From the IMG/VR virus record IMGVR_UViG_3300023174_000074, positions 32,001-96,000 of that record: a stretch of DNA of 64,000 nt, one strand, 5' to 3'. Within the stretch, counting starts at the first letter, position 1, and every line of letters starts with the position of its first letter. The position numbers were made by a program, and so were the translations under genes. The notes beneath the pieces were generated by a model. The model ran no database searches. It had not been told where the DNA came from and saw only the letters and a list, made by a program, of their open reading frames with translations. The stretch is from a virus. This document shows positions 1-64,000 of the stretch, piece after piece.

Positions 1-6
1 GCACCT

Positions 7-258
7 ATGGAGAACATACTAGAAAATTATGATTCGTATCGTAGATTCATTTTAGAGGAGACCGAATTAGTACTTAGGGAAAGAAAAAGATATATTCAGA
101 CAAACTCTATAGGCTCTGTAACCAAGCTATTTAATCTTGATCAAATGATCGATTTCTTTTATCTGGAGGAAGAATATGAAATTGTTCAGGAATTAAGCGA
201 ATTAAAGAAGGCAATAATGGTTAAACACTTTTTAAGAGACCCGATAAGTGATATATAG
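7..258 (+). CDS. small hypothetical protein with UVR-like 'EEEYE' helical motif
   Basis: 83 aa ORF; motif similar to ORFs at 9928 and 11601. Confidence 0.55.
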   Translation: MENILENYDSYRRFILEETELVLRERKRYIQTNSIGSVTKLFNLDQMIDFFYLEEEYEIVQELSELKKAIMVKHFLRDPISDI

Positions 259-280
259 CATAAAATAAATTACGCATTAG

Positions 281-1741
281 ATGGAATTAAATCGAATAAT
301 GGACTTTTCGGAGTTTATAAACGAAGCTAGCTCAGTTAAGCCCCATGTTGTGATGCTAATAGGGGGTGGAACAAACGAATTCTCGAGATCTTTTGAAAAA
401 GAGTGCAAAAGAAAAGGGATTCGTGTAAATGTCCTTGATATTGATTCTACTGAGGTTGAAATTGGCGAAAAAGGCCACATAATCAAAGAGGGTAAGCAGG
501 TAGTTAAGATAGATCCAGCATCAACGGTAATTATAGCTAGATCTGGTGTTTTAAAATCGACCCACAACAAGGAGGTTCTTACAAAATTAGAAAATGCTAA
601 ATATTTCGTTGTAAATAGGTTAAAACCTATGGAGGTGTGCGAGAACAAATTCATTACCTGCGACATACTAGAAGCTGCTGGTATACCTGTACCAAAATAC
701 GCATTGGTAACCTCAGAAGATACCATGGAAGATGCGGTTAAAAAGATAGGTGGCAAATTCCCAGTGGTTATGAAGCTTCTTACCGGATCTAAAGGCATAG
801 GTGTATCCATAGTGGATTCATTCAATTCCCTAAAATCGGTTTTCCAAACAATAAGAAAACTTGATGAAACCAGCGAGATTATGATACAGGAAAAGATCGA
901 AGCTAAATACGATTTAAGAATACACGTTCTAATAAAAGATGTAGGTATAAAAGATCCAACCGATGCTGACAATTTTAAAATCATTGGAGCAATGAGAAGA
1001 AATGCGGTAGGAAAAGACTTTAGAACTAATTATTCTCTTGGTGGGACGGTTCAAAAGGTAAAGCTAACCAAAGAAATAGAAGAAGTCGCAATTAAATCAG
1101 CAAGTGTAACAGGGTGTAACTGGAGTGGGGTTGATATAATGATAGACGAAAAAGACGGAACACCATACGTTTTAGAAGTAAATTCTTCGCCAGGAACAGA
1201 GGGTATATCAAAAGCTTTAGGTACCCCTATTGTTAATGATGTTATCGAATTTGTTATGGATAGAGAGAATTGGGTATTACCTAAAACGCAAATAGGATAT
1301 TTGGAAGTGGTGGATATAGAAGGTCTTGGTGAAGTGGTAGGAAAATTTGATACAGGTAACGGAACTTTGTGCTGCTGCCTACATGGTGATAAAATAGAGC
1401 AAAAGGGTAAAATGCTTCATTTTGAAATAGGTCCTAAGAAATTCAACAAAAAAATAATAGGATACACTGATATTTCAGGTGGTATACATACTAAAGGCAC
1501 TAAAAAATACCCAACTATAGAGATGAATTTTAAATTTATGGGAATGGATATTACTGCTGAGGTAGCTGTATTAGACAGAGGACATAAAAGCACACCATTT
1601 TTGGTAAATAGAAAAACTATGTTGCCTATGAATATAATTATAAACCCCGATAATAAATTTATAGTTACTAAAAAACCAGAAGGATATAATCAATATAAGG
1701 CAAAAGGTAAACCCCATTCAGGCATAGAATTTAAAAAATAA
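281..1741 (+). CDS. rimK: RimK-family ATP-grasp ligase fused to C-terminal RimK-associated retropepsin-like protease domain
   Basis: GSKGIGV loop, QEKI, FRTNYSLGG, GVD, LEVNSSPG motifs; C-terminal GKFDTGNG and R.....FLVNR. Confidence 0.85.
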   Translation: MELNRIMDFSEFINEASSVKPHVVMLIGGGTNEFSRSFEKECKRKGIRVNVLDIDSTEVEIGEKGHIIKEGKQVVKIDPASTVIIARSGVLKSTHNKEVLTKLENAKYFVVNRLKPMEVCENKFITCDILEAAGIPVPKYALVTSEDTMEDAVKKIGGKFPVVMKLLTGSKGIGVSIVDSFNSLKSVFQTIRKLDETSEIMIQEKIEAKYDLRIHVLIKDVGIKDPTDADNFKIIGAMRRNAVGKDFRTNYSLGGTVQKVKLTKEIEEVAIKSASVTGCNWSGVDIMIDEKDGTPYVLEVNSSPGTEGISKALGTPIVNDVIEFVMDRENWVLPKTQIGYLEVVDIEGLGEVVGKFDTGNGTLCCCLHGDKIEQKGKMLHFEIGPKKFNKKIIGYTDISGGIHTKGTKKYPTIEMNFKFMGMDITAEVAVLDRGHKSTPFLVNRKTMLPMNIIINPDNKFIVTKKPEGYNQYKAKGKPHSGIEFKK

Positions 1742-1752
1742 ATAAAAACAAT

Positions 1753-1935
1753 ATGAGCAGTCAACAAGAAAAAACGGAAAAGATACAGGTACTTCTATCT
1801 GAGGAGGATTTAACAGATCTTAGTAGAAAAATCGCAAAAAGAGCATTGGCTAAAGGCGATGCACCGGTATCCATATCTCACTATGTTAGAAAACTAATCA
1901 GAAGAGATTTAGGTAAAACTACTGATGAGGACTAA
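1753..1935 (+). CDS. ribbon-helix-helix-like DNA-binding protein
   Basis: KIQVLLSEED...SISHYVRKLI pattern. Confidence 0.55.
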   Translation: MSSQQEKTEKIQVLLSEEDLTDLSRKIAKRALAKGDAPVSISHYVRKLIRRDLGKTTDED

Positions 1936-2213
1936 TCCTTATTAAAGAAGTCTTTAAAAGATAATACCCTGTTTGGTTCGCCTTGCTGGGTATTTTTTTG
2001 TTCCGACCCTTCTTCCTCAGCTTCCCCGCCTTTAGTCTCTGGTTCGATGTCTTCCACTGTTTCCTGTCCAGCCTCTATTTCTGAGTTAGCATCTTCTTCA
2101 TGCTCTATCTCAAGCTGATCCCAAGATCCTTGACCTTCTTCCCTTCCTATTTCGGGATTTAATTGCGAGGCATCCGTAGATATCTCGTCTCCTTGTAATT
2201 GTTCGTCTTCCAT
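1932..2213 (-). CDS. acidic hypothetical protein
   Basis: 93 aa ORF; C-terminal VLSFKDFF motif. Confidence 0.6.
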   Translation of the reverse strand: MEDEQLQGDEISTDASQLNPEIGREEGQGSWDQLEIEHEEDANSEIEAGQETVEDIEPETKGGEAEEEGSEQKNTQQGEPNRVLSFKDFFNKD

Positions 2214-2242
2214 TTAGATATATTTTAGATGATATATATTGT

Positions 2243-2560
2243 ATGAAAAAAATACTGGAATTCTCCGACTACTTGGACGATTTGGATCTTAATCCAGAGG
2301 AACAAGCTGAAATTAGAAATTGGCTAAAGAAATATGAGAAGTATTTCAATTTCCATGATAGCGGGAATTTTATGGATTCTGTTGATCAGATTACCAATGA
2401 TGCACTTAATCAGCTAGGTATAGATAAATCTAAGAAAGATGAGGTTCAAAGTTATATAGAAAGCATATATGACTTGTCTGATGGAATTTCAGTCATAATG
2501 GCACCGAATCCGGAGATTAATTATAATGGTATTGATCAGGTTCAAAGATTTCAGTACTAG
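2243..2560 (+). CDS. hypothetical protein with MKKILEFSDY N-terminal motif (putative virion protein)
   Basis: ORF preceded by GATATATA. Confidence 0.65.
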   Translation: MKKILEFSDYLDDLDLNPEEQAEIRNWLKKYEKYFNFHDSGNFMDSVDQITNDALNQLGIDKSKKDEVQSYIESIYDLSDGISVIMAPNPEINYNGIDQVQRFQY

Positions 2561-2610
2561 CATTTGTGTTTTACATTTTATTGTTCTAAGTAAAGAAAAA
2601 TAGAAATTAT

Positions 2611-2640
2611 AAAAATTCAGATTCATCTGAATTTTTTTTT
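2611..2640 (+). terminator. Rho-independent terminator
   Basis: AATTCAGA-ttca-TCTGAATT followed by T run. Confidence 0.6.
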
Positions 2641-2682
2641 GTTTTCTGACTACAATAGAAATTAACGAATAATTTTTAATAT

Positions 2683-3618
2683 ATGAGGCCTACTAAAGCA
2701 ATATATGTTGATTGGTTTATGCCAAGAAAAAAAAGAGGAGAGATTAGCAAATTCAAAAAACCTTGGGAGATCGCTATGATCATAAGATCAACACATTTCT
2801 GCAAGGAGTATAATAACTTAAGCCCTATTTTATACTGTGATTCTGAGATCTATGAATATTACAAGGAAGTTGGATTAGATAGATGCTTTGACGAAATCAG
2901 ACCTATATTACCAACTATCCCTGACTTTGACCCGTCAATATTTTGGTCGGCTGGAAAATTTATAGCGATAAATGATGTTGATGAAAATTTTCTGATGATA
3001 GATTTGGATGCTGAAGTTAGATTCGAGATTGATTTTTCCAATTGTGATGTTTTCTGTGCTCACGCCGAAGGAATATTAGAAAACGATCTTGTACACTATC
3101 CAGATCCTGGATTAATAGACACGAATGGATACTTTACAAGCAAATATGGATTTAATTGGGATAAAAAAGCTTATAACACTAGTTTACTTTACTTTAAAGA
3201 CCTCCAAATTGCAAAAGAATATGCTACAGAGGCTTTGAATTTCATTCGCGGTACGGACAAAATAAACCCATCATTTGAGATCGCCTACATATTGTTACCA
3301 GAGCAAAGATTTTTGTATGAATTTTGTAAGTATAATCAGCTTAAGGTTTCCCGTCTTATAAGCGGGATATATCAACCGGAAGATAAACTGAGAAAAACTA
3401 AATGCTTTTTTGATAATTCTAATATAGACGAAATAACTGATAGAGGATTCCTCCATGTATGGGGATTCAAGAAAAAAATATTCAATATCGAGGACGAAGA
3501 GCAAGCTCTTTTCGGTAAGCTAATATCTTCTAGACTAAACTTGAAGGATCATATAATAGAATGCGTGATTAAGAACAAAGAATTATATGGGTCCAAAAAT
3601 ATACATCTTGATGATTAG
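2683..3618 (+). CDS. putative GT-A-like/DUF6734-like protein
   Basis: FLMIDLD (DxD), YNTSLLYF, EQRFL, HVWG motifs. Confidence 0.5.
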   Translation: MRPTKAIYVDWFMPRKKRGEISKFKKPWEIAMIIRSTHFCKEYNNLSPILYCDSEIYEYYKEVGLDRCFDEIRPILPTIPDFDPSIFWSAGKFIAINDVDENFLMIDLDAEVRFEIDFSNCDVFCAHAEGILENDLVHYPDPGLIDTNGYFTSKYGFNWDKKAYNTSLLYFKDLQIAKEYATEALNFIRGTDKINPSFEIAYILLPEQRFLYEFCKYNQLKVSRLISGIYQPEDKLRKTKCFFDNSNIDEITDRGFLHVWGFKKKIFNIEDEEQALFGKLISSRLNLKDHIIECVIKNKELYGSKNIHLDD

Positions 3619-3668
3619 ATATATACAAAATGCGGTACTCTCAATATATAAAGATCACCCTTCACTAT

Positions 3669-3760
3669 CACCAGAAGAGGTCAGAAAATATCAGGCGTTG
3701 GCCACAGTTAGCAGAATAAAAGGTTATTTATAATGAGATATTTAAAAACATATCGGGTAT
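3669..3760 (+). repeat. 92-bp direct repeat copy 1 (3' end plus start of LRR gene)
   Basis: near-identical to 4469-4560, offset exactly 800 bp. Confidence 0.9.
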
Positions 3761-4533
3761 TTGAATCTGCACCAACCCTTACTGAAGACCAGTTTGGATG
3801 GCTTAATAGGTGCACACAAGGAAGCTGGAAACTGAATCACACAACTGGACTACTTGATGTGGATGGTTATTTTGGTTGTGACCAACAAGATCTAACGGAT
3901 TTTAAAGGTGTTGCATTTGGTCATGTTAAAGGAAATTTCTATTGTTATAACAATCAGCTTACTAGCCTGGTGGGAGCACCTCAGACCGTTGGTGGGGGTT
4001 TCTATTGTAACAATAATCAGCTCACCAGTCTTGATGGAGCACCTCAGACCGTCAGTAGTTTCTCTTGTGAGAACAATCGCCTCACCAGTCTGAAGGGTGC
4101 ACCTCAGAGCGTTGACGGTGATTTCTATTGTTATAACAATCTCCTCACCAGCCTGGAGGGAGCACCTCGGACCGTTGGCAGGGGTTTCTCTTGTCACGAC
4201 AATCAGCTCACCAGTCTGGAGGGAGCACCTCAGACCGTTGATGGGAGTTTCTTTTGTTACCACAATCTCCTCACCAGTCTGGAGGGAGCACCTCAGACCG
4301 TTGTCTGGAATTTCTCTTGTAACGGTAATCCGGTATCTAAAGAAACATTAGCATCTATTTTTGCACTAATGAAGAAAGGAAAGAGTTATCAGCAAGCTTT
4401 AGAAGAGCACTGGCCTAAGATGGGAAATGATGATAGAGCTCTAATGTATAAGCAAATGCCTAATCTGCCACCAGAAGAGGTCAGGAAGTACCAGGCGTTG
4501 GCCACAGTTAACAGAATGAAAGGTTATTTATAA
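3733..4533 (+). CDS. leucine-rich repeat protein (22-aa LTSLEGAPQTV repeats)
   Basis: about 6-7 tandem 66-bp units encoding N.LTSLEGAPQTV.G.F.C. Confidence 0.85.
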   Translation: MRYLKTYRVFESAPTLTEDQFGWLNRCTQGSWKLNHTTGLLDVDGYFGCDQQDLTDFKGVAFGHVKGNFYCYNNQLTSLVGAPQTVGGGFYCNNNQLTSLDGAPQTVSSFSCENNRLTSLKGAPQSVDGDFYCYNNLLTSLEGAPRTVGRGFSCHDNQLTSLEGAPQTVDGSFFCYHNLLTSLEGAPQTVVWNFSCNGNPVSKETLASIFALMKKGKSYQQALEEHWPKMGNDDRALMYKQMPNLPPEEVRKYQALATVNRMKGYL

Positions 4534-4560
4534 TGAGATATTTAAAAACATATCGGGTAT
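4469..4560 (+). repeat. 92-bp direct repeat copy 2
   Basis: matches 3669-3760. Confidence 0.9.
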
Positions 4561-4615
4561 ATTTATACATCTTCGAAACAAATAGTTTAACGCAATCTAT
4601 AGATACATAATAAAC

Positions 4616-4995
4616 GGGTCATCAAGGTATTGATTGGCAGAGTTCGTTCTTTGAGATGCAGGCAGAGTTAGTATCGGAAACTCTTAAATAACCTATACGA
4701 AGCTTTAAACGGCAAAAAATCAGTTTGGGACGTTATCAACGCGTTTGGTACACCCGTAGCTGAGGTTGAGTTAGCTTACGCTGCATAACCTCCGGAGTCT
4801 CACTTACTCCGTTTAAAAAAATGTGAACACATTACTTCTTAGTGTCAGAAGCAAAATATCATTCAGTTAGTTGAAGAAAAGGAACTGCGTTAACCCAATC
4901 TTATATTTTGTAGAATTAGAAAATTTTACTAAGCCTGTGAATGAGTCCTTTGACTATCTGAGCAAGACGGGGGTTCAATTCCTCCATGATCCACC
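4616..4995 (+). ncRNA. ssrA: tmRNA
   Basis: acceptor stem GGGTCAT/ATGATCC with G3.U wobble, discriminator A then CC; T-arm GGGGG-TTCAATT-CCTCC; tag ORF 4711-4788 GKKSVWDVINAFGTPVAEVELAYAA*. Confidence 0.92.
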
Positions 4996-5002
4996 GACGC
5001 GA

Positions 5003-5053
5003 TTTCGTACTTTAGTTTAGATATATAAACTAAACTAAACTAAAGTACAGAAA
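5003..5053 (+). promoter_or_regulatory. hairpin over translation start with GATATATA late-promoter-like motif in loop
   Basis: TTTCGTACTTTAGTTTAG / CTAAACTAAAGTACAGAAA inverted repeat. Confidence 0.65.
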
Positions 5054-5895
5054 TGGCAAGAAAGGAACACAAATATCACTTTATTTACAAAATAGTAAAT
5101 ATTAAGAGCGGTAAATATTACATAGGTATGCACTCAACTCATAATCCAGATGACGGTTATATGGGTGGGGGAAAAAGAATTACCAATTCAGTAAGAAGAC
5201 ATGGTAAGGAATCTCACACCAAAGAAATTTTGGAATATTTTGATGATAGAGAATCATTAAGACAACGAGAAATTGAATTAGTTAACGAGGAGCTTCTAAA
5301 TGATCCAATGTGTATGAATTTGCAACCAGGTGGCGGCGGAGGAATAAGTAGTCCTGAGCATATGCAAAAATTTTCTAAAGCTGGAACTAAAGCATTTCAG
5401 GAAAAGCTGAAAGATGAGGTGTACAGAAATAAATTTATTGAGAGCACGAAAGAATGTAGGGAAAGGGGACTTGCTAAATACAAAGAATTGATAGAATCAG
5501 GGGTTCTTAAAATGGATTCTTTTAAAGGTAAAACACATACCACTGAAACTATTTCAAAGATGAAAGAATCAAAAAAATTTCATGGCATAGGGAATAAAAA
5601 TTCTCAATTTGGGAAGAAATGGATAAAGAATATAGAAACTATGGAATGTATAAAAATAGATTCATCTGAATATGAAAAATATATAGATTTAGGATGGGAA
5701 AGTGGAAGATTCTCAGATTCAGCTGGATCTACTGCTAAATTGACAGAATCCCAAGTTATTGAAATAAAAAATATGTTATCTGGGAATATTAGGGTATCCG
5801 AGATAGCTAGAATTTTCCAAATATCAATAACAACAATTAGAAAAATAAATCGGGGTGATATCTGGACCCATGTTAATTTAAACAGGTTGAATTAA
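5053..5895 (+). CDS. GIY-YIG homing endonuclease (Seg-like) with NUMOD3 and C-terminal HTH
   Basis: FIYKIVN...YYIGMHST...YMGGG; FKGKTHT; AKLTESQVIEIK. Confidence 0.88.
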   Translation: MARKEHKYHFIYKIVNIKSGKYYIGMHSTHNPDDGYMGGGKRITNSVRRHGKESHTKEILEYFDDRESLRQREIELVNEELLNDPMCMNLQPGGGGGISSPEHMQKFSKAGTKAFQEKLKDEVYRNKFIESTKECRERGLAKYKELIESGVLKMDSFKGKTHTTETISKMKESKKFHGIGNKNSQFGKKWIKNIETMECIKIDSSEYEKYIDLGWESGRFSDSAGSTAKLTESQVIEIKNMLSGNIRVSEIARIFQISITTIRKINRGDIWTHVNLNRLN

Positions 5896-5984
5896 AACAT
5901 AAGATTACTTTAATCGGAAGAATAATTTATGAAACAAATGTGTATAAGTAATATATAATAAACAAATTAAAAAAAAATAAATTT

Positions 5985-6284
5985 ATGCAAATTTTAATTG
6001 TCTTAGCAATTCTATTGGGCTCTTTCTTCATTGGATATTTGTTATTTAAGGGAAAGAAAAAACCAGCAGTAACCGTACCCGAGGTTGTAAAAGAAGAATC
6101 ACAAGTAACAGTAGAAACCCACACTATATCTACATCAGAATTAGAAAATCCGGAATCTGAAAAAAAGCAGCCAAAATTAAAAGCTGTAAAGAAGGCTAAG
6201 ACAAAATCGGTTAAAAAAGAGATTGTAGTTAAAAAAGAAAAAAAGTCAAAGGATAAAGAAAATGATATGCTTCTTTTAAGTTAA
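5985..6284 (+). CDS. membrane-anchored hypothetical protein, Lys-rich tail
   Basis: N-terminal hydrophobic helix. Confidence 0.65.
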   Translation: MQILIVLAILLGSFFIGYLLFKGKKKPAVTVPEVVKEESQVTVETHTISTSELENPESEKKQPKLKAVKKAKTKSVKKEIVVKKEKKSKDKENDMLLLS

Positions 6285-6303
6285 CAGATAAAGAAACTAT
6301 ATT

Positions 6304-6336
6304 AAAAATCCTGCTAACTTTTAGCAGGATTTTTTT
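6304..6336 (+). terminator. Rho-independent terminator
   Basis: AATCCTGCTAA/TTAGCAGGATT plus T run. Confidence 0.75.
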
Positions 6337-6345
6337 ATGATAAAT

Positions 6346-6376
6346 TTTTTTTAACCGGAATCTTAATATAGATTTG
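6346..6376 (+). promoter_or_regulatory. putative early promoter Tn-CCG-N11-TAnnTTTG
   Basis: Bacteroidota -7 box TAGATTTG; same architecture at 6 loci. Confidence 0.7.
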
Positions 6377-6412
6377 TATAAAATAAAAATTGTACTAACT
6401 ATTAAAAAAGAA

Positions 6413-6808
6413 ATGGACAACAGAATTCACACATTAAGAAGGGCTACACAGAAAATGGGTATTAAATTTTCCCGTATGTTAAATCCGCGGGACAATTCAA
6501 AAATGGATCAAAGCGAAAGAAAAGCATCATATATTTTTAGAAAATTGTTAAACGATCCCGAATCGGAGCTTCTTATTTTTGGAAATTATTACATCAGGTC
6601 ACACGACAAGTCGATGCTTTTGGTTTTAGGCAACGGACAGATCTCTATAGTTGGATACAGCGTTCGGCTTTCACAAAAAACTGAAAATGTATTAGCAAAC
6701 ACATTCATTGAAGAGGTTGAAAAAAGGAAAAATCAAATGGAAACCGAAGATAATAATAATGTTCAACACAGCCTTAAGACGATAATAAAAAAGCTAAATG
6801 AAAAATAA
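6413..6808 (+). CDS. hypothetical protein
   Basis: ORF, ATG start chosen after promoter. Confidence 0.6.
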   Translation: MDNRIHTLRRATQKMGIKFSRMLNPRDNSKMDQSERKASYIFRKLLNDPESELLIFGNYYIRSHDKSMLLVLGNGQISIVGYSVRLSQKTENVLANTFIEEVEKRKNQMETEDNNNVQHSLKTIIKKLNEK

Positions 6809-7100
6809 TAAATTTAATGCGATATTCTGGGTTGGTGTAATTCCCATTATATTTAGCCTCATAATCATAACATCGGGTATATTATACTCTGCTTTCGGAA
6901 CAAAACAGAATCACTCAGTAACAGAAATCACTTCTGCAAAACAGGATCAGCATAAGCCGGAAAAAGTTTATATTCATGACACCGTATATGTAAAAGTACC
7001 CCAGGTTTGTCATAAAGAACACGTTGAAAATAAGCCAGTAACATCAGGGCAAACAAAAGATGTTACCGACACTAATGATGCGGGCAATTCAACCAATTAA
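6798..7100 (+). CDS. membrane protein
   Basis: N-terminal TM helix; IHDTVYV motif. Confidence 0.6.
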   Translation: MKNNKFNAIFWVGVIPIIFSLIIITSGILYSAFGTKQNHSVTEITSAKQDQHKPEKVYIHDTVYVKVPQVCHKEHVENKPVTSGQTKDVTDTNDAGNSTN

Positions 7101-7117
7101 AATAAAGCTAGTAACTA

Positions 7118-7777
7118 ATGCCAACCTTAGTATTCATATCAGATACCCACACTAAGCACTATGAAATAGACAGCCAACTCAAAGAAATCCACCAAAATCA
7201 CCCCGATGCTATATTGGTTCATGCAGGTGATATTTCATACAGGGGGAGAGTTTGGGAAGTTGAAGAATTTATCGAGTGGTATGCAAGTTTACCATTTAAG
7301 AATAAAATCATGATCGCAGGAAATCATGATTTTTTATTTGAGACTGAACCTGATAAATACAAAGAAATTATCGATAGACTAGGTCAAGATATAATATATT
7401 TAGAAGATAGCGGGATAGAGCTAGAGGGTTTAAAATTTTGGGGTAGTCCAGTAACACCATGGTTTCATAATTGGGCATTTAATAGAGTTGCCGAGAAAAT
7501 AAATGCACATTGGAATCTTATTCCTAATGACATTAATGTTCTAATAACTCATGGCCCGCCATATCTAACACTCGATGCTACTAAAAGTGGGCTTAGAGTC
7601 GGATGTCGCAGTTTATCTGAAAAAATAAAGGATCTCACTGATTTAAAAATCCACGTTTTTGGACACATCCACGAGGCTTCAGGTATAGTTGAAAAGAATG
7701 GTGTAACATACATAAATGCAAGCATACTAGATCTTTACTACGAGGTAAGAAATTCTCCAGTAATTTTAAGCATATAG
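7118..7777 (+). CDS. calcineurin-like metallophosphoesterase
   Basis: SDTH, HAGD, AGNHD, THGPP, GHIHE motifs. Confidence 0.9.
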   Translation: MPTLVFISDTHTKHYEIDSQLKEIHQNHPDAILVHAGDISYRGRVWEVEEFIEWYASLPFKNKIMIAGNHDFLFETEPDKYKEIIDRLGQDIIYLEDSGIELEGLKFWGSPVTPWFHNWAFNRVAEKINAHWNLIPNDINVLITHGPPYLTLDATKSGLRVGCRSLSEKIKDLTDLKIHVFGHIHEASGIVEKNGVTYINASILDLYYEVRNSPVILSI

Positions 7778-7823
7778 TGAAATTTATTTAATGAACTATT
7801 CTAGAACTATTATAACTTAAGTC

Positions 7824-8618
7824 ATGGCAGGCATAAAAACTTTTTATAAACCAGGAGAAGCAATTAAATGGACCAAGGAGGAACTATTTAATCACGGATA
7901 TGTTGTTAAAACAGAAAGGTGGCAGGGAATAGAATCACCTGATGATATGTGGGAAACAATGAATCATTCATTTCAGTTTTTTATGCCACACACAATAGAA
8001 GAGTTGGCAACTGAGATTAGACCCAATCTTCCTTGGGCAGATGAACATTTTGAGGAAAGAGTTGGCGGACAACCTTTGAATCCCCCGCCTTCTCATGTTA
8101 GATGGCCTTTTGCCCAGAAGAACAATTCTCAATTTGGTGGTCATGAACAATTTTCGCACACATACCCAGAAAGAATCTGGTCTAGGTTTGCTGGTGATAA
8201 ATTCGAACATATAGATGAACCACGCAAAGGGATCAGATACGAATATGGTGATTTTGGAGATGTGCTGGATCTGATGGAAAGGGAACCTTTCACAAGACAA
8301 GCATTTTTACCAATTTGGTTTCCTGAAGATACAGGAACAGTTCACGGAGAACGTGTACCTTGTACCTTGGGATATCAGTTTATTAGAAGAGGCAATTGGC
8401 TTCATGTGACATATTACATAAGATCGTGTGATTATATAAGACACTTTAGAGACGATGTTTATATGGCATGCAGAAAGCTTATGTGGTTGTTAGACAACCT
8501 AAAACAAAGGGATCCAGAAAGGTGGTCTGATGTTACCCCGGGATACTTTGTTATGCACATAACATCTTTACATTGTTTTAATAGCGAAAGGGGCATATTG
8601 AAACAGTCTAAGATGTAA
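7824..8618 (+). CDS. thymidylate synthase-like protein, probable dCMP-modifying enzyme
   Basis: VPCT catalytic Cys, RSCD motif, Asp at ThyA Asn177 position, SLH. Confidence 0.75.
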   Translation: MAGIKTFYKPGEAIKWTKEELFNHGYVVKTERWQGIESPDDMWETMNHSFQFFMPHTIEELATEIRPNLPWADEHFEERVGGQPLNPPPSHVRWPFAQKNNSQFGGHEQFSHTYPERIWSRFAGDKFEHIDEPRKGIRYEYGDFGDVLDLMEREPFTRQAFLPIWFPEDTGTVHGERVPCTLGYQFIRRGNWLHVTYYIRSCDYIRHFRDDVYMACRKLMWLLDNLKQRDPERWSDVTPGYFVMHITSLHCFNSERGILKQSKM

Positions 8619-8815
8619 AAAAATAACTAAATTCACTATGAACAAGGAACTACAAATTGCAAAAACTTATGAAGATCTTAAAAACTTTATCATTAAGATC
8701 TCACACGAAACACCAAATAATATAGAACTGGGTGATAAAATTAGAGAAATATCAAATTATCTGAAGGAAAACAAGTCTTCAGATATCAAAGAACCCAATA
8801 ATAACTCAATTTAAT

Positions 8816-9100
8816 ATGGAAAACGCAGAAAATAAAAAATCGGAATTAATTGGATTTAAAGCTCCAAACAAAGAAATGCTTAAGTATTATGGTGATCTTT
8901 ACGAGAGAAATCAAGCCAAATGGATACGTAGATCTTCTTTAGAGGCTGAACATCTCGGTTCCGAATTCCAGTTCGAAGGTAAAGATATGAAGTTAATGGG
9001 AACTATAGATGCTGTGCTAATGCTTGTAAAAGACTCTGATGATAATTACTATCGTATGAATTGTAACACCATATCAGAAATAGTAACGGGGAAAAGATAA
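8816..9100 (+). CDS. hypothetical protein
   Basis: ORF in operon. Confidence 0.6.
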   Translation: MENAENKKSELIGFKAPNKEMLKYYGDLYERNQAKWIRRSSLEAEHLGSEFQFEGKDMKLMGTIDAVLMLVKDSDDNYYRMNCNTISEIVTGKR

Positions 9101-9324
9101 TGGTCGAGTTCTACGTAAAAACACAGGATCCTAAATCACACATAGAAGCTTGTTCTTTAATCAATTACTTTAACTGTAAAATAATAACCGATAGAGTTTG
9201 TGAAAAGAATGAGTCTTTTTATGGTGTTTTTTACGTTAGCACCACAGAAGAAGCATTTGAGGTATTTAGCGAAATCTCCATTGGAATAACCGTACAATAT
9301 CCTAAGGGAAAAACCCTACGATAA
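9100..9324 (+). CDS. hypothetical protein
   Basis: TAATG-coupled ORF. Confidence 0.55.
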   Translation: MVEFYVKTQDPKSHIEACSLINYFNCKIITDRVCEKNESFYGVFYVSTTEEAFEVFSEISIGITVQYPKGKTLR

Positions 9325-9409
9325 TTTACAAAAATCTTTAAATACTTAAATTCTTCCGGATATATAATTAGCCATTTTTTGAAAATCTGGTAAAATTAAC
9401 CAAAAGACC

Positions 9410-9793
9410 ATGGAAGAAAAAGATATAACGAGCACGTTTTTAATGAAACAGATCTTAGATGAGCTGAATCATCTTAAAACTAACATGCCTAATGGCGAAC
9501 TTAAGCATCTGCAAACTACCATGGAGGATTTAAAAAAAGATCAAAAATCGATGAAAGATGACATTTCTGATATGAAGAAAAAGCTTCTTGATCCAGAAAC
9601 GGGGGTTATAGTTAAAGTTAACGAAAACACTAAATTTAGATTAGCTGAAGAAAACCGATACGACGATTATATGAAATTTAATATTGATGTCGATTCTCTT
9701 AAGAAATGGCAGGGCGGAGTTAATAAAGCTCTTTGGATTATATTTGGAGCTATATTGGCAATTGCACTAAAAGTTATTTTTGCGGTAGGATAA
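9410..9793 (+). CDS. coiled-coil protein with C-terminal TM helix
   Basis: heptad pattern then ALWIIFGAILAIAL; GATATATA upstream. Confidence 0.65.
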   Translation: MEEKDITSTFLMKQILDELNHLKTNMPNGELKHLQTTMEDLKKDQKSMKDDISDMKKKLLDPETGVIVKVNENTKFRLAEENRYDDYMKFNIDVDSLKKWQGGVNKALWIIFGAILAIALKVIFAVG

Positions 9794-9927
9794 ATTCGAC
9801 CACCATTTATAAACAGCCCTCATGTTAATATATAGTGTGAGGGTTTTTTGTTTATAAAAATACAGATCCTACTATGTCCAGAACCGCTATAATTTAGCAA
9901 ATTAAATAAACATCAGATAATGATCCA

Positions 9928-10113
9928 GTGAAAGAAAATGAGAAAAAAACATATAACAAGAACTTAGAACTTTATTCGTTGATACTAAAAGGGAAAATCA
10001 AGGGTAAGACTGAAATATTAGAGTGTATAAGATTGCTTGAATATTTTGAGGATTATGAAAAATGTGAGCATCTGATTAATGTAATAAAAGAGATAGATAA
10101 TCCAACAACATAA
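9928..10113 (+). CDS. small protein with UVR-like EDYEKC motif
   Basis: 61 aa ORF. Confidence 0.5.
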   Translation: MKENEKKTYNKNLELYSLILKGKIKGKTEILECIRLLEYFEDYEKCEHLINVIKEIDNPTT

Positions 10114-10132
10114 GAAGAACTTGGAAAGAAAA

Positions 10133-10300
10133 ATGGATAGAGTTATATTTGAAAATGCAATAGCTACCATGAAAAAATATGGAGTCGGCAGTATATTGTC
10201 AACAAAGATATATCATTTTAGCATGAAAATGTATTCAAACAGAAGGAAAGAACTAAATGCTTTAAAAAAAGTGTTGCAACAGGAAAATGAAAACGATTAA
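10133..10300 (+). pseudogene. 5' part of interrupted small gene fused in frame to C-terminal remnant of IS607-type TnpA
   Basis: MDRVIFENAIATMKKYGVGSILSTK-IYHFSMKMYSNRRKEL; second half resembles the IS607 serine recombinase C-terminus. Confidence 0.55.
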
Positions 10301-11600
10301 ACTTCCATATAAAACCAGCGAAGATCTAACTTCTGTACTTAAGCAATATTCGTCTATTGTCAGGTATAGTTATAATCGGTTTCTTGAAGGTAAAACCGAA
10401 AAGAATATAAGGGAATTAACCAAATCATTAAATAACATTAATACACTAAACTCTTGGTTAGTTCAATGCGGGATTAAAGAGGCTAAAGCAATACAAACAA
10501 GATTTAAGAATGAAAAAGTTACATTTGGGGGTAAGTTTAATCTTATCAACAGACTTAAAAATAAGATAACTAATGATGAATATCGGCTTAAAAGATTAAG
10601 TCCTATAAACATTCAGGGCGAAGAACTTAAACAGGGGAATCGCTTATTTAAGCTGGATATAATTGAAAATAATCAAATCATTTTTAAATTAAATAGGTTA
10701 ACCCATATAAAATTAGAATTGCCTAATTTAAGAAATAACATAAAGAAAGAATTGTTTAAACTTCAACAACTTAATGAAGTCAAACAAAACCAAAAAGGAT
10801 ATACATATTCGATTAGATTTGACTTAAACAATATCTACATAAGTTTTGAAGAATTTAAAACAGAAAAAGTTAAAATACTAAACGAAAATAGATGCATAGG
10901 TATAGATTTAAACCCAGATACAATAGGAATTTCTATTTTAGATAGGGGAAATGTAATTTATACCCATGAATTTAGCTTGAAACCAATATTTAACAAAATA
11001 TTGAATGAAAAATTAAGCTCTAAATCGGATAGAATGAAGTTTTTTCAGAATAAATTAAAGTTTGAAACATTTGAAATAAGTAAATCGATAACTAAATTAG
11101 CAAAACAATTTAATTGTAAATCTGTTTTTATTGAGGATTTAGATTTTAAAAGTTCTTCAACTATTAAACTATCAAACAGAAAGAATAAAAATCTTTGGAA
11201 AAGAGAATTGTTTATTAATAACTTAACCAAAAGATTAAATATAGAAGGGATTAAACTATATTCAGTTAATCCGGCTTATTCGAGTTTTATCGGGAATTTA
11301 ATGCACGACTATACTGATGCAGTAAATGCTTCAATAGAAATAGCAAGAAGAGGATTTGAATATAGAATAAAGAAAAACAAGACAGGATTTTATCCAAATC
11401 TGTTGGTAAAACACCAATGGAAGGAAATGGCTACCAAATATACAGATTGGAAAAAATTCTTTATTGAAATAAAAAACTTGAAATTGAAATATCGGGTTTC
11501 ATTAGAAGATTGTAAAAAATCATTTAATGTTTTTCAGCAAAATTCAGCATCAAAAAGCATGGTCTTAAATTATGTTTTTTATGATTAACTATTTAATTTA
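10205..11600 (+). mobile_element. degenerate IS607-family element (tnpA remnant + tnpB); ends approximate
   Basis: TnpA tail overlapping tnpB start; flanked by two halves of a small gene. Confidence 0.6.
10287..11588 (+). CDS. tnpB: TnpB-family RNA-guided nuclease (RuvC)
   Basis: RuvC motifs IGIDLNP, FIEDL, VNPAYSS...DAVNASIEIARRG; N-terminal VRYSYNR. Confidence 0.85.
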   Translation: MKTIKLPYKTSEDLTSVLKQYSSIVRYSYNRFLEGKTEKNIRELTKSLNNINTLNSWLVQCGIKEAKAIQTRFKNEKVTFGGKFNLINRLKNKITNDEYRLKRLSPINIQGEELKQGNRLFKLDIIENNQIIFKLNRLTHIKLELPNLRNNIKKELFKLQQLNEVKQNQKGYTYSIRFDLNNIYISFEEFKTEKVKILNENRCIGIDLNPDTIGISILDRGNVIYTHEFSLKPIFNKILNEKLSSKSDRMKFFQNKLKFETFEISKSITKLAKQFNCKSVFIEDLDFKSSSTIKLSNRKNKNLWKRELFINNLTKRLNIEGIKLYSVNPAYSSFIGNLMHDYTDAVNASIEIARRGFEYRIKKNKTGFYPNLLVKHQWKEMATKYTDWKKFFIEIKNLKLKYRVSLEDCKKSFNVFQQNSASKSMVLNYVFYD

Positions 11601-11765
11601 ATGAATTTTGTATTTTATTATGAATCTACAGAGGAATTTGAAAAGTGTACATACATAAAGAAATTCTTTGAAGAGCTAGAAAAAGAGGGCAAAGAATCCA
11701 AAATATATGAAGATATAGCAGGAGCTACAGGAGAAAGTTTTTCAGATAAAGCCTATAATTTTTAA
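11601..11765 (+). pseudogene. 3' part of interrupted small gene (YYESTEEFEKC, UVR-like)
   Basis: motif like neighbouring 9928 ORF, resumes right after tnpB. Confidence 0.5.
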
Positions 11766-11841
11766 TCACTCATTCCTTGTTATATAATCGAAACCTTTGA
11801 TTAAAAAAGAATATAACAAAGAATAAACTTAACACTTGCTA

Positions 11842-13398
11842 ATGAAGTTTGAAGAATTAAACGACGAGCAAATATCTAAAATGTCAGATATTTACTGGAA
11901 TAGAGATTTGACATGGGATCAGAGAATGAAAAGCCTAAGTGATCTTATTGGAAAATCAGAACGAACTATCCAAAATTGGATTTCCAAATTAGGTATAACG
12001 GAAAAAGCATTAACAGAGTCACCGCAGTACATAAGGGCCAAAGAAAAAAAATTCGATAAGAAGAAGAAAAGGTTTATAATTACCTGGGCACAAAATGATA
12101 CTCCTGTTAATGAGGATTTTATACTAAACATAGAGGCTTACGCCAAAGTAATAGATGCAGATATTCACGTTATTGCAGGAAGATATAAAAACCCAACTTC
12201 GGTTTTCTCTGATAAAAGTTACGATGAGTGGTCAAATAGAATCTCAATATATCTTGATGCCAATCGCCACGAGGTTCATAAACATATGTGGATCATGTCA
12301 GATGTTAAAATCCAACCTACCGCAGTAGATCCGATGACAGGATTACAGGGTATGAGTGGAATTAATTCCTGTGTCTTTGGATCACCGAAAGTTCACATGG
12401 AAACAATTCCAGTTCTTGAAGGGAATCTACCTAAGATGATGATGACCACAGGGGCATGTACTCTTAAGAACTACACAGATTCCAAATCAGGAAAGAAAGG
12501 TGAATTCCATCATACACTAGGTTTTGTCGTTGTAGAGATAAAGGATGTGAATATATTTTTTGCCAGACAGGTTACAGCTACGGATAATGGCGATTTCTGT
12601 GATTTATATTACAAAGTTGAGAAGGGTGAGGTTTCTAAAATTAATTCAATTGCAGCTGCTGTACTCGGTGATATTCACTATGGTCAACATGACGAAAGAG
12701 TAATCTCCAAAACACTAGAGCTATTCAAAAATTTAAAACCAGATCATGTAATCCTACATGACGTTTTTGATGGCCTGTCTATTAACCACCACGAATCAAA
12801 AGATCCCTTTATACAATATCAAAGGGAAATAGACGGAACAAATTCACTGAGAGGCGAAGTTGAGGTAATGCTTAATGGATTAAAAAGTTTCGAAGATTAT
12901 AACGTTGTAATAGTTAGAAGTAACCACGACGACTTCTTAGATAGATGGCTAAAAGGAACAGATTGGAGGAAGACTGCCACTATGAAAAATTCCATTGAGT
13001 ACATGGAATATAGCGCATTGCTTCTTAAAGGAGCAGCGCCAAACGGTGTTATCCCATATTTAATAAATCAGGAGTATCCTAAATATAGAACTTTAGGCAG
13101 AAGTGATAGCTTTGTTATTAATGGCTGGGAATTAGCTCAACATGGTGATGTAGGATCAAACGGATCTAGGGGTTCTTTATTACAGTTCAGAAAATTAAAC
13201 ACTAAGATCGTAGTTGGACATTACCATTCGCCAGGAAGAAAGGACGGAGCACTTGCAGTCGGTACTTCAACTAAACTAAGAGTTAACTATAACATTGGAC
13301 CAAGTGGATGGCTTCAGTCGCATGTGATAATCCACCATGATGGTAAAGCTCAGCACATTAGTTTCATCAAAGGTGAATTCACCACGCTTAAATCATAA
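11842..13398 (+). CDS. phage metallophosphoesterase-like protein with N-terminal HTH
   Basis: GDIH, HDVFD, SNHD, HGD, GHYHSP; GKSERTIQNW HTH. Confidence 0.8.
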   Translation: MKFEELNDEQISKMSDIYWNRDLTWDQRMKSLSDLIGKSERTIQNWISKLGITEKALTESPQYIRAKEKKFDKKKKRFIITWAQNDTPVNEDFILNIEAYAKVIDADIHVIAGRYKNPTSVFSDKSYDEWSNRISIYLDANRHEVHKHMWIMSDVKIQPTAVDPMTGLQGMSGINSCVFGSPKVHMETIPVLEGNLPKMMMTTGACTLKNYTDSKSGKKGEFHHTLGFVVVEIKDVNIFFARQVTATDNGDFCDLYYKVEKGEVSKINSIAAAVLGDIHYGQHDERVISKTLELFKNLKPDHVILHDVFDGLSINHHESKDPFIQYQREIDGTNSLRGEVEVMLNGLKSFEDYNVVIVRSNHDDFLDRWLKGTDWRKTATMKNSIEYMEYSALLLKGAAPNGVIPYLINQEYPKYRTLGRSDSFVINGWELAQHGDVGSNGSRGSLLQFRKLNTKIVVGHYHSPGRKDGALAVGTSTKLRVNYNIGPSGWLQSHVIIHHDGKAQHISFIKGEFTTLKS

Positions 13399-13454
13399 AA
13401 AAAGGATCAGATAGATCATAGATAAAATAAAAAAATCAATTAATAATAAAAATA

Positions 13455-14058
13455 ATGATAGAAAATAATAATCCACCTCTTCTACGCGAGCTAAAATTTA
13501 TAGCTGGCGTAGACGAGGTGGGCTGAAGGAAGAGGATGTTTAAGCGGACCTGTTGTTGCTGCGGTAGTTATTATGCCAAAGGATTTTTATGATTCTAGAA
13601 TTAAAGATAGCAAAGCTATCAAAAGTTTAAAGAAAAGAGAAGAGGCAGAAGCTCTAATAAAAGAGTATGCAATATCATGGGGTATAGGTGCTGCATCTCC
13701 ACAGGAGATAGATCAAATGAATATTTTACAAGCCACATTTCTAGCAATGAAAAGAGCTATAGATTCATGTAAGATAGTTCCTGATTTTCTCTATGTTGAC
13801 GGCGATAGATTTCCTGGACATAAAGAAATAAATTATGAATGCGTTATAAAAGGAGACTCTAAGGTTCCTTGCATATCAGCAGCATCAATACTAGCTAAAG
13901 TCCACCGGGATAGACTGATGAAATCAATTAGCCAGGAATTTCCGAATTATTTATGGGAGAAGAACGTTGGATACGGTACTCCAGAACACATCTCAGCAAT
14001 AAAAGAAGTTGGCTTATCTAAGCATCACAGAAAAACATTTTGTCAAAACTTTATATAA
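13455..14058 (+). CDS. rnhB: ribonuclease HII with +1 frameshift / 7-nt insertion at 13521-13527
   Basis: IAGVDEVG then TGA; +1 frame continues GRGCLSGPVVAA, DSK, VDG, KGDS, SAASILAKVHRD. Confidence 0.85.
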
Positions 14059-14059
14059 T

Positions 14060-14344
14060 ATGGAAGATAATGCAATAGAACTAAAAGGAGAAAAAGCTAC
14101 GATAGCAGATCCACACGAAAATTTCAAAGACGCCGAATGGGTTTTCCAATTCGATGACGAAGCTCCGGTGGTATTTGCATGGAGCGACAGCTCAGAAGAA
14201 CCGGGAGATGTTACCATCACACTTAAGCCAAATGTGAAAAGTAGAATTACTTTTACTAATATAGACGGAAATAAGGTAATGAGTCTTTACTCTCGACCGA
14301 TAACAGGGGAAACTGTAAAAATTAGGGAGAGTCAAATAAAATAG
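14060..14344 (+). CDS. hypothetical protein
   Basis: ORF after rnhB. Confidence 0.6.
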   Translation: MEDNAIELKGEKATIADPHENFKDAEWVFQFDDEAPVVFAWSDSSEEPGDVTITLKPNVKSRITFTNIDGNKVMSLYSRPITGETVKIRESQIK

Positions 14345-14354
14345 AGAAGCATTT

Positions 14355-14840
14355 ATGGTATATACAACTAAAAAAATAATGCAGAATTATATTTTAAATG
14401 CGGAGATAATGTCCAATAGAAAATTCACGTCTAGAGAGATGTTGGACATTAAATCAGTAATGGAATTAAGGGAAGATTTCATTATCTTGTATAGCATCTT
14501 TATTGATTGTATGGAATCTAACTTTAATGGATGCTTAGAAATCTATGTTGAGGATCTCGAATTAGACACAGATCTACAAAACGATCTGGAAAAAGTAGTT
14601 AAAGATCTGGATTCAATTATACCAGGTGGTTTATCAAACGATTCAAAAATAGAGTGGACGACAGGAACCCCTGCCATAAACACGGTTTGGTATAAAGATA
14701 ATGGTAATTGGTTCGAAAGAATTTCTGAATCGGAAAGAGAATTCTTTAGTGATTCGAATTTCGAAGACGATGACTATGATAATCCATTTAGAGGTTATAA
14801 TGATCTTTCAAATGGACAAGAAGGAGATGATTTCTGGTAA
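14355..14840 (+). CDS. hypothetical protein, acidic C-terminus
   Basis: ORF. Confidence 0.6.
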   Translation: MVYTTKKIMQNYILNAEIMSNRKFTSREMLDIKSVMELREDFIILYSIFIDCMESNFNGCLEIYVEDLELDTDLQNDLEKVVKDLDSIIPGGLSNDSKIEWTTGTPAINTVWYKDNGNWFERISESEREFFSDSNFEDDDYDNPFRGYNDLSNGQEGDDFW

Positions 14841-14864
14841 TAAACAAGTGATTATATATAAAAC

Positions 14865-14887
14865 GTATTGAAGGGTGCCTTTCGTAC
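14865..14887. repeat. inverted repeat left arm flanking 14965-15774
   Basis: GTATTGAAGGGTGCCTTTCGTAC complementary to 15780-15802. Confidence 0.8.
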
Positions 14888-14964
14888 TTAGTGTCCCGGG
14901 TCAAAATGACCTTAGAGTTGTTAGCAATAGCAGCGATGGGATTTTAAAAAAAAGAAAAAGGTAA

Positions 14965-15774
14965 ATGAAAAACAACACAATCGGAGTACAGAGTACTCCA
15001 AAACCACAAGCTTGGGTAGCCGTATCCAACAACAGACAAAAAATCTACGGCGCAAAGGATGATCTAGTTTATCTAGACAGCGGACAGGAGTTTCAAATCG
15101 AGCTCTATAATCCAACACCAACATCCTATTTAGCTAAAATCTATCTCAATGACAAGGTTATCAGTAACTCGGGTTTAGTACTTAGACCTGGACAAAGATA
15201 CTTCTTGGATCGTTTCATCGATGAGAAGAAGAAATTCTTATTTTCGACTTACGATGTTGATGCTACAGATGAGGTTAAAGAGGCAATTAAAAACAACGGT
15301 AAGGTAAAGGTTGAGTTCTACCCAGAACAAACAAATTACAGTTTCACGCTTTCGACTGGCACAACCTATGTTCCTTACCATCAAACTTGGATAAACAATC
15401 CAGGAACAGTAAATCCAACTATTTTCGGGGGAACTACTGCACCTAATGTTTACTTTACACAAACTTCATCAATCGGGGGTAATCCAATTATCTACTCTTC
15501 TAACAGCTTATCTGGGGTAGTTAACTGCTCAACTGCGGGTTCATTTGAAACTGGTAGAGTAGAAAAAGGTGAAAAATCCGATCAGGACTTTGGAAAAGAT
15601 TCGGGTAGTTACTCCTGGTATTGTTGTTACACATCAGAGTATCAAATTCTTCCGAGATCAGTTAAACCAGTAGAGGTTACTGAGATTAGAGATTATTGTA
15701 CAGTATGTGGAACAAGATCAAAGAAAAAAACATGGAAATTCTGCCCTAACTGTGGCGAATCTCTAGATCAATAA
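14965..15774 (+). CDS. hypothetical protein with C-terminal double zinc ribbon
   Basis: CTVC...WKFCPNCG. Confidence 0.75.
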   Translation: MKNNTIGVQSTPKPQAWVAVSNNRQKIYGAKDDLVYLDSGQEFQIELYNPTPTSYLAKIYLNDKVISNSGLVLRPGQRYFLDRFIDEKKKFLFSTYDVDATDEVKEAIKNNGKVKVEFYPEQTNYSFTLSTGTTYVPYHQTWINNPGTVNPTIFGGTTAPNVYFTQTSSIGGNPIIYSSNSLSGVVNCSTAGSFETGRVEKGEKSDQDFGKDSGSYSWYCCYTSEYQILPRSVKPVEVTEIRDYCTVCGTRSKKKTWKFCPNCGESLDQ

Positions 15775-15779
15775 ATTTC

Positions 15780-15802
15780 GTACAAAGGCACCCATTCAAT
15801 AC
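15780..15802. repeat. inverted repeat right arm followed by T run
   Basis: GTACAAAGGCACCCATTCAATAC-TTTTT. Confidence 0.8.
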
Positions 15803-15856
15803 TTTTTACACGAAATTTTATTTGGCTTTTACAGTAGAACCTATAAATACAAAACA

Positions 15857-17791
15857 TTGAGAGTTTTTTACATTGTACCACATCTGTCTACCGGTGGGAT
15901 GCCTGAGTATCTAAAGAATAAAATAGACAAAATTAAAGACGAAGCGGAAGTTTGGGTGTTTGAACAAAAACACGAAGTTTCTTATATTACCATTAGGAAA
16001 AGAATAGAATCCATAATAGGCCGAGAAAGAATAGTAACCTGGGGAGACAAGCCAGAGGACATCTTGATTAGGGCTATCAAAGAAATGAAGCCTGATATTA
16101 TCCACTTTGAAGAACCCTGTGAGCAATTCTTAAGTCACCATTTGCTGGATATTATATTCTCTGATGATAGAGAATATAAGATATTCGAAACAATGCATGA
16201 CTCGTCAGTTTCATCTAGAGAAAAAATATACCTACCTGATAAATTCATAGTTATTAGTCCTTGGCAGGTTAGTCTTCTAAAAGATCTTAATGTACCGATA
16301 GAGGTTGTCGAGCATGCGATATCCAAGAAACCTGGAAGGGATTACCATGAAAGCAGGGCGAAATTAGGCCTAGATCCCAATAAAAAACACATAATCCAAA
16401 TTGGTATATTTACTCCAAGAAAGAACCAGAGAGAAACTGCTGAACTCGCTAAATTACTACCAGAGATAGAATTCCATTTCATCGGAACCTTAGCCGATAA
16501 CTTTAAATGGTATTGGGAACCGGTTACAAGTAATCTTCCTGCTAATTGTAAAATATGGGGAGAAAGAGATGACGTTGATTTATTCTATCAGGCAGCAGAT
16601 CTTGTTATATTTCCTTCGATACCTTTATTCAATGATAAAGAAACAAGTCCACTCGTTATAAAGGAAGCTATATCTTGGAAATCACCATTGCTTCTAAGGA
16701 ATCTTTCAGTATACGTTGACATGTATCAGGAATCAAACACTCTGAAATTCTTCAGAAGTGAAGATAAGAGTGAAATATTAAACCAGATAAGAGAAATATT
16801 AGAAATCAAAAAAGAATTAAAGATAAGCAATAAGAGCGATATGTTTGTGCATAGATTCTCCCCTGAAAATAATAGAATTGATATAGTTTACATTGGGGAT
16901 AGCAGAAACATAAACGAGATTGAATGTGACGTTTATGTTAAAGACATAGACAGTGGATCTAATATATTCCATTGTGGAATAAGATTTAATCTGGGTGGAT
17001 CGTACTGGATAATTCCCATTCCGATTCACATCTACGATTTCCAAAATAATCCAAACTTTGGAGGATTTCTCATTGAATATAGACAGGAAAACGATGTAAT
17101 CTCTGAATCTGTAATTAGATTCAGAAACGTAAGCAAGAAGATCTGTAGACTTGATACAAAAGATCCAATATTTAGAAACTATGAAGAATTCTTTACCGAT
17201 CGAATATATGGAACTATGACCGACTGTATATCCAGGAAAGGGGTTGCTATAGATGTTGGTGCTAATGTTGGATTGTTTACTGAATTCTGTCTAGACGCAG
17301 GATTTGCAAAAGTTTATTCAATCGAACCAAATCCACTAGCTGCAAATGAATTCAGAAAGATGCACTCCGATAATCCCAATGTTATTTTTGAAGAAATAGC
17401 TTTAACTGGTAACGGAGAGGATGTTAGTCTTAGCGTAGATCCAGGAAACACTCTGGTTTCGAGTATAGCAAAAACAATAAGCAATAATACTGTCTTAGTA
17501 AAATCAGAAACACTGAATTCTCTAATCGAAAGAGTCGGTGAGATAGATTTACTTAAAATCGATATCGAAGGTGCTGAGTATGATTTGCTAGAGGTGACAG
17601 ATATTGGATTGCTAGCTAAAGCTAATAACATAATTTTAGAATTCCATGATAATAATGACGGTAGAGTTAATAAGCTAACAGAGAAATTAATCAGTGCAGA
17701 TTTTGAGGTTAAGCTTTATAATGAATTAATACAGTATGAGGTTGATGACAGCGCAGATCATGGGGTAATATTTGCAAAAAAGAAAATATAA
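15857..17791 (+). CDS. GT4-like glycosyltransferase fused to FkbM-family methyltransferase
   Basis: HLSTGGMP, RKNQ, ETSPLVIKEA; DVGANVG, LKIDIEGAE. Confidence 0.85.
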   Translation: MRVFYIVPHLSTGGMPEYLKNKIDKIKDEAEVWVFEQKHEVSYITIRKRIESIIGRERIVTWGDKPEDILIRAIKEMKPDIIHFEEPCEQFLSHHLLDIIFSDDREYKIFETMHDSSVSSREKIYLPDKFIVISPWQVSLLKDLNVPIEVVEHAISKKPGRDYHESRAKLGLDPNKKHIIQIGIFTPRKNQRETAELAKLLPEIEFHFIGTLADNFKWYWEPVTSNLPANCKIWGERDDVDLFYQAADLVIFPSIPLFNDKETSPLVIKEAISWKSPLLLRNLSVYVDMYQESNTLKFFRSEDKSEILNQIREILEIKKELKISNKSDMFVHRFSPENNRIDIVYIGDSRNINEIECDVYVKDIDSGSNIFHCGIRFNLGGSYWIIPIPIHIYDFQNNPNFGGFLIEYRQENDVISESVIRFRNVSKKICRLDTKDPIFRNYEEFFTDRIYGTMTDCISRKGVAIDVGANVGLFTEFCLDAGFAKVYSIEPNPLAANEFRKMHSDNPNVIFEEIALTGNGEDVSLSVDPGNTLVSSIAKTISNNTVLVKSETLNSLIERVGEIDLLKIDIEGAEYDLLEVTDIGLLAKANNIILEFHDNNDGRVNKLTEKLISADFEVKLYNELIQYEVDDSADHGVIFAKKKI

Positions 17792-17795
17792 AAAA

Positions 17796-20153
17796 ATGAG
17801 AATAGCACAAATAACCCCCGGAATAATACAGATTCCACCAAATGGATGGGGAGCAGTAGAAAAGATAATCTGGGAATATACAAAGGTATTAAGAAGACTC
17901 GGACATGGGGTCGAAATCATTTATACTGATGATGTTAAACCAGGAGAGTGGGATATCGTTCACGTACATGTGGCCAACCTAGCTTTATTACTAAAGGAGA
18001 GAGGAATACCTTATGTGTTTTCACATCACGATCATCATGCTTATTATCTAGGGAAAGACTCTGAAGTTTATAGACAAAATCTAGAAGCTATAAAAGGATC
18101 AGTTCTATCTTTTGTACATGCTAAATATCTTATAGATTATTTTGGATCATTACCACAATTAAGATATCTTAGCCATGGGGCTAATCTTAAGGATTATTAT
18201 TTTGAAGACAGGTCTATCGATCTTCTTGATAATGGACCAAGCCTAATTATGATGGCAAACAATGGTTTACTTGTAGATCCTTTATTTGATAGAAAGGGAT
18301 TCATACCAGGAATAGAATGCGCTAGCATATTAGATCTTCCGATTACTATAATCTGTCCTAGTAAAAATAACAAAGAGTTCTTTGAGAAGAATGCAGGCGT
18401 TGCTTCGTACCGTAAGCTAAATGTGATCTACGACATGAATTATGAAGATTCACTAGCAGAGATGAGAAAGCACCATGTCTTTTTGAATCCTGGAGCTATT
18501 GAGGCTGGGCATCCAAATCTAACAGTTACCGAAAGTATCGCCATGGGTATTCCTGTAGTTGGACTAATGGAATCTAATTTAAGAGGGATGAAAAGAATAG
18601 AGTCTGCAGATACTAAAGATTTAGTAGATGGAGTTGAAGAAGTTCTACAAAAGTATTCTCAGTATGTTCTAGAGTGTAGGGATCAAAGAAGCTTAATATC
18701 ATGGGAGGTTGTCGTTTCGAGAATGCTTATGGATTACGCATCATTTGGTAAGATATCTCAGAAGGATCTCATACTCAACGATTATAGGGGCATACCGAAA
18801 AGAATAGAAAAGAAGGAGGATCACGGATTCTACTCTTGGTTTAAAAGAGATCCGCATTTTTATAAATGCTCATATCCAGAAGGTGAAGGCCAAGCTATAT
18901 TTTTCAGAGATGCTAGAACTGGATCAATTAAATCTTTTCTTAATGTAGGTAAAAGTAAAAGAGCATGGTCAACCGTTCCCGATGATCGAGCTAAGTACAT
19001 TGATTGGGAAATAGTTATAAAAGACGGATCTGATGTTCTTAAAACTATTAAGATGGATTTAAGCAATCAGCATGTTCTGATCGAGGATGGAAACATAAGA
19101 AGAAATGACATCAAGGACATTATCAAGGACTTTGTGTCTTTGACTAAGTGCATTCCTTCGATATCTGAAAAGTCTAAATACTTAGAGGATATTCATATCC
19201 CGCATTTTAAATATAGCGGTGATGATGAATCTGGTTTTTATAGGGTTTTAAATACAGATCAGATCATATCTTTCTTTAGTCCCAATTATGTTAAGGATAA
19301 TAATCCGCTTATAATTTTAAAAACTTCGGCACTGGGAGACACTATATCTTTCATGCCTTATGCAGACGAATATGCTAGAAGACTAGGAATTAAATGTGAC
19401 GTGGTCAGTAACTTTGGATTTCTCTATGAAGATTTATATCAGAATGTGAACACAATACAGATGCCGACTGATTTAAGCACGTATACTGACATTATATGCT
19501 GTGACTATATCTATGACTTGCCTTTACAATTAGGCTTTGCTAAACAGCTAGGATTAGCCGATATGGGCAAGATCAGACCTCGGTTAAAGAAGTCTGGTAA
19601 GTCATCTCCTCTGAATAAGAAATATGTTTGCTTTTCCAGCCATAGTACTGCACAGGCTAAGCACTGGAACAATAACAATTCTTGGGAAAAGCTATGTGAT
19701 ATGCTACAGAAGAAAGGTCTTGTCCCTGTTTGCATAGATCGATATTACAGCTTTGGTAGCGAGGGTAATTGGAACGAGATTCCTAAGAACTGTATGAATA
19801 AGACCGGCATGGATCTTACTGAAATGATGCACTGGATCGAACACTGCGAATTCTTTGTTGGCCTTTCTAGTGGGCTTTCTTGGGTAGCACATGCACTAGA
19901 CAAAAAGGTGGTTGTGATATCGGGAGTAACCACAAAGGACAATGAATTTGATGATGATTGCATTAGAATCCATAGAGATGACGTTTGTAATTCCTGCTTT
20001 AATACACCCGAAAGATTCCCATTTGACCCGGGTGATTGGTTTTGGTGTCCAGTACACAAAGGAACAGCCAGACAATTTGAGTGCACCAAGAGAATCTCTG
20101 CAAAACAGGTTATGGATGCGATAGATTCTAGGGGCTGGTCAAAAATAAAGTAG
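17796..20153 (+). CDS. GT4-like glycosyltransferase fused to Aah/TibC-type heptosyltransferase domain
   Basis: GWGAVEK, EAGHPNLT; SALGDT, GLSSGLSW, CNSC...WCP...FECT four-Cys motif. Confidence 0.8.
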   Translation: MRIAQITPGIIQIPPNGWGAVEKIIWEYTKVLRRLGHGVEIIYTDDVKPGEWDIVHVHVANLALLLKERGIPYVFSHHDHHAYYLGKDSEVYRQNLEAIKGSVLSFVHAKYLIDYFGSLPQLRYLSHGANLKDYYFEDRSIDLLDNGPSLIMMANNGLLVDPLFDRKGFIPGIECASILDLPITIICPSKNNKEFFEKNAGVASYRKLNVIYDMNYEDSLAEMRKHHVFLNPGAIEAGHPNLTVTESIAMGIPVVGLMESNLRGMKRIESADTKDLVDGVEEVLQKYSQYVLECRDQRSLISWEVVVSRMLMDYASFGKISQKDLILNDYRGIPKRIEKKEDHGFYSWFKRDPHFYKCSYPEGEGQAIFFRDARTGSIKSFLNVGKSKRAWSTVPDDRAKYIDWEIVIKDGSDVLKTIKMDLSNQHVLIEDGNIRRNDIKDIIKDFVSLTKCIPSISEKSKYLEDIHIPHFKYSGDDESGFYRVLNTDQIISFFSPNYVKDNNPLIILKTSALGDTISFMPYADEYARRLGIKCDVVSNFGFLYEDLYQNVNTIQMPTDLSTYTDIICCDYIYDLPLQLGFAKQLGLADMGKIRPRLKKSGKSSPLNKKYVCFSSHSTAQAKHWNNNNSWEKLCDMLQKKGLVPVCIDRYYSFGSEGNWNEIPKNCMNKTGMDLTEMMHWIEHCEFFVGLSSGLSWVAHALDKKVVVISGVTTKDNEFDDDCIRIHRDDVCNSCFNTPERFPFDPGDWFWCPVHKGTARQFECTKRISAKQVMDAIDSRGWSKIK

Positions 20154-20189
20154 GCTCACCGAGGATAAATAGTAGTAAAAAAAACGTTA

Positions 20190-20771
20190 ATGAAAAAATT
20201 AATATTACTATTATTACCGACCTTAGTATTTGGTCAGAAACTTAGAGAGTCGGTTAAGGTAAAAACACCGATATATGAAGTAATATATAATGAAAAATTA
20301 GAGCAGCCAACTTGGATCAAGTACACGGTTCAATGCCCGGCAGGAACAGCTTCTAGAACAGGTATTGACTTTTACACCAATGATTCTATTAAAACTTCAG
20401 ATGCAGCTGATTACGTGAATAATGTCTATGATAAAGGCCATTTAGCTCCAGCAGCTGATTTTAATTGCACCAAAGAGCTTTTATATCAAACTTTTAGCTA
20501 CTTAAACTGCGCTTTACAGAATCAATACCTAAATAGAGGAGTATGGAGAATGCTAGAAGAACATGAAAGAGAATTGGCTAAGACTGAAAAGGTTACTGTT
20601 ACTATAACCCTTGTTTTTGATAAAAAATCGATCTTATTGCCATCAGGAGCCACTGTACCTAGTGGATTTTATAAAACAATCCACTTAAAAAAGTCTAAAA
20701 AGACGATAAAGTATTATTTTCCTAATGAGGCCCCGGTTAAGTCTAAATACACCGAATACATAATTAAATAA
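20190..20771 (+). CDS. secreted DNA/RNA non-specific endonuclease (NucA/EndA family)
   Basis: signal peptide; YDKGHLAPAAD, LNRGVWRMLEE. Confidence 0.88.
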   Translation: MKKLILLLLPTLVFGQKLRESVKVKTPIYEVIYNEKLEQPTWIKYTVQCPAGTASRTGIDFYTNDSIKTSDAADYVNNVYDKGHLAPAADFNCTKELLYQTFSYLNCALQNQYLNRGVWRMLEEHERELAKTEKVTVTITLVFDKKSILLPSGATVPSGFYKTIHLKKSKKTIKYYFPNEAPVKSKYTEYIIK

Positions 20772-20810
20772 ACGAAAAGGATATATACATAAACATAAAA
20801 AACACAGAAA

Positions 20811-21224
20811 ATGGAAAGAATAGTATCATTTGAAGACTTTAAGAAAAAAGCTATGGAAATAGCGGAGGACGACAACATGGAGGGAGGACAAGAAAAACAA
20901 CACTACATGTTTTTCGCAAACTTAACTTCCATCAAACATTACATAGAAGAGATTCTTAAAATGGATCCAGGAGAAGTTGATAAACACCTTAAGAATGGTC
21001 ACGATTGGGCTGCTGATCATATTGCTACTTCTAAAGACGATATTCAAGAAGTTGCTGATTGGATCAGAAACGAAATGGAAGGTGAAGGATCATCCGAAGA
21101 ATCAGGAGAAGAATCAGGAGAAGAATCAGGAGAAGAAATGATCGAACCAGAAAACATAGAAGTTGAAGTAGAAGACGAGGAAAAACCCGAAGAAGACGAA
21201 GAGGGTGAAGAAGACGAAGACTAA
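20811..21224 (+). CDS. acidic hypothetical protein (putative virion protein)
   Basis: MERIVSFEDF N-terminus; GATATATA upstream; EESG x3. Confidence 0.65.
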   Translation: MERIVSFEDFKKKAMEIAEDDNMEGGQEKQHYMFFANLTSIKHYIEEILKMDPGEVDKHLKNGHDWAADHIATSKDDIQEVADWIRNEMEGEGSSEESGEESGEESGEEMIEPENIEVEVEDEEKPEEDEEGEEDED

Positions 21225-21243
21225 TTAAAATCAGATAATATTT

Positions 21244-21273
21244 AAAGCCAGATATAACTATCTGGCTTTTTTT
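21244..21273 (+). terminator. Rho-independent terminator
   Basis: AGCCAGATA/TATCTGGCT plus T run. Confidence 0.75.
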
Positions 21274-21319
21274 GTGGAACTTTGTACCGATAGAGTTCTA
21301 TGAAAAATAAATCATTTTT

Positions 21320-21955
21320 ATGGAAATAGGATTCGCAGAAAGCTTTGGTGATAGCATCAAAAAATTAATAAGACACAACACATGGTGGTATAAAACCTAC
21401 TCGCTCTTCAGATACGACATTCCAAGATTTTTGAAGAATGTTTGGAAATTCAGAAAGCCCCTAGCAAATCACTACTGGTGGGATCATCATGCTTTACTAG
21501 AGTTCATGGAAATTGGATTAGCCGATATGGGGGACAAGATGGAAAAGTATGGAATGGAGGTTGACATCAGCAGGCTCAAAAAAGTTAAAGCTATGAAGAG
21601 AGCTGCAGAGCTTATTAGGAACTATAATGAGGATCTTTATATCGAAATGGCAGAGGCAGAATTAGGTGAGGTTATACACCGCGAATGGGAATTTGAAGAA
21701 GTAGAGGATAAACCCGGGTATTCAAGATTAGTTGATAACGAAACCGAAGAAGAGAAGGTCCACAACAGAAAGGTATTTGAAAGATCTAGGGAAATAGGTG
21801 AGCAAGAATGGAAAGAACTCTGGAGGATCTTACAAGGGCAAGAGAATGAGGGATATCAGAAAATATTCAAATCTCTGGCAGAGGAAGAGAAAAAAGAGGA
21901 AGATCACTACTATAAATGGTTTGACGGAACGGATCTTCGTGGATGGTGGGATTAA
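21320..21955 (+). CDS. hypothetical phage protein (C-terminal WWD)
   Basis: 211 aa ORF. Confidence 0.7.
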   Translation: MEIGFAESFGDSIKKLIRHNTWWYKTYSLFRYDIPRFLKNVWKFRKPLANHYWWDHHALLEFMEIGLADMGDKMEKYGMEVDISRLKKVKAMKRAAELIRNYNEDLYIEMAEAELGEVIHREWEFEEVEDKPGYSRLVDNETEEEKVHNRKVFERSREIGEQEWKELWRILQGQENEGYQKIFKSLAEEEKKEEDHYYKWFDGTDLRGWWD

Positions 21956-21964
21956 ATAATAGAC

Positions 21965-22570
21965 ATGTCTGATATTAAGCACACTGAAAAAACAATACAG
22001 AAGAATCTGGAGAAAAGATTCGATAGCGGAAATATTAAATACACCGCAGGGAATCTTTATCTCTTCAAGGACGACTGGGAAACCGATTTTTTGGTAGTTC
22101 AGAAAAGCGGGTACTGCTATGAGATAGAAATAAAAATAAGCAGATCTGATTTCTTCAATGATTTTAAAAAGAAGAATAAGCACCTTATACTGAATGAGGG
22201 TATCTTCATGAAGAAAAAGTATAAATACCACACTGATCAGGTAACAAAAAAAAGAATATCTGAGCATTACTACGGCCCAATAGAATGGAAATTCAGGCCA
22301 AATAAGTTTTATTATTGCGTTCCTGAGGGATTGGTTAAAAAAGAAGAAGTCCCAGATTATGCCGGGTTAATGTACGTAAGTTCTTATGGTGTGGTTACTA
22401 CTATAAAGGAGCCAAGATTTTTACACAAAGAAAAAATTGAACTAACAAAAAAACTTTGCGATAAATTCTATCACTATTGGAAAAACACGAGGTGCAGTCT
22501 CAGATTACTTGAGGATCAGAATAAACTATATGAAGCTCAAATAAAAAATTTAAAAGAATCCAGTGTTTAA
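21965..22570 (+). CDS. PD-(D/E)XK nuclease-like protein (MmcB-like)
   Basis: ETDFL...EIEIKISRSDFFNDFKK, PNKFYYCVP. Confidence 0.7.
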   Translation: MSDIKHTEKTIQKNLEKRFDSGNIKYTAGNLYLFKDDWETDFLVVQKSGYCYEIEIKISRSDFFNDFKKKNKHLILNEGIFMKKKYKYHTDQVTKKRISEHYYGPIEWKFRPNKFYYCVPEGLVKKEEVPDYAGLMYVSSYGVVTTIKEPRFLHKEKIELTKKLCDKFYHYWKNTRCSLRLLEDQNKLYEAQIKNLKESSV

Positions 22571-22602
22571 TTTTTTAATCCCGTGATTGGTTATTACATT
22601 TG
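22571..22602 (+). promoter_or_regulatory. putative early promoter Tn-CCG-N11-TACATTTG
   Basis: conserved motif. Confidence 0.7.
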
Positions 22603-22609
22603 TAAAAAG

Positions 22610-22942
22610 ATGGAAGAAAAGAGTAGAAAGAAAAAGGTTACCACAATCAATAAGATAGTTAAGGAATATAAAGATGCTACCACAAAGGAAATTTGGGAGG
22701 GGGTAAGGGATAACTTTCTTTTTGGATTTATCGGAGCTACACTTGTGGTTTTTATATCAACAAGGGTTGATTTTGCGGTATTGATTGGATATCTTGTTTA
22801 TTATTCTTATATGGGGCGAATCGTAAATAGGCCCAAGTATGTAACGGATTTAGGCAAGCTAATAGTTTTCCCCTTCCCGTCAGCTTTAGGTGCATTTACC
22901 GGATATAAGATATCATATTTACTAGTCAATTATCTATCATAA
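22610..22942 (+). CDS. membrane protein
   Basis: three hydrophobic segments. Confidence 0.65.
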   Translation: MEEKSRKKKVTTINKIVKEYKDATTKEIWEGVRDNFLFGFIGATLVVFISTRVDFAVLIGYLVYYSYMGRIVNRPKYVTDLGKLIVFPFPSALGAFTGYKISYLLVNYLS

Positions 22943-22943
22943 A

Positions 22944-23681
22944 ATGTTAATAAAAAATCAAACCCCTTATTTAGGAAAGATCAAATTGAAATTTGAAAAG
23001 TCACCCTGGTATTCTTCAGGAAACAACAAACTTAATAAAATCCACTTAAATCTGGGATTCACTAAGTTGGTCTCTAGGATTTATATTAGAAGGGATCTTA
23101 ATGGGTTTATTTCTGATCCCGAGAAGGTTAAACTCATTAATCTGTATACTGGAGGAATTATAGGAGAGCATAAATTCAATAATGACGAATACATTTTAGA
23201 AAACTCGTTTCTAGCTCCAGATGGAACATATCTAGGTGATCTGTCCGATGGATGGAGATATTACAAAAATCTGATGATTGTAACTCTGAAAAAACCGAAT
23301 GGAGTTGCTTTACTTTTAGAAAAAAATTTTTTCCATATCCCTTCTGGAAGAAAGGGTGTGGTTGAAGATTATTTTTTATCTTTTGTAAAGGGATATTATG
23401 GATATAGCCACAGAGGTGGAAACACATTTAGATTAGGCGACAGGTTATTTGATGAAAATTACGTTCCTGTTGAATCTGATTACATTAAGAAAGAGTGGGA
23501 CAAGTATAAAAAATTAGCTAATAAGGCGGAGATCAGAAACAGAAAAGACGGATGGCTAAAGGATGGTGACGCGTTTGAAATAGCATCGATTATACCATTT
23601 AATAGAAGAGGAAAGATAACGATAAGTACATGGGGAGAAGCTGAACAAGCCGCTATCAACATGTCAAATTATTTAAGCTAA
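22944..23681 (+). CDS. hypothetical phage protein
   Basis: YGYSHRG motif. Confidence 0.65.
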   Translation: MLIKNQTPYLGKIKLKFEKSPWYSSGNNKLNKIHLNLGFTKLVSRIYIRRDLNGFISDPEKVKLINLYTGGIIGEHKFNNDEYILENSFLAPDGTYLGDLSDGWRYYKNLMIVTLKKPNGVALLLEKNFFHIPSGRKGVVEDYFLSFVKGYYGYSHRGGNTFRLGDRLFDENYVPVESDYIKKEWDKYKKLANKAEIRNRKDGWLKDGDAFEIASIIPFNRRGKITISTWGEAEQAAINMSNYLS

Positions 23682-23731
23682 ACGAAACTAAACAATATTT
23701 AAAAATATAAAATAATATAATCTAAAATAAA

Positions 23732-24718
23732 ATGAAAACCAGGGAAATTGGGAAAAGAGTAAGGGAAAAACTAGGTCTGCAGGAAGACATTGGGATAGAG
23801 TTTAATGAAGTTGATTACCATCACATTTTAGAAGATGAAGAAAAAAAGATGGATTTTGATCAATGGTCTGTGATGGGAGACGGGAGTTATCTCCCAGCAC
23901 CAAAGGCTGAAAAACGACTCCCTGCAGGTCTATATGAATTTGAATGGAGTAACCGGGCTAATGAGTGGTGTGTAATGAGACAAGCCATTAACACCGACGA
24001 GCTATACGAGCTACCAACTGCAGAAATTGGGGAGATTCTAACCGATATAAAAGCATTCTGGAAAAAGGCAGAGCTCTATAAATCATATAAGCTTATGCAC
24101 AAAAGGGGTATTCTTTTATACGGCGATCCCGGATGTGGTAAATCAGGCATTTTACAGCTTTGTATGATCCACATCATCAGAGAGTTATCTGGGATTGTTA
24201 TTAATATCAAAAACGAAGACTCAATTAAAGCATATATTGAAATGGTTCCTAAATTAAGACAGATTGAACCAGATAGACCCCTTGTCGTTATGATAGAAGA
24301 TATTGATAGCGTTGCAGGGGATAGCAATTATTCAACTTCTGTTTTGCTTAATATACTTGACGGAATTAAGCAAATTGAAAATGTTGTCTACATAGCAACT
24401 ACAAACTACCCAGAAAAATTAGAAGAGAGAATCACAAATAGACCTTCTCGTTTTGATAGGAGATATTACGTGGCTCCTCCTTCTAGAGAAGTAAGAAAAT
24501 CTTATCTTTTAAATAAGATAGGGGAGAATAAAATTACAATCGATATCGAAAAATGGTTAGATGATACAGCGGATCTCTCGATGTCTCATTTAAAGGAGCT
24601 ATTTATTTCTGTTGTTTTATTAGATAATAAATACGAGAATGCAATAGAACATCTAAAAGGAATGAAAAAAACACCAAGAGGAAAAAATCAAAAACAAGTT
24701 GGGTTCACTTCATATTAA
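23732..24718 (+). CDS. AAA+ ATPase
   Basis: GDPGCGKS, IEDID, TTNYPE, RPSRFDR. Confidence 0.9.
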   Translation: MKTREIGKRVREKLGLQEDIGIEFNEVDYHHILEDEEKKMDFDQWSVMGDGSYLPAPKAEKRLPAGLYEFEWSNRANEWCVMRQAINTDELYELPTAEIGEILTDIKAFWKKAELYKSYKLMHKRGILLYGDPGCGKSGILQLCMIHIIRELSGIVINIKNEDSIKAYIEMVPKLRQIEPDRPLVVMIEDIDSVAGDSNYSTSVLLNILDGIKQIENVVYIATTNYPEKLEERITNRPSRFDRRYYVAPPSREVRKSYLLNKIGENKITIDIEKWLDDTADLSMSHLKELFISVVLLDNKYENAIEHLKGMKKTPRGKNQKQVGFTSY

Positions 24719-24872
24719 ATATGAAAAACAGGGATCACATACTAATAAGAATAGCGAGAAATATAGCTGATATCAATCACCAACGAGCTAAAAAATTGTT
24801 ATTTAAAGTATTAGAGACACATATTGAATCATGGTGGAATTAAAAATATCATAAAATTTTTGATATTGAATA

Positions 24873-24963
24873 TAACGGTGGCGATTGGCGAAGTAAAAGC
24901 CTTGCACTACCGTTGATGTTCAGCACTACACTTGATGGCTTTTATTTTGCCAATTGCGTGTTA
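24873..24963 (-). repeat. orphan attC-like site A
   Basis: TAAC-GGTG-GCGATTGGCGAAGTAAAAGCC...GGCTTTTATTTTGCCAATTGC-GT-GTTA. Confidence 0.8.
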
Positions 24964-25015
24964 GCGGTTCGGGCTTCTCCGCTTTTAGAAGTCCAAAATT
25001 TAATAACAAAAAAAA

Positions 25016-25246
25016 ATGAAAAGAGAATTTAATGTTTACAAAAGTTGGTTCGCTGGATTTAGAGCAAAAGATTTGTTTCCAATATTCAGTTTTACCAAAA
25101 ATGTTCAAGGCTGGTTTTTTACTCGTGTATGGTCATTGAATTGGTTTACTTACGCTTTGTCGTTTAGTTTGACAAAAACAAGCGATTTGAACGAAGATAG
25201 AAGTTTGTCACACGAGAAAAATGTCAAACGGTATATGCTGTCTTAG
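25016..25246 (+). CDS. cassette-encoded hypothetical protein
   Basis: inside GTTAGCGGTTCGGGC...GCCTGACCGCTAAC. Confidence 0.6.
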   Translation: MKREFNVYKSWFAGFRAKDLFPIFSFTKNVQGWFFTRVWSLNWFTYALSFSLTKTSDLNEDRSLSHEKNVKRYMLS

Positions 25247-25255
25247 CCTGACCGC

Positions 25256-25304
25256 TAACGGATTGCAGCTATGCGCTCGTTTTAATGGCGCATAGGTGCT
25301 GTTA
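25256..25304 (-). repeat. orphan attC-like site B
   Basis: TAAC-GGATT-GCAGCTATGCGC...GCGCATAGGTGC-T-GTTA. Confidence 0.8.
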
Positions 25305-25339
25305 TGTGATGTGCTTTTATTAACCGAAAATAAATTATT

Positions 25340-25678
25340 ATGAACAAATCAATAGAAATAACCGATTGTAAAAACAGGACACCGGAACAGGTTGTGCTGG
25401 GTTATAAAACGGCATTGGTTGAAGATGTGTTTCATCAAGGTATGAAAAAAACAGCAATGCAACAACTAATTGATGAAATAGTTGAACATCTTACTTATGA
25501 TGATGATTTAACTGATGATAATAGAACAACTCTTGAAACTATTAGATTGAGATGTTTAGGAAAATTATCAATGGAGAAAGATCAAATAATTAACACCTTT
25601 AAAGATGCGCAAGTTTTTAAAGTTATGAATGATGAAACAAGAGCAGAACAATACTACTACAAAATATATGGAAAATAA
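25340..25678 (+). CDS. hypothetical protein (possibly chimeric; internal MKKTAMQ start)
   Basis: ORF. Confidence 0.55.
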   Translation: MNKSIEITDCKNRTPEQVVLGYKTALVEDVFHQGMKKTAMQQLIDEIVEHLTYDDDLTDDNRTTLETIRLRCLGKLSMEKDQIINTFKDAQVFKVMNDETRAEQYYYKIYGK

Positions 25679-25886
25679 CATAGAAACAATTGCAAAAAGA
25701 TATTGGGAAATATACAACTCTTTTGAAGGACAAACCCATTTAATTGATGTAGAAATGGAAGTAATTAATATGTTAGCAGAAGAGTTATTCTACAATGGGA
25801 ATATGGATAACATGCCAAAAGTATTAACTCATATGTATTTTTTAGGAAAAATTAATCAACAATTTGAAAAAGAAAATGGACAATAG
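25629..25886 (+). CDS. hypothetical protein
   Basis: ORF. Confidence 0.55.
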   Translation: MMKQEQNNTTTKYMENNIETIAKRYWEIYNSFEGQTHLIDVEMEVINMLAEELFYNGNMDNMPKVLTHMYFLGKINQQFEKENGQ

Positions 25887-26295
25887 AAAAACCGCAATGC
25901 AAGAATTGTTTGATAATTTAGAATCAATTGATATAAAAGTACCAATTGGAGTTAAACAAATATTCCTTGAAAAAGAGAAAGAGCAAATAGCTGACACTTT
26001 CTACTCAGGTTATGAAGATAGAGATTTGTTCCAACACGGACATGATTATTACGATAAAATGTATGAAAGAAACGGTTGGCAAGGTATTATATTTCTTGGA
26101 GAAGTTGATGATGTAAAAATCTATTATGATAGTTATCATCCTGAACAAACATTGACAGTTGAATTAAATGAAGATAAAACGGAAATGGTTTATATCATTA
26201 GTCCGTATGATGATATTGAAATATTTGATGGAATTAAAAAAAATATTATTGTATCTGAAAAACCGACCACACTAGAAAAAACAATTAAAATATGA
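25876..26295 (+). CDS. hypothetical protein, paralog of 27119-27541
   Basis: near-identical sequence. Confidence 0.7.
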   Translation: MDNRKTAMQELFDNLESIDIKVPIGVKQIFLEKEKEQIADTFYSGYEDRDLFQHGHDYYDKMYERNGWQGIIFLGEVDDVKIYYDSYHPEQTLTVELNEDKTEMVYIISPYDDIEIFDGIKKNIIVSEKPTTLEKTIKI

Positions 26296-26702
26296 ACAAA
26301 AAAGAAATCATCAAAAAATGGAAAAAAAGCGGTCTATTAGATAACCTTACTAAAATGGATAAAGATAGTCCGATGTTAAAAGTTATTGAATCAATTAAAG
26401 AACAACGAATAAACGAATTTCCAAATATAGAACCAATGAATAAAGTAAACGAGGCTGGTTACAATGAATCAACCAAATTTGGTCCTTCAGAAAACAACCC
26501 ACCATACATCTCAGACGACTTTCAAATAGGTCCTGATGGTGCCTATGAACACAATGAAATAGTTCATATACAACAACAGTTAATCGATTTGTTATACTCA
26601 CAAGTAATAGACTTATCAATGATGTCTAAAATTGAATTAGGTGATAATGTCATTGCTGAGATTAAACGATTAAAATCTATTATAGATGAAAAGACTACTT
26701 AG
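26292..26702 (+). CDS. hypothetical protein
   Basis: ORF. Confidence 0.55.
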   Translation: MNKKEIIKKWKKSGLLDNLTKMDKDSPMLKVIESIKEQRINEFPNIEPMNKVNEAGYNESTKFGPSENNPPYISDDFQIGPDGAYEHNEIVHIQQQLIDLLYSQVIDLSMMSKIELGDNVIAEIKRLKSIIDEKTT

Positions 26703-26877
26703 AATTATTATTGGACTTCCGCTATGTCCAGTTCCGATGTTTTTAGGAACTTGGATATGGCTATTTTCAAACACTAAAGATTCATGGATAGAGAGTATTG
26801 GGTATCTTACTTGGAATTTAGCATCGGGAGATTGGGATAAATTACCAGAATAAAAACAATTAAAATAAAAAATAAAC

Positions 26878-27108
26878 ATGGCAGATTTTTCAAAACAATG
26901 GTGTGAAATTAATGATACTAGTATGCCTAGTGATTTCGACATTTTAGAAGAGGCAAATAATATTAAACCTAATCATTATATTCCTATGATATGTGAAGGA
27001 TATGGTTTTGTAGCAATAGGTAAAGATGAGCATGATGATATTATATTAGCATTTAAAGATAATGAAGGTAATATTAAATGGGAAACTTATAACAGCGTTA
27101 TTAAATAA
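26878..27108 (+). CDS. hypothetical protein
   Basis: MADFSKQWC...ICEGYG. Confidence 0.65.
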   Translation: MADFSKQWCEINDTSMPSDFDILEEANNIKPNHYIPMICEGYGFVAIGKDEHDDIILAFKDNEGNIKWETYNSVIK

Positions 27109-27118
27109 AACAAAAATT

Positions 27119-27541
27119 ATGGACAATAGAAAAACATCAATGCAAGAATTGTTTGATAATTTACAAGCAATTGATATATCTGTACCAAATGGAGTTAAAC
27201 AAATATTCATTGAAAAAGAAAAACAACAAATAGAAGATGCTTTTTACTCAGGTTATGAGGATAGAGATTTGTTTAAACATGGTGATGATTACTACAATAA
27301 AATGTATGAAAAAAATGGTTGGCAAGGTATTATATTTCTTGGAGAAGTTGATGATGTAAAAATATACTATGATAGTTATCATCCTGACCAAACGCTGACA
27401 GTTGAATTAAATGAAGATAAAACGGAAATGGTTTATATCATTAGTCCGTATGATGATATTGAAATATTTGATGGAATTAAAAAAAATATTATTGTATCTG
27501 AAAAGCCAACTACATTGGAAAAAATAATTACAAATGAATAA
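27119..27541 (+). CDS. hypothetical protein, paralog of 25876-26295
   Basis: near-identical sequence. Confidence 0.7.
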   Translation: MDNRKTSMQELFDNLQAIDISVPNGVKQIFIEKEKQQIEDAFYSGYEDRDLFKHGDDYYNKMYEKNGWQGIIFLGEVDDVKIYYDSYHPDQTLTVELNEDKTEMVYIISPYDDIEIFDGIKKNIIVSEKPTTLEKIITNE

Positions 27542-27755
27542 TCTAGATAACAAACTACCCTGTCAAAAAGAATATGTTTTTGACAACAGAGAAGTTAAAA
27601 CCTCATTACCCGGGGCTGAACTATCTGATGTTGATAGTTTGAAATATTTTTTTCAAAAATACATATCTTCAGTTGAAAATACAAAACCAAGTCAAAGTAT
27701 GGCGAATATACTGAAAGCATGGATTGATATTATACAGCAAAAATCAAATAAATAA
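27534..27755 (+). CDS. hypothetical protein
   Basis: ORF. Confidence 0.5.
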   Translation: MNNLDNKLPCQKEYVFDNREVKTSLPGAELSDVDSLKYFFQKYISSVENTKPSQSMANILKAWIDIIQQKSNK

Positions 27756-27757
27756 AA

Positions 27758-28399
27758 ATGAATAAATTAGATAAAGATTATTGTAACCTACTTCAAGATA
27801 TCTTGGATAATGGTGTACAAAAAGAAACTAGAAATGGTGGTACTTTGAGTGTATTTGGAAGACAAATACGTCACAAAATGAGCGATGGGTTTCCGTTGCT
27901 AACTTCAAAACACATAAAGTTCGATTTGATCGTTTCCGAGCTCATTTGGTTCCTTCAAGGTCGAACTGATTTAAGATGGTTACTGGAGCAAGGAAATACT
28001 ATCTGGGTGGGGGACGCTCACAAGCGATTTATATTAGCAACGTCTGAAGATGAATATCAAGAGCCGACAGAAGATGCAAGAAAAAGATTTATTGATAAAA
28101 TCAAAAATGATAAAGAATTTAGTGATAGATTCGGGGATCTTGGTCCAATTTACGGATTTCAGTGGAGAAATTGGGGTAAAGATTTTAAACAAGTATTAAA
28201 TGAAACGGGAGATAAGGTTTATGATATAACAACAACTGGTATAGACCAAATCGCAAACCTAATCCACGACCTTAAAACAAATCCAGACTCAAGACGATTA
28301 ATGGTTAATGCTTGGAACGTTGCAGATTTGCCGGTTACTGATTATAAAACAGACGACGAACTCTATCAAGATTACTTAAAAGATATAGGAAAATCATAA
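27758..28399 (+). CDS. thyA: thymidylate synthase, N-terminal half
   Basis: GTLSVFGRQIR, FPLLT, ELIWF, LGPIYGFQWR, PDSRRLMVNAWN. Confidence 0.9.
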   Translation: MNKLDKDYCNLLQDILDNGVQKETRNGGTLSVFGRQIRHKMSDGFPLLTSKHIKFDLIVSELIWFLQGRTDLRWLLEQGNTIWVGDAHKRFILATSEDEYQEPTEDARKRFIDKIKNDKEFSDRFGDLGPIYGFQWRNWGKDFKQVLNETGDKVYDITTTGIDQIANLIHDLKTNPDSRRLMVNAWNVADLPVTDYKTDDELYQDYLKDIGKS

Positions 28400-28403
28400 A
28401 AAC

Positions 28404-28443
28404 TATTACCCTCCTTAGATATATAAATAAAAAGGAGGTAATA
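28404..28443 (+). promoter_or_regulatory. RBS-sequestering hairpin with late promoter GATATATAAATA in loop
   Basis: TATTACCCTCCTT / AAGGAGGTAATA. Confidence 0.75.
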
Positions 28444-28448
28444 CCATT

Positions 28449-29339
28449 ATGATTATATATAAGACAACAAATTTAGTGAACGGTAAGATTTACATAGGAC
28501 AGGACAAATATAACAATCCAAGATATCTTGGATCTGGAAAAATTTTACATCTTGCTTTTAAAAAATATAGCGTTGAAAACTTTATCAAAGAAATAATTGA
28601 AGAGTGTGAATCAAAAGAACACTTGGATGAAAGAGAAAGGTATTGGATAAACTTTTACAAGTCAACTGATAGAAATATTGGATATAATATAGCGTTAGGT
28701 GGAAATGGCGGGGACACTATTTCAAATCATCCGGATAAAGATTTAATTAGACAAAAACATTCAGAATGGATGCAAGAAAACAATCCAACCAGAGGTAGAA
28801 AGAGGAGTGAAGATGAAATGGAAAGATGGAAAGATTCTTTTGTTGGAAAATATAAAGGTGAAAACAGTCTAAACTTTGGAAAAAAACATAATGGTGATTC
28901 AAAGATTAAAATGTCAGAAGCTAGAAAAAAATGGCATGAAACCTTAACAGAAGAAGAAAGAAATAGCATTAGCGATAAAATAAGCAAATTAAATAAAGGT
29001 AAAGAAGGTTATTGGAAAGGAAAAGATAATACTAATCATTCCGACTGGATGAAACAAAATAACCCGATGAAAGGTAGAACCCACACTGATGAAATTAAGC
29101 AAAGAATATCTGATGCTAATAAAAAACCTAAGTCTGATGAAACGAAAAGAAAACTTAGTGAAGCTAACAAAGGTAAAAAACCAGGAAACATAGTTAAGGT
29201 TGAAATAGGGGGAATTGTTTATGAAAGTCTAACAGAAGCTTCTATTAAAACTGAGATAAATTTATCAACATTAAGAAATCGAATTAAATCAAAAAATGTT
29301 AAATACTTAAATTACAAAATATATGAATCAGCTAAGTAA
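28449..29339 (+). CDS. GIY-YIG homing endonuclease with NUMOD3 repeats, inserted in thyA
   Basis: IIYKTTN...YIGQ...YLGSG, GYNIA; repeated GKKH/GRTH motifs. Confidence 0.9.
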   Translation: MIIYKTTNLVNGKIYIGQDKYNNPRYLGSGKILHLAFKKYSVENFIKEIIEECESKEHLDERERYWINFYKSTDRNIGYNIALGGNGGDTISNHPDKDLIRQKHSEWMQENNPTRGRKRSEDEMERWKDSFVGKYKGENSLNFGKKHNGDSKIKMSEARKKWHETLTEEERNSISDKISKLNKGKEGYWKGKDNTNHSDWMKQNNPMKGRTHTDEIKQRISDANKKPKSDETKRKLSEANKGKKPGNIVKVEIGGIVYESLTEASIKTEINLSTLRNRIKSKNVKYLNYKIYESAK

Positions 29340-30042
29340 AGAAGAGTTTTTAGAAAAACTAAAAACTGACAAAGATTTTAATTTCAGATATGGAAGAAAA
29401 CATATTACAGAAGGAAAAATGGTACTTCCTCCTTGTCACTATGGATTTCAAGTTTATACAAGAGAAATGTCAGTTCAAGAAAGACAGAAGTATGATAATC
29501 ATTTTGATAGTTTAATTGGTGAATACCCAGACCATCATATTACATTAGATAAAAGAGGAGTACCTCGTAGAGCAATCTCGTTAATGTGGAATCAACGAAG
29601 TTGTGATGTGGGTCTCGGCATCCCCTTTAATATAGCATCTTACGGGTTGTTATTAGAGATAATCGCTAAAGCAGTTAATATGGTTCCTGATGAATTGATT
29701 GGAAATTTAGGTGACACACACTTATACTTAAACCATATTGAACAAGCAAAGGAGCAGATTGGTAGAGAGTTGAGTTTGGAAGAAAGGTTATCTTTAGTTA
29801 AAAATAATGTAATGAGTTTTGATGAATTATCCAAAGCAAATTATGATGAATTTTTTAAAAAGAATAATATACCGAACAGAACTAGAGAACCATACCCATT
29901 ACCAACATTAAAAATTGTGGGTTACCCTGAAGAATATAAGCATCCAAATGACGAACGACTATTTGAAGAGTTTGACATATCTGACTTTCAACTTGAAAAT
30001 TACCAATCACACTCAACTATTAAAATGCCTTTATCAAACTAA
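29323..30042 (+). CDS. thyA: thymidylate synthase, C-terminal half
   Basis: LPPCHYGFQ, QRSCDVGLGIPFNIASY, DTHLYLNH. Confidence 0.9.
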   Translation: MNQLSKEEFLEKLKTDKDFNFRYGRKHITEGKMVLPPCHYGFQVYTREMSVQERQKYDNHFDSLIGEYPDHHITLDKRGVPRRAISLMWNQRSCDVGLGIPFNIASYGLLLEIIAKAVNMVPDELIGNLGDTHLYLNHIEQAKEQIGRELSLEERLSLVKNNVMSFDELSKANYDEFFKKNNIPNRTREPYPLPTLKIVGYPEEYKHPNDERLFEEFDISDFQLENYQSHSTIKMPLSN

Positions 30043-30055
30043 AAAAATATAAATT

Positions 30056-30292
30056 ATGGAAAACTACAAATCGGATTACTACAATCCAGAAACACTTAAA
30101 AAATCAGAAGTTGAAACTAAAATACCTGTTAGTTTAGTTAATAAGGTTAAGCAAACACTAGATAAATTGGAAGGCTACATGATAACACCAACGATGGTTA
30201 ATCCCAAATATGATTCAGTAACATTCGGGATCATGGATATGACTAATAGAACATTAAAATATAGAGTTTCAATCACACCAAATTACCTTTAA
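30056..30292 (+). CDS. hypothetical protein
   Basis: ORF. Confidence 0.55.
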   Translation: MENYKSDYYNPETLKKSEVETKIPVSLVNKVKQTLDKLEGYMITPTMVNPKYDSVTFGIMDMTNRTLKYRVSITPNYL

Positions 30293-30315
30293 GTAATTAA
30301 TACATATATATAACC

Positions 30316-30780
30316 ATGAAAAAACTAATTATTACAGCACTGCTGTGTTTACTTAGTCTAACCGACTATAGCCAAACATCCAAATTAGACTCATTTATCA
30401 ATACATGGGTGGGTGCTCCATATCGCTATGGTGGAACTACACTTAAAGGTATTGATTGTTCGGGTTTTGTACAGAAAATGTATGAGGAGGTATTTAATAT
30501 ACTTATTCCCCGAACAGCTAAAACACAATACAAAGTAGCTACCAAAGTATCTAAAGATGAGATATCTATTGGTGACTTGTTGTTCTTTATAAGTCCCAAC
30601 AGTCCATCAGGATGGCATGTGGCTATTTATTTAGGTAATAATTTATATGCACACGCTGCTAATAAACGAAAAGGAGTAGTGATGAGTGAATTAACAACGA
30701 ATGTGAGGAAACGAATATACTCTGTTGGTAGATTTGAGAGTCCAAAAGTCGATTTGTATTTTTATTTAAAAGAAATTTAA
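30316..30780 (+). CDS. NlpC/P60 cell-wall peptidase, secreted
   Basis: GAPYRYGG, DCSGF, HVAIY, HA. Confidence 0.9.
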   Translation: MKKLIITALLCLLSLTDYSQTSKLDSFINTWVGAPYRYGGTTLKGIDCSGFVQKMYEEVFNILIPRTAKTQYKVATKVSKDEISIGDLLFFISPNSPSGWHVAIYLGNNLYAHAANKRKGVVMSELTTNVRKRIYSVGRFESPKVDLYFYLKEI

Positions 30781-30784
30781 AGTT

Positions 30785-31219
30785 ATGAGATACGCAATTA
30801 CATCAATGTATGCTAACCCAATTCATCCTGGACACATCGAGTGTCTTAAATTATCTAAAGAAATAGCGGATGAGGTATGGGTTATAGTGAACAACGATAA
30901 ACAAGCTGAATTAAAACGTGGTGTCCCATCATTCCAAGATGAACAATATAGGAAGGAAATAGTGGGAGCAATACGGTATGTGGATTATTCCTTTGTATCA
31001 ACTGATGAGGATGAGTCAGTATGTAAATCAATACGGGCACTACATAGTGCTATTTTAAATATTGACCATGATGCTGAGATTGTCTTTACAAAAGGTGGAG
31101 ACAGGTTCGCTGATGAAATACCTGAGAAAAAAGTATGTGACGAACTGAGTATCCAAATCATTGATAAGTTAGGAGAAAAAACACACCACTCGAGTCAAAT
31201 TATAAAAGTATTCAATTAA
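30785..31219 (+). CDS. cytidylyltransferase family protein (TagD/RfaE-like)
   Basis: NPIHPGH (HxGH), VNND, KGGDR. Confidence 0.85.
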   Translation: MRYAITSMYANPIHPGHIECLKLSKEIADEVWVIVNNDKQAELKRGVPSFQDEQYRKEIVGAIRYVDYSFVSTDEDESVCKSIRALHSAILNIDHDAEIVFTKGGDRFADEIPEKKVCDELSIQIIDKLGEKTHHSSQIIKVFN

Positions 31220-31261
31220 CGAAAAAAACCCAACAGTAAATAAAATTGTGGCATTAAAACT

Positions 31262-31495
31262 ATGAAAATAATAAATACAAAATTTAAAATAGGAGACAAA
31301 GCATATAAGCCGAAAGGATATAAATTTCCTTGTACCATCGTCTCTGTATTTAAAACTTCTGGTGGCGATATTAGGGTTGTTGCAGAAATGGAAGGATATG
31401 GGTTGTTACATATATTCAACGAAAATCAACTAGAAATTAAAGACAGCTATGAACAAATTGAAGAAGATCTCAGAATCCCAGGAGCCGGTTGTTAA
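31262..31495 (+). CDS. SH3-fold protein resembling type II (R67/DfrB) dihydrofolate reductase
   Basis: FKIGDKAYKPKG...IV...E..G.LHIF..QLE parallels DfrB. Confidence 0.4.
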   Translation: MKIINTKFKIGDKAYKPKGYKFPCTIVSVFKTSGGDIRVVAEMEGYGLLHIFNENQLEIKDSYEQIEEDLRIPGAGC

Positions 31496-31524
31496 CAAAA
31501 ATATCTAAACACAAAAAGTTATAA

Positions 31525-31887
31525 ATGATAGAAGAAAGGCCATGGGGATTTTACGAGATCCTACTTGAAACCGAATACACCAAGGTAAAACAGATAACGG
31601 TAAACCCCGGGCAGAAACTGTCGTATCAATACCACTCAAAAAGAAAAGAGTTCTGGACGATAGTTAAGGGAACAGCAACGATAATTTTGGACGATGAAAA
31701 TATTCTTGTTTTTCAAGGAGAATCTATCGATATCCCTTTGCGGGCTAAGCACAGAATCATAAACGAAACAGCCCAACCAATAATTTTTATAGAGGTTCAA
31801 ACAGGAAGTTATTTTGGAGAGGATGATATAATCAGAATCGATGATGAATACGGAAGAGAAATAAATATATCAAATTTATCTAGATAA
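31525..31887 (+). CDS. mannose-6-phosphate isomerase type II C-terminal cupin
   Basis: ERPWG, LSYQYH, EVQTGSYFGEDDIIR. Confidence 0.9.
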   Translation: MIEERPWGFYEILLETEYTKVKQITVNPGQKLSYQYHSKRKEFWTIVKGTATIILDDENILVFQGESIDIPLRAKHRIINETAQPIIFIEVQTGSYFGEDDIIRIDDEYGREINISNLSR

Positions 31888-31888
31888 C

Positions 31889-32374
31889 ATGGAAAATAAT
31901 GTAAATCAAAATAAAACGGAAATGGATATTTTAACCTTTCACCCAATTAAAAAGTCGGATCTTGGATTTCATGGAAATCTTTTTGGTGGGCAACTATTAA
32001 AATGGATTGATGCAGCTGCGGCTGGATATTCTATGCAATTATGTGATACCCCAAGAATGGTCACTATACTTATCGATAAGTGCTATTTCGAAAAACCTGC
32101 TAAGGAGGGACAATTGGTTAAGATCTATGGAATACCTACTGATATAGGCCACACATCAATAACATTATACATTGAGGCAAGAGCACATAATGTTTACACA
32201 GGTAAGCAGGTAGTAGTACTTAAGACTCATATAAAATTTGTTCATATAGACGAGGAGGGAAATCCAATACCTATTGGGGAGAAGGGTAGAAACTCCGTCG
32301 GTAGAATGATAGAGGCAAACAAAGAATTTATAGAAAACATAAAACAAAATAAACCATCAAGAACCACAAAATAG
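31889..32374 (+). CDS. acyl-CoA thioesterase (HotDog)
   Basis: HGNLFGGQLLKWID, FVHIDEEG. Confidence 0.85.
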   Translation: MENNVNQNKTEMDILTFHPIKKSDLGFHGNLFGGQLLKWIDAAAAGYSMQLCDTPRMVTILIDKCYFEKPAKEGQLVKIYGIPTDIGHTSITLYIEARAHNVYTGKQVVVLKTHIKFVHIDEEGNPIPIGEKGRNSVGRMIEANKEFIENIKQNKPSRTTK

Positions 32375-32381
32375 TAATAGC

Positions 32382-32744
32382 ATGAACAAAGAACAAAAAG
32401 CACAATCAATAATAGGTCCGCTGGGAGCTATTATCTCTCATTCAAAAAGTGGGTACAGAGAAAGACATCCTGAAAATTTATCAATCTTTAATGCAAACAT
32501 TTGCACTAAGAATGAAAAGATCTGGTGGGGAGATTTGGACGTAACGCTAAAGCAAACTTTCATAGCTGATTTAGCATTTATTTTAAGTGAGGATCTTTAT
32601 GTTCTCTATGAGATGGACGGAAGATTTGAAAATGAGGATAAACCTAAAGTAGATAGATATGCAGTTAAATTCTTTTATGATGGCGGTATTGAGCTATCTA
32701 AATCTTTAACCGAGTACTATGACAATAGCCTAATGAAAAAGTAA
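32382..32744 (+). CDS. hypothetical protein
   Basis: ORF. Confidence 0.6.
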   Translation: MNKEQKAQSIIGPLGAIISHSKSGYRERHPENLSIFNANICTKNEKIWWGDLDVTLKQTFIADLAFILSEDLYVLYEMDGRFENEDKPKVDRYAVKFFYDGGIELSKSLTEYYDNSLMKK

Positions 32745-33445
32745 TGAAAGCAGAAAAAGTAAAAGCCCTATTTATATCAGATGTCCATTTGGGCAGCAAG
32801 GGATCGAATTCAGGAAAACTTTTAGAAACACTAAAAATGTACGATCCGGAGGAACTCTTTATAGTTGGGGATTTTATTGATGGATGGCTTCTTAAGAAAA
32901 GACATTATTGGACACAGCAGAACACCAACCTTATTAGAAAAATATTATCATACAGCAAAAACGGAACTAATGTAACTTACATAACAGGAAATCATGACGA
33001 ATTTCTAAGACATTATGTTCCGCTATTTCTTGGTGATAATATAAAAGTAGTTAACGAGGCTAAATTTAAAGGGTACTATATAACACACGGAGATCTTTAT
33101 GATGGAGTTGTTAAGTTAAAGTGGCTAGGAATGATGGGATCTGTTGGCTACGAGATGGCAATATCTCTAGATAGATTTCTTAAAAGACTAGGTTATAAAA
33201 GGTCACTGAGTAAATATTTAAAGAATAAAGTTAAAGGAGCAATTAAATTTATAACATCTTTCGAAAAGCAATTAGTTTTTCAGGCTAAGAAAAGAGAATG
33301 CACCGGAGTTATCTGTGGACATATACACACAGTGGCTGATACCCACATTGACGGGATCCACTATCTTAATTGTGGAGACTGGATAGAAAATAATAGCTAT
33401 ATAGTTTATGATAAAGGATTATTTGAGCATCGTTATTCCTTGTAA
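32744..33445 (+). CDS. UDP-2,3-diacylglucosamine hydrolase-like metallophosphoesterase
   Basis: SDVHLG, GDFIDGW, GNHDE, CGHIH, NCGDW. Confidence 0.85.
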   Translation: MKAEKVKALFISDVHLGSKGSNSGKLLETLKMYDPEELFIVGDFIDGWLLKKRHYWTQQNTNLIRKILSYSKNGTNVTYITGNHDEFLRHYVPLFLGDNIKVVNEAKFKGYYITHGDLYDGVVKLKWLGMMGSVGYEMAISLDRFLKRLGYKRSLSKYLKNKVKGAIKFITSFEKQLVFQAKKRECTGVICGHIHTVADTHIDGIHYLNCGDWIENNSYIVYDKGLFEHRYSL

Positions 33446-34133
33446 AAACGAGGAAAATTACATTAAAAGAACCCTTGATGAGATATCTATTCAATCAGGG
33501 ACAAAAGGAATGAGAGTTATTATTGCCGATGGTGGATCCACTGATTCTACGATTCAAAAAATAGAAGAATTCATAAAATCCGAAGACAACAACCTGAAAA
33601 TAGAGGTTATAGAAGGAGGAGCAGTTTCAGTGGGGAGAAATAGAGGGGCTGGCCTAGTTAAAACCCCATTTATATTATTCTTGGATGCTGATATAACATT
33701 TACCGATTTGGCAGCAATAGACATTTCTTCTAATGAACTTAAAGAAAATCCGCATCTTGAACTTATCGGGACAACCCCAGAATATATGGGTGAAGCTGAT
33801 CTGGCAGCAAGTCTAATATTTTCATTCAATAGATTAACCACTAGAATAATGTCAATGATAGATCCATTTGCAATCGGTGCATTTATGCTAATATCAAGGG
33901 AAAAATTTGTAGAGCTGGGAGGATTTGATGAGATGGTACATCAGTCTGAGGATTGGTTGCTAAGCAGACAAATAAAAACCAATAACTTTAAACTCATACC
34001 AAATCTGATAACCCAGGATAACCGAAGATTTAAGAAATTCGGATATATCAAGATGCTTAGGATGGTCATGAAAAATTGGTTTAATAGAGGCGACAAGAAA
34101 CACTTCTACAAGGATCAGAAATACTGGGAATAA
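33408..34133 (+). CDS. glycosyltransferase family 2
   Basis: SIVIPCKNEE, DGGSTD, FLDAD, ED. Confidence 0.88.
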   Translation: MIKDYLSIVIPCKNEENYIKRTLDEISIQSGTKGMRVIIADGGSTDSTIQKIEEFIKSEDNNLKIEVIEGGAVSVGRNRGAGLVKTPFILFLDADITFTDLAAIDISSNELKENPHLELIGTTPEYMGEADLAASLIFSFNRLTTRIMSMIDPFAIGAFMLISREKFVELGGFDEMVHQSEDWLLSRQIKTNNFKLIPNLITQDNRRFKKFGYIKMLRMVMKNWFNRGDKKHFYKDQKYWE

Positions 34134-34149
34134 AATAAAAATAAAATAT

Positions 34150-34701
34150 ATGAAAATAGAAGTTTCAATCGGAGAGATAGTAGATAAGCTATCCATATTA
34201 AGTATCAAAAAAAATAATATAACTGATTCTGGTAAATTAGAAAACGTAACTAAAGAGTATGATTACCTTTATGAAATCGTATTTGACGAATTAAGGGTTT
34301 CTGAAGATGATTTTTTAAATCTTGTTTCGATTAACGAGAAGCTATGGGTTATCGAGGATGATCTTAGAGATAAGGAAAGAGTGAATGAATTTGATCAGGA
34401 TTTCATAGAGCTTGCTAGATCCGTTTATTACACAAACGATAAAAGAGCAGAGATCAAAAAAGGGATCAACATAAAATACGGTTCGCTTTTTGTGGAGGAA
34501 AAATCCTACAAAAACTATGAGGACACCTGGAGTCAGGAGGATAGAATAAAATGGTTTGTTACAAACTACTACGAGACCGGTATGGAGATTGAGTCAATGG
34601 TGATTGCCATGAAAGATACTGATCTGGATAATTTCCTTTGGTATGGCGAAAAAATAGACATCCCTAAGAGCTCATTAGAAGCCGCTAGAAGGACACAATA
34701 G
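34150..34701 (+). CDS. DUF6165-like protein
   Basis: SIGEIVDKLSIL, LWVIEDDLR, LARSVYYTNDKR, EEKSY. Confidence 0.7.
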   Translation: MKIEVSIGEIVDKLSILSIKKNNITDSGKLENVTKEYDYLYEIVFDELRVSEDDFLNLVSINEKLWVIEDDLRDKERVNEFDQDFIELARSVYYTNDKRAEIKKGINIKYGSLFVEEKSYKNYEDTWSQEDRIKWFVTNYYETGMEIESMVIAMKDTDLDNFLWYGEKIDIPKSSLEAARRTQ

Positions 34702-34762
34702 AAAATCTTATGGTAGTTATGGATATAGAAAGATGTCCGCTTATATGTCAAATAATCGGCCT

Positions 34763-34978
34763 TTAATAGGTATTTCTATCGGAGAATAAAGGATCAGGAG
34801 CTATATGTTCCTGATTTTTTTTGTTTGCAAGATAAGCCATTGCAGTTTGACCTAATTGATCCTCAAAGCTTGGCATCTTATATGGCTCCTGAATGATATT
34901 AACCCCATTGACTATATTGGGATTCATTGCTTCCAGTCTTTTCGCTATGTGATCTAAATATTCTTTACTTGGTATCAT
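34763..34978 (-). CDS. hypothetical protein
   Basis: ORF divergent from late-promoter motif. Confidence 0.55.
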   Translation of the reverse strand: MIPSKEYLDHIAKRLEAMNPNIVNGVNIIQEPYKMPSFEDQLGQTAMAYLANKKNQEHIAPDPLFSDRNTY

Positions 34979-35025
34979 ATCTTATATATATTGTGATATA
35001 TAGACTAAATTTAAAAAAATTATAA

Positions 35026-36111
35026 ATGAAAAACCTAAAACTTTTCAATGACTTTAGCCTTAACGAGAGCGAAAACGAAATTAAATCCGGTTTAATACAA
35101 AAAATAAATTTATCTAAATCTGGAGAAAATTACGATAAAATCAAAGAATATCAGGCTAAGTTGAATCTAGCTTTACCTGAAGACGCTCCAAAGATAGAGG
35201 TAGATGGATTTTATGGGGTGAATACAGAAAAGGCAATTAGAAAAGTTGCTGAAACTAGCAAAGAGCTAAAGGGTACAGATGGTAAAGCTCTTACTCCAAA
35301 GATTATGAAATATCTTGATAAAAAAACTGGGGGAAAGAAAATTAATAATAATACCACAGAAAAATCTAAGGATTATTTACTTTTTAACGGTAACAAGCTT
35401 GAATTTATAGAAAACGGTAAAGTGACTAAATCTTGGACTGCTGTATCAGGAAGAACGTATTACCACTGGTATATGAAGCCAGCCATTTGGAATAAAAGGT
35501 ATACCATGTCTCACGCAGAATGGGCTAAGGCTAAGAAGGAAGGACCTACGCCTCCTGGATTATACACTTTAGGGGTAACCCAGCACAGACCTTCAGATTC
35601 AAAATGGAAAACCGATGCAAACTACGTTAAAAGTGCGGTTGCCAAATCTACGGTTTCAGATTTACCCGGGAGTCCAGTAAAGGATACTGAGGGACACGAG
35701 TTTATTCAGAATACTAAGATGTCTAAAATTGCATGGGGAGATTATAGATGGGCTTTAAAGCCTAAGGCAGGTACAGACACATTAGGTAGAAATAGTTTTT
35801 ATCTACATGGGGGAAGCACACCAGGATCAATCGGATGTATAGATCTAGTAACAAACAGCGGTGATTTTGCTAAATATTATGCTCAATGGAGAGAAAAAAC
35901 TGGGGAAAAAACAATAGAGGTTAAAATAGATTATTCTACATTTAAAAAAGACGCAACAATAGACGTTGCGTCCCAACCATATACAATGTCGCCTTCAGTA
36001 AGGACAAACCCAAATACGTGGTATACTGTAACGGATAAGGAGATTATAGATTCATTAGGAAAGGATGACATAGTAATCAAACCAGAAGTACTCAAGAAAA
36101 GAAGATCATAA
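35026..36111 (+). CDS. peptidoglycan-binding + Tlde1/DUF2778-like L,D-transpeptidase-fold protein
   Basis: VDGFYGVNTEKAI; GPTPPG, R..FYLHGG...SIGCI. Confidence 0.7.
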   Translation: MKNLKLFNDFSLNESENEIKSGLIQKINLSKSGENYDKIKEYQAKLNLALPEDAPKIEVDGFYGVNTEKAIRKVAETSKELKGTDGKALTPKIMKYLDKKTGGKKINNNTTEKSKDYLLFNGNKLEFIENGKVTKSWTAVSGRTYYHWYMKPAIWNKRYTMSHAEWAKAKKEGPTPPGLYTLGVTQHRPSDSKWKTDANYVKSAVAKSTVSDLPGSPVKDTEGHEFIQNTKMSKIAWGDYRWALKPKAGTDTLGRNSFYLHGGSTPGSIGCIDLVTNSGDFAKYYAQWREKTGEKTIEVKIDYSTFKKDATIDVASQPYTMSPSVRTNPNTWYTVTDKEIIDSLGKDDIVIKPEVLKKRRS

Positions 36112-36121
36112 TTAAATAATT

Positions 36122-36151
36122 AAAAGTCAGAAGCAACTTCTGACTTTTTTT
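36122..36151 (+). terminator. Rho-independent terminator
   Basis: AGTCAGAAG-caa-CTTCTGACT plus T run. Confidence 0.8.
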
Positions 36152-36156
36152 GTGGT

Positions 36157-36189
36157 ATTTTTTATTCCCGAGAATTTGATTTATATTTG
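36157..36189 (+). promoter_or_regulatory. putative early promoter Tn-CCG-N11-TATATTTG
   Basis: conserved motif. Confidence 0.7.
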
Positions 36190-36208
36190 TAAATAAATAA
36201 TCAGATCA

Positions 36209-36796
36209 ATGAAAAAGATATTTAACGTTCTAATAGTTCTGCTATTAGTTACCTCCTGCATAAATGCACAAACAAAGAAGGGGGTTAACATTAAGCCTAA
36301 AGTTGATAATATACAAAAGTACAAAGACAGCATTATAGCTTTGGCTAAACTTGGATACTCTAAGTATTATAAAGATCTGTCCACCAAAAGGGTTATTATA
36401 GTCGATTTTACTAGACCAATGGAAACTGAAAGGCTTTTCGTAGTAGATCTAGATTCGAATAAAATAATCAAATCTGCAAAGGTTTGCCACGGCAAAGGAT
36501 CTGGGATGCTTTCTATACCAACTCAATTCTCTAATCAAATTGATTCGAAAAAATCTTCTCTTGGATATATGAGAACATCAGAAACATATAATGGATCTTA
36601 TGGCTATTCAATGAGAGTCGATGGATTAGAAAAAAGAAATAGCAACGTCAGAAAAAGAGCAATCATATTCCACAATAGCGAGGTTCAGTCAACACCATGG
36701 AGCTGGGGATGTTTCTCTATGTCAGAAAAAGATTGTAAAGAGGTGATAGATCTAACTAAAAAGGGAAGTTTGATTTATGCCTTTTCTAATCTATAG
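36209..36796 (+). CDS. murein L,D-transpeptidase catalytic domain lipoprotein (YkuD_2-like)
   Basis: lipobox VTSC; HGKGSG, SSLG, RAIIFH, SWGCF. Confidence 0.82.
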   Translation: MKKIFNVLIVLLLVTSCINAQTKKGVNIKPKVDNIQKYKDSIIALAKLGYSKYYKDLSTKRVIIVDFTRPMETERLFVVDLDSNKIIKSAKVCHGKGSGMLSIPTQFSNQIDSKKSSLGYMRTSETYNGSYGYSMRVDGLEKRNSNVRKRAIIFHNSEVQSTPWSWGCFSMSEKDCKEVIDLTKKGSLIYAFSNL

Positions 36797-36829
36797 GAAA
36801 CAAAACAAAGAATAATTTCTATATACATC

Positions 36830-37207
36830 ATGGAATATAAAGAATTTTCTGAAATCATAGATCGTCTAAAAGAATATGATTCTTCAGTACAGAAAGCACA
36901 TAATGTTGGTGTAGATCTTTATGACTTTGGAGATGGATTACATCATGTAATAAGCATATTGATTAAAGAAGTATACGGGGAGGAAGGAGCTGATTGGTTT
37001 AGCTGGTTCTGCTACGAATCTGAATATGGTGAGAAAGATTGGAATAAGGGAAACCTAGACACATATGAAATCATTGACGGTAAGATGGTCAAGGTAAAGA
37101 AATCAAAGAAAAAGAAATATGGTGCAGCAGACAAAGATGGAAAGCCTATTTGTTATTCCGTTAAATCTACCTGGGAATATCTAGAGAAAAACTATAAATC
37201 TAAATAA
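36830..37207 (+). CDS. hypothetical protein
   Basis: ORF. Confidence 0.65.
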   Translation: MEYKEFSEIIDRLKEYDSSVQKAHNVGVDLYDFGDGLHHVISILIKEVYGEEGADWFSWFCYESEYGEKDWNKGNLDTYEIIDGKMVKVKKSKKKKYGAADKDGKPICYSVKSTWEYLEKNYKSK

Positions 37208-37208
37208 T

Positions 37209-37400
37209 ATGAGTGGAGACGTAGAAATGGACGCATGTGATTTCTGTAAAGAAATCAAACCAGTAGAAAGAACTTATCTGAGACCTAGCAAGTATGTTAA
37301 ATCCGATGACATGACAGTAAACCAACACCTGTATAATGAGGGTGGTTATTTTATTATCATCAAAACTTGTTTCTGTTGCGGAACACCTAAGACATCCTAA
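37209..37400 (+). CDS. small zinc-binding protein
   Basis: CDFC...CFCC. Confidence 0.55.
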   Translation: MSGDVEMDACDFCKEIKPVERTYLRPSKYVKSDDMTVNQHLYNEGGYFIIIKTCFCCGTPKTS

Positions 37401-37401
37401 T

Positions 37402-37743
37402 ATGAGCGGGGGAGCATTTGATTACAACCAGTACAAGATCGGCTACATGGCGGATCAGATAGAGCACGAGATAGAAAGAAGCGGACGGCCAAAAACTCAG
37501 GAAGAGCTTAAAGATAGTTGGAGAGATCCTAGCTGGTACGAGAAGTATCCAGAAGATCTAAATCACCATAAATACCCAGAAGAAGTCTTGGCAGAATTTA
37601 AGAATGCTGTTAAGAATCTTAGGGTGGCAGAGATCTATGCACAGAGAGTAGATTGGTTGCTTAGTGGAGACGACGGAGAAGATACTTTTATCGAAAGACT
37701 TAAATCAGATTTAGCAAAGATAGAAACCACTAACAATGAATAA
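37402..37743 (+). CDS. hypothetical phage protein
   Basis: MSGGAFDY...VDWLLSGDDGE. Confidence 0.7.
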   Translation: MSGGAFDYNQYKIGYMADQIEHEIERSGRPKTQEELKDSWRDPSWYEKYPEDLNHHKYPEEVLAEFKNAVKNLRVAEIYAQRVDWLLSGDDGEDTFIERLKSDLAKIETTNNE

Positions 37744-37976
37744 TAAACAAAATGAAGAACAGGTATTTCTAAGAGAACCTTCAAAAGAAAGAACTGCACT
37801 CTATGAATTAATGAGGATGAGATATCCAAATGGAAGCAAAGAAAAGCAACTAGAATTTTCTTTGGAGATATCGGACGAAAGAATATCAGATTACGCTGAT
37901 ATGTTTACTGTAAACAAATAATAAAATGAAAATAATATTTTTAGATGGCGATGATATATAAAATAAATATCTTATT

Positions 37977-38774
37977 ATGAATATATGTCAGCGATGCGGA
38001 AATAACCATGATGGCTCATACGGCTCAGGAAAATACTGCAGTAAAAAATGTGCATTTACAAAAAATGAAAATCAATTAGCCGCGTACAGAAAACCTAAGT
38101 CACTCGAAACCCGTATAAAAATGAGCAAACCAAAGTCTGACACTTCTAAGATGGGTAAGCGTGATAAATCGGGAGATAAAAATCCAAATTCACGGGTAAT
38201 AAATGGGAAATTAAAAGATAGAAATAATTCAGCTTATCAAAACATATGCGCATCAAATAAACGTAATGGTTTAGGCTGGATAGAAGAAAATTGCAAAGCT
38301 CACTCAGAAAAAATGAAAGGTGAAAGTAATTGGATGAAAGGTAAAAAACATTCACAGGAAAGTATTGACAAAATGAAACTTGCAATACAGGAAAAATATA
38401 ATTCCGGAGAATTTAACTCATTTACCAGATCAATATCAAAAGCTGAACGCGAAATTATAAAGTACCTAACTAATAATGAAATTAATATCATTAGTCAGTA
38501 TATAATAAAAGGAAGTCCATTAAGGTATGATTTATACTTGCCTAATAAAAATTTGATAATTGAATATTATGGTGACTATTGGCACGGTAATCCTAAAATT
38601 TATAAAAAAGATTCCCTATTAGGTAGGGGAACTAATAGATATACTGCTGGAGACAAATGGATGGCTGATAAAGAAAAAGAAAATTTTGCTATTAATGCAG
38701 GCTATGACATATTAATCATATGGGAGTCTGACTTTAATTCAAATAAACATAACATTTTAAATACATTATTATGA
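37977..38774 (+). CDS. homing endonuclease-like protein (NUMOD3 + Vsr/DUF559-type nuclease)
   Basis: CQRC..CSKKC; KGKKHS; YDLY...IEYYGDYWHGNP...IWESD. Confidence 0.8.
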   Translation: MNICQRCGNNHDGSYGSGKYCSKKCAFTKNENQLAAYRKPKSLETRIKMSKPKSDTSKMGKRDKSGDKNPNSRVINGKLKDRNNSAYQNICASNKRNGLGWIEENCKAHSEKMKGESNWMKGKKHSQESIDKMKLAIQEKYNSGEFNSFTRSISKAEREIIKYLTNNEINIISQYIIKGSPLRYDLYLPNKNLIIEYYGDYWHGNPKIYKKDSLLGRGTNRYTAGDKWMADKEKENFAINAGYDILIIWESDFNSNKHNILNTLL

Positions 38775-39337
38775 AAATTTTGTTCCTGGATAATGACGGA
38801 GTAATCTGTCTCTCAAATAATTGGGGAGGAAGAAGCAAAAAATGGTCTAGATATCGAAGTGAAAATCCAGAGTCTAGCAAGGAGTTAAAAGATGCTCCGG
38901 TTACTGTGAGATTCGATGACTTTGATAAAAAAGCGATATCAGTTCTCAATGAGGTTCTGGAAGAAACCGGTACGGAAATAGTTGTCTCTTCCGACTGGAA
39001 GTTGCACGGTAATCTAGAAGAACTTGGAGAGTATTACGAATCCCAAGGTATTTTAAAGAAACCTATAGCAACAACACCGAATCTCTATGACTTCGACGAG
39101 CAATCGGCTGGACTCTATCATTGGAAGGGTTGGAAAGAAAAAGAGAGAATATTAGAAATAGAAAAATACCTTGAGCTACATCCGGAGATTACTCATTGGG
39201 TTGCTATCGACGATCTAAACATGTCGCCTGAATATAACCAGGGGCATGGTCTAAAAAACTTTGTATTAACACCTAGGTCAAATGAAGGGATTAAACAATC
39301 GGGGATAAAAGATAAACTTTTAAGTTATCTGATATAA
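38771..39337 (+). CDS. HAD domain protein (Swiss Army Knife RNA-repair-like)
   Basis: FLDNDGV, VVSSDW, AIDD. Confidence 0.8.
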   Translation: MKILFLDNDGVICLSNNWGGRSKKWSRYRSENPESSKELKDAPVTVRFDDFDKKAISVLNEVLEETGTEIVVSSDWKLHGNLEELGEYYESQGILKKPIATTPNLYDFDEQSAGLYHWKGWKEKERILEIEKYLELHPEITHWVAIDDLNMSPEYNQGHGLKNFVLTPRSNEGIKQSGIKDKLLSYLI

Positions 39338-39356
39338 TAAATTGGATATATAATCC

Positions 39357-40139
39357 ATGGAAAATCGAATACACAATTTCGAATCATTTATAAGTTTAAA
39401 CGAGTCTAAAAGTGATGGAACAAGCATCATCATAGGTGATTCATGTACACCAAACATATTTAGGAGGTCTAAAACCCTTACTATGTTAGGAACTAATGGT
39501 TCTGAAGAAAGTTTATGGAAAAGTGGAATGGGGGTTAAATGGTTAAAATCAGCCGTTTCTAAGCATCCAGTTGAAACTAAAGTTAAAGATGTTGTAATAA
39601 ACATCGGAACGAATGGTGCATTTGGGCCTAATGATGATATTAAAGGACTTATGGTGGAATTAAAAAGGGTTTTTCCGCAGGCAAAATTTTCTGTTATTCA
39701 GGGATCATGGGGATGGGGAAATAATGTATCGGTAACTGCGGATAAGGTAAAGACATATTATGGCAGATTTAAAGCTGAAGGTGTTACAGTTATCGAACCT
39801 CCTATTGGAAAAGTGGCAGATCCACACACAAATTTACCAGTATATGATACCATAGCAAAGGAGATTGATGGCTTGGTAACAAACCAATCAGGTTATATTG
39901 TTCCAACAGATCTAAGAAAAGGAAACCCTGCAACAAGTCAAATCATTTCTAGAACTGGTGATTCTTATACATATAAAGTTGAAGGCGATCATTGGTTAGC
40001 TAAAAAAGATAGCCAATCAAGATGGTATGAAATAACGGGAGCAGATTTTAAACCTACATATCAAGTTTCAATTGACACATTAGATAAAGAAAATCCTAAT
40101 ATGAGATCTAACAATGCACCAAAAAAGGTACAGAAATAA
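39357..40139 (+). CDS. SGNH-hydrolase-like protein (putative virion protein)
   Basis: IGDS, IGTNG, DPH; MENRIHNFESFISLNES leader. Confidence 0.6.
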   Translation: MENRIHNFESFISLNESKSDGTSIIIGDSCTPNIFRRSKTLTMLGTNGSEESLWKSGMGVKWLKSAVSKHPVETKVKDVVINIGTNGAFGPNDDIKGLMVELKRVFPQAKFSVIQGSWGWGNNVSVTADKVKTYYGRFKAEGVTVIEPPIGKVADPHTNLPVYDTIAKEIDGLVTNQSGYIVPTDLRKGNPATSQIISRTGDSYTYKVEGDHWLAKKDSQSRWYEITGADFKPTYQVSIDTLDKENPNMRSNNAPKKVQK

Positions 40140-40152
40140 TAAATAATATAAA

Positions 40153-40245
40153 ATGAAAAAATTACAAGTAATTGATTTTTGGGCACCTTGGTGTCAGCCA
40201 TGCAAAGCGATGGAACCAACAATCGAGTCATTGATGACAACATTA
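40153..40245 (+). pseudogene. truncated thioredoxin (N-terminal fragment)
   Basis: IDFWAPWCQPCKAM, then runs into the antisense of the inserted membrane gene. Confidence 0.7.
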
Positions 40246-40279
40246 AATCGGGAAGCCAGTGTTTCATTTTTAGTTTCCA

Positions 40280-40609
40280 TTATTTATTGTCTTTTTTGTT
40301 TGAATTACCATTGGTTTCAATACCTTCCTTTGTTCCGAAGTAATAAGAGAAAATCATAAGCACCAATGTTTTAATCAAATCGAATAACTGAGTGTTTTGT
40401 TCGTCACTGAGTAACTTAACCTGCCAAGCTATTACCTTATCAACAATGAACAACGCAACCAACGAGGTGAATACTAGTAAGATAAATCGAACCAATATTT
40501 CCTGTGTATGTGTTGCAAACATTTTATTAACGTAATAGACTGACCCGCCTATTACACACAAACCCAATAGGATTCCAATTATCATTACAATTCCGCCTTC
40601 TGAAAACAT
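40280..40609 (-). CDS. holin-like membrane protein
   Basis: 3 TM segments, YYFG motif, downstream of endolysin. Confidence 0.6.
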   Translation of the reverse strand: MFSEGGIVMIIGILLGLCVIGGSVYYVNKMFATHTQEILVRFILLVFTSLVALFIVDKVIAWQVKLLSDEQNTQLFDLIKTLVLMIFSYYFGTKEGIETNGNSNKKDNK

Positions 40610-40622
40610 ATTTAAGTTGTAA

Positions 40623-41441
40623 TTATTTTAGTAAGTTATAGTATTCTTTGAAATGTTTTATGCGGTCTTGCAATCCCAAAATTCCGCCATTTACTCTTTT
40701 AGTTACTGATGTAACAACCTGATCGGTAGCGCCCTGATCACAAATTGACCAAAGTTTATTGTTGTTGAAGAACCAAGCAGCAGAAGCCAAAGGATATTTA
40801 GTAGCGACCAAACTAGGATTTGCCATAATATCATCATCTACAGTTTTATCAAAAGATTGGTGGTTAGCCTTGCCGGTTAACTGAATGAAACCTGCGCCTT
40901 TGTATTTCCACCCATCCCCAGATGCTTCGTCTCCGTTACCCATTCTTGATGCATAAACTCTATTAGCAATTTTTTCCGGGTTTCTTGCATATGACTCACT
41001 AATATTTCCTGGGAAATATTTGGGGAATGTTTTTTTTAATCCGTCAGCTGAATAGTTAAGGTTCTCTGTAACTGCTTTGAATCCCCCCGATTCGTGACCC
41101 GCTTGGGCCAAGAAGTGAGCTAATCTTAATACGTTAGTGATTCCGAATTTAGCTGCTGTATCTGGTATTTGTGCGATAACTGCATCTGGAATGTGTCCTC
41201 TTAAAGCATCTAGTTTAAATGCTGAAGGTGGGATAGCTACTGGAGCTGCTACTGGAGAAGAGCCAAACATTTTAACCCAAGTTACGTCTCCTACTAAACC
41301 GTCTGCTGTTAGACCGTTAGCTGCTTGCCACGCTTTTACTTTTGCTTCCGTACCGGGACCAAAAGCACCATCGGCTGTTAAGCCTAATTTTTCTTGGAGT
41401 TTTTTTACATCATCTCCTTTAGATCCATTCTTCAGTAACAT
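40623..41441 (-). CDS. endolysin: PG-binding domain + GH19
   Basis: DGAFGPGTE/DGLVG; FLAQAGHES, ENLNYS, GAGFIQLTG, VNGG. Confidence 0.9.
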   Translation of the reverse strand: MLLKNGSKGDDVKKLQEKLGLTADGAFGPGTEAKVKAWQAANGLTADGLVGDVTWVKMFGSSPVAAPVAIPPSAFKLDALRGHIPDAVIAQIPDTAAKFGITNVLRLAHFLAQAGHESGGFKAVTENLNYSADGLKKTFPKYFPGNISESYARNPEKIANRVYASRMGNGDEASGDGWKYKGAGFIQLTGKANHQSFDKTVDDDIMANPSLVATKYPLASAAWFFNNNKLWSICDQGATDQVVTSVTKRVNGGILGLQDRIKHFKEYYNLLK

Positions 41442-41760
41442 ATTTTTTTGGTTTTTTTTTATATATCCCCGCTTTTTGTTTTTTTACTAAAGCGTTTATC
41501 CTATAGTTGAAACAAATTACTACATTTAGCTAAAGATAACAAATAAAATAAGATATGACAAAAATTTAGAACAAATTAAAGAATTATATGATAGTACTAT
41601 GAACAGTATATCGGATAAAAAATTTTCTTTGATGATGGCTATTGAGCACAAGAAAATTAATCCAAAGGTTGATGTTTTTTCAAAAGCAAAAGAATATTAT
41701 AAATGGATCATAGAATCTAATATTCCTGATGAACTTTAATAATAGCAATAAATTAAAAAT

Positions 41761-42435
41761 ATGATATACATTTCAGTGGATGTCGAAACAACAGGACTAG
41801 AAAAAGATCGCTATCAGATTCTTTCAATCGGTGCTATCCTTGAGGACACAACCAAGAAACTTAGTTTTGAAGAGATACCTAAGTTTCACGCAGCCATCTT
41901 GCATAACGAGATAACAGGTTCACCCTTCGCTATCAATATGAATAGTAAGATCATCGAAGCAGTTGCTCAATATCAGAATGCAGAGAATCAGGATGAGAAG
42001 AACGATATTGTACAGATGACTGGTATGCAATTCTATCAAGAGGATCAAGTTGTCGAAGGATTTTACCGCTGGCTTTTTGATAATGGACTGGTTGATTTTG
42101 ATCCTTTGTTAGCGGGTCAAATGGTAGGGATAGAAAATGGAAAGAGCTATCCGGCTTTAACATCAAAGATGAAACCAGTTACAATTAACGTGGCGGGTAA
42201 AAACTTTGCTTCATTTGACAAACACTTCTTAGAGAGATTACCTAGATGGAAACAAGTTATCAGACTTAGACAACGCATCATCGATCCATCTGTCATCTTT
42301 ACCAACTGGAACGAAGATAAGTCAATGCCTTCTTTATATGAATGCAAACAGAGAGCTAAAATCCAAGGCATAGTTACACACGATGCTTTAGAAGATGCTT
42401 GGGACGTTATACAGTTACTGAGAACACAATATTAG
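41761..42435 (+). CDS. DEDDh 3'-5' exonuclease
   Basis: DVETTG, GKNFASFD, HDALEDA. Confidence 0.85.
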   Translation: MIYISVDVETTGLEKDRYQILSIGAILEDTTKKLSFEEIPKFHAAILHNEITGSPFAINMNSKIIEAVAQYQNAENQDEKNDIVQMTGMQFYQEDQVVEGFYRWLFDNGLVDFDPLLAGQMVGIENGKSYPALTSKMKPVTINVAGKNFASFDKHFLERLPRWKQVIRLRQRIIDPSVIFTNWNEDKSMPSLYECKQRAKIQGIVTHDALEDAWDVIQLLRTQY

Positions 42436-42440
42436 TGATC

Positions 42441-42504
42441 ATTAGTCGCGGGAGAGAACGCAACAGATCATAAGGGTGAACATGTTCGAGCCATGGCTAC
42501 TAAT
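42441..42504 (+). ncRNA. possible tRNA-like structured RNA (degenerate)
   Basis: ATTAGT/ACTAAT closing stem and CATG-TTCGAGC-CATG T-arm-like hairpin. Confidence 0.3.
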
Positions 42505-42532
42505 AAATTGGGGAATATAAAAACAAAACAAT

Positions 42533-42718
42533 ATGGGATTTTTAACAAACATGATAAGCGCTACTATTAAGACAGCTCTTACACCTGTGGCTATAGTAAA
42601 AGATGTAGTAAGCATAGCTACTGGTGAAGAAGCAGATGCTACAAAGAACTTACTAAGTAGTGCAGCTGAAGATGTAGCCGACGCAGCAGACGAATTAGGA
42701 GACGGCGAATTTCTTTAA
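42533..42718 (+). CDS. small hypothetical protein
   Basis: ORF. Confidence 0.6.
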   Translation: MGFLTNMISATIKTALTPVAIVKDVVSIATGEEADATKNLLSSAAEDVADAADELGDGEFL

Positions 42719-42722
42719 ACCT

Positions 42723-43385
42723 ATGGTTGATTACGAAATAGAGGAAATTCTGCCAAAGATATTTGCTCTTAAAATAGAGGACGGATATCAGAGGGCTATG
42801 CTTTTTATGAGGAGTCAAGAACACTATGAATCTGCATTCCCCGAAATAAAAGGGAAACACTTCGATGCTTTTTTCTTTATGGAGACATATAGGAAATGGA
42901 AAGGTGTAGAATACTTTTCATATCCTGACGACTGGGCGGGTTTTAATGTGCCCGGTGAAATTGTCGAACTTTGCACTAAACATGTTTTAGATGCACGTAA
43001 TGGACTTTTTCCTACCCCCTATGATTATATCATGGATTCGGTAATTAGCTCAATAAAGAGCAAAATAGGACCAGATACGAAATACTATTTACTTGGTGTA
43101 GATAGCTTTGATAGCAGAACGATGAATCATGAGTTAGCCCATGGTCTATATCACGTTAATCTAAAATATAAGGTGTCTACCTACGAGCTAGTCCTGGGTT
43201 TATCTAAGAAAATTTTTGAAGATATGGAAAGAATACTTTTAAATATGGGATATTGTGATGATGTAGTTTGTGATGAGATCCAAGCTTATATGTCTACGGG
43301 ACTAACAGCAGATATGTCCAGGATAAAAGGTATAAAGAAAGAAACTAAATCTTTCTCTGACAACTTTAAAAAATATTTATCTTAA
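42723..43385 (+). CDS. hypothetical protein with HExxH motif
   Basis: HELAHG, DEIQAY. Confidence 0.7.
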   Translation: MVDYEIEEILPKIFALKIEDGYQRAMLFMRSQEHYESAFPEIKGKHFDAFFFMETYRKWKGVEYFSYPDDWAGFNVPGEIVELCTKHVLDARNGLFPTPYDYIMDSVISSIKSKIGPDTKYYLLGVDSFDSRTMNHELAHGLYHVNLKYKVSTYELVLGLSKKIFEDMERILLNMGYCDDVVCDEIQAYMSTGLTADMSRIKGIKKETKSFSDNFKKYLS

Positions 43386-43399
43386 TTTATAAAGAACGT

Positions 43400-43431
43400 A
43401 AAAAAAGCCTAGTTTATGCTAGGCTTTTTTT
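43400..43431. terminator. bidirectional terminator
   Basis: A run-GCCTAG...CTAGGC-T run between convergent genes. Confidence 0.8.
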
Positions 43432-43447
43432 ATGGCATTATTTACTG

Positions 43448-44857
43448 CTATGGATTAGATGGATAACCAGACTCTCTATGAAGTTTTTCGAAAACTTCTT
43501 GTTGTTTTGACTCCTTTAAATACTTAGCAAGATCTCTGACGGTATCAAAATCTTTAGCATCTAGAGCTTTATCTATTAATTTTTCGATTTCTCTCTTAGA
43601 AAGTTCTGAATAATCAATTTCTTCAGGTTCTGCTTGTGCTCTACCTGGGGTTTCCTTGCTTGGCTCATAGTCATCATCATTATCAATGCCTGCTTGTCCT
43701 AGTTCATATTTACCAATCTCTTCTGCTACCTCGTCGATAAACTCCTGTACTACTGGTTTAGCTTTAGAATCCTCATTAAGTATCATGTACATAAGATCAA
43801 GAAAATCTTTAGCATCCATTGCCATCATCTTGCCGAAAACGTGTTCCCTTAAGTTAGGTATGGTATCATATTCAGGGAAAGTACTGATAAAGTCTCTAAG
43901 ATCTGCGGCAATTTCTGGGCCATATCTAAGATCTTCGATCTCATCTGCTAATGAATCCGTGTTCATTATAACAGTTTCTGCTGTTTCTTCATCATCAGGA
44001 ATACCAACTGCAGCGATAAGTTCATAGATACCTTTAACCGATTCGTGAAGTAGCATAGCGAAATCAGTACCTAATGCATTGATAGTAGGTCCGGTTTGTG
44101 CGAATAGTTCTTCAGTTTCCTCTGGTACTTCTATACCGTCTTCTAATTCACTTAAGATCCTTTGTGCAAGCTCTTCAGGATTCTCTTCTTCGTCGGTGTT
44201 CCATTCAACTGTTACAGATCCGCTGAATCCTGATTTATCCGCTGTCCACATCGCTAACTGAACTTCCATTGGGATTTGCCAATCGAAGAATCCAGCGATT
44301 TCTGTGATCTTATTAAGTAGATCTTTATACTCTGCACCTTGCTCTTGCCCTAAGATCCTAGTTAAACCATCTCTAACCTCAGGTAGATTTAGTATTAGCT
44401 TAGTGTTCTTAGCTTCCCCTTGGGTGATGTTGTTTGCTATCTCTCTTTTTTGAATTTCTGAAATGATGTTAGCATCCTTAAGCTCTTTAAGCTGTGGCAT
44501 TTCTGGTGGTTCTGATGGAACATTTTCCATAGATTTCTTAATCTGATCATCCTTAGGAAACTTAATGTTTAACGTGACTTCCTCTAGAATAGACCCGTAA
44601 TAAGCTCTAATTGCATCTTCTGCAAGCTTTTCTAGTTCCTTTTCTTTTCCTGCTTGAATTTGTCTTACTCTAGAAACAAATGACATGAATCTAGGAATAT
44701 CAGCGCCATGTCTTCTTTGTAGAGCATCAAGTTTTTCTTTGGCTCTACCTTCAACCTTTGAAAGGTAATCGCCTTCTTTTCCGCCTTCTCCCGGTATTCC
44801 TGGGTTATCTTTCAGAGAGGCTTCGTCTACTAATTTTGTAAATGATTTAAAATTCAT
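43448..44857 (-). CDS. hypothetical phage protein (putative virion), C-terminal UVR-like motif
   Basis: 469 aa; LLHESVKG; IDKALDAKDF. Confidence 0.75.
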   Translation of the reverse strand: MNFKSFTKLVDEASLKDNPGIPGEGGKEGDYLSKVEGRAKEKLDALQRRHGADIPRFMSFVSRVRQIQAGKEKELEKLAEDAIRAYYGSILEEVTLNIKFPKDDQIKKSMENVPSEPPEMPQLKELKDANIISEIQKREIANNITQGEAKNTKLILNLPEVRDGLTRILGQEQGAEYKDLLNKITEIAGFFDWQIPMEVQLAMWTADKSGFSGSVTVEWNTDEEENPEELAQRILSELEDGIEVPEETEELFAQTGPTINALGTDFAMLLHESVKGIYELIAAVGIPDDEETAETVIMNTDSLADEIEDLRYGPEIAADLRDFISTFPEYDTIPNLREHVFGKMMAMDAKDFLDLMYMILNEDSKAKPVVQEFIDEVAEEIGKYELGQAGIDNDDDYEPSKETPGRAQAEPEEIDYSELSKREIEKLIDKALDAKDFDTVRDLAKYLKESKQQEVFEKLHRESGYPSNP

Positions 44858-45113
44858 ATTTTTGTTTTAATTTTGAAATGTTAAATTTTATAGGGGCGTT
44901 AGCCTTCTTAAGTTCCCTCATAAATCTATCAACAACGTCAGCTGCTTTAGCTTTAGTACCTGGCTTAACAGATGGTTTGTCCCTTCTGATTGGGCTTGGT
45001 CTTGAAGGAGTTGGCTTGGTACTTGGAGCAGTACTTGGCTTTGTAGTTGGCTGGCTAGGAGCTGTTTGTGGCTTAGTTGCCAAAAACTCTTCTATTTTGG
45101 TAAAAACTTTCAT
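44847..45113 (-). CDS. Pro/Thr-rich hypothetical protein
   Basis: MKVFTKIEEF leader. Confidence 0.65.
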   Translation of the reverse strand: MKVFTKIEEFLATKPQTAPSQPTTKPSTAPSTKPTPSRPSPIRRDKPSVKPGTKAKAADVVDRFMRELKKANAPIKFNISKLKQKYEF

Positions 45114-45173
45114 AGTTGTTTTTTAATTTAGATATATATCTTCATATAAAAAAAAAATATAAAATTATATCTT

Positions 45174-46748
45174 ATGATGAAATATAGTTTCCCAACATTT
45201 ACAGAGAAACAAGCTCTGATGGAAAATGTCCAAGCTGCTAAGGATTATCTTTTGAAGAGATATGCCCTGAAAAATAAGATTAAAACATCCGAAATAGATG
45301 ACGAAACAAGAAAAAAGATCCTAGAAGATCCAAAATTTAAAGAGGTTAAGGATCTAACCGAGAAATCTCCGGGTTACACCCCAATGTTCGCAAAATTCAG
45401 ATTTGATCAAAAAGCTCACATGGAAGAGTTAAAAGAGATTTTTGACAATCTAATGAAATATAAGCAAACCTTAGGACAGGATTTGTCTATGAACATTAAC
45501 GATTACGCTAAAGTTGAGCCCACAGAAGATGATATCCGTCCAGGATATGAGGTTTTGGGTGATGATCTTAGAAATATCGAAAGAAAAAGAAAGCTTAAAA
45601 AACTATATGCTGAGTTAACTCCTAGAATGAAAAAATCTTTCTCTAAGGCAACGGACAAGCAAATCAAGGAGCTTACTGAAATTGCAAATCAGCTTGAACT
45701 TATTAAAAAGAAGAAAGTTTTAGAAAGTCCAAGAGGTGATAAAAAAGAGTCAAGCGCATTTGAAGCTTTCTGCTGGACGCTTAAGAAATATGATGACACT
45801 ACCACTTATCCAGAGTACAGAGACGAAAAGGTTGCTTTTGCGGATCTTATTAGAGACTCATTAGAATTCGCTGAAGGTTGGAGTCAAGACGAGTCCGGAT
45901 TACTTAAGAAGCTTAAAGATCTTGGTCCAATGGCAGGAATTCTTTATGCTAAGGACGGTTACATAGTGGAATCAGCTAGAACACCAGAAGCTCAAAGAGC
46001 AATATGTGCAGATACCAACTGGTGTATTAGAACAGATTCAACATTCTGGTCATATGGTGGTGGAAGAATACAGATCAACATCATCAATTCAAACGTTCCT
46101 ATTACCGATATCCACAGTTTAGTAGGAATAACTGTTAATCCTGACGGATCAATCCACACTGATGCTACCAGGCCTAATAGTAGACTAAGAGATAAGAACG
46201 GTAAACAGTACAGAACGCTAAAAGATGCTTTAGAAGGACTTGATTACCCTAAGGATCTAATCGACACCGTAATGGCTAAGTTCAAAATGGAGTGCGATAT
46301 TAAAATCGCTCTTGAAAGATACTATAAAGAAGGGGTTGGTCTTACTATTAGAAACATTATAGAATCTCTTATAACGACATCGAAAGGTTTCTTATCTGGT
46401 GCTATGCCACAGGAAGACTGGGAGAAGATCTCCGGATTGGTTGCTCAAATCATTTTTGAGGTTAAAAAAGATCTTAAGAAGAGCGATTTCATGAACGAAT
46501 TCAAACAATATGGTATTTTCAGTGAGGCAACATTAAATGTATTCGATAGACTTATCGGAGACGATTACACTAAAGCCGACATCGAAGATATATTAAAAGC
46601 AACAGAAAAAGGTATCGAAGAGATTAAGTACGTTTTAGAACTTAATTCAGAAGGAAGCCTTCCTCTAAAACCCGCTCAGGTTGAAATCATGAAAAATGTG
46701 GTTAAAGAAGAGCAAAACATAGCTAAAAGAATTAAATCTAAATTATAA
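45174..46748 (+). CDS. hypothetical phage protein (putative virion)
   Basis: 524 aa; TNWCI motif. Confidence 0.75.
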   Translation: MMKYSFPTFTEKQALMENVQAAKDYLLKRYALKNKIKTSEIDDETRKKILEDPKFKEVKDLTEKSPGYTPMFAKFRFDQKAHMEELKEIFDNLMKYKQTLGQDLSMNINDYAKVEPTEDDIRPGYEVLGDDLRNIERKRKLKKLYAELTPRMKKSFSKATDKQIKELTEIANQLELIKKKKVLESPRGDKKESSAFEAFCWTLKKYDDTTTYPEYRDEKVAFADLIRDSLEFAEGWSQDESGLLKKLKDLGPMAGILYAKDGYIVESARTPEAQRAICADTNWCIRTDSTFWSYGGGRIQINIINSNVPITDIHSLVGITVNPDGSIHTDATRPNSRLRDKNGKQYRTLKDALEGLDYPKDLIDTVMAKFKMECDIKIALERYYKEGVGLTIRNIIESLITTSKGFLSGAMPQEDWEKISGLVAQIIFEVKKDLKKSDFMNEFKQYGIFSEATLNVFDRLIGDDYTKADIEDILKATEKGIEEIKYVLELNSEGSLPLKPAQVEIMKNVVKEEQNIAKRIKSKL

Positions 46749-46749
46749 T

Positions 46750-48051
46750 ATGGAAAAAGTTTCAAATTACGAAGAATTTATTAAAAATTCGGGGAAAGAA
46801 GAATCTATAAAAAATTCGGATCAAGAAGAATTTATAGGTGAAGCCTATTGGAGTAGAAGCTGGCTTAATCCTCCAGGAAGAGAATTAATAGATGCTTTCG
46901 ACGGAGACCTTCCATCTGCAAGAGATCTTAAAAGAGGGTTATATGTAACCGTTCAGAGATTAGATGGTCAAAAGATCAGATTGGAGATCAGAGGAAGCTC
47001 AATGCCTAAAACTGCTATGTGGGTTAACGAGGATGGAAATTACTGTTGTGAACACTACTCAAGTAAACCAGGATTAGAAACATACGGATTTGCTAGTTTC
47101 GATACACCACAAGAACTTTTCAGACACATCTGGCTTAGAATAGTTAAGAACGGTATCCCTGCTTCACTTATAAGCAAGAGAGACGTTAACGAGAAGGTAG
47201 ATTTTGATAAAATGTACCCAGCAGGTGAAGAACTTACTCTTGATCAAATTAGAGAAAGACTTAAACCTATGATGGGAGGAGATCAATTAGCTCATCCTAA
47301 TAACACCGAACTACTTCAATTGGCAACAATGCAAAGGCTAATCGAGCTTGATTTCATAGGAAAGATTGAAAGATATTCTAGTAATAGTAAAGCAGTTAAC
47401 CTGGTAAGGGATATTTCTAAAGGTGGTAAAGTTAAATACTACTTCTATCTAAGAGCATTAGAAAGAGCTAAAGAACTTTATGGAGATCTAATTAAAGATC
47501 TAGTAGGTGGAGATGCACACGGACAAATGATTCAGAAAACTGACTACGAAACTTGGACAGTTACTAACACACAAAGAATGCCAATCAACTCAGTTAACTT
47601 TAGAACCGGAGAAAACACTTTAAGATGTAGATTAGAGGACATTGAAATGTTCAACGCGATTTTTATTGCTATCGCAAAAAGAACTTTTAAAAGAGCAAAG
47701 GGTAAATCAATAAACGAGAAATTGGTTATACCTGGATGGAGAGCATCAGCAGAAGATAAAGAGACGATGGAAGAGCTTAACGATCTTCTTGCAAACTATT
47801 TTCACGATGCAGCTGCGGAAGTAAGTCAAACTGTTTTCTTTGATAAAGAACATGACACGACAGCAGTACATGAGAATGCTAAGGCAATTCTAATTAAGTA
47901 CCTTTTAAAAGAAGGTTCAATGTCAGTTAAGAGTCTAATCACAGGAAACGATAGAATGTCTCAATATGTTGATATGGCAACTAGAATCGAAGATATTGAC
48001 GGATTAACTAAGAGATTGATCAATGTTTCTAGAGCATTAAGATACGTATAA
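46750..48051 (+). CDS. hypothetical phage protein (putative virion)
   Basis: 433 aa; MEKVSNYEEF leader. Confidence 0.75.
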   Translation: MEKVSNYEEFIKNSGKEESIKNSDQEEFIGEAYWSRSWLNPPGRELIDAFDGDLPSARDLKRGLYVTVQRLDGQKIRLEIRGSSMPKTAMWVNEDGNYCCEHYSSKPGLETYGFASFDTPQELFRHIWLRIVKNGIPASLISKRDVNEKVDFDKMYPAGEELTLDQIRERLKPMMGGDQLAHPNNTELLQLATMQRLIELDFIGKIERYSSNSKAVNLVRDISKGGKVKYYFYLRALERAKELYGDLIKDLVGGDAHGQMIQKTDYETWTVTNTQRMPINSVNFRTGENTLRCRLEDIEMFNAIFIAIAKRTFKRAKGKSINEKLVIPGWRASAEDKETMEELNDLLANYFHDAAAEVSQTVFFDKEHDTTAVHENAKAILIKYLLKEGSMSVKSLITGNDRMSQYVDMATRIEDIDGLTKRLINVSRALRYV

Positions 48052-48052
48052 T

Positions 48053-48304
48053 ATGAAACAACTTAAACCGATAACAAGCTTTATAGCAGAGAGAAAAAGG
48101 CAGGACTTTTGCAAAGGATGCGGAAAAAGCATAGAGGACCAGGAAAAAGAATGTCCAACCTGTGGAGCATTTCCACAAAAGGCTTATCATGAGAGGGCAG
48201 CAGTTAAAACTCTAGGTATTTCTAAATGGCTTCAGAACTCGCCTGTTATGCAGCCAAATCAAAAACTAAGTGAGAATACAATTACCAGACTTAGAGAATT
48301 CTAA
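48053..48304 (+). CDS. zinc-ribbon protein
   Basis: CKGC...CPTCG. Confidence 0.65.
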   Translation: MKQLKPITSFIAERKRQDFCKGCGKSIEDQEKECPTCGAFPQKAYHERAAVKTLGISKWLQNSPVMQPNQKLSENTITRLREF

Positions 48305-48325
48305 GAAATAAATTTTAACATAATT

Positions 48326-48355
48326 AAAATCCAGGCAGCAGTCTGGATTTTTTTT
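48326..48355 (+). terminator. Rho-independent terminator
   Basis: AATCCAGGC/GTCTGGATT plus T run. Confidence 0.7.
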
Positions 48356-48363
48356 GGAAAACA

Positions 48364-48395
48364 TTTTTTTTATCCGTAGCCAGATATTACTTTTG
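48364..48395 (+). promoter_or_regulatory. putative early promoter Tn-CCG-N11-TACTTTTG
   Basis: conserved motif. Confidence 0.65.
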
Positions 48396-48730
48396 CTTCA
48401 AAGAAGCTATGTATTATGAACATAAAAATATGGGACTCTAGAAATGAGCAATGGCTTGAGCCAATGTCAATTTATTTTGGCAAGGAAATACCATCCGGAA
48501 AATAAATGCAGTTAAACCCGGAACTGATCCTCTTTCCGATGGTTGGTATGATATCCAAGGGGAAGATTTAAAAAAAGTTGCCATGATTGGGAATTTTGAG
48601 TATAATGTAGAATTGCTAAGTATTAACAAAGGAAGGAAAAATTAAAAAGAGAAAGATGAAAATAAATTGTATACAGAGAAAAAAGCCGGGGAACTTTTGA
48701 TAGCAATGAATAGTTTAAAATCTTAAGAGA

Positions 48731-48982
48731 ATGAAAACACTAACCCAGATAACTAAATTAAGACCTGAATTCAAATTCGGAGACATGACAATGATTGACT
48801 GGTTCGAGGTATCTTCAGGTCATGGATACTGCTGTATAAGGAGCGGGCTTAGGCATGCTGACGGTGAAACAAAATCCCCATACTATTATGAAAATTGTAT
48901 CGGCGGAAAAAATGCTAAAAAAGAAGCATTAACTAAATTTAATCAATGGTACGAATCTCTTAATAAAGCAAGACTGATATGA
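48731..48982 (+). CDS. hypothetical protein
   Basis: ORF. Confidence 0.55.
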   Translation: MKTLTQITKLRPEFKFGDMTMIDWFEVSSGHGYCCIRSGLRHADGETKSPYYYENCIGGKNAKKEALTKFNQWYESLNKARLI

Positions 48983-49209
48983 AAACTATAATCCACGTAA
49001 ACCAACACAACATCAAGGTCAATGCTAAGGGTGAAAATAAACCTGTTATCACATGCAAGACATATAAGACAAACACTTATGCAAACGAAGTCACGATATA
49101 TGGACAGGATGGACTCCCGGCTGCTAGGATAATCTACTCAAAAGATAAACCGCTCTCATGTGGTGCCAAAGTTTGGATAGAAACTTATGGCAAAGTGGAG
49201 ACTAAATAA
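48979..49209 (+). CDS. conserved small phage protein
   Basis: IHVNQH...KPLSCGAKVWIET. Confidence 0.7.
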   Translation: MKTIIHVNQHNIKVNAKGENKPVITCKTYKTNTYANEVTIYGQDGLPAARIIYSKDKPLSCGAKVWIETYGKVETK

Positions 49210-49213
49210 GAAG

Positions 49214-49816
49214 ATGAACAATTTTGACCTCATAAGAAAAATGTTAAGCTTCCCTGACGAGAACGCTTTCTACTTTCTTCAAATACTTAAAAGAAGAAAG
49301 GACAATCCTGATCTAGGGAAGGATATGATCCATATTGCGGACTACTATATCTATAGTCTGGAACAGTTCGATGGATTAAGGCAGAGAATTATACATCAAT
49401 GCGACACAGAGAATGCCAGAGCATACTTTAGACTTAATCGTAGGGACTCTAAGAAGGTCGCTATGCAAGTTTTAAAGAGAACGGTAGATCATATTATGTC
49501 TGAAAATTATCGTGCAGTTAAGAACGCCTTTGCGTCCTGTGCGGGTGAATTTAATTCAGATCCTGATAAGACTTGGATAGTTGATATAGATAATATTTCT
49601 ATCGACACTTTCAATCATTCTGGGGAACAAAAGAAAATTAGACAACTAGTATATGATCTTCAGGTTGACACTGGAAAGGAACCGATCATGAACATTATAC
49701 CCACCAAAGGAGGTGTTCATATCATAACCAGACCATTCAATTTGGATAAATTTAAAACACAATACCCGGAAATAGATGTTCACCGGGATAATCCGACGAT
49801 TTTATATTGCCCATGA
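49214..49816 (+). CDS. hypothetical phage protein
   Basis: RRKDNP, WIVDID, TKGGVHIIT. Confidence 0.7.
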   Translation: MNNFDLIRKMLSFPDENAFYFLQILKRRKDNPDLGKDMIHIADYYIYSLEQFDGLRQRIIHQCDTENARAYFRLNRRDSKKVAMQVLKRTVDHIMSENYRAVKNAFASCAGEFNSDPDKTWIVDIDNISIDTFNHSGEQKKIRQLVYDLQVDTGKEPIMNIIPTKGGVHIITRPFNLDKFKTQYPEIDVHRDNPTILYCP

Positions 49817-51258
49817 GTAAAGTTAAAAAAAAACCAATAATAGATTTAGAATCTCTTAACACGGATCAGAAGACAGCTTTTGAAGATTTAAGGGATTTCG
49901 TTTGTGATAAGGGAGATGATAGCGTCTATGTGCTAAAAGGTTGGGCAGGAACAGGAAAGACCTATTGTGTGAGTGTGCTTGTCAGATATGTGCTCGAGGT
50001 GATACACCCGACACATAATTGGTATAGAATAGCAGTTACAGGACCAACCAATAAATCAGTGAGGGTTATTAAAAAAACCAGCGGGCTGAAAAATCCTAGG
50101 GTTTCGTTTCAAACCATTCATAAAATGCTTGGTCTAACCGAAAGGATAACCAAAGAAGGTGTACAGGAATTTGTTAATCAAGGGGATTTCCAACCAAAGA
50201 TAAAGACGGTAAAGCTACTTATTATCGACGAGGTTTCGATGCTGAATGATGATCTGTTTCAAGAAGTATTAAAATACAGAGACAAGATAAAAATTATCTG
50301 CATGGGAGATCCTGCACAGATTCCCCCTGTAGGTAAACCCGATTGTATTCCTTTTAGAGAAGAGCTTGCTGCAGGCTATAGAATTAAAACTCTTAGTCTA
50401 AAACAGATCATGCGTCAGAAGAAAGATAATGCTATTATCGAATCATCTGTGGCTATTAGATCTGAATTAGGTAGAGCTAAAAATCCAGTTGAACCCGTTA
50501 CAAAGCTAAATGAGAAAGGTGAAGGAATAGAATTTCTTAATCTCAATATTCCTGAGACAAGAAAAGGATTCTCAGAAATACTGAGACGATATTTTGTCAC
50601 CGATGAATTTAAAAAAGATTCTGAGTATGCAAAGATCATTGCATGGAGAAATAAAACTGTTGCAACCATGAATGATGTTATTCGTAAAGTTATCTACGGA
50701 GACGAAGCATTAGGATCAAAGATATTGGTTGGGGAAAAACTAATCGCAAACAATCCGATCATTCAAGGTGAGTCAATAGTTCTGAACACCAACGACGAAT
50801 TCAGTGTGGATAGTTTTACTATCGGTAGCGATGATCTTAGATATCACATATCAGATCAACCCGATGCCGAACCATTTCCAATAACACTAAAGTATTATGA
50901 AACTGTTGTTAGCTATCTTGATGATGAGGATGAAACGGTAAGGGTTAACATACAAATTCTACACGAGGACAGCGAGATGGATTTTAAAAAGCTGGCTAAT
51001 ATTCTAAAGCTTAGAGCTATAGAAAAGAAAGGCAAAGATAAAAGCTGGATAGTGTACTACAACTTTCTTAGAAAGTATGCTGATGTGAATTATGCTTATT
51101 GCACTAGCGCACACAAATCACAGGGAAGCACATACAATACAACATTTGTTCTGGAGGATGACATAAATCAAAATTTTAATATAATTGAAAAAAATAGAAT
51201 ACTTTATACCTCCTATACTAGAGCCAGTAGAAAGCTGTATGTACTTAGAAGATTTTAG
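49813..51258 (+). CDS. dda: Dda-like SF1B DNA helicase
   Basis: GWAGTGKT, IIDEVSM, GDPAQIPPV, HKSQGSTY, YTSYTRA. Confidence 0.9.
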   Translation: MSKVKKKPIIDLESLNTDQKTAFEDLRDFVCDKGDDSVYVLKGWAGTGKTYCVSVLVRYVLEVIHPTHNWYRIAVTGPTNKSVRVIKKTSGLKNPRVSFQTIHKMLGLTERITKEGVQEFVNQGDFQPKIKTVKLLIIDEVSMLNDDLFQEVLKYRDKIKIICMGDPAQIPPVGKPDCIPFREELAAGYRIKTLSLKQIMRQKKDNAIIESSVAIRSELGRAKNPVEPVTKLNEKGEGIEFLNLNIPETRKGFSEILRRYFVTDEFKKDSEYAKIIAWRNKTVATMNDVIRKVIYGDEALGSKILVGEKLIANNPIIQGESIVLNTNDEFSVDSFTIGSDDLRYHISDQPDAEPFPITLKYYETVVSYLDDEDETVRVNIQILHEDSEMDFKKLANILKLRAIEKKGKDKSWIVYYNFLRKYADVNYAYCTSAHKSQGSTYNTTFVLEDDINQNFNIIEKNRILYTSYTRASRKLYVLRRF

Positions 51259-52424
51259 AATCTACCCAAACTCCATCCGTCACTAATATATTTATCGATT
51301 TCTTGCACATCAACCCTAACTGATTTTTTTGATTTATTTATCCATTTTTTACCCCTTGATGAATTTCCCATGCCTTTTCGACTTTCGTCAGTGATATTTA
51401 ACTTATCTTTATCAACGATTCTTCCCAAACACCATCCCTGACATATCCATTTTTCTAGTTGGTCAGCCTTAACCTTTTTATTTTTATCAAAGCAATTATT
51501 TATCCAGATGGTATTTTTATGAACATTGCTCATTTTTAATTTAGCATCCGTTGATCTTTTCATCCCCTTACTTACGTGTCTCAATTCTCCAGATTCCAAT
51601 CTAGGATCATCTATTTTAACCCTCATTCCGTTACCGCTAACATCTTTAACTGGTATTGTTCCCTTAGTAACACCCTGTAATTCACCGGATATAAATCGAG
51701 GATCATTTCGATCCAATATTAAATTTTTGCCTCCATCCTTAACAACTACTTTATGTGTAAATTTATGAATTAGCTCACCACTTTTTAATCTTGGATCGTC
51801 GGTTTTTATTCTTATGTTATTACCATTTTTATCATTTACACATACTGTTCCTTTTATTATACCTGTCATTTTTTCATTTTTGAATTCGTCCTTATTAACA
51901 TAACGAATAATTCCATTTTTATCCCTTCCTACAGCATTGTTACAATGTATACTTTTTAGATCACCATTAAGATAATTAGGATCATCGGTTGAAACCTGTT
52001 GGGTCTTTCCCTCCCCGTCCTTAACAGTAACATATCCTGTTGATATAAATATTAATTCTCCGCTTAAGTACTCTGGATTATTAACTGAGGTCTGAAACGT
52101 ATCCCCTTTTTTATTTCTAACCGTGACAACTCCACAGCTTCCCCCTCCACCACCACCTAAAGTGATATTATATACATTTTCATTTAATATAAATTCGTTA
52201 CTTACTAGTTCTTTTTCTTTTTCTAACATTTTATTTCTACTATCAAAATCATACAATATAATTTTTTTAAATTTCTCTATTCCGTATTTTTTAATAGCTA
52301 GTTTAATTAATTTACCTGATCCCATATAGTTATCATTAATATTATATGTGGAATGACACCCAATATAGATTTTACTATTTACTAGATTTAATATTAAATA
52401 AATCAGATGATGTTTTTTCGCCAT
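51255..52424 (-). CDS. GIY-YIG homing endonuclease (Seg-like) with repeated DDPR..SGEL units
   Basis: LIYLILN...IYIGCHST...YMGSG. Confidence 0.85.
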   Translation of the reverse strand: MAKKHHLIYLILNLVNSKIYIGCHSTYNINDNYMGSGKLIKLAIKKYGIEKFKKIILYDFDSRNKMLEKEKELVSNEFILNENVYNITLGGGGGGSCGVVTVRNKKGDTFQTSVNNPEYLSGELIFISTGYVTVKDGEGKTQQVSTDDPNYLNGDLKSIHCNNAVGRDKNGIIRYVNKDEFKNEKMTGIIKGTVCVNDKNGNNIRIKTDDPRLKSGELIHKFTHKVVVKDGGKNLILDRNDPRFISGELQGVTKGTIPVKDVSGNGMRVKIDDPRLESGELRHVSKGMKRSTDAKLKMSNVHKNTIWINNCFDKNKKVKADQLEKWICQGWCLGRIVDKDKLNITDESRKGMGNSSRGKKWINKSKKSVRVDVQEIDKYISDGWSLGRF

Positions 52425-52456
52425 TTTGTTAGTTTATATATATATATATATCTAAC

Positions 52457-52521
52457 TATAGAATCGAATATACAGCCTACACCAGGCGAGTAAGAAAGTT
52501 TACGTCATGAGAAGATTCTAG
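52457..52521 (+). pseudogene. displaced duplicate of dda 3' end
   Basis: YRIEYTAYTR-(1-nt deletion)-SKKVYVMRRF* versus NRILYTSYTRASRKLYVLRRF*. Confidence 0.75.
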
Positions 52522-53312
52522 TAGCTTTCTCTGATACGGATAAACTTGCAGTCAAGAAATTCCTCGATAGCCTTTTGTCTTAGTCTATCCTTTTCTTTTA
52601 ATTCGTCATTTATATAGTGGTATTTTTCGTCCCATTCATAAACTGTGTTATTTTCTTTATCATATCCATCTACCCAATATCCAAGTTCTTTAACGTGAAA
52701 TTCACACCCGTTTTCTGCGTGTTGAATTCTAATCCCGGTTTCTTCCATTAGCTTATTAAAGTACTCGCAGCCTTTTTTGCTATATGGAGGATGGAATTTT
52801 TTATCGATTGCTTTAAGCTTATCAATAAAAATTACTCTTAGCTTTTTCCTAGTCTCCTCGTTATGGTGTTTCCCGAATTTAGTATCTCTTAATGAATTTT
52901 CCCAATTAGTTCTATGCTCATCACTCATCTTCTTTCCTTTATTCCATGGCGTGCTTGATCCCCATTCGGTATCTTTAATCCCATTCTTCCAATTGCTCTT
53001 ATATTCTTCACTCATTGGCTTACCCTTATTCCAAGGTTCATATCCTTCCTTGTGTACATAAGCCCAGCCCACAGCATTTGGTTGAACTTTCTTGCTGCAG
53101 CTTTTACCGCAATGTTCTCTGTATCCCTTAGCTATATTATTAAATGAAGCTTCCCTATCACACTGCTTGCATTTTATCTTCTCCCCATTTAAAACGTATT
53201 GATCATAATAATCCTTGGTATCTATTTTATGGTTCTGTTTTATGTGACTTCCGAATCCGTTATTTGACTTTGTTTCGAATCCGCATATCTTACATTTCTT
53301 GATATCTTCCAT
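52518..53312 (-). CDS. homing endonuclease-like protein (Zn finger, NUMOD3, PD-(D/E)XK/Vsr-like nuclease)
   Basis: CKIC..H..H, PWNKGK repeats, HAENG.E...YWVDGYD...YEWDEKYH. Confidence 0.78.
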   Translation of the reverse strand: MEDIKKCKICGFETKSNNGFGSHIKQNHKIDTKDYYDQYVLNGEKIKCKQCDREASFNNIAKGYREHCGKSCSKKVQPNAVGWAYVHKEGYEPWNKGKPMSEEYKSNWKNGIKDTEWGSSTPWNKGKKMSDEHRTNWENSLRDTKFGKHHNEETRKKLRVIFIDKLKAIDKKFHPPYSKKGCEYFNKLMEETGIRIQHAENGCEFHVKELGYWVDGYDKENNTVYEWDEKYHYINDELKEKDRLRQKAIEEFLDCKFIRIRESY

Positions 53313-53346
53313 GACTGTGCATAAACTTTAAAGTATATATCATTTT

Positions 53347-53379
53347 ATTTTTTATTCCCGGGTCTGATTCTTATATTTG
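53347..53379 (+). promoter_or_regulatory. putative early promoter upstream of cassette array
   Basis: TTTTTTATTCCCG-N11-TATATTTG. Confidence 0.7.
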
Positions 53380-53397
53380 TAATATAAAATATGGAAT

Positions 53398-53577
53398 ATG
53401 GAAAAAATAGAAACATTAAAAGAAGAACTAATTCATTTAGTAGAAACGGCAATTCAATTCGGTGTTGATTTTGTTGATGTTGTAAAGGTCAAACCATCTG
53501 AGAGAAAAAGGACCGCAAACCGGATGGTTGAAAACACAATCAAAGATTTAGAAAACCCAAAACAAATTAATGATTGA
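53398..53577 (+). CDS. small hypothetical protein (59 aa) preceding array
   Basis: ATG...TGA read from sequence. Confidence 0.5.
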   Translation: MEKIETLKEELIHLVETAIQFGVDFVDVVKVKPSERKRTANRMVENTIKDLENPKQIND

Positions 53578-53580
53578 ACC

Positions 53581-53667
53581 TAACGGTTGGGTATATGTGA
53601 AGTACCTTACCACAAAACTTAAAAATTAAATAGAAACTTTAGGAGGTATTTCACATATACCTTGTTA
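53581..53667 (-). repeat. attC-like site 1
   Basis: TAAC-GGTTG-GGTATATGTGAAGTACCT...AGGTATTTCACATATACC-TT-GTTA. Confidence 0.85.
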
Positions 53668-53682
53668 TAACTCGTTTTAATT

Positions 53683-53925
53683 ATGACTCGATTTGAAAGA
53701 AAAAACAGAACTGAAATAGTTTATAAAGGATTCGGTGGTATTACCGATGCTTTTGACGATATGTATAAACAACTTTGGAGAATAAATGATGAAGAATATA
53801 ATTATTTATGTGAAACACTTACTGATGAAGAATTGAGTGATATTACGCCAGAATTTAAAACTATATCTCAAATAAAAAAAGCGATAACAATAGTAAATAC
53901 GGCTCTTTCTAAAAATGAGTTATAA
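53683..53925 (+). CDS. cassette 1 hypothetical protein
   Basis: stop is the TAA of next TAAC. Confidence 0.7.
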   Translation: MTRFERKNRTEIVYKGFGGITDAFDDMYKQLWRINDEEYNYLCETLTDEELSDITPEFKTISQIKKAITIVNTALSKNEL

Positions 53926-54011
53926 CGGTTGAGTGTATGTGTAGGTTTTTTGAAATTAAACTTTAATATATACTAAAAACTAAATAAAAAACTTACATAT
54001 ACACCTTGTTA
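53923..54011 (-). repeat. attC-like site 2
   Basis: TAAC-GGTTG-AGTGTATGTGTAGG...CTTACATATACACC-TT-GTTA. Confidence 0.85.
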
Positions 54012-54065
54012 TGTGCCGTTTTTTCTTATGGACTTCAAATTATTAATTTTTAAAATAAACAAAAT

Positions 54066-55133
54066 ATGAATTTAGCAAGTGTACAAAAAGTAATCAAATT
54101 AACCCCAATTGAGGGTGCAGATTTGATAGAAACAGCAACCGTATTAGGTTGGGAAATTGTAGTAAAAAAAGGCGAATACAAAGTGGGTGACTTATGTAGT
54201 TACATTCAGATTGATACAGTAGTTCCCGAACTACCCGAATATGAATTTTTAAGGGAACGGAAATTTAGAGTAAGAACAATCAAATTGCGTAAACAAATTT
54301 CGCAGGGGCTTGTAGTTCCTTTACCTAATGGTAAATGGAAAGAAGGCGATGATATTACAGAGGTTTTGGGAGTAAAGAAATACGAGAAGCCAGACAATAA
54401 CCCAGAACGCTATGAGAAGCCAAGAATGTCTAAAAAATGGTATAAGAAATGGATTTACTTGTTTAAATATAATTTCCTTTTCAAGTTGTTCCCAAAATTA
54501 CAAAGGTTAAGCCGTTCTCCATTCCCTAAAAATTTGGTATCAATTACCGATGAAGAAAGAATACAAAATATACCACATGTATTACAACAATACGCTGGTA
54601 AATTATTTGTAGTAAGCTATAAACTTGATGGTAGTAGTATTACAATAATTCATTCAAAGGTTTTTGGTAAAAGTAAGTTTAGAATTTGCAGTAGAAGATT
54701 TGAATTGCACGACAAAAAAAATGATTGGTACAAAGTATTTACTGATACTAATTTTAAATATGAAATTGCAAAACTTGTAAAGCACTTTAAAACTGATGAT
54801 ATAATTGTACAAGGCGAAGCAATAGGCAAATTTAACGGCAACCACCACAACTTACAAAAAGAGCAAATTAGGTTGTTTAATATCAATGTAAACGGCAAAA
54901 GATTAAACCAACAGGAATTTATAAAAACTTGTTTGGCAAATAATATTCCACATTGCCCAATGTATAAGGAAATTGTTTTAAATCACTCTTTACCCGAAAT
55001 ATTGGCTTTGTCTGAAATTAAAGACGTGATTAATCCATCAGTAGATGTTGAGGGTTTAGTTTGGCGTTGCGTTGAAGATAATTTAAGTTTCAAAGTGATA
55101 AACAATAAATATCTTCTTAAAAACAATGAGTAA
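54066..55133 (+). CDS. cassette 2: RNA ligase, DRB0094/Rnl5-like
   Basis: LASVQKV..PIEGAD.IE, KLRKQISQGL, TDEERIQN, KLDGSS, EGLVWR, FKVIN. Confidence 0.88.
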   Translation: MNLASVQKVIKLTPIEGADLIETATVLGWEIVVKKGEYKVGDLCSYIQIDTVVPELPEYEFLRERKFRVRTIKLRKQISQGLVVPLPNGKWKEGDDITEVLGVKKYEKPDNNPERYEKPRMSKKWYKKWIYLFKYNFLFKLFPKLQRLSRSPFPKNLVSITDEERIQNIPHVLQQYAGKLFVVSYKLDGSSITIIHSKVFGKSKFRICSRRFELHDKKNDWYKVFTDTNFKYEIAKLVKHFKTDDIIVQGEAIGKFNGNHHNLQKEQIRLFNINVNGKRLNQQEFIKTCLANNIPHCPMYKEIVLNHSLPEILALSEIKDVINPSVDVEGLVWRCVEDNLSFKVINNKYLLKNNE

Positions 55134-55157
55134 CGGGGTGTTTCCTAAAATGGCACA

Positions 55158-55205
55158 TAACGGTTGAGTGTAAAAAATCGTTTTAATGTTTTTTACACTT
55201 TGTTA
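55158..55205 (-). repeat. attC-like site 3
   Basis: TAAC-GGTTG-AGTGTAAAAAA...TTTTTTACACT-TT-GTTA. Confidence 0.85.
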
Positions 55206-55233
55206 TAAGTATGTAAAACAAAAATTATACAAT

Positions 55234-55401
55234 ATGAAAGAAAAAATTGAAAATAGGTTAAAAGAGTTATATGATGAATACAAACATGTAACTGATAAAG
55301 ATAGAGTTTGGATTAAACAAACAGGTGGTTTAACAAGAAGAGAACGAATTGAAAAATGTAAAATTCTAATAGAAGAGTTAGAAACATTATTAAATTCATA
55401 A
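55234..55401 (+). CDS. cassette 3 hypothetical protein
   Basis: ORF within about 27-bp complementary cassette ends. Confidence 0.6.
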   Translation: MKEKIENRLKELYDEYKHVTDKDRVWIKQTGGLTRRERIEKCKILIEELETLLNS

Positions 55402-55419
55402 TTTTTGTTTTATTACTTA

Positions 55420-55536
55420 TAACGGTCACAGATATATGTAGTTGTTTAACACAAAACTTAAATAATATGAATAAAGATAAAAATTTAGAACAAAACTTGG
55501 ATAAGAGTAATAAAAAATTACATATATCTGATGTTA
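55420..55536 (-). repeat. attC-like site 4
   Basis: TAAC-GGTCA-CAGATATATGTAG...TTACATATATCTG-AT-GTTA. Confidence 0.85.
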
Positions 55537-55739
55537 GTTGTAGTATTGATGATATTAAAAAATGGGTTGATAGTGAAATTGGTTACTATGACGAATGTGA
55601 TACTGTTGAAGATGCGATTGATGATATGTTACATGATTTCAAAACACATTTTTTAAATATTGATTACACAAAGAAATTTGATAAGGAAAACGAACTTATA
55701 AAATACTTCAAAAGTGAGTGGGAACAATATTACAACTAA
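55467..55739 (+). CDS. cassette 4 hypothetical protein
   Basis: starts in hairpin loop (LHISDVS), stops at TAAC. Confidence 0.7.
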   Translation: MNKDKNLEQNLDKSNKKLHISDVSCSIDDIKKWVDSEIGYYDECDTVEDAIDDMLHDFKTHFLNIDYTKKFDKENELIKYFKSEWEQYYN

Positions 55740-55862
55740 CGGTTTGCAGATAGGCGAAGGCAAGGATTTAGAAAACAAAAATTTAACTTTAAAATAGAAT
55801 TTAATATGAAAAAGAAATCATCATTTTACCACAACACCCTTGCTTTTGCTTATGTGCTGTTA
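55737..55862 (-). repeat. attC-like site 5
   Basis: TAAC-GGTTT-GCAGATAGGCGAAGGCAAGG...CCTTGCTTTTGCTTATGTGC-T-GTTA. Confidence 0.85.
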
Positions 55863-55991
55863 GTTGCAGTTTTTTTGTGGGTGGCAATTTCAAGCACCAT
55901 TCAAAGGTTCAAATGTGCTAAACTTACTGAAACAGAAATATTTATTAGAATACCAAAGTCTTTTGTGTGCGATTGGGCAAATTGCAACTAA
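55806..55991 (+). CDS. cassette 5 small membrane protein
   Basis: TM helix; starts in loop, stops at TAAC. Confidence 0.65.
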   Translation: MKKKSSFYHNTLAFAYVLLVAVFLWVAISSTIQRFKCAKLTETEIFIRIPKSFVCDWANCN

Positions 55992-56113
55992 CGGTTGATG
56001 CTTGGTGCAGTTGCGAAATTGAACGATAAACTTAATTAAAAAACGGAAACATGAATTGGATTAAAAATATTTTTAGAAAACGGAAACAAGCAATTGCATC
56101 CAAGCATTTGTTA
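55989..56113 (-). repeat. attC-like site 6
   Basis: TAAC-GGTT-GATGCTTGGTGCAGTTGC...GCAATTGCATCCAAGCATT-T-GTTA. Confidence 0.85.
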
Positions 56114-56311
56114 GCGGCTGGGCTGGAGTTTAGACGAACATCTCTTGGTCAAGCTGCATTTATTCCGAAAGGCACAACAAGTAATTATGCTGATAAAATA
56201 ATGTTCCCCGACAATTGGAGTAGAGCAGAATTTAGAGCAATGGCAGATTACATGGATGCGTTTCCTGACTGCACATTATTTTCAGATGGAAGTGGTAAGC
56301 CTTGCCGCTAA
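56051..56311 (+). CDS. cassette 6 hypothetical protein
   Basis: starts in loop, stops at TAAC. Confidence 0.65.
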   Translation: MNWIKNIFRKRKQAIASKHLLAAGLEFRRTSLGQAAFIPKGTTSNYADKIMFPDNWSRAEFRAMADYMDAFPDCTLFSDGSGKPCR

Positions 56312-56433
56312 CGGTTGGGTATAAATGAAGTGCCGATTTTGAAAAACAAATGTTCAATTAAAAACAAAAGATAAAATGGAAAACAAAAGTTCAATTACAG
56401 ACGAAAGTAAGGCATTGCAACAAGCCGATGTTA
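56309..56433 (-). repeat. attC-like site 7 (poorly paired arms)
   Basis: TAAC-GGTTGG...GTGCC...GGCATTGCAACAAGCCG-AT-GTTA. Confidence 0.7.
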
Positions 56434-56621
56434 GCAGCAGTGCGAGGTATATAATTGTTGATGAAAGCGTTTCAGCACATTGTTGTTTTGAATGCACAAT
56501 AATTGATACCGCAGCAGGTAAAGAAGCTTATGGTGATTACTGGAAGCGTTCAATGTGCGAAACATTCGACAGGGCAGAAGCTGAAATTATATGTGATGCG
56601 CTCAATAAGCATTTCTGCTAA
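56376..56621 (+). CDS. cassette 7 hypothetical protein
   Basis: ALQQADVS arm-encoded motif; SAHCCFE...ICDALN. Confidence 0.7.
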   Translation: MENKSSITDESKALQQADVSSSARYIIVDESVSAHCCFECTIIDTAAGKEAYGDYWKRSMCETFDRAEAEIICDALNKHFC

Positions 56622-56706
56622 CGATTTCGGGCTTGGCGAAGTGCCGCTACTCGAAACTTGAATTTTAGCACTAACTGTCCTGCGGCATTTTGCCAAACCC
56701 GTGTTA
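56619..56706 (-). repeat. attC-like site 8
   Basis: TAAC-GATTT-CGGGCTTGGCGAAGTGCCGC...GCGGCATTTTGCCAAACCCG-T-GTTA. Confidence 0.85.
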
Positions 56707-56754
56707 TGGGATAGTTTTAAAAACCTTTTAGGGTGGGCATTTAAAAACGAAATA

Positions 56755-57213
56755 ATGATAATAGCGATTGATTTTGATGGAACTTGCGTAACACACGAAT
56801 TTCCAAAAGTGGGCAAAGACATTGGTGCTGTGCCTGTATTAAAAGAGTTGGTTAAAAATAACCACCAATTAGTTTTGTTTACAATGCGAAGCGACATAGT
56901 TAATCCAACGGGAGAGGACAATGAATTGCACCTTGAAAGCGGAAACTATTTAACTGATGCAATTGATTGGTTTAAACAAAACGAAATACCACTTTACGGA
57001 ATACAAACCAACCCGATACAGCACACTTGGACTACAAGCCCGAAAGCATACGCACAACTTTACATTGATGATGCTGCTTTAGGATGCCCACTTTTGGTTG
57101 ACATTGTAAAAGATGGTGACGAAAGTATTAAGCAAGTTGGCAGACCTTATGTTAATTGGGAAAAGGTAAAAGAAATGCTAATTGATAAAGGGATTATTGA
57201 TGATGAAGACTAA
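56755..57213 (+). CDS. cassette 8: HAD-superfamily hydrolase (BT0820-like)
   Basis: IAIDFDGT, LFTMR, SPKAYAQLYIDD. Confidence 0.82.
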   Translation: MIIAIDFDGTCVTHEFPKVGKDIGAVPVLKELVKNNHQLVLFTMRSDIVNPTGEDNELHLESGNYLTDAIDWFKQNEIPLYGIQTNPIQHTWTTSPKAYAQLYIDDAALGCPLLVDIVKDGDESIKQVGRPYVNWEKVKEMLIDKGIIDDED

Positions 57214-57248
57214 CCCGTGCGGTGGGAAAAGGTTTTTAAAATTTCCCA

Positions 57249-57375
57249 TAACGTTTTGCAGCTATGCCCAGTTGGGCAATTTTAAAGACAAAATAATCAA
57301 CTTAAAATAAAGTAAATATGGAACACGAAAATATTAACAAACAAGAAGATGCCCAATTGGGTATAGGTGGTGTTA
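57249..57375 (-). repeat. attC-like site 9
   Basis: TAAC-GTTTTG-CAGCTATGCCCAGTTGGGCA...TGCCCAATTGGGTATAGGTG-GT-GTTA. Confidence 0.85.
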
Positions 57376-57530
57376 GCATCAGTGCCTTAACGGAATGGCT
57401 TAAAAGCGAATCTGTTTATACAGCATTGAGGTACGCATCAAAGAACCCATCAAATAGCGGTATGGATAATTGTGAAGATAAAAGTTATTTACATCTATAC
57501 AATTTAATTTGTCAGATTCGTAGGCATTGA
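57318..57530 (+). CDS. cassette 9 hypothetical protein
   Basis: starts in loop (QLGIGGVS). Confidence 0.65.
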   Translation: MEHENINKQEDAQLGIGGVSISALTEWLKSESVYTALRYASKNPSNSGMDNCEDKSYLHLYNLICQIRRH

Positions 57531-57533
57531 TGC

Positions 57534-57613
57534 TAACGGTTGCGGATATGAGAAGGGAAAAAATACCAATGAAAAATAAACAAGAATTTTTTACTTTCTT
57601 ATATCCGTTGTTA
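57534..57613 (-). repeat. attC-like site 10
   Basis: TAAC-GGTTG-CGGATATGAGAAGG...CTTTCTTATATCCG-TT-GTTA. Confidence 0.85.
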
Positions 57614-57679
57614 TCGGTCTGGTTTGGTTTCAATTTTTGTGCTGAGGGTTTAGAATTTCATCATTAAATAAATATACAA

Positions 57680-57943
57680 ATGGAAAACAATAATTGCATA
57701 GTAGAGAAAAAATTTCTGTTCTGGAAATGGAAAGCGGTGGAGCATCATTACAAGATGCACCGAATAAGTAAATTCATGGATTGCTCAACATCATTCCATG
57801 TTGATTGGGTATGTAAGTGCGGGGCAAGGTGGGAACAGAAATTTGTTGAACAGGACGAATTATTGTTGAAAGGAATATCAACTGAAATTCTAAATAAGAT
57901 TGACGGTTGGCATTCGCACTACTGCGGGAAGGAAAAAAATTGA
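57680..57943 (+). CDS. cassette 10 hypothetical protein
   Basis: ORF within complementary cassette ends. Confidence 0.65.
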   Translation: MENNNCIVEKKFLFWKWKAVEHHYKMHRISKFMDCSTSFHVDWVCKCGARWEQKFVEQDELLLKGISTEILNKIDGWHSHYCGKEKN

Positions 57944-57958
57944 AACCAAACTTGCCGA

Positions 57959-58084
57959 TAACGTTCCAAGTATTGCCGATGGTGGGGCATTACACCACCA
58001 AAGTTCAATTAACAAACTAAAGTTCAAAATATGCACACAGATTCAAAAAAGCACGAAACCCCCACTATTGGCAATACTTTGTTA
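57959..58084 (-). repeat. attC-like site 11
   Basis: TAAC-GTTCC-AAGTATTGCCGATGGTGGGG...CCCCACTATTGGCAATACTT-T-GTTA. Confidence 0.85.
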
Positions 58085-58321
58085 TATGCTGTTAAAAATG
58101 GGCAGTTGAAAAGGTGGTTTTACGAGTTTAAACACGGACACCCATTTCTACTTGACGAAGAAGCTACTATAATTGTTTCTACAAGATTAAGTGATAAAAG
58201 TGCTTCTTGGATGAATGATGAACAGATTAAAGAACTCGTAAAACTTAGAGTGAAAGCAATGTATAAAAAGAAATTTCCAAATGCAAAACGGTGGTCGTTG
58301 CCCATTTTTAATTGCATATAA
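58031..58321 (+). CDS. cassette 11 hypothetical protein
   Basis: starts in loop, stops at TAAC. Confidence 0.65.
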   Translation: MHTDSKKHETPTIGNTLLYAVKNGQLKRWFYEFKHGHPFLLDEEATIIVSTRLSDKSASWMNDEQIKELVKLRVKAMYKKKFPNAKRWSLPIFNCI

Positions 58322-58445
58322 CGGTTGAGGATTTATTTAGTTGCGAATAAAAAATTACAAAATATGATAACAGAAGAACAGTTGAAAAAAGCAGAAAAAG
58401 TTATTGCTGACTACAAAGCCGAGCAATTGAATAAATCCTATGTTA
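58319..58445 (-). repeat. attC-like site 12
   Basis: TAAC-GGTTG-AGGATTTATTTAGTTGC...GCAATTGAATAAATCCT-AT-GTTA. Confidence 0.85.
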
Positions 58446-58600
58446 TAAAATCGTTTCCGAGCGATGATGAAATACATAAGGAATCGTTGAGGGTGTGCAG
58501 GATAGAGGCAGAGTTTGTGCAAGGGGTAGCGTGGTGCTATCACGATAAAGGAGCAAAATGGATGATGGAAGAACTAAAGAAGCGAGGAAATGTTTTATAA
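58364..58600 (+). CDS. cassette 12 hypothetical protein
   Basis: starts in loop, stops at TAAC. Confidence 0.65.
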   Translation: MITEEQLKKAEKVIADYKAEQLNKSYVIKSFPSDDEIHKESLRVCRIEAEFVQGVAWCYHDKGAKWMMEELKKRGNVL

Positions 58601-58686
58601 CGGTTTTGGTGTATGAGAAGGTTTGCTTAGATAAATTTTCAAATTACAACTGAACTTAACAGCAAACTTTCTTATACACCTTGTTA
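58598..58686 (-). repeat. attC-like site 13
   Basis: TAAC-GGTTTT-GGTGTATGAGAAGGTTTGCT...AGCAAACTTTCTTATACACC-TT-GTTA. Confidence 0.85.
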
Positions 58687-58750
58687 TACACAGTGCGGTT
58701 TATTTGGTAGAAACTTTAATTAAAAAACAAATATAAAAAAATTAAAAATT

Positions 58751-59128
58751 ATGAAAAATTATTTATTGACAGATTTTAATACTGAAAGATGGAAAGGTAT
58801 TAATATAGAAAGTGCAGAAACACAAGTAGAAAAATTGAATGAAAAAATTAATAAAATTGGATGTTTATTTGGTGAAATAGGGAATCCAGAAACATTTGAG
58901 ATTTCGTTATCAAGAGCATCACATTCAATTAAAAATTTAACTTTTGTAGATGGTAAAGTTTATGGTGATGTTGAATTTTTGAATAATGATAACGGAAAAC
59001 AAGCAGACAATTTTATTAATAATATGAATTGTATATTTGGAATAAGAAGCACAGGAACATCAGAACAATATAAAGATGGTGAAATAGTTATCCATTCAAT
59101 TTTTACTTGGGATGTAATCAATGACTAA
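58751..59128 (+). CDS. cassette 13: T4 gp21-like prohead protease homolog, catalytic motifs altered
   Basis: FGEIGNP...LSRASHSI...G.VEFLN...GK...FGIRSTG. Confidence 0.6.
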   Translation: MKNYLLTDFNTERWKGINIESAETQVEKLNEKINKIGCLFGEIGNPETFEISLSRASHSIKNLTFVDGKVYGDVEFLNNDNGKQADNFINNMNCIFGIRSTGTSEQYKDGEIVIHSIFTWDVIND

Positions 59129-59174
59129 TAATTTTTAATTTTTATTAGATGAACTTGATTAGAAGTAGAAATGT

Positions 59175-59205
59175 AGCATTGTGTATAACTATTATATATA
59201 AGTAA
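59175..59205 (-). other. putative attI-like site (crossover core TAAC 59186-59189)
   Basis: last cassette end GCATTGTGTATAAC not followed by a hairpin, 16 bp before integrase. Confidence 0.6.
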
Positions 59206-60036
59206 GTGTACCATAAACCATTTAATATCAACACTTTGAATCAAAAAATTATAAAGATTTGTGAGGAAAAGTTTATATATTTAAACTACTCACCAAGAAC
59301 AAAAGACAATTATATGTGTCATATTAAAGATTTTCTTAATACTCTTAATGACAAACAGATAATTCATTGTAGTTCCAAAGATTTTCAATCATATCTAGAT
59401 AATTATCAATTCACCTCTGTTTCTCAACAAAACCAGGTTATTAACGCTATTAGATTTCTGTATAAGTACGGACTTGATAAGAAATACGATAAGGTATCGT
59501 TTAAAAGACCAAAATCGGAAAAGAAGCTACCCAGAGTTATTGATGGTGAATTTATAAAAGAAAAACTAAACAAGATTGGTAATCTGAAACACAAAGCAAT
59601 CTTAACACTAACCTATTCAGTTGGATTAAGGGTGTCTGAAATAGTTAATCTAAAGATTGAAGATATTGACTCAAAAAGGATGCTTATACACATCAAAAAC
59701 GCAAAAGGCAGAAAGGATAGGATAGTTCCGCTGTCATTAACTGTTTTAACTTTGCTAAGAGAATATTTTAAAGAGTATAAACCTTCAGATTATCTTTTTA
59801 ATGGGCAAAATTCTTCATTGTATTCAATACGAAGCTGTCAGCAAATTTATAAAAAATACATTGATGACGGGTCATCAATACATACACTAAGGCATTCCTC
59901 TTTCACCAACCTATTAGAATCAGGAACTGATCTAAGGATTATTCAAAAAATAGCAGGTCATTCCAGCTCTAAAACAACAGAAATTTACACACACGTCTCA
60001 AATAGTCTTTTAAGTAGGATAAAACTTCCAATTTAA
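59206..60036 (+). CDS. tyrosine recombinase/integrase (IntI-related, no IntI-specific insertion)
   Basis: YSPRTKDNY SAM-like N-terminus; GLRVSE, KGRKDR, HTLRHS, AGH, TTEIYTH. Confidence 0.92.
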   Translation: MYHKPFNINTLNQKIIKICEEKFIYLNYSPRTKDNYMCHIKDFLNTLNDKQIIHCSSKDFQSYLDNYQFTSVSQQNQVINAIRFLYKYGLDKKYDKVSFKRPKSEKKLPRVIDGEFIKEKLNKIGNLKHKAILTLTYSVGLRVSEIVNLKIEDIDSKRMLIHIKNAKGRKDRIVPLSLTVLTLLREYFKEYKPSDYLFNGQNSSLYSIRSCQQIYKKYIDDGSSIHTLRHSSFTNLLESGTDLRIIQKIAGHSSSKTTEIYTHVSNSLLSRIKLPI

Positions 60037-60068
60037 TTTTTTTACCCCGAAAATTTTACTTAGCATTG
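60036..60068 (+). promoter_or_regulatory. putative early promoter Tn-CCG-N11-TAGCATTG
   Basis: variant of conserved motif. Confidence 0.55.
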
Positions 60069-60093
60069 CGGTAGAACAATTAAAATACCAACT

Positions 60094-60561
60094 ATGCTAG
60101 TAGATGTATCAAAAGGAGAAGAAGAAGTTCTTTCCGTAATCAGAGGAGGTAAAAAATATAACGGGGGAAGCTTTGAAACCCTTTATATAGAACTTTCAGC
60201 AGAAACAAGATCTCTTGTAGAAGCAGCAAAGATCTACATTCTCGACAATTACGAGAAGGTGAAGGATTATAAGACTCTACATCTTATGCTGAGATGCGCC
60301 AATCACGGGGGAACACAATATTTCGGAACGAAGAGCAGGAGAGCTAAAAGCCGTTCTGAAATATTCAACAAGATAATAAATGAGCTCAACGAAAAACAGA
60401 TTGAAATTAAAAAGTTTGATGCAGCTGTTTATGATTGGACAGATGGGGATTTCTCCGTTGTGTTTAACGGGGAAAGTTACAACTGGATTGATAGCAATTC
60501 TATTATTGATATTGCAGCACACATAGAAAGAAAACTTGACAATGGTAATAAGATTTTATAA
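60094..60561 (+). CDS. hypothetical protein
   Basis: ORF. Confidence 0.6.
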   Translation: MLVDVSKGEEEVLSVIRGGKKYNGGSFETLYIELSAETRSLVEAAKIYILDNYEKVKDYKTLHLMLRCANHGGTQYFGTKSRRAKSRSEIFNKIINELNEKQIEIKKFDAAVYDWTDGDFSVVFNGESYNWIDSNSIIDIAAHIERKLDNGNKIL

Positions 60562-60886
60562 AGGCGAAGATCGAAGATGGTATGCTGATCTTCCGGAGTA
60601 TATTGCTCAAGGAGGAACAGAGGAGGAGTGCGAGATGGTAGCAGGAGCTGATGATTGGCTGGATTTCATTTCAGAAAACAGAGAAGCTGTTACATTAGCT
60701 TTATCGGATCAGGATTCGCTAACAGAGAAAATAGTTCTATACGAGAGTGACGAATCCGGAGCTACTTACATAGCTCACACTTTCAAGGGGGAAGATATTA
60801 ACCAAATACTTTGGCTTTGCTCAGTTACAGTTTTTGTATTTGGTCATTACCCAAAAGAAATATATTATCGCGTAATAAGAGAATGA
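60536..60886 (+). CDS. DUF6717-like protein
   Basis: WYADLP, MVAGADDWLD, WLC.V..VFG.YP..IY. Confidence 0.65.
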   Translation: MTMVIRFYKGEDRRWYADLPEYIAQGGTEEECEMVAGADDWLDFISENREAVTLALSDQDSLTEKIVLYESDESGATYIAHTFKGEDINQILWLCSVTVFVFGHYPKEIYYRVIRE

Positions 60887-62022
60887 AATACGATTTAAAC
60901 ACATTAAATGACTATATTGAGCGTGGACTTCTGATCAAGAATTCTCACCCAACTCTGCCTATAGACATCTATAACTATTCTAGAGATTGCCAATTTTCGC
61001 AATTGTGGGATGAAATCACGTTAAATATGAGGGGTACGGTTTTAGATCGTGAGGGTAACATTGTGGCTAGATCTTTTCCTAAGTTCTTCAACATGGAAGA
61101 GCATAAGCCGGAGGAAATTCCAAATGAGGAGTTTGAAGTGTTCGAAAAAATGGACGGATCATTAGTAATTCTTTTCCACTATGAGAGCGAATGGCATTTG
61201 GCTACCAGAGGATCTTTCGTTTCTGAGCAGGCAATAAGGGGTAAAGAAATCCTAAAAAAATACAGATATGAGAGACTGATCCCAGGATTTACCTATCTGT
61301 TCGAGATCATCTATCCCGAAAACAGGATCGTGTGCAACTATGACTATGAGGACTTAATACTTCTTGGGGTAATTGATAACAAAGATGGTTATGAACTTAG
61401 AATCCACCATAATAGCATACATTTAGAGGGTATTAGATTTGTTAATATGTACAACAATCTAGGATTTAAGATTGTTAAAAAATACGATGGTGTTCAGGAT
61501 TACAAGCAACTGAAATCTATTATCGAGAATAATGCAGAAGGATTTGTAATCAAATTCAAATCTGGATTCAGAATGAAGATTAAAGGGGAGGAGTACGTCA
61601 GGTTACATAGGTTGATAACAAACTTCTCAAACGTTGATATCTGGGAGCTGTTAAAAGACGGAAAGAATGTCGACGAGTTTCTAGATAGAGTTCCTGATGA
61701 ATTTGATAAATGGGTTAAGAGAACGATTCGTGATTTAAAGTACAGTAAATACGCAATTGGTGAGAGAGCAGGTAAGGTCCACGATTACTTTAGATATGGT
61801 AAATACAGTGACCGCGAAACAGAGCCTACTAAAAAAGAGTTTGCCGAGCATCTAGAATTTTGTAAGGTTGAGCCAAGCATAAGATCTATATGTTTTGCAA
61901 TGTGGGATAGAAAGGACTATGATCACATTATATGGAAAATGCTAAAGCCAAAATATCAAAAACCTTTCTGGAATAAGGAAGAAGAAATTCCAACAGATTC
62001 AAAATGGATTAAAAAAGATTAA
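60883..62022 (+). CDS. T4 Rnl1-family RNA ligase
   Basis: KFFN, EKMDGS, ATRGSF, FEIIYPENRIV, EGFVI, KIKGEEY. Confidence 0.9.
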   Translation: MKYDLNTLNDYIERGLLIKNSHPTLPIDIYNYSRDCQFSQLWDEITLNMRGTVLDREGNIVARSFPKFFNMEEHKPEEIPNEEFEVFEKMDGSLVILFHYESEWHLATRGSFVSEQAIRGKEILKKYRYERLIPGFTYLFEIIYPENRIVCNYDYEDLILLGVIDNKDGYELRIHHNSIHLEGIRFVNMYNNLGFKIVKKYDGVQDYKQLKSIIENNAEGFVIKFKSGFRMKIKGEEYVRLHRLITNFSNVDIWELLKDGKNVDEFLDRVPDEFDKWVKRTIRDLKYSKYAIGERAGKVHDYFRYGKYSDRETEPTKKEFAEHLEFCKVEPSIRSICFAMWDRKDYDHIIWKMLKPKYQKPFWNKEEEIPTDSKWIKKD

Positions 62023-62025
62023 GAA

Positions 62026-62667
62026 ATGAAAATAGTATTAGAAAAAAATCAGAACATATTTTTCACCTCTGATTCGCATGCGTTCCACAGAAATATCTGT
62101 AGTGCTACCAGTGAATGGCCGGAGGGTAGGGGAACTAGGAAATTCCATTCGTTAAATGAAATGAATGATCGACTAGTTTACGAGATAAACGCAGTGGTTG
62201 GCCCTGATGATATACTAGTTCATCTTGGTGACTGGAGCTTTGGTGGATTCGAATCAATTGGTGAATTTAGGAAGAGAATAGCTTGCAAGAACATCATACT
62301 CTTCTTAGGAAACCACGATCACCACATACTAAACGACAAGGGGGGAGTAAGAAGTTACTTCAAACATGTTTCAAGCTATGATATTTTGGATATCAGAAGA
62401 CCTGTAGGTGATAAAACCGAAAAACATCAATTTGTATGCTGTCACTTTCCAATAGCAAGTTGGGATGGTATGAATAAGAGGATTCCACATCTACATGGGC
62501 ACTTACATTTACCACCTAATCTAAAAATTCACGAAGGCCAAGCAATGGATGTTGGCGTAGACGGAAACAATTTTAAACCATACAGCTTAAACGAGATATC
62601 GAAGATCATGAAGGGAAGACCTGTTAAACATCTGGTTCTACCTAAAGATCATCACACAGAAGAATAA
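62026..62667 (+). CDS. metallophosphoesterase
   Basis: TSDSH, HLGD, GNHD, HGHLH, DVGVD. Confidence 0.88.
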   Translation: MKIVLEKNQNIFFTSDSHAFHRNICSATSEWPEGRGTRKFHSLNEMNDRLVYEINAVVGPDDILVHLGDWSFGGFESIGEFRKRIACKNIILFLGNHDHHILNDKGGVRSYFKHVSSYDILDIRRPVGDKTEKHQFVCCHFPIASWDGMNKRIPHLHGHLHLPPNLKIHEGQAMDVGVDGNNFKPYSLNEISKIMKGRPVKHLVLPKDHHTEE

Positions 62668-62854
62668 AAAAAATATAAAAAATGGTAACACAAGAAATTT
62701 TAGACACATTCGTATTCTCCACAATAGGCGGAGAAAAATTTGGGGTTAATGATCCTATCACTCATGATGAGATTATAGGATACTATCCAACAAAAGAAGA
62801 AGCTGAAAAAGCTTTCGTTGAGTATGTAGAAAAAGAAGGAATAATTTTTGAATA

Positions 62855-63304
62855 ATGGAAAACGTAAGAAGCGAAGAATATCACACACTGAACCCAACCC
62901 TATTTCTTGTGAGAGGAATTTCAGGTTCAGGAAAATCCACATTTGCAAAGCATATCTGGAATGATTACGCTATTTGCGAAGCTGATAAGTTTTTTCACAA
63001 CAAAGAAACTGGTGAATATAACTTTGACGCATCAAGATTAAAGGAAGCACATGAATGGTGTAGAAACGAGGTTGAGACACGAATGAGTGATCATCAGACA
63101 AATCCTCAATATTATCCAGAGATTGTGGTGTCAAATACATTCACGCAAGAATGGGAAATGCAGGCTTATATCGATCTTGCTAAGAAGTATGGCTACCAGG
63201 TCACAACATTAATCATAGAGAACCGACACGGTAACTCAAATGTTCACAACGTTCCCACGGAAACGTTGGATCGGATGAGACAAAGATTCGAGGTAAAACT
63301 TTAA
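62855..63304 (+). CDS. P-loop polynucleotide kinase-like protein (AAA_33)
   Basis: RGISGSGKST, EAD, VSNTF, HNVP. Confidence 0.85.
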   Translation: MENVRSEEYHTLNPTLFLVRGISGSGKSTFAKHIWNDYAICEADKFFHNKETGEYNFDASRLKEAHEWCRNEVETRMSDHQTNPQYYPEIVVSNTFTQEWEMQAYIDLAKKYGYQVTTLIIENRHGNSNVHNVPTETLDRMRQRFEVKL

Positions 63305-63307
63305 TAA

Positions 63308-63748
63308 ATGAAAACAAAAACATACAATTTATTCTTGGACGACGTAAGAAACCCAAAAGACTGCTGTCAGTATATGCCAAACGCAAAATTCTATTTCGAT
63401 AACGAATTTGTTATAGTTAGAAATTATGATGAGTTTGTTAATTTTATAAGAAAAAATGGTTTGCCCAACATCATATCTTTCGATCATGATTTGGCTCATG
63501 AACATTATTCTTCGGACATGTATGCTAGTACTGAGGTCTACAACAAGAACTACGAAACATTCCAGGAAAAAACTGGAATGGACTGCGCTAAATGGTTAGT
63601 TGATCTCTGTATGGACACAAAACAGGATCTTCCTGATTACATAGTTCACTCAATGAATCCAGCAGGCGGAAAAAATATCTTTATGTATTTGGATAATTAT
63701 CGAAAATTCCAGGAGCAAGAGGAGTATAATAGACATCACGGAGAATAA
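63308..63748 (+). CDS. cyclic-phosphate processing receiver-domain protein
   Basis: LFLDDVR, ISFDHDL, TGMDCAKWL, VHSMNPAG. Confidence 0.8.
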   Translation: MKTKTYNLFLDDVRNPKDCCQYMPNAKFYFDNEFVIVRNYDEFVNFIRKNGLPNIISFDHDLAHEHYSSDMYASTEVYNKNYETFQEKTGMDCAKWLVDLCMDTKQDLPDYIVHSMNPAGGKNIFMYLDNYRKFQEQEEYNRHHGE

Positions 63749-63751
63749 GAA

Positions 63752-63955
63752 ATGGGGAATACTGTAATACACGAGGAGCTTAACGATAAGCAACAAAAGA
63801 TGTATGATGAGTGGATCTCACACATCAAAGCTATCTATGGGGAATATGGATGCTTCACTTGGAAGATCTCACCAACAGGAATAGGTAGCGGAATTTCTGT
63901 TTATAGTCATCACACTAAAACTGAATTAGATTTAACCGATGTTGATAGCTGGTAA
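63752..63955 (+). CDS. hypothetical phage protein
   Basis: PTGIG...LDLTDVDSW. Confidence 0.65.
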   Translation: MGNTVIHEELNDKQQKMYDEWISHIKAIYGEYGCFTWKISPTGIGSGISVYSHHTKTELDLTDVDSW

Positions 63956-64000
63956 GGATTTATGCGATTGTGGAGAAATCGCAGTGTGGTGCTACCTTCC

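Follow-up and report, generated by a model that had tools for sequence, protein, structure and literature searches.

A probable phage-borne, integron-like cassette platform beside an Xer-like tyrosine recombinase gene

Does a row of hairpins and small ORFs that leads up to a tyrosine recombinase gene in a phage constitute an integron-like platform for gene capture, as an initial annotation of this locus proposed? We addressed this question in a 64-kb stretch of DNA (hereafter the window) taken from a 126,808-base record, which appears to derive from a giant T4-like lake phage, its phage nature being supported by a Gp23-type capsid match. We conclude that positions 53581-59189 are very probably a phage-borne, integron-like cassette platform (Table 1). 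Our literature search found no paper describing this phage cassette system.

The sites have the form TAAC...GTTA, are 48-127 nt long and stand at the start of each cassette. TAAC is present at all 13 start positions that had been listed, and TAACGGTT occurs nine times in the whole record, always on the + strand and always inside 53581-58598, which bears out the proposed set of sites. TAACGGT matches at 104-105 kb of the record belong to a leucine-rich-repeat gene. A hairpin had been claimed at every site. An ungapped detector recognized the L stem in 11 of the 13 (scores 11.1-18.1); the stem at 55989 contains a 1-nt indel, and the L stem at 56309 is at chance level only, its GTTA (56430) being placed via the pairing of the cassette ends. 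A covariance model derived from 91 sites in relatives and four window sites recovered 12 of the 13 array sites, all on the + strand (E 2e-13 to 0.09), and missed 56309. Beyond these 12 sites, the model matched within the 64 kb the site at 24873 and a - strand echo of 53581, with no further match on either strand. The 24873 pair encloses one cassette, the two ends of which are complementary to each other; for the outer ends of the pair, no partner was detected. As a separate observation, the contigs of the runs that contain this DNA break at the hairpins, and no recombination product was observed.

Table 1. Features of the window. Cassettes are delimited by the C of one TAAC and the TAA of the following one; unit boundaries were set from identical cassettes found in other arrays
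Feature	Coordinates	Strand	Site	Cassette	ORF	Remarks
Whole array, 13 cassettes	53581..59189	+				
Site 1	53581..53667	+	87 nt, 5' hairpin	53584-53925	53683-53925, 80 aa	84.6 bits (covariance model)
Site 2	53923..54011	+	89 nt	53926-55160	54066-55133, RNA ligase, 355 aa	Pfam PHA02142 OB fold and RNA_ligase; phrog_968
Site 3	55158..55205	+	48-nt class	55161-55422	55186-55401, 71 aa	40.8 bits
Site 4	55420..55536	+	117 nt	55423-55739	55467-55739, 90 aa	ORF starts in loop, ends on TAA of following core
Site 5	55737..55862	+	126 nt	55740-55991	55806-55991, 61 aa	ORF starts in loop; N-terminal stretch hydrophobic
Site 6	55989..56113	+	125 nt, 1-nt indel in stem	55992-56311	56051-56311, 86 aa	Weak model match, 3' end misplaced, E 0.089
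Site 7	56309..56433	+	125 nt, L stem degenerate	56312-56621	56376-56621, 81 aa	phrog_19733
Site 8	56619..56706	+	88 nt	56622-57251	56701-57213, 170 aa	phrog_1238
Site 9	57249..57375	+	127 nt	57252-57536	57318-57530, 70 aa	
Site 10	57534..57613	+	80 nt	57537-57961	57680-57943, 87 aa	
Site 11	57959..58084	+	126 nt	57962-58321	58031-58321, 96 aa	Entire cassette recurs in locus L056, 83% identity, TAAC at both sides
Site 12	58319..58445	+	127 nt	58322-58600	58364-58600, 78 aa	
Site 13	58598..58686	+	89 nt	58601-59188	58751-59128, 125 aa	Hairpin and leader module 58598-58757 found before unrelated ORFs in many arrays
Second site pair, no recombinase	24873..25304	+	24873-24963 and 25256-25304		25016-25246, 76 aa	Same family; site 24873: 49.7 bits (covariance model)
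Tyrosine recombinase	59206..60036	+			276 aa from first GTG	Start codon uncertain, as relatives' matches begin at residues 1-17
attI-like junction	59186..59205	+	No hairpin			Last cassette end and TAAC, then TATTATATATAAG

Read on the + strand, a cassette consists of C, a 5-nt spacer (mostly GGTTG), a left arm, a loop, a right arm, TT, GTTA, a segment X, a leader and ORF, a segment X' complementary to the X of the same cassette, and TAA; in the fold, the R arm would span ~15 bp and the L arm 16-20 bp, with a 6-nt centre between them that is partly unpaired (CGGTTG opposite TTG). Among 91 distinct sites of 85-92 nt, 14 of the 16 L-stem pairs vary on both sides, and 99.0% of cells are paired, compared to 75.6% in shuffles and 32-53% when slid, the first figure being inflated by construction since the detector that chose the sites demands a stem. 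A G.T pair is fixed in 89 of the 91 sites, and 169 of 199 cassettes have a T.G pair at position 7 of the R box. Of 156 long sites, 93 contain the ORF start; in the window, the distance from the ATG to the end of GTTA is 54-82 nt. These last traits would also suit RNA elements (processing, termination, translation starts in loops), the recombinase then being an unrelated phage integrase or dimer resolvase: every fixed non-Watson-Crick pair is a G.T on the + strand, a bias that would fit an RNA role too because this is the coding strand.

The initial annotation had further noted that each segment between hairpins carries its own complementary ends, and this proved correct throughout. When the bases after GTTA were compared with those before the next TAAC, the own partner ranked first of 13 for all 13 window cassettes, with scores of 6-18, whereas non-cognate pairs (n=156) averaged 1.49 and reached 7 at most; the three end pairs quoted earlier sit at 54008/55158, 56703/57249 and 58683/59186. 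In relatives, 216 of 287 cassettes pair better with their own end than with any other in the array, and scores average 7.95 for own ends, 1.91 with other partners and 1.80 between the two ends on either side of a single hairpin. Since the halves of the outer helix (X'TAAC and GTTAX) lie at opposite ends of a cassette in the array, they meet only in a circle. The sequence left of the TAAC of site 1 has no partner in the record, which makes 53581 the far boundary of the array; this left flank recurs in another locus (L031), there with a different first hairpin. Pairing of cassette ends over 250-1,200 nt is of no obvious use to an RNA and is precisely what a circle junction requires. As RNA elements would also leave unexplained the DNA breakpoints at TAAC, the movement of identical units between arrays and the conserved junction before the recombinase gene (see below), we consider an RNA-only explanation very unlikely, although RNA and recombination roles could coexist.

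A tyrosine recombinase of atypical kind had been placed right after the array, and the ORF at this position indeed matches Pfam Phage_integrase (1.8e-33) and Phage_int_SAM_4. Its best matches are Xer-type (NF040815 XerA, 176 bits; PDB 4a8e XerA, 7.6e-33); it scores below every Xer cut-off, and below that of TIGR02249 as well (145 versus 265). In an alignment, it shares the motifs GLRVSE, KGxKDR, HxLRHS, GHS and IYTH with XerA and IntI4. Classical integrases use an IntI-specific insertion on folded sites; with 31 residues where IntI4 has 79, the phage recombinase lacks this insertion, which counts against an integron-like action on such sites. An Xer enzyme can use a folded site, as with the attP of CTX phage, a single-stranded hairpin that mimics a duplex core site. 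The present system shares with Xer systems (CTX attP, XerA/XerC/XerD) the type of its enzyme and differs from them by its many sites and cassettes, in place of one dif-like site, and by the lack of a dimer-resolution context.

The recombinase gene is preceded by a conserved TAAC|TATTATATATA junction: TAAC followed by TAT(T/C)ATATATA lies directly before the gene in most of the listed relatives' loci, and the bases preceding this TAAC vary among them. Relatives of the recombinase (59-96% identity) are encoded by 216 of 244 candidate viral stretches. Of 50 non-duplicate related viral loci for which 1.5 kb or more of upstream DNA is available, 46 have a site within 1.5 kb of the gene and four have none adjoining it; upstream of recombinase genes, the detector found 344 + strand sites in 478 kb, versus 17 in 661 kb downstream. 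This adjacency suggests that the recombinase acts on these sites.

Comparison of the related loci revealed a considerable turnover of order and content, identity of which in all relatives would have spoken against the proposed platform. The 368 cassette ORFs fall into 304 families, 259 of them singletons, and the closest relative with upstream DNA (L032; recombinase 95% and helicase flank 95.6% identical) has zero cassettes in common with the window. Three loci (L009, L026 and L027) contain the same cassettes in a different order. Cassettes that are 98-100% identical occur in unrelated contexts, with limits exactly at TAAC; in six pairs, hairpin and body are 93-100% identical and both flanks 47-62%. 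On both sides, the switch in identity falls at TAAC, even next to unrelated neighbouring hairpins. Of 14 internal HSPs with an identity of 95% or more, seven have both ends at TAAC and seven do not, part of the latter reflecting missed sites or near-identical 48-nt hairpins; in longer HSPs, the left ends accumulate at TAAC. Judged from these sequences, the mobile unit is a hairpin with the ORF downstream of it, the crossover being on the TAAC side. The converse unit, an ORF with the hairpin after it, was rejected on the breakpoints of shared cassettes. Since the hairpin belongs to the cassette of the downstream ORF, the ORFs are directed towards the recombinase, opposite to those of classical cassettes. 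One pair of loci (L057/L059), with a shared left flank, similar ORF bodies and hairpins of different classes, is not predicted by a strict hairpin-plus-body unit.

Such plasticity recalls the PeSL cassettes of T4-type phages (Arbiol et al. 2010, PMC2839356; Comeau et al. 2014, PMC4122927), which, in the available parts of these reports, are small ORFans tied to stem-loops in plastic regions and shuffled between relatives through proposed circular intermediates. According to the available part of the first, PeSLs are promoter and terminator motifs exchanged by homologous recombination, with no recombinase found, and its authors themselves likened the cassettes to integrons. The array could thus be a hyperplastic T4-like region in which general homologous recombination shuffles promoter/terminator modules and the recombinase is uninvolved, a view favoured by the T4-type capsid gene in the record, by the published ORFan cassettes and mini-circles that involve no recombinase, by hairpin families common to many unrelated cassettes, by the conserved hairpin and leader module and by the very variable flanks of the platform. 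Deletions between near-identical 48-nt hairpins would look alike in both cases, and for excision between such hairpins homologous recombination is equally possible. However, homologous exchange does not explain the mutually complementary ends of each cassette, nor identity switches at TAAC beside unrelated far-side hairpins where only ~4-5 bases are shared. Unlike PeSLs as described in those parts, the present sites are marked by a fixed TAAC/GTTA core, by cassette-specific end pairing, by breakpoints exactly at TAAC and by an adjoining recombinase, near the gene of which they cluster in the 46 loci mentioned above. Neither sigma-70-like promoters (23 found versus 32.9 +/- 4.9 expected) nor terminator-like sites (5 versus 3.0 +/- 2.0) are enriched. 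We therefore regard a PeSL-type origin as very unlikely.

Site anatomy, end pairing, the recurrent association of recombinase and array, and cassette turnover thus support the integron-like capture platform put forward initially. Like classical integrons, in particular sedentary chromosomal ones, the locus combines a tyrosine recombinase with an adjacent array of one-gene cassettes; imperfect hairpins with a YAAC...GTTR core, an unpaired spacer, a variable loop and discrete length classes; cassette-specific R-box complementarity and a crossover in the core; a non-hairpin docking site by the 5' end of the recombinase gene, with the same site polarity; and a huge cassette diversity of mostly unknown function, with site families shared within a lineage. 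By contrast, the enzyme has 276 aa and no IntI-specific insertion, R-box pairing is 10-25 nt long, no extrahelical bases were seen in the phage sites (a 3-nt asymmetric spacer and fixed G.T pairs being found instead), and the host is a T4-like giant phage. The ORFs lie on the recombining strand, face the recombinase and have their start region in or just after their own hairpin, an arrangement without a Pc-type expression logic. As the recombinase is Xer-like and lacks the IntI insertion, the system would be integron-like in its working and does not belong to integrons in the strict sense.

The recombination of cassettes in this system may proceed as follows. In a circular cassette, the folded + strand would mimic an Xer-type core site; only this strand would be foldable owing to the fixed G.T pairs, and it would thus be the one used. 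The adjacent Xer-like recombinase would bind the fold, cut TAA|C in the 5' arm and exchange one strand, the partner being another hairpin for excision and the TAAC|TATTATATATA site ahead of the recombinase's own gene for insertion. The product would be resolved by replication, as in integrons and CTX phage.

Finally, we considered whether a single phage had acquired a bacterial integron piece or attC cluster by chance, which would resemble published cases. The available part of Qi et al. 2023 (PMC9892861) reports 21 phages with bacterial integron fragments or clusters of at least two attC sites without integrase, the sites being tested with the bacterial IntI1; as here, attC-type sites and cassettes occur in phages, including virulent ones and a Polaribacter (Bacteroidota) phage, with orphan DNA methyltransferases in the cargo. 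That part describes no phage lineage with its own non-IntI recombinase, docking site and cassette turnover; one of its 17 clusters might belong to the present site family. Also in keeping with such an acquisition, sites of this family, recognized by the phage-built model and showing the same own-end pairing, lie beside related recombinases in bacterial chromosomes, namely next to XerA-like 'integron integrase' genes of Flavobacterium, Arundinibacter, Algoriphagus, Pseudopedobacter and Desulfitobacterium. These bacterial recombinases are 42-48% identical to the phage enzyme and likewise lack the IntI insertion (NF040815: 220-229 bits, cut-off 220), but carry an N-terminal extension of ~75 aa. 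Their arrays have the opposite arrangement, as the gene points towards the array, the sites are downstream of it on the opposite strand (30 of 32 found by the detector, 21 of 22 hits of the model), and the ORFs oppose the site polarity, in the classical ORF-then-site order. Given the 216 viral stretches encoding relatives at 59-96% identity, compared to 42-50% for the best bacterial ones (save one 67% fragment on a 2-kb contig), and the phage-type cassette genes (RNA ligase, orphan methylases, Tad6), we deem a chance acquisition extremely unlikely.

As for the cargo of these phage cassettes, family matching of the 115 cassette ORFs with a length of 100 aa or more identified three N6_N4 DNA methylases and one each of MT-A70, D12 methylase, Tad6 Thoeris inhibitor, ADP-ribosyltransferase and RNA ligase. 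By these family matches, the cassettes appear to carry accessory genes, several of them of counter-defence types.

The 13 hairpins reported in the initial annotation were all found at their positions, each consisting of TAAC, a short spacer (mostly GGTTG), a left arm, a loop, a right arm, TT and GTTA. Site lengths fall into the same classes in the window and in its relatives (48, about 80, about 88 and about 125 nt), with an overall range of 48-131 nt. Eleven array sites pass a detector of ungapped stems; the stem of site 55989 carries one indel and site 56309 has mostly lost its inner stem. Applied to the whole record, this detector returned 16 candidates on the + strand and 3 on the - strand, with 11 in the array and 2 in a second locus. 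The sequence TAACGGTT is present in nine copies in the whole record, all on the + strand and all within 53581-58598. attC sites are defined as imperfect hairpins with AAC...GTT cores, an unpaired spacer, a variable loop and a length of about 57-141 nt, and the array sites agree with this definition in core, hairpin, spacer, loop and length; no extrahelical bases were seen in them. They match no Rfam family, the sole Rfam hit being a tmRNA elsewhere. A covariance model, as suggested in the initial annotation, was built from the site alignment described below and recovered 12 of the 13 sites of the array; 8 of its window hits were outside its training set. Over the 64 kb, it detected nothing besides these sites except the 24873 site and one - strand echo of an array site.

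Covariation was assessed on an alignment of 91 distinct sites, each 85-92 nt long, taken from the window and its relatives; the percentage of paired positions is partly built in because the sites came from a stem-requiring detector. TAAC and GTTA are invariant (91/91), both sides vary in 14 of the 16 inner-stem pairs, and the covariation score is 0.589, compared with 0.148 for shuffles and 0.05-0.13 for slid partners. One inner pair is a fixed G.T wobble in 89 of the 91 sites and a second is G.T in 55; the outer helix likewise has a wobble, T.G at position 7 past the core, in 169 of 199 cassettes. These wobbles pair solely on the + strand, because the other strand would have A.C. Such a bias fits strand choice, although a role at the RNA level would fit as well.

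Each unit has its own complementary ends, as had been claimed: in 13/13 units, the bases that follow GTTA (X) have their best partner among 13 candidates in the bases that precede the next TAAC (X'). Own pairings scored 6-18, whereas the 156 wrong pairings averaged 1.49 and reached 7 at most, and in the relatives own ends form the best pair in 216 of 287 cassettes. The halves of the outer helix thus sit at opposite ends of the unit in all 13 pairings. Being split in this way, the helix can close only in a circle, which is the classical argument for integron cassettes. A missing 'cassette 0' to the left of 53581 was considered and rejected, as that end has no partner in the record with up to 3 errors allowed.

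The array alone is compatible with two mobile units, an ORF with the next hairpin or a hairpin with the next ORF, and we used the relatives to decide. Six cassette pairs, the two members coming from different arrays, are 93-100% identical in the upstream hairpin and body, as against 47-56% before the upstream hairpin and 53-62% in the next hairpin. At the base level, identity starts at TAAC and ends at the next TAAC, even with unrelated neighbouring hairpins. Both ends lie at TAAC in 7 of 14 internal HSPs (at least 95% identity, non-duplicate loci), HSPs of 200 nt or longer have left ends that concentrate at -12 to 0 of TAAC, and one window cassette is found in the viral locus L056 at 83% identity with TAAC-to-TAAC limits. 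These limits indicate that the unit comprises C, hairpin, GTTA, X, ORF, X' and TAA, with the crossover on the TAAC side. The other unit, an ORF with the following hairpin and a crossover at GTTA, was rejected because identical cassettes retain their upstream and not their downstream hairpin; moreover, it would split 7 of the 13 window ORFs. Given the usual polarity of tyrosine recombinases, by which cleavage beside the outer arm must fall in the 5' arm of the fold, the + strand would be the recombining strand, cut at TAA|C.

Two observations concern the hairpins themselves. One hairpin-plus-leader module stands before many unrelated ORFs. In cassette 0 of loci L057 and L059, the left flank is 100% the same and the ORF body 88% alike, with hairpins of 88 and 48 nt, respectively; the hairpin class was swapped here without a change of flank or body.

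Contigs from public runs that hold window DNA end at hairpins, and no recombination product was seen among them. Loose ends lie directly before 53923 (X3, X4 and X6) and directly before 56619 (X7), one foreign end being common to both; listed contig joints were excluded, their sides all being 33 letters or fewer. The loose ends hint at other neighbours in other samples and are not evidence of excision.

The ORF that follows the array encodes a SAM-like and a catalytic domain, both of the tyrosine-recombinase type (Pfam PF00589 at 1.8e-33), and its catalytic residues are intact as described, GLRVSE, KGxKDR, HxLRHS, GHS and IYTH aligning with XerA and IntI4. The IntI4 alignment comes in two blocks (query 27-187 to IntI4 17-180 and query 219-270 to IntI4 260-311), between which the query has 31 aa and IntI4 79, so that the enzyme lacks the IntI-specific insertion. 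Its best curated matches all score below their cut-offs: NF040815 (XerA), 176.3 bits versus 220; the integron-integrase subfamily TIGR02249, 145.3 bits versus 265; XerC, 142.2 versus 335; and XerD, 141.2 versus 330. PRK15417 reaches 93.7 versus 435. The enzyme is thus no member of a Xer equivalog, and the description 'atypical integrase' is apt. Among GenBank phages, neither the region nor the enzyme has a close relative (top recombinase identity 38.5%).

The gap from the last TAAC (59186) to the recombinase gene is filled by TATTATATATAAG, so that the gene is preceded by a TAAC|TATTATATATA junction. Most related loci have TAAC|TAT(T/C)ATATATA before the gene, with bases left of TAAC that vary by locus, and TATATA[TA]A occurs once in the array region, at this junction. 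A conserved junction with a variable left side is how a docking site would be expected to look after different insertions, which makes it a putative attI. The arrays of close relatives give no clear sign that the newest cassettes lie at the junction end.

Related recombinases are encoded by 216 of 244 candidate stretches from the viral collection, and 80 viral loci were kept (59-96% identity, many on contigs of 100-360 kb). Scanned with the detector, the 478 kb upstream of the genes yielded 344 + strand sites and the 661 kb downstream 17, a count that takes in five duplicate loci and in which two loci contribute 13 of the 17 downstream sites. A site lies within 1.5 kb upstream of the gene in 46 of the 50 non-duplicate loci with enough sequence. 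The 383 units contain 368 ORFs of at least 35 aa, which fall into 304 blastp families (259 singletons), several three-member families being duplicate loci. Cassette order and content, compared among the relatives as the initial annotation had advised, are not identical in all of them. L032, whose recombinase and helicase flank are 95% and 95.6% identical to those of the window, has no cassette in common with it, and the same cassettes occur in different orders in L009, L026 and L027. The recurrence of the sites beside the recombinase and the turnover of the cassettes support, at the level of sequence comparison, the proposed phage integron-like capture platform. No conserved synteny of the flanks was found, the helicase flank being present in 2/80 loci and an Rnl1-type ligase in 5/80; the 607 downstream ORFs fall into 476 families. 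In L032, the array begins about 115 nt past the helicase match.

All 13 cassette ORFs lie upstream of the recombinase gene, on its strand, and read towards it. On its recombining strand, a classical integron consists of cassettes, attI and an intI gene reading away, with the ORFs on the other strand. The phage platform has the same element order and recombinase-gene polarity but differs in that its ORFs are on the recombining strand and directed at the recombinase gene; promoterless cassettes facing away from intI and driven by Pc were not found. Of 156 long sites, 93 contain the start of the ORF that follows, a start that in the window lies 54-82 nt ahead of the GTTA end. The TAA of the next core is the stop codon in 7 of the 13 window cassettes and in 52 of 337 cassettes of the relatives, where a further 49 stop 12 nt earlier. 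As the ORFs face the recombinase and often start within the sites, a Pc-type logic does not apply, and cassettes would have to be expressed by read-through or from their own leader. Sigma-70-like promoters in the array number 23 versus 32.9 +/- 4.9 in shuffles, in a scan that Bacteroidota-type promoters fall outside of, and terminator-like sites number 5 versus 3.0 +/- 2.0; the Bacteroidota-type motif TAnnTTTG occurs only twice in the array, both times within ORFs.

How, then, should the platform be classified? Qi et al. 2023 (PMC9892861) describe 21 phages with integron fragments and attC clusters, recombined by bacterial IntI1. The PeSL cassettes of T4-like phages, stem-loop regulatory modules exchanged by homologous recombination with no recombinase in the mechanism given in those papers (PMC2839356, PMC4122927), are, on these accounts, the nearest phage concept. 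A PeSL couples a terminator stem-loop to a strong, sigma-70-like early promoter and is exchanged by homologous recombination; the array does not fit this definition, neither motif being enriched in the above scan, and its breakpoints lie at a 4-nt core with unrelated sequence beyond. The literature search, which covered neither subscription journals nor supplementary files, turned up no paper on such a platform native to phages. Compared with IntI-based integrons as defined in IntegronFinder, the platform has the catalytic residues, the own-end R box and the crossover at the core, but its enzyme is not of the IntI clade, which has an insertion between catalytic patches. The phage system very probably functions in the manner of an integron. 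It falls outside the family that is defined by IntI.

The window cassettes encode an RNA ligase and a 170-aa phrog_1238 protein that has relatives in other large phages; an 81-aa product belongs to an unnamed PHROG family. None of the 10 small ORFs has a Pfam match, and 1 of 7 matched in the PHROG scan, to a family of unknown function; the remaining small ORFs lack a Pfam or PHROG match, in line with the earlier view of mostly small unknown ORFs. We also surveyed 115 cassette ORFs of at least 100 aa, one per family, with Pfam. The N6_N4 DNA methylase family was matched three times, and MT-A70, D12 methylase, the Tad6 Thoeris inhibitor, ART-PolyVal ADP-ribosyltransferase, Rv2179c-like exoribonuclease, YopX and GNAT once each. 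By family name, the cargo would have a counter-defence flavour. Its orphan DNA methylases, Thoeris inhibitor, ADP-ribosyltransferases and RNA ligases suggest that the arrays could amount to a catalogue of counter-defence genes, and the roughly 100 of 115 larger ORFs that match no Pfam family could be a rich source of new ones.

The source record is viral, comprises 126,808 bases, of which the window covers 32001-96000, and was judged about 46% complete. It encodes a T4 Gp23-type capsid protein (55.4 bits, above cut-off), a Dda-like helicase, two RNA ligases and two GIY-YIG/NUMOD endonucleases, and is therefore taken to be from a large T4-like phage; the runs containing window DNA are lake and freshwater metagenomes. 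Two free-standing homing-endonuclease-like genes, GIY-YIG/SegE-like and NUMOD3, lie between the helicase and the array. The tmRNA match covers the full model length at 48.1 bits (gathering score 47); ARAGORN called neither a tmRNA nor a tRNA in the window.

The bacterial recombinases closest to the phage enzyme are 42-50% identical to it and mainly from Bacteroidota. Detector sites lie downstream of the gene in 15 of 80 bacterial loci, 30 sites being on the opposite strand and 2 on the gene strand (L086 and L121), and the phage-built covariance model found 22 bacterial sites, 21 of them downstream on the opposite strand. The bacterial arrays show the classical ORF-then-site order, and their recombinases are without the IntI insertion and barely reach NF040815 ('site-specific tyrosine recombinase/integron integrase'). 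The IntegronFinder 2.0 paper reports that complete integrons are almost absent in Bacteroidetes and Firmicutes; these arrays may therefore be an under-recognised integron variant of Bacteroidota and some Firmicutes. The same site family was also seen on the opposite strand, downstream of a related XerA-like recombinase, in L134, L136, L140 and others. L086, a 36-kb contig in a Gammaproteobacteria MAG, is arranged as in the phages: a + strand site precedes the gene of a 266-aa recombinase (50% identical). It is probably phage DNA that was binned with a bacterium.

Coordinates of the platform, of other features of the record and of arrays in related loci
Feature	Source	Position	Strand	Details
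Cassette array	window	53581-59189	+	13 cassettes
Recombinase ORF	window	59206-60036	+	276 aa
Cassette shared with L056	window	57962-58321
Homing-endonuclease-like genes	window	51255-53312	-	two genes
tmRNA match (Rfam)	window	4616-4996	+
Second locus	window	24873-25304	+	site pair, one 76-aa cassette
Non-array gene	window	26292-26702
Match to cassette part	window	26287-26441		76% identity to L009 1635-1789 and L026 207-361
Repeat-protein genes	whole record	103670-105215		two tandem genes, outside the window
Second array	L031	about 18274-20559	+
Second array	L065	about 8947-11519	+
Bacterial array	L138, Flavobacterium saccharophilum			5 sites, about 126 nt; own-end pairing; ORFs against site polarity
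Bacterial array	L141, Desulfitobacterium sp. Sab5			6 sites, about 69 nt; own-end pairing; ORFs against site polarity

Integrons are regarded as bacterial and, lately, archaeal devices that rely on the special IntI integrase. We lean, with some reserve, towards the broader reading that T4-type giant freshwater phages run an integron of their own, in which a compact Xer-like enzyme without the IntI insertion acts on folded ssDNA hairpins and a very large pool of one-gene cassettes, many of them for counter-defence, is kept and traded among unrelated phage genomes. Since chromosomes of Bacteroidota and Desulfitobacterium have the same site family next to related recombinases, a single cassette pool could be open to phages and hosts alike. 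If so, the platform would mirror, on the viral side, those bacterial integrons in which anti-phage defence genes are stored, and folded-hairpin cassette chemistry would be possible with a plain Xer-like enzyme, which bears on the origin of integrons from Xer systems. Virulent giant phages would own a dedicated site-specific route to gain, lose and reorder accessory genes, which would partly explain the ORFan-rich plastic regions of T4-like genomes. The sites being short and well defined, the proposal is directly testable by standard recombination assays.

Sites also occur away from the recombinase gene. In L031 and L065, + strand site clusters form second arrays 8-10 kb downstream of the gene. 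The second locus of the window is a site pair without a recombinase; its cassette has its own complementary ends, its outer ends are partnerless and its first hairpin shares 88% identity with a hairpin of L027. A TAACGGT cluster at 104-105 kb of the record was rejected as a second array, being a repeat-protein gene: the two tandem genes there consist of leucine-rich-type repeats of about 66 nt and are the source of stray TAACGGT matches. Finally, the start of a non-array gene of the window resembles part of a cassette found in L009 and L026, which hints at possible traffic between the arrays and the remaining genome.

Follow-up and report, generated by a model that had tools for sequence, protein, structure and literature searches.

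Organization of the locus

The window, that is, the whole 64-kb stretch of DNA that was analysed, originates from a large uncultured lake phage (jumbo phage) and contains an array of small genes adjoining the gene of a small recombinase. As read from the sequence, the array comprises 13 units at positions 53581-59189, each consisting of a hairpin site and one + strand gene. Every site (13/13) has TAAC at its 5' end, a stem-loop, and GTTA at its 3' end. The exact sequence TAACGGTT is present in nine copies, all on the + strand and within the array, with none elsewhere in the 64 kb. The array opens with the hairpin of cassette 1, with backbone further left, and closes at a TAAC at 59186 that lacks a hairpin and lies 20 nt 5' of the recombinase ORF. 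Both edges had been described in this way in the first-pass annotation, whose observation of the array was confirmed. The GC content of the cassettes ranges from 22 to 39%, as compared to 34% for the genome record.

All cassettes and their ORFs are on the + strand. Cassette 1 (53581..53925) carries the left-most hairpin (site 53581-53667, 87 nt) and an 80-aa ORF (53683-53925) starting 3' of the site. Cassette 2 (53923..55160; site 53923-54011, 89 nt) encodes an RNA ligase of 355 aa (54066-55133; PF21189 and PF09414). Cassette 3 (55158..55422) has a site of the short class (55158-55205, 48 nt) with the loop TCGTTTTAATG, followed by a small ORF (55234-55401; 55 aa counted from the second ATG). 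Next are cassette 4 (55420..55739; site 55420-55536, 117 nt; ORF 55467-55739, 90 aa), cassette 5 (55737..55991; site 55737-55862, 126 nt; ORF 55806-55991, 61 aa), cassette 6 (55989..56311; site 55989-56113, 125 nt; ORF 56051-56311, 86 aa) and cassette 7 (56309..56621; site 56309-56433, 125 nt; ORF 56376-56621, 81 aa). The ORF of cassette 8 (56619..57251; site 56619-56706, 88 nt) encodes 152 aa from the ATG (56755-57213; phrog_1238). Cassette 9 (57249..57536; site 57249-57375, 127 nt; ORF 57318-57530, 70 aa) precedes cassette 10 (57534..57961; site 57534-57613, 80 nt), the 87-aa ORF of which (57680-57943) starts 3' of the site, cassette 11 (57959..58321; site 57959-58084, 126 nt; ORF 58031-58321, 96 aa) and cassette 12 (58319..58600; site 58319-58445, 127 nt; ORF 58364-58600, 78 aa from the ATG). 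Cassette 13 (58598..59188; site 58598-58686, 89 nt; ORF 58751-59128, 125 aa) extends to the hairpin-less TAAC and has complementary ends.

ORFs 1, 4, 5, 6, 7, 11 and 12 end with the TAA that belongs to the TAAC of the following hairpin; their number agrees with the seven noted before. ORFs 2 and 8 stop in internal TAACs (55131 and 57211), which are not cassette ends; end complementarity places the true ends of these cassettes at 55158 and 57249.

The recombinase gene (59206..60036, + strand, 276 aa as listed) encodes a tyrosine recombinase of the Xer/IntI-like type; its true start may be located a few codons 3' of the listed one. The ORF is intact and the catalytic positions (RHR-H-Y) align with XerA. 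The protein lacks the IntI-specific insertion (31 aa vs 79 aa in VchIntIA) and scores 145 bits against the IntI model, below the cut-off of 265 bits. IntI is reported to use this insertion for folded attC sites, so that recombination of hairpins by the phage enzyme is an extrapolation. Between array and gene lies the attI-like junction (59186..59205, + strand), which consists of TAAC followed by TATTATATATAAG.

Site structure and proposed translation starts

Folded as single-stranded DNA, 12 of the 13 window sites form a single long stem; the exception, owing to its degenerate arms, is site 7. Compensatory double changes are present in 16 of 18 predicted stem pairs when 39 medium-size sites, taken from the window and from related phages, are aligned. 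With strand-symmetric scoring, the stems of 319 unique sites contain 465 G.T/T.G pairs vs 37 A.C/C.A pairs, which identifies the coding strand as the structured strand; the + strand gives the more stable fold in 295 of these sites. The 14 nt 3' of each GTTA are complementary to the 14 nt 5' of the next TAAC. The complementarity score is 9.0 for the two ends of the same cassette, but 4.9 for the flanks of one hairpin and likewise for random pairs; scores of at least 10 were obtained for 143, 5 and 2 of 293, respectively.

Start codons within the hairpin loop had been proposed for seven cassettes, and ATGs are indeed present there, at 55467, 55806, 56051, 56376, 57318, 58031 and 58364 (cassettes 4, 5, 6, 7, 9, 11 and 12). 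The reading of the right arm in two frames relative to GTTA was likewise recovered, GTT being a codon in cassettes 4 (where the arm encodes LHISDVS), 7, 9 and 12, and its G the third base of a codon in cassettes 5, 6 and 11. A motif AAACTT(A/T)A recurs in loops, 12-20 nt 5' of the ATG. In related loci an ATG within the site followed by an ORF of at least 40 codons beyond GTTA occurs at 112 of 363 sites, vs 8 of 338 in antisense. In one hairpin family all 12 sites have an in-loop ATG that is open for at least 51 codons through the arm, and 11 of them share a leader of about 22 aa in front of unrelated proteins; the leader of cassette 4 also heads unrelated proteins in other phages. The PHROG match of ORF 7 begins at residues 15-22, with residue 22 aligned to position 2 of the profile, directly after the leader. 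In cassettes 4 and 7 the next in-frame ATG is found only past the middle of the ORF. These patterns suggest that translation starts at the loop ATGs.

Related phage loci

From 216 recombinase relatives in viral contigs, 80 loci were kept. Upstream DNA of 1.5 kb or more is available for 55 loci, 50 of which have at least two sites in the 3 kb that precede the recombinase gene; in total 382 sites are located upstream vs 22 downstream. The junction motif, TAAC followed by TATNATATATA, lies directly upstream of the recombinase together with an array in 73 of 76 related loci, the sequence right of TAAC being conserved and that left of it variable. In 283 of 292 unique phage units the longest ORF is on the bulged strand of the site. 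Arrays change in content while the surrounding backbone is conserved: locus L034, a close relative, is 85-95% identical in the backbone on both sides, with entirely different cassettes, and homology starts again 8 nt 5' of the junction TAAC.

The first-pass annotation had predicted that each gene travels with its upstream hairpin, and comparison of the same cassettes across phages bears this out. Homologous cassette genes whose neighbours are not homologous form 19 pairs, for which the mean hairpin identity is 0.81 upstream and 0.55 downstream; the upstream hairpin is ahead by more than 0.1 in 13 pairs and the downstream one in a single pair. Two pairs depart from the expected pattern, one having retained both hairpins and one neither. 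Three nucleotide alignments show identity from the (A)TAAC of the upstream hairpin until the TAACG of the next site. In 14 stringent shared segments the diverging left ends fall at TAAC in 10 cases, at GTTA in none and at neither in four; the right ends fall at TAAC in eight cases, near GTTA in one and at neither in five. Phages with recombinases 61% and 66% identical have cassettes in common at 100% (315 nt) and 99.4% (495 nt) identity, and the entire cassette 11 (57958-58326) is also present in locus L058 with 83% identity. Near-identical cassettes in diverged phages span one TAAC to the next and thus include the upstream hairpin and exclude the downstream one. Together with the terminal hairpin-less TAAC and its conserved right flank, this upholds the earlier definition of a cassette as hairpin plus gene. 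The ends of the shared segments map the crossover, formerly proposed at TAA|C, to within the four bases of TAAC.

Related arrays in bacteria

In bacterial assemblies, mostly from Bacteroidota, sites of this family accompany Xer-like recombinases homologous to that of the phage. These enzymes also lack the IntI insertion; apart from one partial match at 67%, they are 41-54% identical to the phage enzyme along most of the sequence. Phage and bacterial arrays have in common TAACG, the 5-nt spacer, sites of about 125 nt and about 70 nt, and the G.T bias of one strand (64 vs 15 in bacteria). In bacteria this is the non-coding strand: the longest ORF is opposite to the bulged strand in 20 of 21 units, the gene polarity of classical integrons, and the array is found 3' of the recombinase gene, as opposed to its upstream position in phages. 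Opposite gene polarity within the same site family indicates that the phage cassettes are truly inverted, in agreement with the earlier claim that their ORFs are reversed relative to classical integrons. A literature search yielded no published account of these bacterial arrays.

Proposed mechanism and alternatives

The array is probably an integron-like platform with which a jumbo phage captures and shuffles genes, operated not by IntI but by a small Xer-like recombinase; the reading of its units as inverted, hairpin-first cassettes is supported. On the + strand a unit consists of C, a spacer of about 5 nt, a stem of 17-23 bp, the loop, the returning stem, a 1-2-nt spacer and GTTA, followed by an end sequence of about 14 nt, the gene, the complementary 14 nt and TAA. 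The phage recombinase would catalyse strand exchange inside the four bases TAAC, where the cut may be TAA|C by analogy with the AA|C cut of integrons, and its substrate would be the folded single + strand, which bears the bulge and the G.T pairs. Recombination of two successive sites would release a cassette circle, in which the two cassette ends could pair to give a longer hairpin, and the circle would be inserted at the attI-like site adjoining the recombinase gene, in its TAAC. Since the structured strand also carries the coding sequences, which face the attI-like site and the recombinase, each hairpin precedes its gene. In the site class of about 125 nt the loop would provide the start codon and the right arm the end of an N-terminal leader of about 20 aa, so that such a cassette would bring its own translation start. 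No published description of this inverted-cassette phage system was found in a literature search.

It is unlikely that the hairpins are regulatory intergenic motifs (promoters, terminators or translation signals) resembling promoter-early stem-loops (PeSLs) and shuffled by homologous recombination next to an ordinary phage integrase with another job. Whole hairpin types, including the AAACTT(A/T)A loops, are 75-95% conserved between phages while the genes differ, the mRNA of the phage has the sequence of the structured strand, so that the hairpins may act at the RNA level, and recombination by the enzyme is a prediction. Recombinase and junction motif nevertheless adjoin the array almost throughout, the breakpoints of common cassettes fall in a 4-5-nt core between unlike flanks, which is too short for homologous exchange, and the pairing of a cassette's own ends would have no role. 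In bacteria the G.T-biased strand is non-coding and recombinases stand alongside, which points to DNA rather than RNA. Sigma-70-type promoters are not enriched (23 vs 32.9 expected), although the promoter type of the host may differ, and neither are terminators (5 vs 3.0 expected). A real cassette system that is inactive in this phage and kept for useful genes or hairpins is quite improbable. Site 7 is degenerate, and the contigs of four public runs, which yielded fragmentary pieces only, gave neither a circular junction nor an excision variant; against this, the recombinase is intact, all other sites fold, the same backbone carries an altogether different array in a relative whose recombinase is 95% identical, and diverged phages have identical cassettes.

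That the loop ATGs are idle, with true starts 3' of GTTA and with arm-spanning open frames that are by-products of the site sequence, is very unlikely. Six of the 13 window cassettes do begin after the site, and variability at the three codon positions of the leader loops (0.35, 0.25 and 0.46; 53 columns) is weakly coding-like. The excess over antisense, the common leaders on unrelated proteins, the late internal ATGs of cassettes 4 and 7 and the profile match of ORF 7 all speak for use of the loop ATGs. We give hardly any credence to the canonical polarity, in which the + strand corresponds to the integron top strand, a cassette is a gene with its downstream hairpin, the crossover is G|TTA and the loop ATGs belong to the preceding cassette. 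The + strand order of gene and TAAC...GTTA resembles the usual drawing of an ORF followed by attC, and the longer spacer is on the TAAC arm, equivalent to the arm with the extrahelical bases in top-strand drawings of attC. This polarity is contradicted by the comparative data, namely by the linkage of genes to the upstream hairpin, by an array that begins with a hairpin and ends with a gene and a hairpin-less TAAC beside the recombinase, and by the bacterial arrays, in which genes and site polarity are related in the opposite way; under this polarity recombination would moreover split every loop-started ORF.

Comparison with known systems

As far as described in the available text of Cury et al. 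2016 (PMC4889954) and Neron et al. 2022 (PMC9024848), sedentary chromosomal integrons, with IntI, attI and attC arrays, resemble the inverted phage cassettes in that a tyrosine recombinase gene adjoins an insertion site, next to which single-gene cassettes are arrayed in one direction. The palindromes between cassettes are imperfect in both, with covarying stems and AAC...GTT cores, the ends of a cassette can pair solely when it is circular, folding favours one strand, and array content changes within a conserved backbone. The phage system differs in its host, a jumbo phage, and in a recombinase without the IntI-specific insertion that falls under the IntI model cut-off. Its genes are on the structured strand and face the insertion site, so that a platform promoter could not drive them; its site precedes the gene, can hold start codon and leader codons, and owes its asymmetry to spacers of 5 nt vs 1-2 nt next to the core.

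Clusters of attC without IntI (CALINs) are reported in phage genomes, and some of the phage sites served IntI1 as recombination substrates when assayed (Qi et al. 2023, PMC9892861). They resemble the present array in having attC-like sites and small cassettes in genomes of virulent phages, including a Polaribacter phage, but the available text of that report describes no partner recombinase, attI-like junction, inverted gene polarity or start codon inside the site (PMC9892861).

PeSL cassettes are found in T4-type phages (PMC2839356, PMC4122927). To the extent that these accounts cover them, they have conserved stem-loops that border small accessory genes in the hyperplastic regions of large phages and delimit the modules that are shuffled; the motif precedes the gene and carries expression signals, as here. 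The phage array differs from them by its linked recombinase, 4-nt junction core, attI-like site and own-end complementarity. PeSLs are thought to act by homologous recombination, and we know of no dedicated recombinase for them.

Among Xer systems, which also comprise dif modules, integration of CTX phage by XerCD uses a folded single-stranded DNA hairpin; an Xer-type recombinase without the IntI insertion can thus use such a substrate. CTX phage integrates once, into the dif site of its host, whereas the present locus holds a cassette array, and the site sequences are unrelated.

Array structure and putative recombination sites

The region from 53581 to 59189 holds 13 sites, each starting with TAAC, ending with GTTA and followed by a single ORF. 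All 13 ORFs lie on the + strand and are directed at the gene of a 276-aa Xer-like tyrosine recombinase (59206-60036, + strand), 20 nt upstream of which a final TAAC at 59186 stands without a hairpin. The exact sequence TAACGGTT occurs nine times in the window, always on the + strand and always within the array.

Features of the attC type are present in these sites, namely TAAC...GTTA cores (13 of 13), a single-stranded fold with one stem of 17-23 bp (12 of 13, the exception being site 7 at 56309-56433) and covariation, as seen in 39 diverse sites of medium size from the window and related phages, where double changes preserve 16 of 18 predicted pairs. A G.T pair occupies one stem position in 36 of these 39 sites. 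Canonical attC sites show two extrahelical bases, an unpaired central spacer and a variable terminal loop; single extrahelical bases of that kind were not identified in the phage sites. The spacers next to the cores are asymmetric, with 5 nt on the TAAC side in 242 of 319 sites and 1-2 nt on the GTTA side in 284 of 319. By length the sites form three classes, of about 48, 88 and 125 nt, and the loop of the short class is almost invariant (58 of 60). Rfam returned only two sub-threshold microRNA-precursor matches. Both are on site 1, reach 26.8 and 24.1 bits where the gathering scores are 90.8 and 86, and were put down to chance. Site 13 gave no blastn match among deposited phages.

Recombinase and adjacent junction

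The recombinase contains the domains PF00589 and PF13495. Its best recombinase model is of the archaeal XerA type (176 bits, cut-off 220), and the IntI model TIGR02249 scores 145 bits (cut-off 265). Among solved structures its best relatives are XerA, IntI4 and XerD; the top one, XerA (4a8e), aligns in one piece, and the conserved Arg, His-x-x-Arg, His and Tyr positions coincide with those of XerA. The alignment to VchIntIA (2a3v) is in two pieces, with query residues 188-218 (31 aa) facing residues 181-259 of the chain (79 aa); the IntI insertion is therefore absent from the phage protein. No relative above 60% identity was found in deposited phages.

Viral contigs yielded 216 relatives of the recombinase, of which the best 80 were fetched (59-96% identity, contigs up to 362 kb) and searched for sites with a purpose-made detector. 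Among these best 80 of 216, at least two sites lie within 3 kb upstream of the recombinase in 50 of the 55 loci whose upstream DNA extends for 1.5 kb or more, so that a tyrosine recombinase of the Xer/IntI branch adjoins the array there as it does in the window; in the same set 382 sites are upstream and 22 downstream of the gene. Some related loci, among them L033 (18274-20559), L067 (8947-11519) and L085 (11633-13045), have extra arrays of the same sites several kb downstream of the recombinase.

TAAC followed by the motif TAT-N-ATATATA precedes the recombinase gene in 73 of 76 loci among the best 80 of the 216 relatives, and the bases to the left of this TAAC vary by locus. The related locus L034, whose recombinase is 95% identical, matches the left backbone of the window at 85-95% up to 51257; homology resumes at 59178, 8 nt before the junction TAAC, and a different, shorter array lies between. 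The comparison suggests that the junction at 59186 is an attI-like insertion site next to the recombinase gene, at which the array would begin. From the conservation of the junction, the L034 match and the shared-cassette comparisons described below, the exchange point falls within the four-base core TAAC. Immediately after this core hairpins have G and the junction has T, and the base preceding it is variable. The first-pass annotation had placed the crossover at TAA|C; exchange within TAAC is borne out, while the comparison resolves the four-base core and no single position in it. The sequence ATTGAA, considered as a general left boundary representing a displaced half of the insertion site, was discarded, since only 3 of the 45 candidates carry it.

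Cassette boundaries and exchange

The proposal that a cassette consists of a hairpin plus the gene that follows it was examined in 19 pairs of homologous cassette genes with non-homologous neighbouring genes. Mean hairpin identity is 0.81 upstream of the gene and 0.55 downstream; the upstream value exceeds the downstream one by more than 0.1 in 13 of the 19 pairs, with the opposite in one. Two pairs are misfits, one having kept both hairpins and the other neither. In three nucleotide alignments identity begins at the (A)TAAC of the upstream hairpin and ends at the TAACG of the next site. Fourteen unique shared segments (at least 93% identity, diverging flanks) have left ends at TAAC in ten cases, at GTTA in none and at no landmark in four, and right ends at TAAC in eight, near GTTA in one and at no landmark in five. 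Gene pairs, alignments and shared segments agree that a gene moves together with its upstream hairpin. For this reason a transposon-like model, in which the hairpins stay fixed and gene bodies flanked by terminal inverted repeats insert between them, was rejected. Cassettes are shared at 100% and 99.4% identity between phages whose recombinases are just 61% and 66% identical, which indicates recent cassette movement between diverged genomes.

The two ends of a cassette are complementary to each other. In 293 unique units, the 14 nt that follow GTTA were compared with the complement of the 14 nt that precede the next TAAC; on average 9.0 positions match, against 4.9 for the two flanks of one hairpin and 4.9 for random pairs; scores of at least 10 were reached by 143 own-end pairs, 5 pairs of hairpin flanks and 2 random pairs. 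A full site thus arises only when the two ends of a cassette are joined. Together with the identical cassettes in diverged phages, this gives indirect evidence that cassettes may be excised and inserted as circles by the recombinase. In seven window ORFs, as the first reading of the sequence had it, the TAA of the following hairpin's TAAC is the stop codon. The RNA ligase gene and ORF 8 also end in a TAAC, in their case an internal one (at 55131 and 57211, respectively). These two were considered as ends of hairpin-less mini-cassettes and rejected, since the 14-nt complementarity puts the cassette ends at 55158 and 57249; both internal TAACs serve as stop codons only.

Twenty entries among public reads cover part of this stretch, and Logan contigs of X3-X6 were compared. 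The contigs are in pieces of 200-1200 nt, broken at hairpins. Their listed joints are unreliable, the sides measuring 21-29 nt, or 50 nt for a single joint that goes back. In X4, X5 and X6 a loose end precedes 53923; provided that these contigs continue into gene 2, it may reflect another cassette in front of hairpin 2.

Structured strand and bacterial arrays

When the non-Watson-Crick pairs of the stems are counted with strand-symmetric scoring, G.T/T.G positions number 465 and A.C/C.A positions 37, and the + strand fold is the more stable one in 295 of 319 sites. The G.T bias, the spacer asymmetry and the fold stability identify the + strand as the structured strand. The same strand is also coding, serving as the sense strand in 283 of 292 phage units.

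Genome contigs scanned with the phage recombinase contain relatives of equal length with 41-54% identity over most of their length, and 67% in one partial match. Bacteroidota assemblies account for most of them, and other phyla are named in some titles. In these bacterial arrays the recombinase gene has the sites on its downstream side, and on the gene strand it is the TAAC side that has the short spacer. In 20 of 21 intervals between sites the genes share the strand of the recombinase. Viewed on the other strand, the bacterial sites begin with TAACG(T/G)TT and a 5-nt spacer, like the phage + strand. The bacterial G.T bias (64 versus 15) likewise sits on the strand opposite the genes, which is non-coding; by bias and site polarity the structured strand is the template strand. 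The non-coding position of this bias argues that it reflects folding of DNA and not of mRNA. Bacterial arrays in this respect resemble classical integrons, whereas in phage arrays the structured strand is the sense strand. The reversal of the phage ORFs, each following its site and facing the junction, accordingly holds beyond the window.

These bacterial arrays with the same recombinase family are the nearest relatives of the phage system, and no publication on them was found. Recombinase relatives, some with adjacent sites, also occur under the title Desulfitobacterium, in a complete chromosome that bears 5 sites of about 70 nt, and in archaeal MAGs (contigs L143, L167, L155 and L110). These occurrences may mean that the family is not confined to Bacteroidota, or that phage contigs are present in the bins.

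Predicted translation starts within sites

In the window sequence, ORFs 4, 5, 6, 7, 9, 11 and 12 have an ATG inside the site and read through its right arm, in two frames relative to GTTA, as first annotated. Among 363 unique sites, 112, mostly of the 125-nt class, have an in-site ATG with an ORF of at least 40 codons past GTTA (antisense, 8 of 338), and 73 of the 112 read GTT as a codon. Eleven other loci contain a hairpin of the cassette 4 type, and all 12 sites have the in-loop ATG and an open frame. A leader ending in ISDV, or HVSDV in one case, is common to 11 of the 12, and past the leader the 12 proteins are mostly unrelated. In ORF 7, position 2 of one PHROG profile aligns to residue 22, so homologues elsewhere start where the leader ends. 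Codon-position variability in the unpaired part of the leader is weakly coding-like. On these grounds the site appears to supply a predicted translation start and a common leader for the loop-started cassettes.

The motif AAACTT(A/T)A is common to the loops of the long and medium classes in the window and related loci. It frequently lies 12 or 19-20 nt ahead of the loop ATG and could be a phage promoter or translation signal. Promoters of the sigma-70 type are not enriched (23 versus 32.9 expected; the host promoter type may differ), and a terminator scan gave no enrichment.

Comparison with known systems

Integrons are the textbook case of recombination on folded single-stranded DNA, an ability credited to the extra domain of IntI. 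The PeSL of T4-type phages combine a stem-loop with a host-type early promoter and are not known to need a dedicated recombinase. Among published systems these motifs are the nearest phage analogue, from which the phage array differs by its linked dedicated recombinase. An IntI-specific additional domain near the integrase C-terminus was reportedly described by Messier and Roy in 2001. Neron et al. 2022 (PMC9024848) likewise give IntI integrases an additional domain near the C-terminus, and for Bacteroidetes they mention only In0 elements from earlier work and one complete integron, in Salinibacter. According to Cury et al. 2016 (PMC4889954), an integron cassette is a gene followed by attC, and the genes point away from attI and are expressed from the platform promoter. 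Phage attC clusters without integrase, some recombined by IntI1, are described by Qi et al. 2023 (PMC9892861).

The phage array shares with integrons a recombinase of the Xer/IntI branch beside the array, sites of the attC type and an attI-like junction. It differs in that the phage recombinase has no IntI-specific domain, and in that the order gene-then-attC, directed away from attI, is replaced by site-then-gene, directed toward the junction. The phage array would work like an integron and is a variant of the integron kind; it is not filed as an integron because the IntI insertion and the gene-then-attC polarity, two defining features, fail. The recombinase partner, the inverted polarity and the in-site start codon were nowhere described in the literature consulted; related sites may be among those tabulated in the supplements to Cury et al. 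2016 and Qi et al. 2023.

The window sequence and the related loci confirm what the first-pass annotation had observed and support its overall interpretation. A wider reading, for and against which we see the balance as about even, is that a second integron lineage, based on a Xer-like recombinase without the IntI domain, is common to Bacteroidota-type bacteria and their large phages, and that the phages flipped the gene polarity. The hairpin would then be a portable expression head (start codon, leader of about 20 aa, perhaps a promoter) that travels with its gene, so that cassettes would be self-expressing wherever they landed and start-less protein bodies could be captured in frame. If this is true, phage and host cassette pools use the same chemistry read in opposite directions, a widespread cassette system of this logic with a plain Xer-like recombinase would show the extra domain of IntI to be dispensable, and a second, independent model of hairpin-site reading exists. 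Expression would not need to depend on the distance to a platform promoter, because the site itself would supply the start and the shared leader; one leader on unrelated proteins would touch the question of how new cassettes originate. Jumbo phages would possess a dedicated mechanism for fast turnover of small accessory genes, in keeping with identical cassettes despite recombinase identities of 61-66%.

Genomic neighbourhood and cassette content

The window spans bases 32001-96000 of the source virus record (126.8 kb, 46% complete according to CheckV). The record is that of a large phage, and nearly all window ORFs of at least 100 aa are on the + strand. Neighbours of the array include RNA ligases and GIY-YIG/NUMOD3 endonuclease-like genes. 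Cassette 2 encodes an RNA ligase (54066-55133; PF21189 and PF09414). A second, different RNA ligase (60883-62022; PF09511) belongs to the backbone just past the recombinase, both ligases lying within 7 kb. PHROGs matches were obtained for two cassette ORFs only: ORF 8 matches phrog_1238, labelled phosphoheptose isomerase, and ORF 7 matches PHROGs of unknown function. Pfam gave no family for 10 small cassette ORFs, and ten small ORFs are without a family in Pfam and PHROGs. The GC content by cassette is 22-39%, that of the whole record 34%.

A second mini-array without a recombinase is located 28 kb upstream (24873-25304). It consists of a medium-size site (24873-24963), an ORF (25016-25246) in a cassette with complementary ends, and a site of the short class with the invariant loop (25256-25304); a closing end for a unit after this last site was sought and not found. 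Between the conserved backbone and the main array, two endonuclease-like genes (GIY-YIG/SegE-like and NUMOD3) occupy 51255-53312 on the - strand. L034, whose backbone homology ends at window position 51257, lacks these two genes at the same place.

Follow-up and report, generated by a model that had tools for sequence, protein, structure and literature searches.

Hairpin sites and a recombinase gene in the window

The window, that is, the whole stretch of DNA analysed here, spans 64,000 nt and corresponds to positions 32,001 to 96,000 of the IMG/VR record IMGVR_UViG_3300023174_000074. Between 53581 and 58686, it contains 13 hairpin sites of uniform polarity on the + strand, exactly where a previous sequence-only reading had placed them, and two further hairpin sites lie outside this array, at 24873-25304. 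Each site consists of TAAC, a left spacer of 4-6 nt opposite 1-3 nt, a stem of 11-22 bp, and GTTA (lengths in a Watson-Crick-only register). The left spacer is as previously described, including the frequent GGTTG (exact in 5 of the 13 sites and present as the beginning in 7), whereas the right spacer, given as 1-2 nt, reaches 3 nt at sites 2 and 7, and the stems, given as 11-20 bp, extend to 22 cells. The 5.1 kb array holds 13 matches to the motif TAACG.T[TC]; in the remaining 59 kb of the window, there are 3 on + and 2 on -. The array is followed by a hairpin-less site and a gene for a tyrosine recombinase. The features are listed below; array sites start at TAAC and end at GTTA, and folding energies (kcal/mol) were obtained with DNA parameters and compared with 200 shuffles per site.

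24873..24963, + strand: remote site 1, of the array-type build, with three G·T cells; -14.9 on + vs -10.4 on -; hairpin at the head of ORF 25016-25246
25256..25304, + strand: remote site 2, short class, directly 3' of ORF 25016-25246; -13.2 on + vs -9.8 on - (25256-25306)
53581..53667, + strand: site 1, 87 nt; left spacer GGTTG vs TT; stem of about 18-20 bp; -13.1 on + (z -3.42) vs -11.8 on -; hairpin at the head of a cassette carrying ORF 53683-53925
53923..54011, + strand: site 2, 89 nt; -9.9 on + vs -8.8 on -; TAA of TAAC is the stop codon of ORF 53683-53925; cassette with an RNA-ligase gene, ORF 54066-55133
55158..55205, + strand: site 3, minimal 48-nt class; stem 11-13 bp; -7.9 on + vs -7.8 on -
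55420..55536, + strand: site 4, 117 nt; -7.9 on + vs -6.12 on -, not better than shuffles; loop contains the ATG of ORF 55467-55739
55737..55862, + strand: site 5, 126 nt, the example chosen in the sequence-only reading; three G·T cells; -11.6 on + vs -6.7 on -; TAA of TAAC is the stop codon of ORF 55467-55739; loop contains the ATG of ORF 55806-55991
55989..56113, + strand: site 6, 125 nt; one extra base in the 3' arm; -12.02 on + vs -10.77 on -; loop contains the ATG of ORF 56051-56311
56309..56433, + strand: site 7, correct ends (TAACGGTTGG ... GTTA), mismatched arms
56619..56706, + strand: site 8, 88 nt; -16.37 on + vs -17.4 on -; cassette with ORF 56701-57213 (phrog_1238)
57249..57375, + strand: site 9, 127 nt; -16.9 on + vs -10.5 on -; loop contains the ATG of ORF 57318-57530
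57534..57613, + strand: site 10, 80 nt; -12.9 on + (z -4.09) vs -7.8 on -
57959..58084, + strand: site 11, 126 nt; -15.3 on + vs -12.3 on -; loop contains the ATG of ORF 58031-58321
58319..58445, + strand: site 12, 127 nt; -8.3 on + vs -7.55 on -; TAA of TAAC is the stop codon of ORF 58031-58321
58598..58686, + strand: site 13, 89 nt; -13.8 on + (z -4.03) vs -11.8 on -; final cassette of the array, with ORF 58751-59128
59178..59205, + strand: array-terminal attI-like site without a hairpin; ATTnnnTATAAC arm, then a TAT-rich half
59206..60036, + strand: Xer-like tyrosine recombinase, 276 aa; start codon uncertain

The + strand was predicted to fold better than its complement, and indeed, it has the lower energy at 12 of the 13 array sites and at both remote sites, site 8 being the sole array site with a better fold on the - strand. 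Likewise, the arm mismatches were said to be mostly G opposite T, and among the 15 window sites we counted 23 G·T, 2 T·G, 3 A·C, 1 C·A, and 23 other cells, 18 of the latter coming from site 6, with its one-base bulge, and the degenerate site 7. Long loops keep sites 4, 5, 6, and 12 from outperforming shuffles in total free energy (32-42 of 200 fold equally well); the stems themselves are plain. At site 7, the site hairpin forms on neither strand, and 130 of 200 shuffles fold equally well or better; given that its arms do not match, this is a degenerate or hybrid site.

The recombinase scores 145 bits against TIGR02249 (cut-off 265) and 176 against NF040815 (cut-off 220). The IntI-specific I2 insertion is absent: there are 31 residues where VchIntIA (PDB 2a3v) has 79. 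The TAAC of the attI-like site lies at 59186-59189. In 41 of 45 loci, a similar site precedes the recombinase match by 17-88 nt, the match in locus L070 looking like chance. Among the viral loci with at least 2 kb of upstream sequence, 49 of 53 have at least two sites on the strand of the recombinase gene and no more than 6 kb upstream of it, and site density is 0.80 per kb upstream of the gene vs 0.05 per kb downstream.

Anatomy, covariation, and strand bias of the sites

For comparison, 80 related phage contigs yielded 297 unique sites in a strand-neutral, Watson-Crick-only search in which the ungapped register was at least 75% Watson-Crick. The 5' arm exceeds the 3' arm by 3 nt in 167 sites and by 4 nt in 103 (together, 270 of the 297), with the opposite sign in 5, bearing out the previously noted departure from classical attC architecture in the form of a one-sided 5'-arm bulge and an ungapped stem. 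When wobble pairs are allowed, the site reduces to TAACG facing TGTTA, a pure bulge of 3-4 nt located directly after TAACG with no unpaired base opposite (G·T pairing allowed), and a covarying stem whose G·T pairs occupy fixed positions. In an alignment of 36 sites that belong to the 80-89 nt classes, 5 of them from the window and 31 from other loci, G·T is the pair following TAAC in 34 sites, the first stem pair in 32, and two inner stem pairs in 22 and 34, respectively. The 20-bp stem in this alignment is 97.5% paired, with compensatory changes on both sides in 16 of the 20 pairs; none of 500 shuffles reached these pairing and covariation values, and the pairing falls to 35-54% when the partner is shifted by 1-3 columns. 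The hairpin is followed by a T-rich stretch on its 3' side. The T of the inner ATT motif is opposite G in 235 of 270 sites, and that of the outer one in 216 of 296. Whereas the sequence-only reading singled out the bulge as the recognition determinant, the direct ATTnnnTATA copies and the fixed-position G·T pairs are conserved at least as much. The 48-nt class also shows strong conservation across loci.

The non-Watson-Crick stem cells in the 297 sites are distributed unevenly: G·T (416) and T·G (74) add up to 490, vs 27 for A·C (5) and C·A (22), the cells that would form wobbles on the - strand. The + strand is the more stable one in 272 of the 297 sites and the less stable one in 21, with a tie in 4; mean energies are -13.57 kcal/mol for the + strand and -11.49 for the - strand. 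Within the 48-nt class, the difference nearly vanishes (-8.24 vs -8.06 kcal/mol), the + strand folding better in 21 of 32 sites. This strand bias is genuine and under selection rather than noise. Better folding of the recombined strand is already a property of classical attC, the bottom strands of which are 2.12 kcal/mol more stable across 263 sites (PMC5027507).

Cassette borders and shared cassettes

Blocks common to otherwise unrelated arrays extend from one TAAC to the following TAAC(G); their borders are sharp to about 4-5 nt, and the sequence that adjoins them on the left is unrelated. Such blocks are shared by loci L002 and L071 (100% identity, 315 nt), by L027 and L062 (97.6%, 422 nt), and by the window and L051, which have in common the whole site 11 cassette, TAAC to TAAC (83% over 372 nt, 57958-58326). 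One cassette is located mid-array in L004 and is terminal in L021, where it adjoins the hairpin-less attI-like site. In L027, a close relative, the flanks are 85-95% identical to the window up to 51257 and again from 59178, the beginning of the attI-like site, but none of the array sequence of the window is present; array content is, thus, hypervariable. In lake and freshwater contigs from other studies, the point of divergence from the window is immediately 5' of the TAAC at sites 1, 2, and 8; contigs of runs X3, X4, and X6 diverge before 53923 (site 2) and a contig of run X7 before 56619 (site 8).

The 9 nt directly 3' of each hairpin provide a further link between the two ends of a cassette. 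Of the 1184 cells at the variable positions 2-5, 953 are paired when matched to the 3' end of the same cassette; for the upstream neighbor, the count is 384 of 1184, close to the shuffled value (386 ± 16, maximum 447 in 1000 shuffles). This complementarity of a cassette with its own end points to a circular cassette.

A proposed mechanism

Taken together, these observations make it fairly probable that the array is a phage-borne integron-like cassette system, in which the folded + strand would be the substrate, cut within TAAC. The cassette unit would comprise a hairpin followed by its gene. Folding of the + strand, here the coding one, would turn two direct ATTnnnTATA copies, one at the cassette 3' end, running into TAAC, and the other in the 3' arm of the stem, into the inverted arms of an Xer-type core site, with a short central region between them and the 3-4 nt bulge directly 3' of TAAC(G). 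The adjacent Xer-like recombinase would then cut and exchange a single strand within TAAC, either with a second folded site, resulting in excision, or with the hairpin-less site beside its own gene, resulting in insertion, and replication would complete the junction. In the complementary strand, the bulge would move to the other arm and C·A mismatches would replace the four fixed G·T pairs, so that, in this proposal, the bulge and the fixed pairs make only the + strand a good substrate and, hence, fix the orientation of the cassette.

The anatomy of the sites and its conservation, the covariation, the strand bias, the borders of the cassettes, and the association with the recombinase are demonstrated by the sequences; the single-stranded substrate, the exact bond cleaved, the replicative resolution, and the role of the bulge are what we infer from these patterns. 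The previous suggestion that the sites are single-stranded hairpin substrates fits the covariation, the TAAC borders, and the complementarity of the flank to the own 3' end, and that interpretation as a whole is partly supported. There is precedent for the chemistry in that Xer recombinases exchange one strand pair between the folded single-stranded DNA of the CTX phage and a duplex (PMC3442271). Several observations count against the proposed reading. The gain of I2 is described as having moved integron integrases from double-stranded to single-stranded recombination (PMC7790495), and this insertion is absent from the phage recombinase; the mismatched arms of site 7 are not producible by crossovers in TAAC; and the strands are nearly equal in the 48-nt class, with site 8 preferring the - strand.

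Alternative explanations

The sites could, instead, recombine as duplexes, with both strands exchanged, in which case the flank arm, a spacer of about 8-9 bp, and the left stem arm would form a two-armed Xer core, the hairpin being incidental or serving some other purpose. Such a scheme accords with the plain Xer type of the recombinase, which lacks the IntI insertion, and with the inverted near-copy of the arm motif that the left stem arm would hold about 8-9 bp from the TAAC arm; a TAAC crossover is expected equally. We nevertheless regard it as unlikely: the covariation spans 20 bp, far past an 11-nt arm, the inverted copy would lose the motif at the fixed G·T positions, where the + strand copy retains it, a duplex core site does not require pairing of the 9 nt after the hairpin with the own 3' end, and the wobble excess of 490 to 27 would be meaningless in duplex DNA. 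Still, it weighs against our own reading that, in duplex DNA, the left half-site, taken as an ordinary core site, would yield an identical crossover point.

The stem-loops might also be RNA or transcription signals, either terminators with promoters or translation-start elements, between which genes are shuffled by homologous recombination of repeats, so that the G·T excess would represent G·U pairs in mRNA. The folded strand in the phages is, after all, the mRNA strand, the start codon of the next gene lies inside the loop at 7 of the 13 window sites, and the stem-loops known as PeSLs are described as composite terminator and promoter motifs that mediate modular shuffling in T4-like phages (PMC4122927). 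We consider it improbable, however, that such signals account for the array, given that borders sharp to about 4-5 nt are unlike homologous recombination, that the array is coupled to the recombinase gene in 49 of 53 loci, and that the own-end complementarity points to a circular cassette. A scan for sigma-70 promoters and terminators, which is blind to long-loop hairpins and Bacteroidota promoters, revealed no excess (18 promoter-like matches vs 28.8 expected, 5 terminator-like vs 3.0). In eight bacterial loci, whose recombinases are 42-50% identical, the genes lie opposite the bulge strand in 13 of 14 intervals and the wobble cells still favor the bulge strand, 32 vs 8, in what is a small control (22 sites, 40 wobble cells). 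Wobble, then, tracks recombination polarity rather than mRNA, although an RNA role could add to the bias in the phages, whose hairpins fold on the mRNA strand and are followed by a T-rich stretch.

That the - strand is recombined, as in the classical reading with its non-coding strand and extra bases on the 3' arm of the fold, is very improbable: the 3-5 unpaired bases on that arm do recall the extrahelical bases of classical bottom strands (PMC5027507), and the genes are located on the + strand, but it is the - strand that folds more weakly in 272 of 297 sites, and its four fixed positions hold C·A mismatches, a cut in its 5' arm, as deduced from the chemistry of the tyrosine recombinase family, would place the crossover at the right-hand GTTA whereas the actual cassette units run from one left TAAC to the next, and it is with the + strand folded that the recombinase gene has the location and orientation seen in the classical integron.

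Relation to known systems

These sites are close to integron attC, for which class 1 attCaadA7 and the Vibrio cholerae VCR with VchIntIA served as our references. Like attC, they are imperfect palindromes of variable length with an invariant AAC...GTT at the base, outer and inner boxes separated by an unpaired region, a crossover within the AAC of the folded strand, at its 5' base, and an outer box completed by the other end of the cassette itself; the proposed recombined strand folds better by 2.08 kcal/mol, vs 2.12 in the classical sites (PMC5027507). As in integrons, the terminal insertion site adjoins the recombinase gene, which is itself on the folded strand and points away from the array, and array content is hypervariable. 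The phage enzyme, unlike IntI, has no I2 insertion; the phage stem has G·T pairs at fixed positions and no extrahelical bases, of which classical attC has 2-3 near L'', and its central unpaired region is one-sided, with 3-4 nt on the 5' arm, compared to 5-6 nt per arm in the classical spacer (PMC5027507). Because the phage genes are on the folded strand, the hairpin precedes its gene and often holds the start codon, unlike attC.

The CTX phage employs the host XerC and XerD, and its whole genome is integrated at dif once; in the system described here, a single phage-encoded recombinase would serve arrays of many small cassettes. The pdif sites are duplex sites of 28 bp that are used by the host XerC/XerD and are not known to have hairpins or to form arrays beside a dedicated recombinase. 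CTX attP(+) likewise involves an Xer-type enzyme without I2, exchange of one strand pair, and a folded single strand joined to a duplex, as proposed here, with replication thought to complete the exchange (PMC3442271), and in the pdif modules of Acinetobacter plasmids, Xer-type sites bound genes that are thought to be mobile as modules (PMC7399989). PeSLs of T4-type phages, similarly, are stem-loops that separate small accessory genes within the hyperplastic regions of large lytic phages and serve as points of gene gain, loss, and exchange (PMC4122927, PMC2839356); that exchange, however, reportedly occurs by homologous recombination, with no dedicated recombinase, whereas the phage sites have 4-nt-core borders and a recombinase gene at the end of the array. 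The CALINs of virulent phages are integrase-less clusters of attC-type sites, some of which are found in marine Bacteroidota phages, such as Polaribacter phage P12002L; the classical attC model was used to find them and IntI1 to test them, and the section 3.4 text of that study mentions no phage-encoded Xer-like recombinase, bulge, or wobble pattern (PMC9892861). Some overlap with the phages of that study is possible.

Our literature search found no description of a phage cassette system with such sites. Unlike in integrons, the carrier here is a phage, and it is a lake-water phage, in which small genes are kept as exchangeable cassettes.

The hairpin array and its genomic setting

The 126,808-bp contig (34% G+C) of which bases 32001-96000 form the window looks like that of a large phage, and the phage-type genes in the window encode a Dda-like helicase, two RNA ligases, GIY-YIG and NUMOD3 endonuclease-like proteins, and a tmRNA. 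Near-identical DNA is present in lake and freshwater metagenome runs. The helicase names no host, given that it has no cultured relatives above about 30% identity. At Rfam gathering thresholds, the window contains a single tmRNA and no match at the hairpin sites. The tmRNA gene (4616-4996) is full-length, scores 48.1 bits on RF00023 against a gathering score of 47, and goes uncalled by ARAGORN, which finds no tRNA in the window.

The non-canonical hairpin sites described in the sequence-only reading are confirmed as an array of 13 sites of a single polarity, each running from TAAC through a left spacer and a stem to GTTA; the array and its surroundings contain the following features.

Features in and around the array
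51255-52424, - strand, GIY-YIG/SegE-like gene between the helicase gene and the array
52518-53312, - strand, NUMOD3-bearing gene between the helicase gene and the array
53581-58686, array of 13 hairpin sites
54066-55133, + strand, RNA ligase with a PHA02142 OB-fold domain, cassette cargo
56701-57213, + strand, PHROG-family protein annotated as phosphoheptose isomerase, cassette cargo
59206-60036, tyrosine recombinase of 276 aa, Pfam PF00589 and PF13495

The pattern TAACG.T[TC] occurs 13 times in the 5.1-kb array, against 3 (+ strand) and 2 (- strand) occurrences in the remaining window. Two further sites of the same build, at 24873-25304, lie on either side of one ORF (25016-25246, 76 aa). The array is 28 kb away, no recombinase is close by, and the pair looks like a secondary cassette insertion. 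In a register set by Watson-Crick pairs only, the left spacers of the window sites span 4-6 nt, as had been claimed, and the right spacers 1-3 nt rather than 1-2; the stems begin at 11 cells, as claimed, and reach 22 rather than 20. The non-Watson-Crick stem cells include 23 G·T and 2 T·G, against 3 A·C and 1 C·A. Folding of both strands with DNA energy parameters favours the + strand at 12 of the 13 array sites, site 8 being the exception, and at both remote sites. Three findings weigh against the described pattern: the two strands of site 3 (48 nt) are nearly equal in energy, the long-loop sites 4, 5, 6, and 12 have total folding energies no better than those of shuffled sequences, and site 7 (56309-56433) yields no hairpin on folding. 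The ends of site 7 are proper but its arms are unpaired, the left one resembling site 1 (65% over 48 nt) and the right one the long-loop class; it is a hybrid or decayed site, of a kind that crossovers in TAAC cannot make.

All ORFs of the array are on the + strand, and apart from the two listed above, they mostly belong to no family. The upstream ORF stops at the TAA of TAAC in 7 of the 13 cases, and at 7 of the 13, the start codon of the downstream ORF lies within the hairpin loop. This start-in-loop class (sites 4, 5, 6, 7, 9, 11, and 12; 55420-58445) consists of sites of roughly 117-127 nt, so that the N-terminus of the protein is partly encoded by the 3' arm of the stem; at the shorter sites, the reading frame opens 3' of the hairpin.

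A recombinase without the IntI-specific insertion

The recombinase beside the array falls below the curated cut-offs for integron integrases, with 145.3 bits, in two stretches, against 265 for TIGR02249 and 93.7 against 435 for NF011946. Its best NCBIfam match is NF040815, the XerA type (176 bits, cut-off 220), and its best solved relative is Pyrococcus abyssi XerA (4a8e, E 7.6e-33). Aligned with VchIntIA (2a3v), residues 188-218 of the phage protein stand opposite chain residues 181-259, that is, 31 residues opposite 79, so that about 48 are missing and the IntI-specific insertion (the I2 helix region) is absent. Judged from these alignments, in which the catalytic residues can be read, the protein appears to be a simple two-domain Xer-type recombinase. 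Because it scores below the IntI cut-offs, tools that require an IntI-type integrase will not call complete integrons here.

Sites in related phages

In a collection of viral contigs, we detected 216 relatives of the recombinase, the best 80 of which, 59-96% identical, were used. Among the 53 loci with at least 2 kb of upstream sequence, 49 carry at least two sites within 6 kb upstream of the recombinase gene and on its strand, and site density is 0.80 per kb upstream against 0.05 per kb downstream. The sites fall into length classes of 48, about 79, about 88, and about 125 nt. The 48-nt minimal class hardly varies in sequence from one unrelated cassette or phage to the next (62 unique copies with flanks) and recurs at many places in loci L002-L075, for example, at 55-102 and 583-630 of L004. 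In one phage locus, L026, seven or more further sites form a second array (18274-20606); it is on the strand of the recombinase gene and lies about 7.5 kb past that gene in the downstream direction.

For a strand-neutral count, the register was set by Watson-Crick pairs only, ungapped and with at least 75% Watson-Crick pairing over 12-18 positions, and the longer arm was allowed on either side. The proposed asymmetry of 3-4 nt holds in 270 of the 297 unique sites, where the 5' arm is longer by 3 nt (167 sites) or 4 nt (103 sites); the opposite sign occurs in 5. Since such a register can be found without gaps, the stem has no regular extra (extrahelical) bases. The non-Watson-Crick cells comprise 416 G·T and 74 T·G against 5 A·C and 22 C·A, of which only the last two types would form wobbles in the complementary strand. 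The better folding of the + strand, likewise part of the sequence-only reading, extends to the whole set: the + strand is more stable in 272 of the 297 sites, equal in 4, and worse in 21, with mean energies of -13.57 (+) and -11.49 (-) kcal/mol, a difference of 2.08. The 48-nt class is close to neutral (-8.24 against -8.06 kcal/mol; + better in 21 of 32). An earlier wobble count (665 + 210 against 6 + 27) was dropped as biased because its site finder accepted G·T but not A·C, and so was a very loose second finder, whose 2043 candidates were mostly noise.

Fine anatomy of the sites

For the finer structure, 36 sites in the 80-89 nt classes were aligned, of which the window contributes 5 and other loci the remaining 31. 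TAAC and GTTA are present in all 36, as the site search required. The helix at the base of the fold consists of TAACG paired with TGTTA, the final pair being G·T in 34 of 36, and is followed on the 5' arm by a pure bulge (3 nt in 35 of the aligned sites, 4 nt in the other). The 20-bp stem beyond the bulge is 97.5% paired, with compensatory (two-sided) changes at 16 of the 20 pairs; none of 500 shuffles matches the observed pairing or covariation, and sliding the partner by 1-3 columns lowers the pairing to 35-54%. At three stem pairs, G·T occupies a fixed place (32/36, 22/36, and 34/36 sites).

Position profiles of 381 unique sites resolve one motif in two direct copies, which folding turns into inverted arms: the first, ATTgcntATAAC, ends in TAAC, and the second, ATTtynTATA, occupies positions -19 to -10, counted from the GTTA end, on the 3' side of the stem. 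The middle T of ATT is opposite G in 235 of 270 sites for the inner copy and in 216 of 296 for the outer one, so the wobbles are position-specific rather than scattered decay. On the model of Xer sites, we read the site as two arms, each probably about 11 nt long, around some 6 paired positions and the bulge. A T-rich stretch lies 3' of the hairpins: among the eight positions from +8 to +15 after GTTA, five (+8, +9, +11, +14, and +15) carry T in 181-230 of the 381 sites. Given this stretch, the full hairpin could also terminate transcripts coming from upstream.

Cassette borders and the position of the crossover

The borders of the mobile unit emerge from blocks that are common to otherwise unrelated arrays. 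Each such block starts at TAAC and ends at the next TAAC(G), the sequence outside being unrelated.

Blocks common to pairs of recombinase loci
L002 and L071, 315 nt, 100% identity
L027 and L062, 422 nt, 97.6% identity
Window and L051, 372 nt, 83% identity

The downstream hairpin differs in each case; hence, the cassette unit is a hairpin together with the gene that follows it. One cassette is followed by another hairpin in L004 and, in L021, by a hairpin-less terminal site beside the recombinase; L021 and L052 present the same pattern. The terminal site consists of ATTnnnTATAAC followed by a TAT-rich half, without a hairpin. Of 45 loci, 41 have a conserved site of this hairpin-less kind, with its TAAC, upstream of the recombinase, although one of these matches is chance-like; the copy in the window is at 59178-59205.

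The clearest result on the crossover position, independent of the comparison of common blocks, comes from the ends of the cassettes. The 9 nt after a hairpin are complementary to the cassette's own 3' end, the 10 nt before the next TAAC, and not to the end of its upstream neighbour, which comes just before the hairpin in the array: at variable positions 2-5, pairing with the own end is seen in 953 of 1184 cells and pairing with the neighbour's end in 384 of 1184, shuffled pairings giving 386 ± 16 with a maximum of 447 in 1000. It follows that an outer helix of about 14 bp is complete only in the circularised cassette and that everything to the left of TAAC belongs to the previous cassette. The description of the outer helix as poorly paired (53.8%) is, by the same test, true of the array context only. 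In classical integron cassettes, the core and inverse core sites stand in the same relation. Judged from these borders and from the own-end pairing, the crossover lies somewhere within the TAAC at the 5' base of the putative folded strand.

Array variants conform to these borders. In the close relative L027, the flanks are 85-95% identical to those of the window as far as 51257, where the helicase gene ends, and from 59178 onwards, and the arrays have nothing in common; because the homology ends at 51257, the two endonuclease-like genes (51255-53312) are apparently absent from L027. Contigs from other studies diverge from the window precisely in front of TAAC at site 2 (metagenome runs X3, X4, and X6), site 8 (X7), and site 1 (X3), and an X3 contig diverges 2-3 nt before the terminal TAAC. 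Only contig ends exactly at TAAC were counted as variants. Joints between contigs were left out, since their shorter side spans 20-33 letters at 90% likeness and such joints often derive from repeats, as were runs containing only small shares of the sequence words; array stretches that these runs do not cover carry no weight either way. A contig end at the right-hand end of a hairpin shows no more than that hairpin types are common to different cassettes. A DNA search of a phage collection with the whole array recovered no related array, own-genome records possibly lying outside the search, and only short gene-level matches (the phosphoheptose-isomerase-like gene and an RNA ligase).

The nearest phage analogue of these arrays is the PeSLs, stem-loops of T4-type phages that, according to PMC4122927, work via homologous recombination. 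The hairpins could, in the same manner, be terminators combined with early promoters, between which genes are shuffled by homologous exchange. Sigma-70 promoter-like and terminator-like matches are not in excess, in a scan unsuited to long loops and to Bacteroidota promoters; the borders here are sharp to 4-5 nt, which argues against homologous exchange.

The folded strand: DNA or RNA

For site-specific recombination of folded sites, the crossover and the wobble bias point to the same strand. From the chemistry of the family, a recombinase bound at the base of the fold would cut the 5' arm; together with a crossover at the left TAAC, this would make the + strand the recombined one, in agreement with the wobble bias. 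With the + strand folded, the array, the terminal site, and a recombinase gene that lies on that strand and points away from the array match the classical integron layout, and only the cassette genes are turned round.

In the phages, the folded strand is also the mRNA strand, so that G·U pairing in RNA could explain the wobble bias. Bacterial relatives separate the two, within a small sample of 8 loci with at least two sites. The bacterial recombinases, 42-50% identical, also lack the insertion and score about 211-225 bits on NF040815, and their arrays, built of the same kind of site, follow the recombinase gene on its downstream side.

Bacterial recombinase ORFs with arrays downstream
L129, 7134-8810
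L133, 7776-8819
L136, 7674-8831

Such loci occur, for example, in Flavobacterium saccharophilum, in Arundinibacter roseus, and, outside Bacteroidota, on a Desulfitobacterium chromosome. The bacterial recombinases are in longer ORFs, of 347-558 aa when counted from the first start codon. The order in the bacterial arrays is gene then site, and the genes are opposite to the bulge strand, in 13 of 14 intervals, but the wobbles are still on the bulge strand (32 against 8). In this small sample, the wobble bias tracks the polarity of recombination, not transcription. The sequence-only reading is thus partly supported: comparison of sequences lends good support to the proposal that the sites are folded + strand substrates, whereas the asymmetric bulge is a hypothetical recognition determinant.

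Comparison with integrons and Xer systems

Like the phage sites, integron attC sites are imperfect inverted repeats with an AAC...GTT core and covarying arms, and the integron crossover, too, is in the AAC triplet, with the outer box completed by the cassette's own other end. In both systems, the recombined strand folds better (in the phages, the presumed one does so in 272 of 297 sites, the mean difference being 2.08 kcal/mol). For classical attC, PMC5027507, in the portion pertinent here, gives an advantage of 2.12 kcal/mol for the bottom strand, so a stronger fold of the recombined strand is a classical trait; it also describes an unpaired spacer of 5-6 nt per arm and 2-3 extrahelical bases near L''. 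The phage sites have neither a spacer on each arm nor extrahelical bases but a one-sided bulge of 3-4 nt in the 5' arm, as well as fixed-position G·T wobbles that classical attC sites lack. Whereas IntI has the I2 helix region, the phage recombinase lacks the insertion and scores below the IntI family. An integron cassette consists of a gene followed by attC and is read from a promoter at the attI end; the phage cassette consists of a hairpin followed by a gene that reads towards the recombinase. The terminal TAAC site is the putative counterpart of attI, which lies beside the integrase gene and takes new cassettes. What sets the phage system apart from the classical one is the one-sided bulge, the absence of extrahelical bases, the wobbles at fixed positions, an enzyme that lacks the insertion, and the orientation of the genes.

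In the prevailing view of integrons, recombination of folded sites depends on extrahelical bases that are read by the I2 helix of IntI. Activity without I2 is possible in principle given that Xer recombinases act on folded single-stranded CTX phage DNA by exchanging a single pair of strands (PMC3442271). In a dif-like Xer core, a centre of 6-8 bp is flanked by inverted arms of about 11 bp each, whereas the phage arms become inverted only in the fold. Virulent phages have been reported to carry attC clusters that lack an integrase and are functional with IntI1, and section 3.4 of the study in question (PMC9892861) describes for them neither an Xer-like enzyme nor the bulge and wobble build. The library of papers searched yielded no account of phage hairpin cassette arrays with an insertion-less Xer-like recombinase.

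Implications

Taken together, these observations suggest, with what we consider an even chance of being correct, that an I2-less Xer-type family in Bacteroidota phages and their hosts performs integron-style recombination of single-stranded hairpins, in which the strand is set by a one-sided bulge of 3-4 nt beside the cleavage point and by G·T pairs at fixed positions, among them the same position of both enzyme-binding arms. Such a system would combine integron-like layout, crossover, own-end complementarity, and strand bias and yet lack extrahelical bases and I2, with the one-sided bulge and the fixed G·T in their place. If this is the case, cassette recombination needs neither extrahelical bases nor I2, and the system either arose independently of integrons or survives from an early stage of integron evolution. 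The phage system would thus offer a direct bench test of the true requirements of single-strand cassette recombination and of the origins of integrons. For large lytic-type phages, the arrays would be a dedicated route for swapping accessory genes, the cargo in the window including an RNA ligase and a homologue of a sugar-phosphate enzyme.
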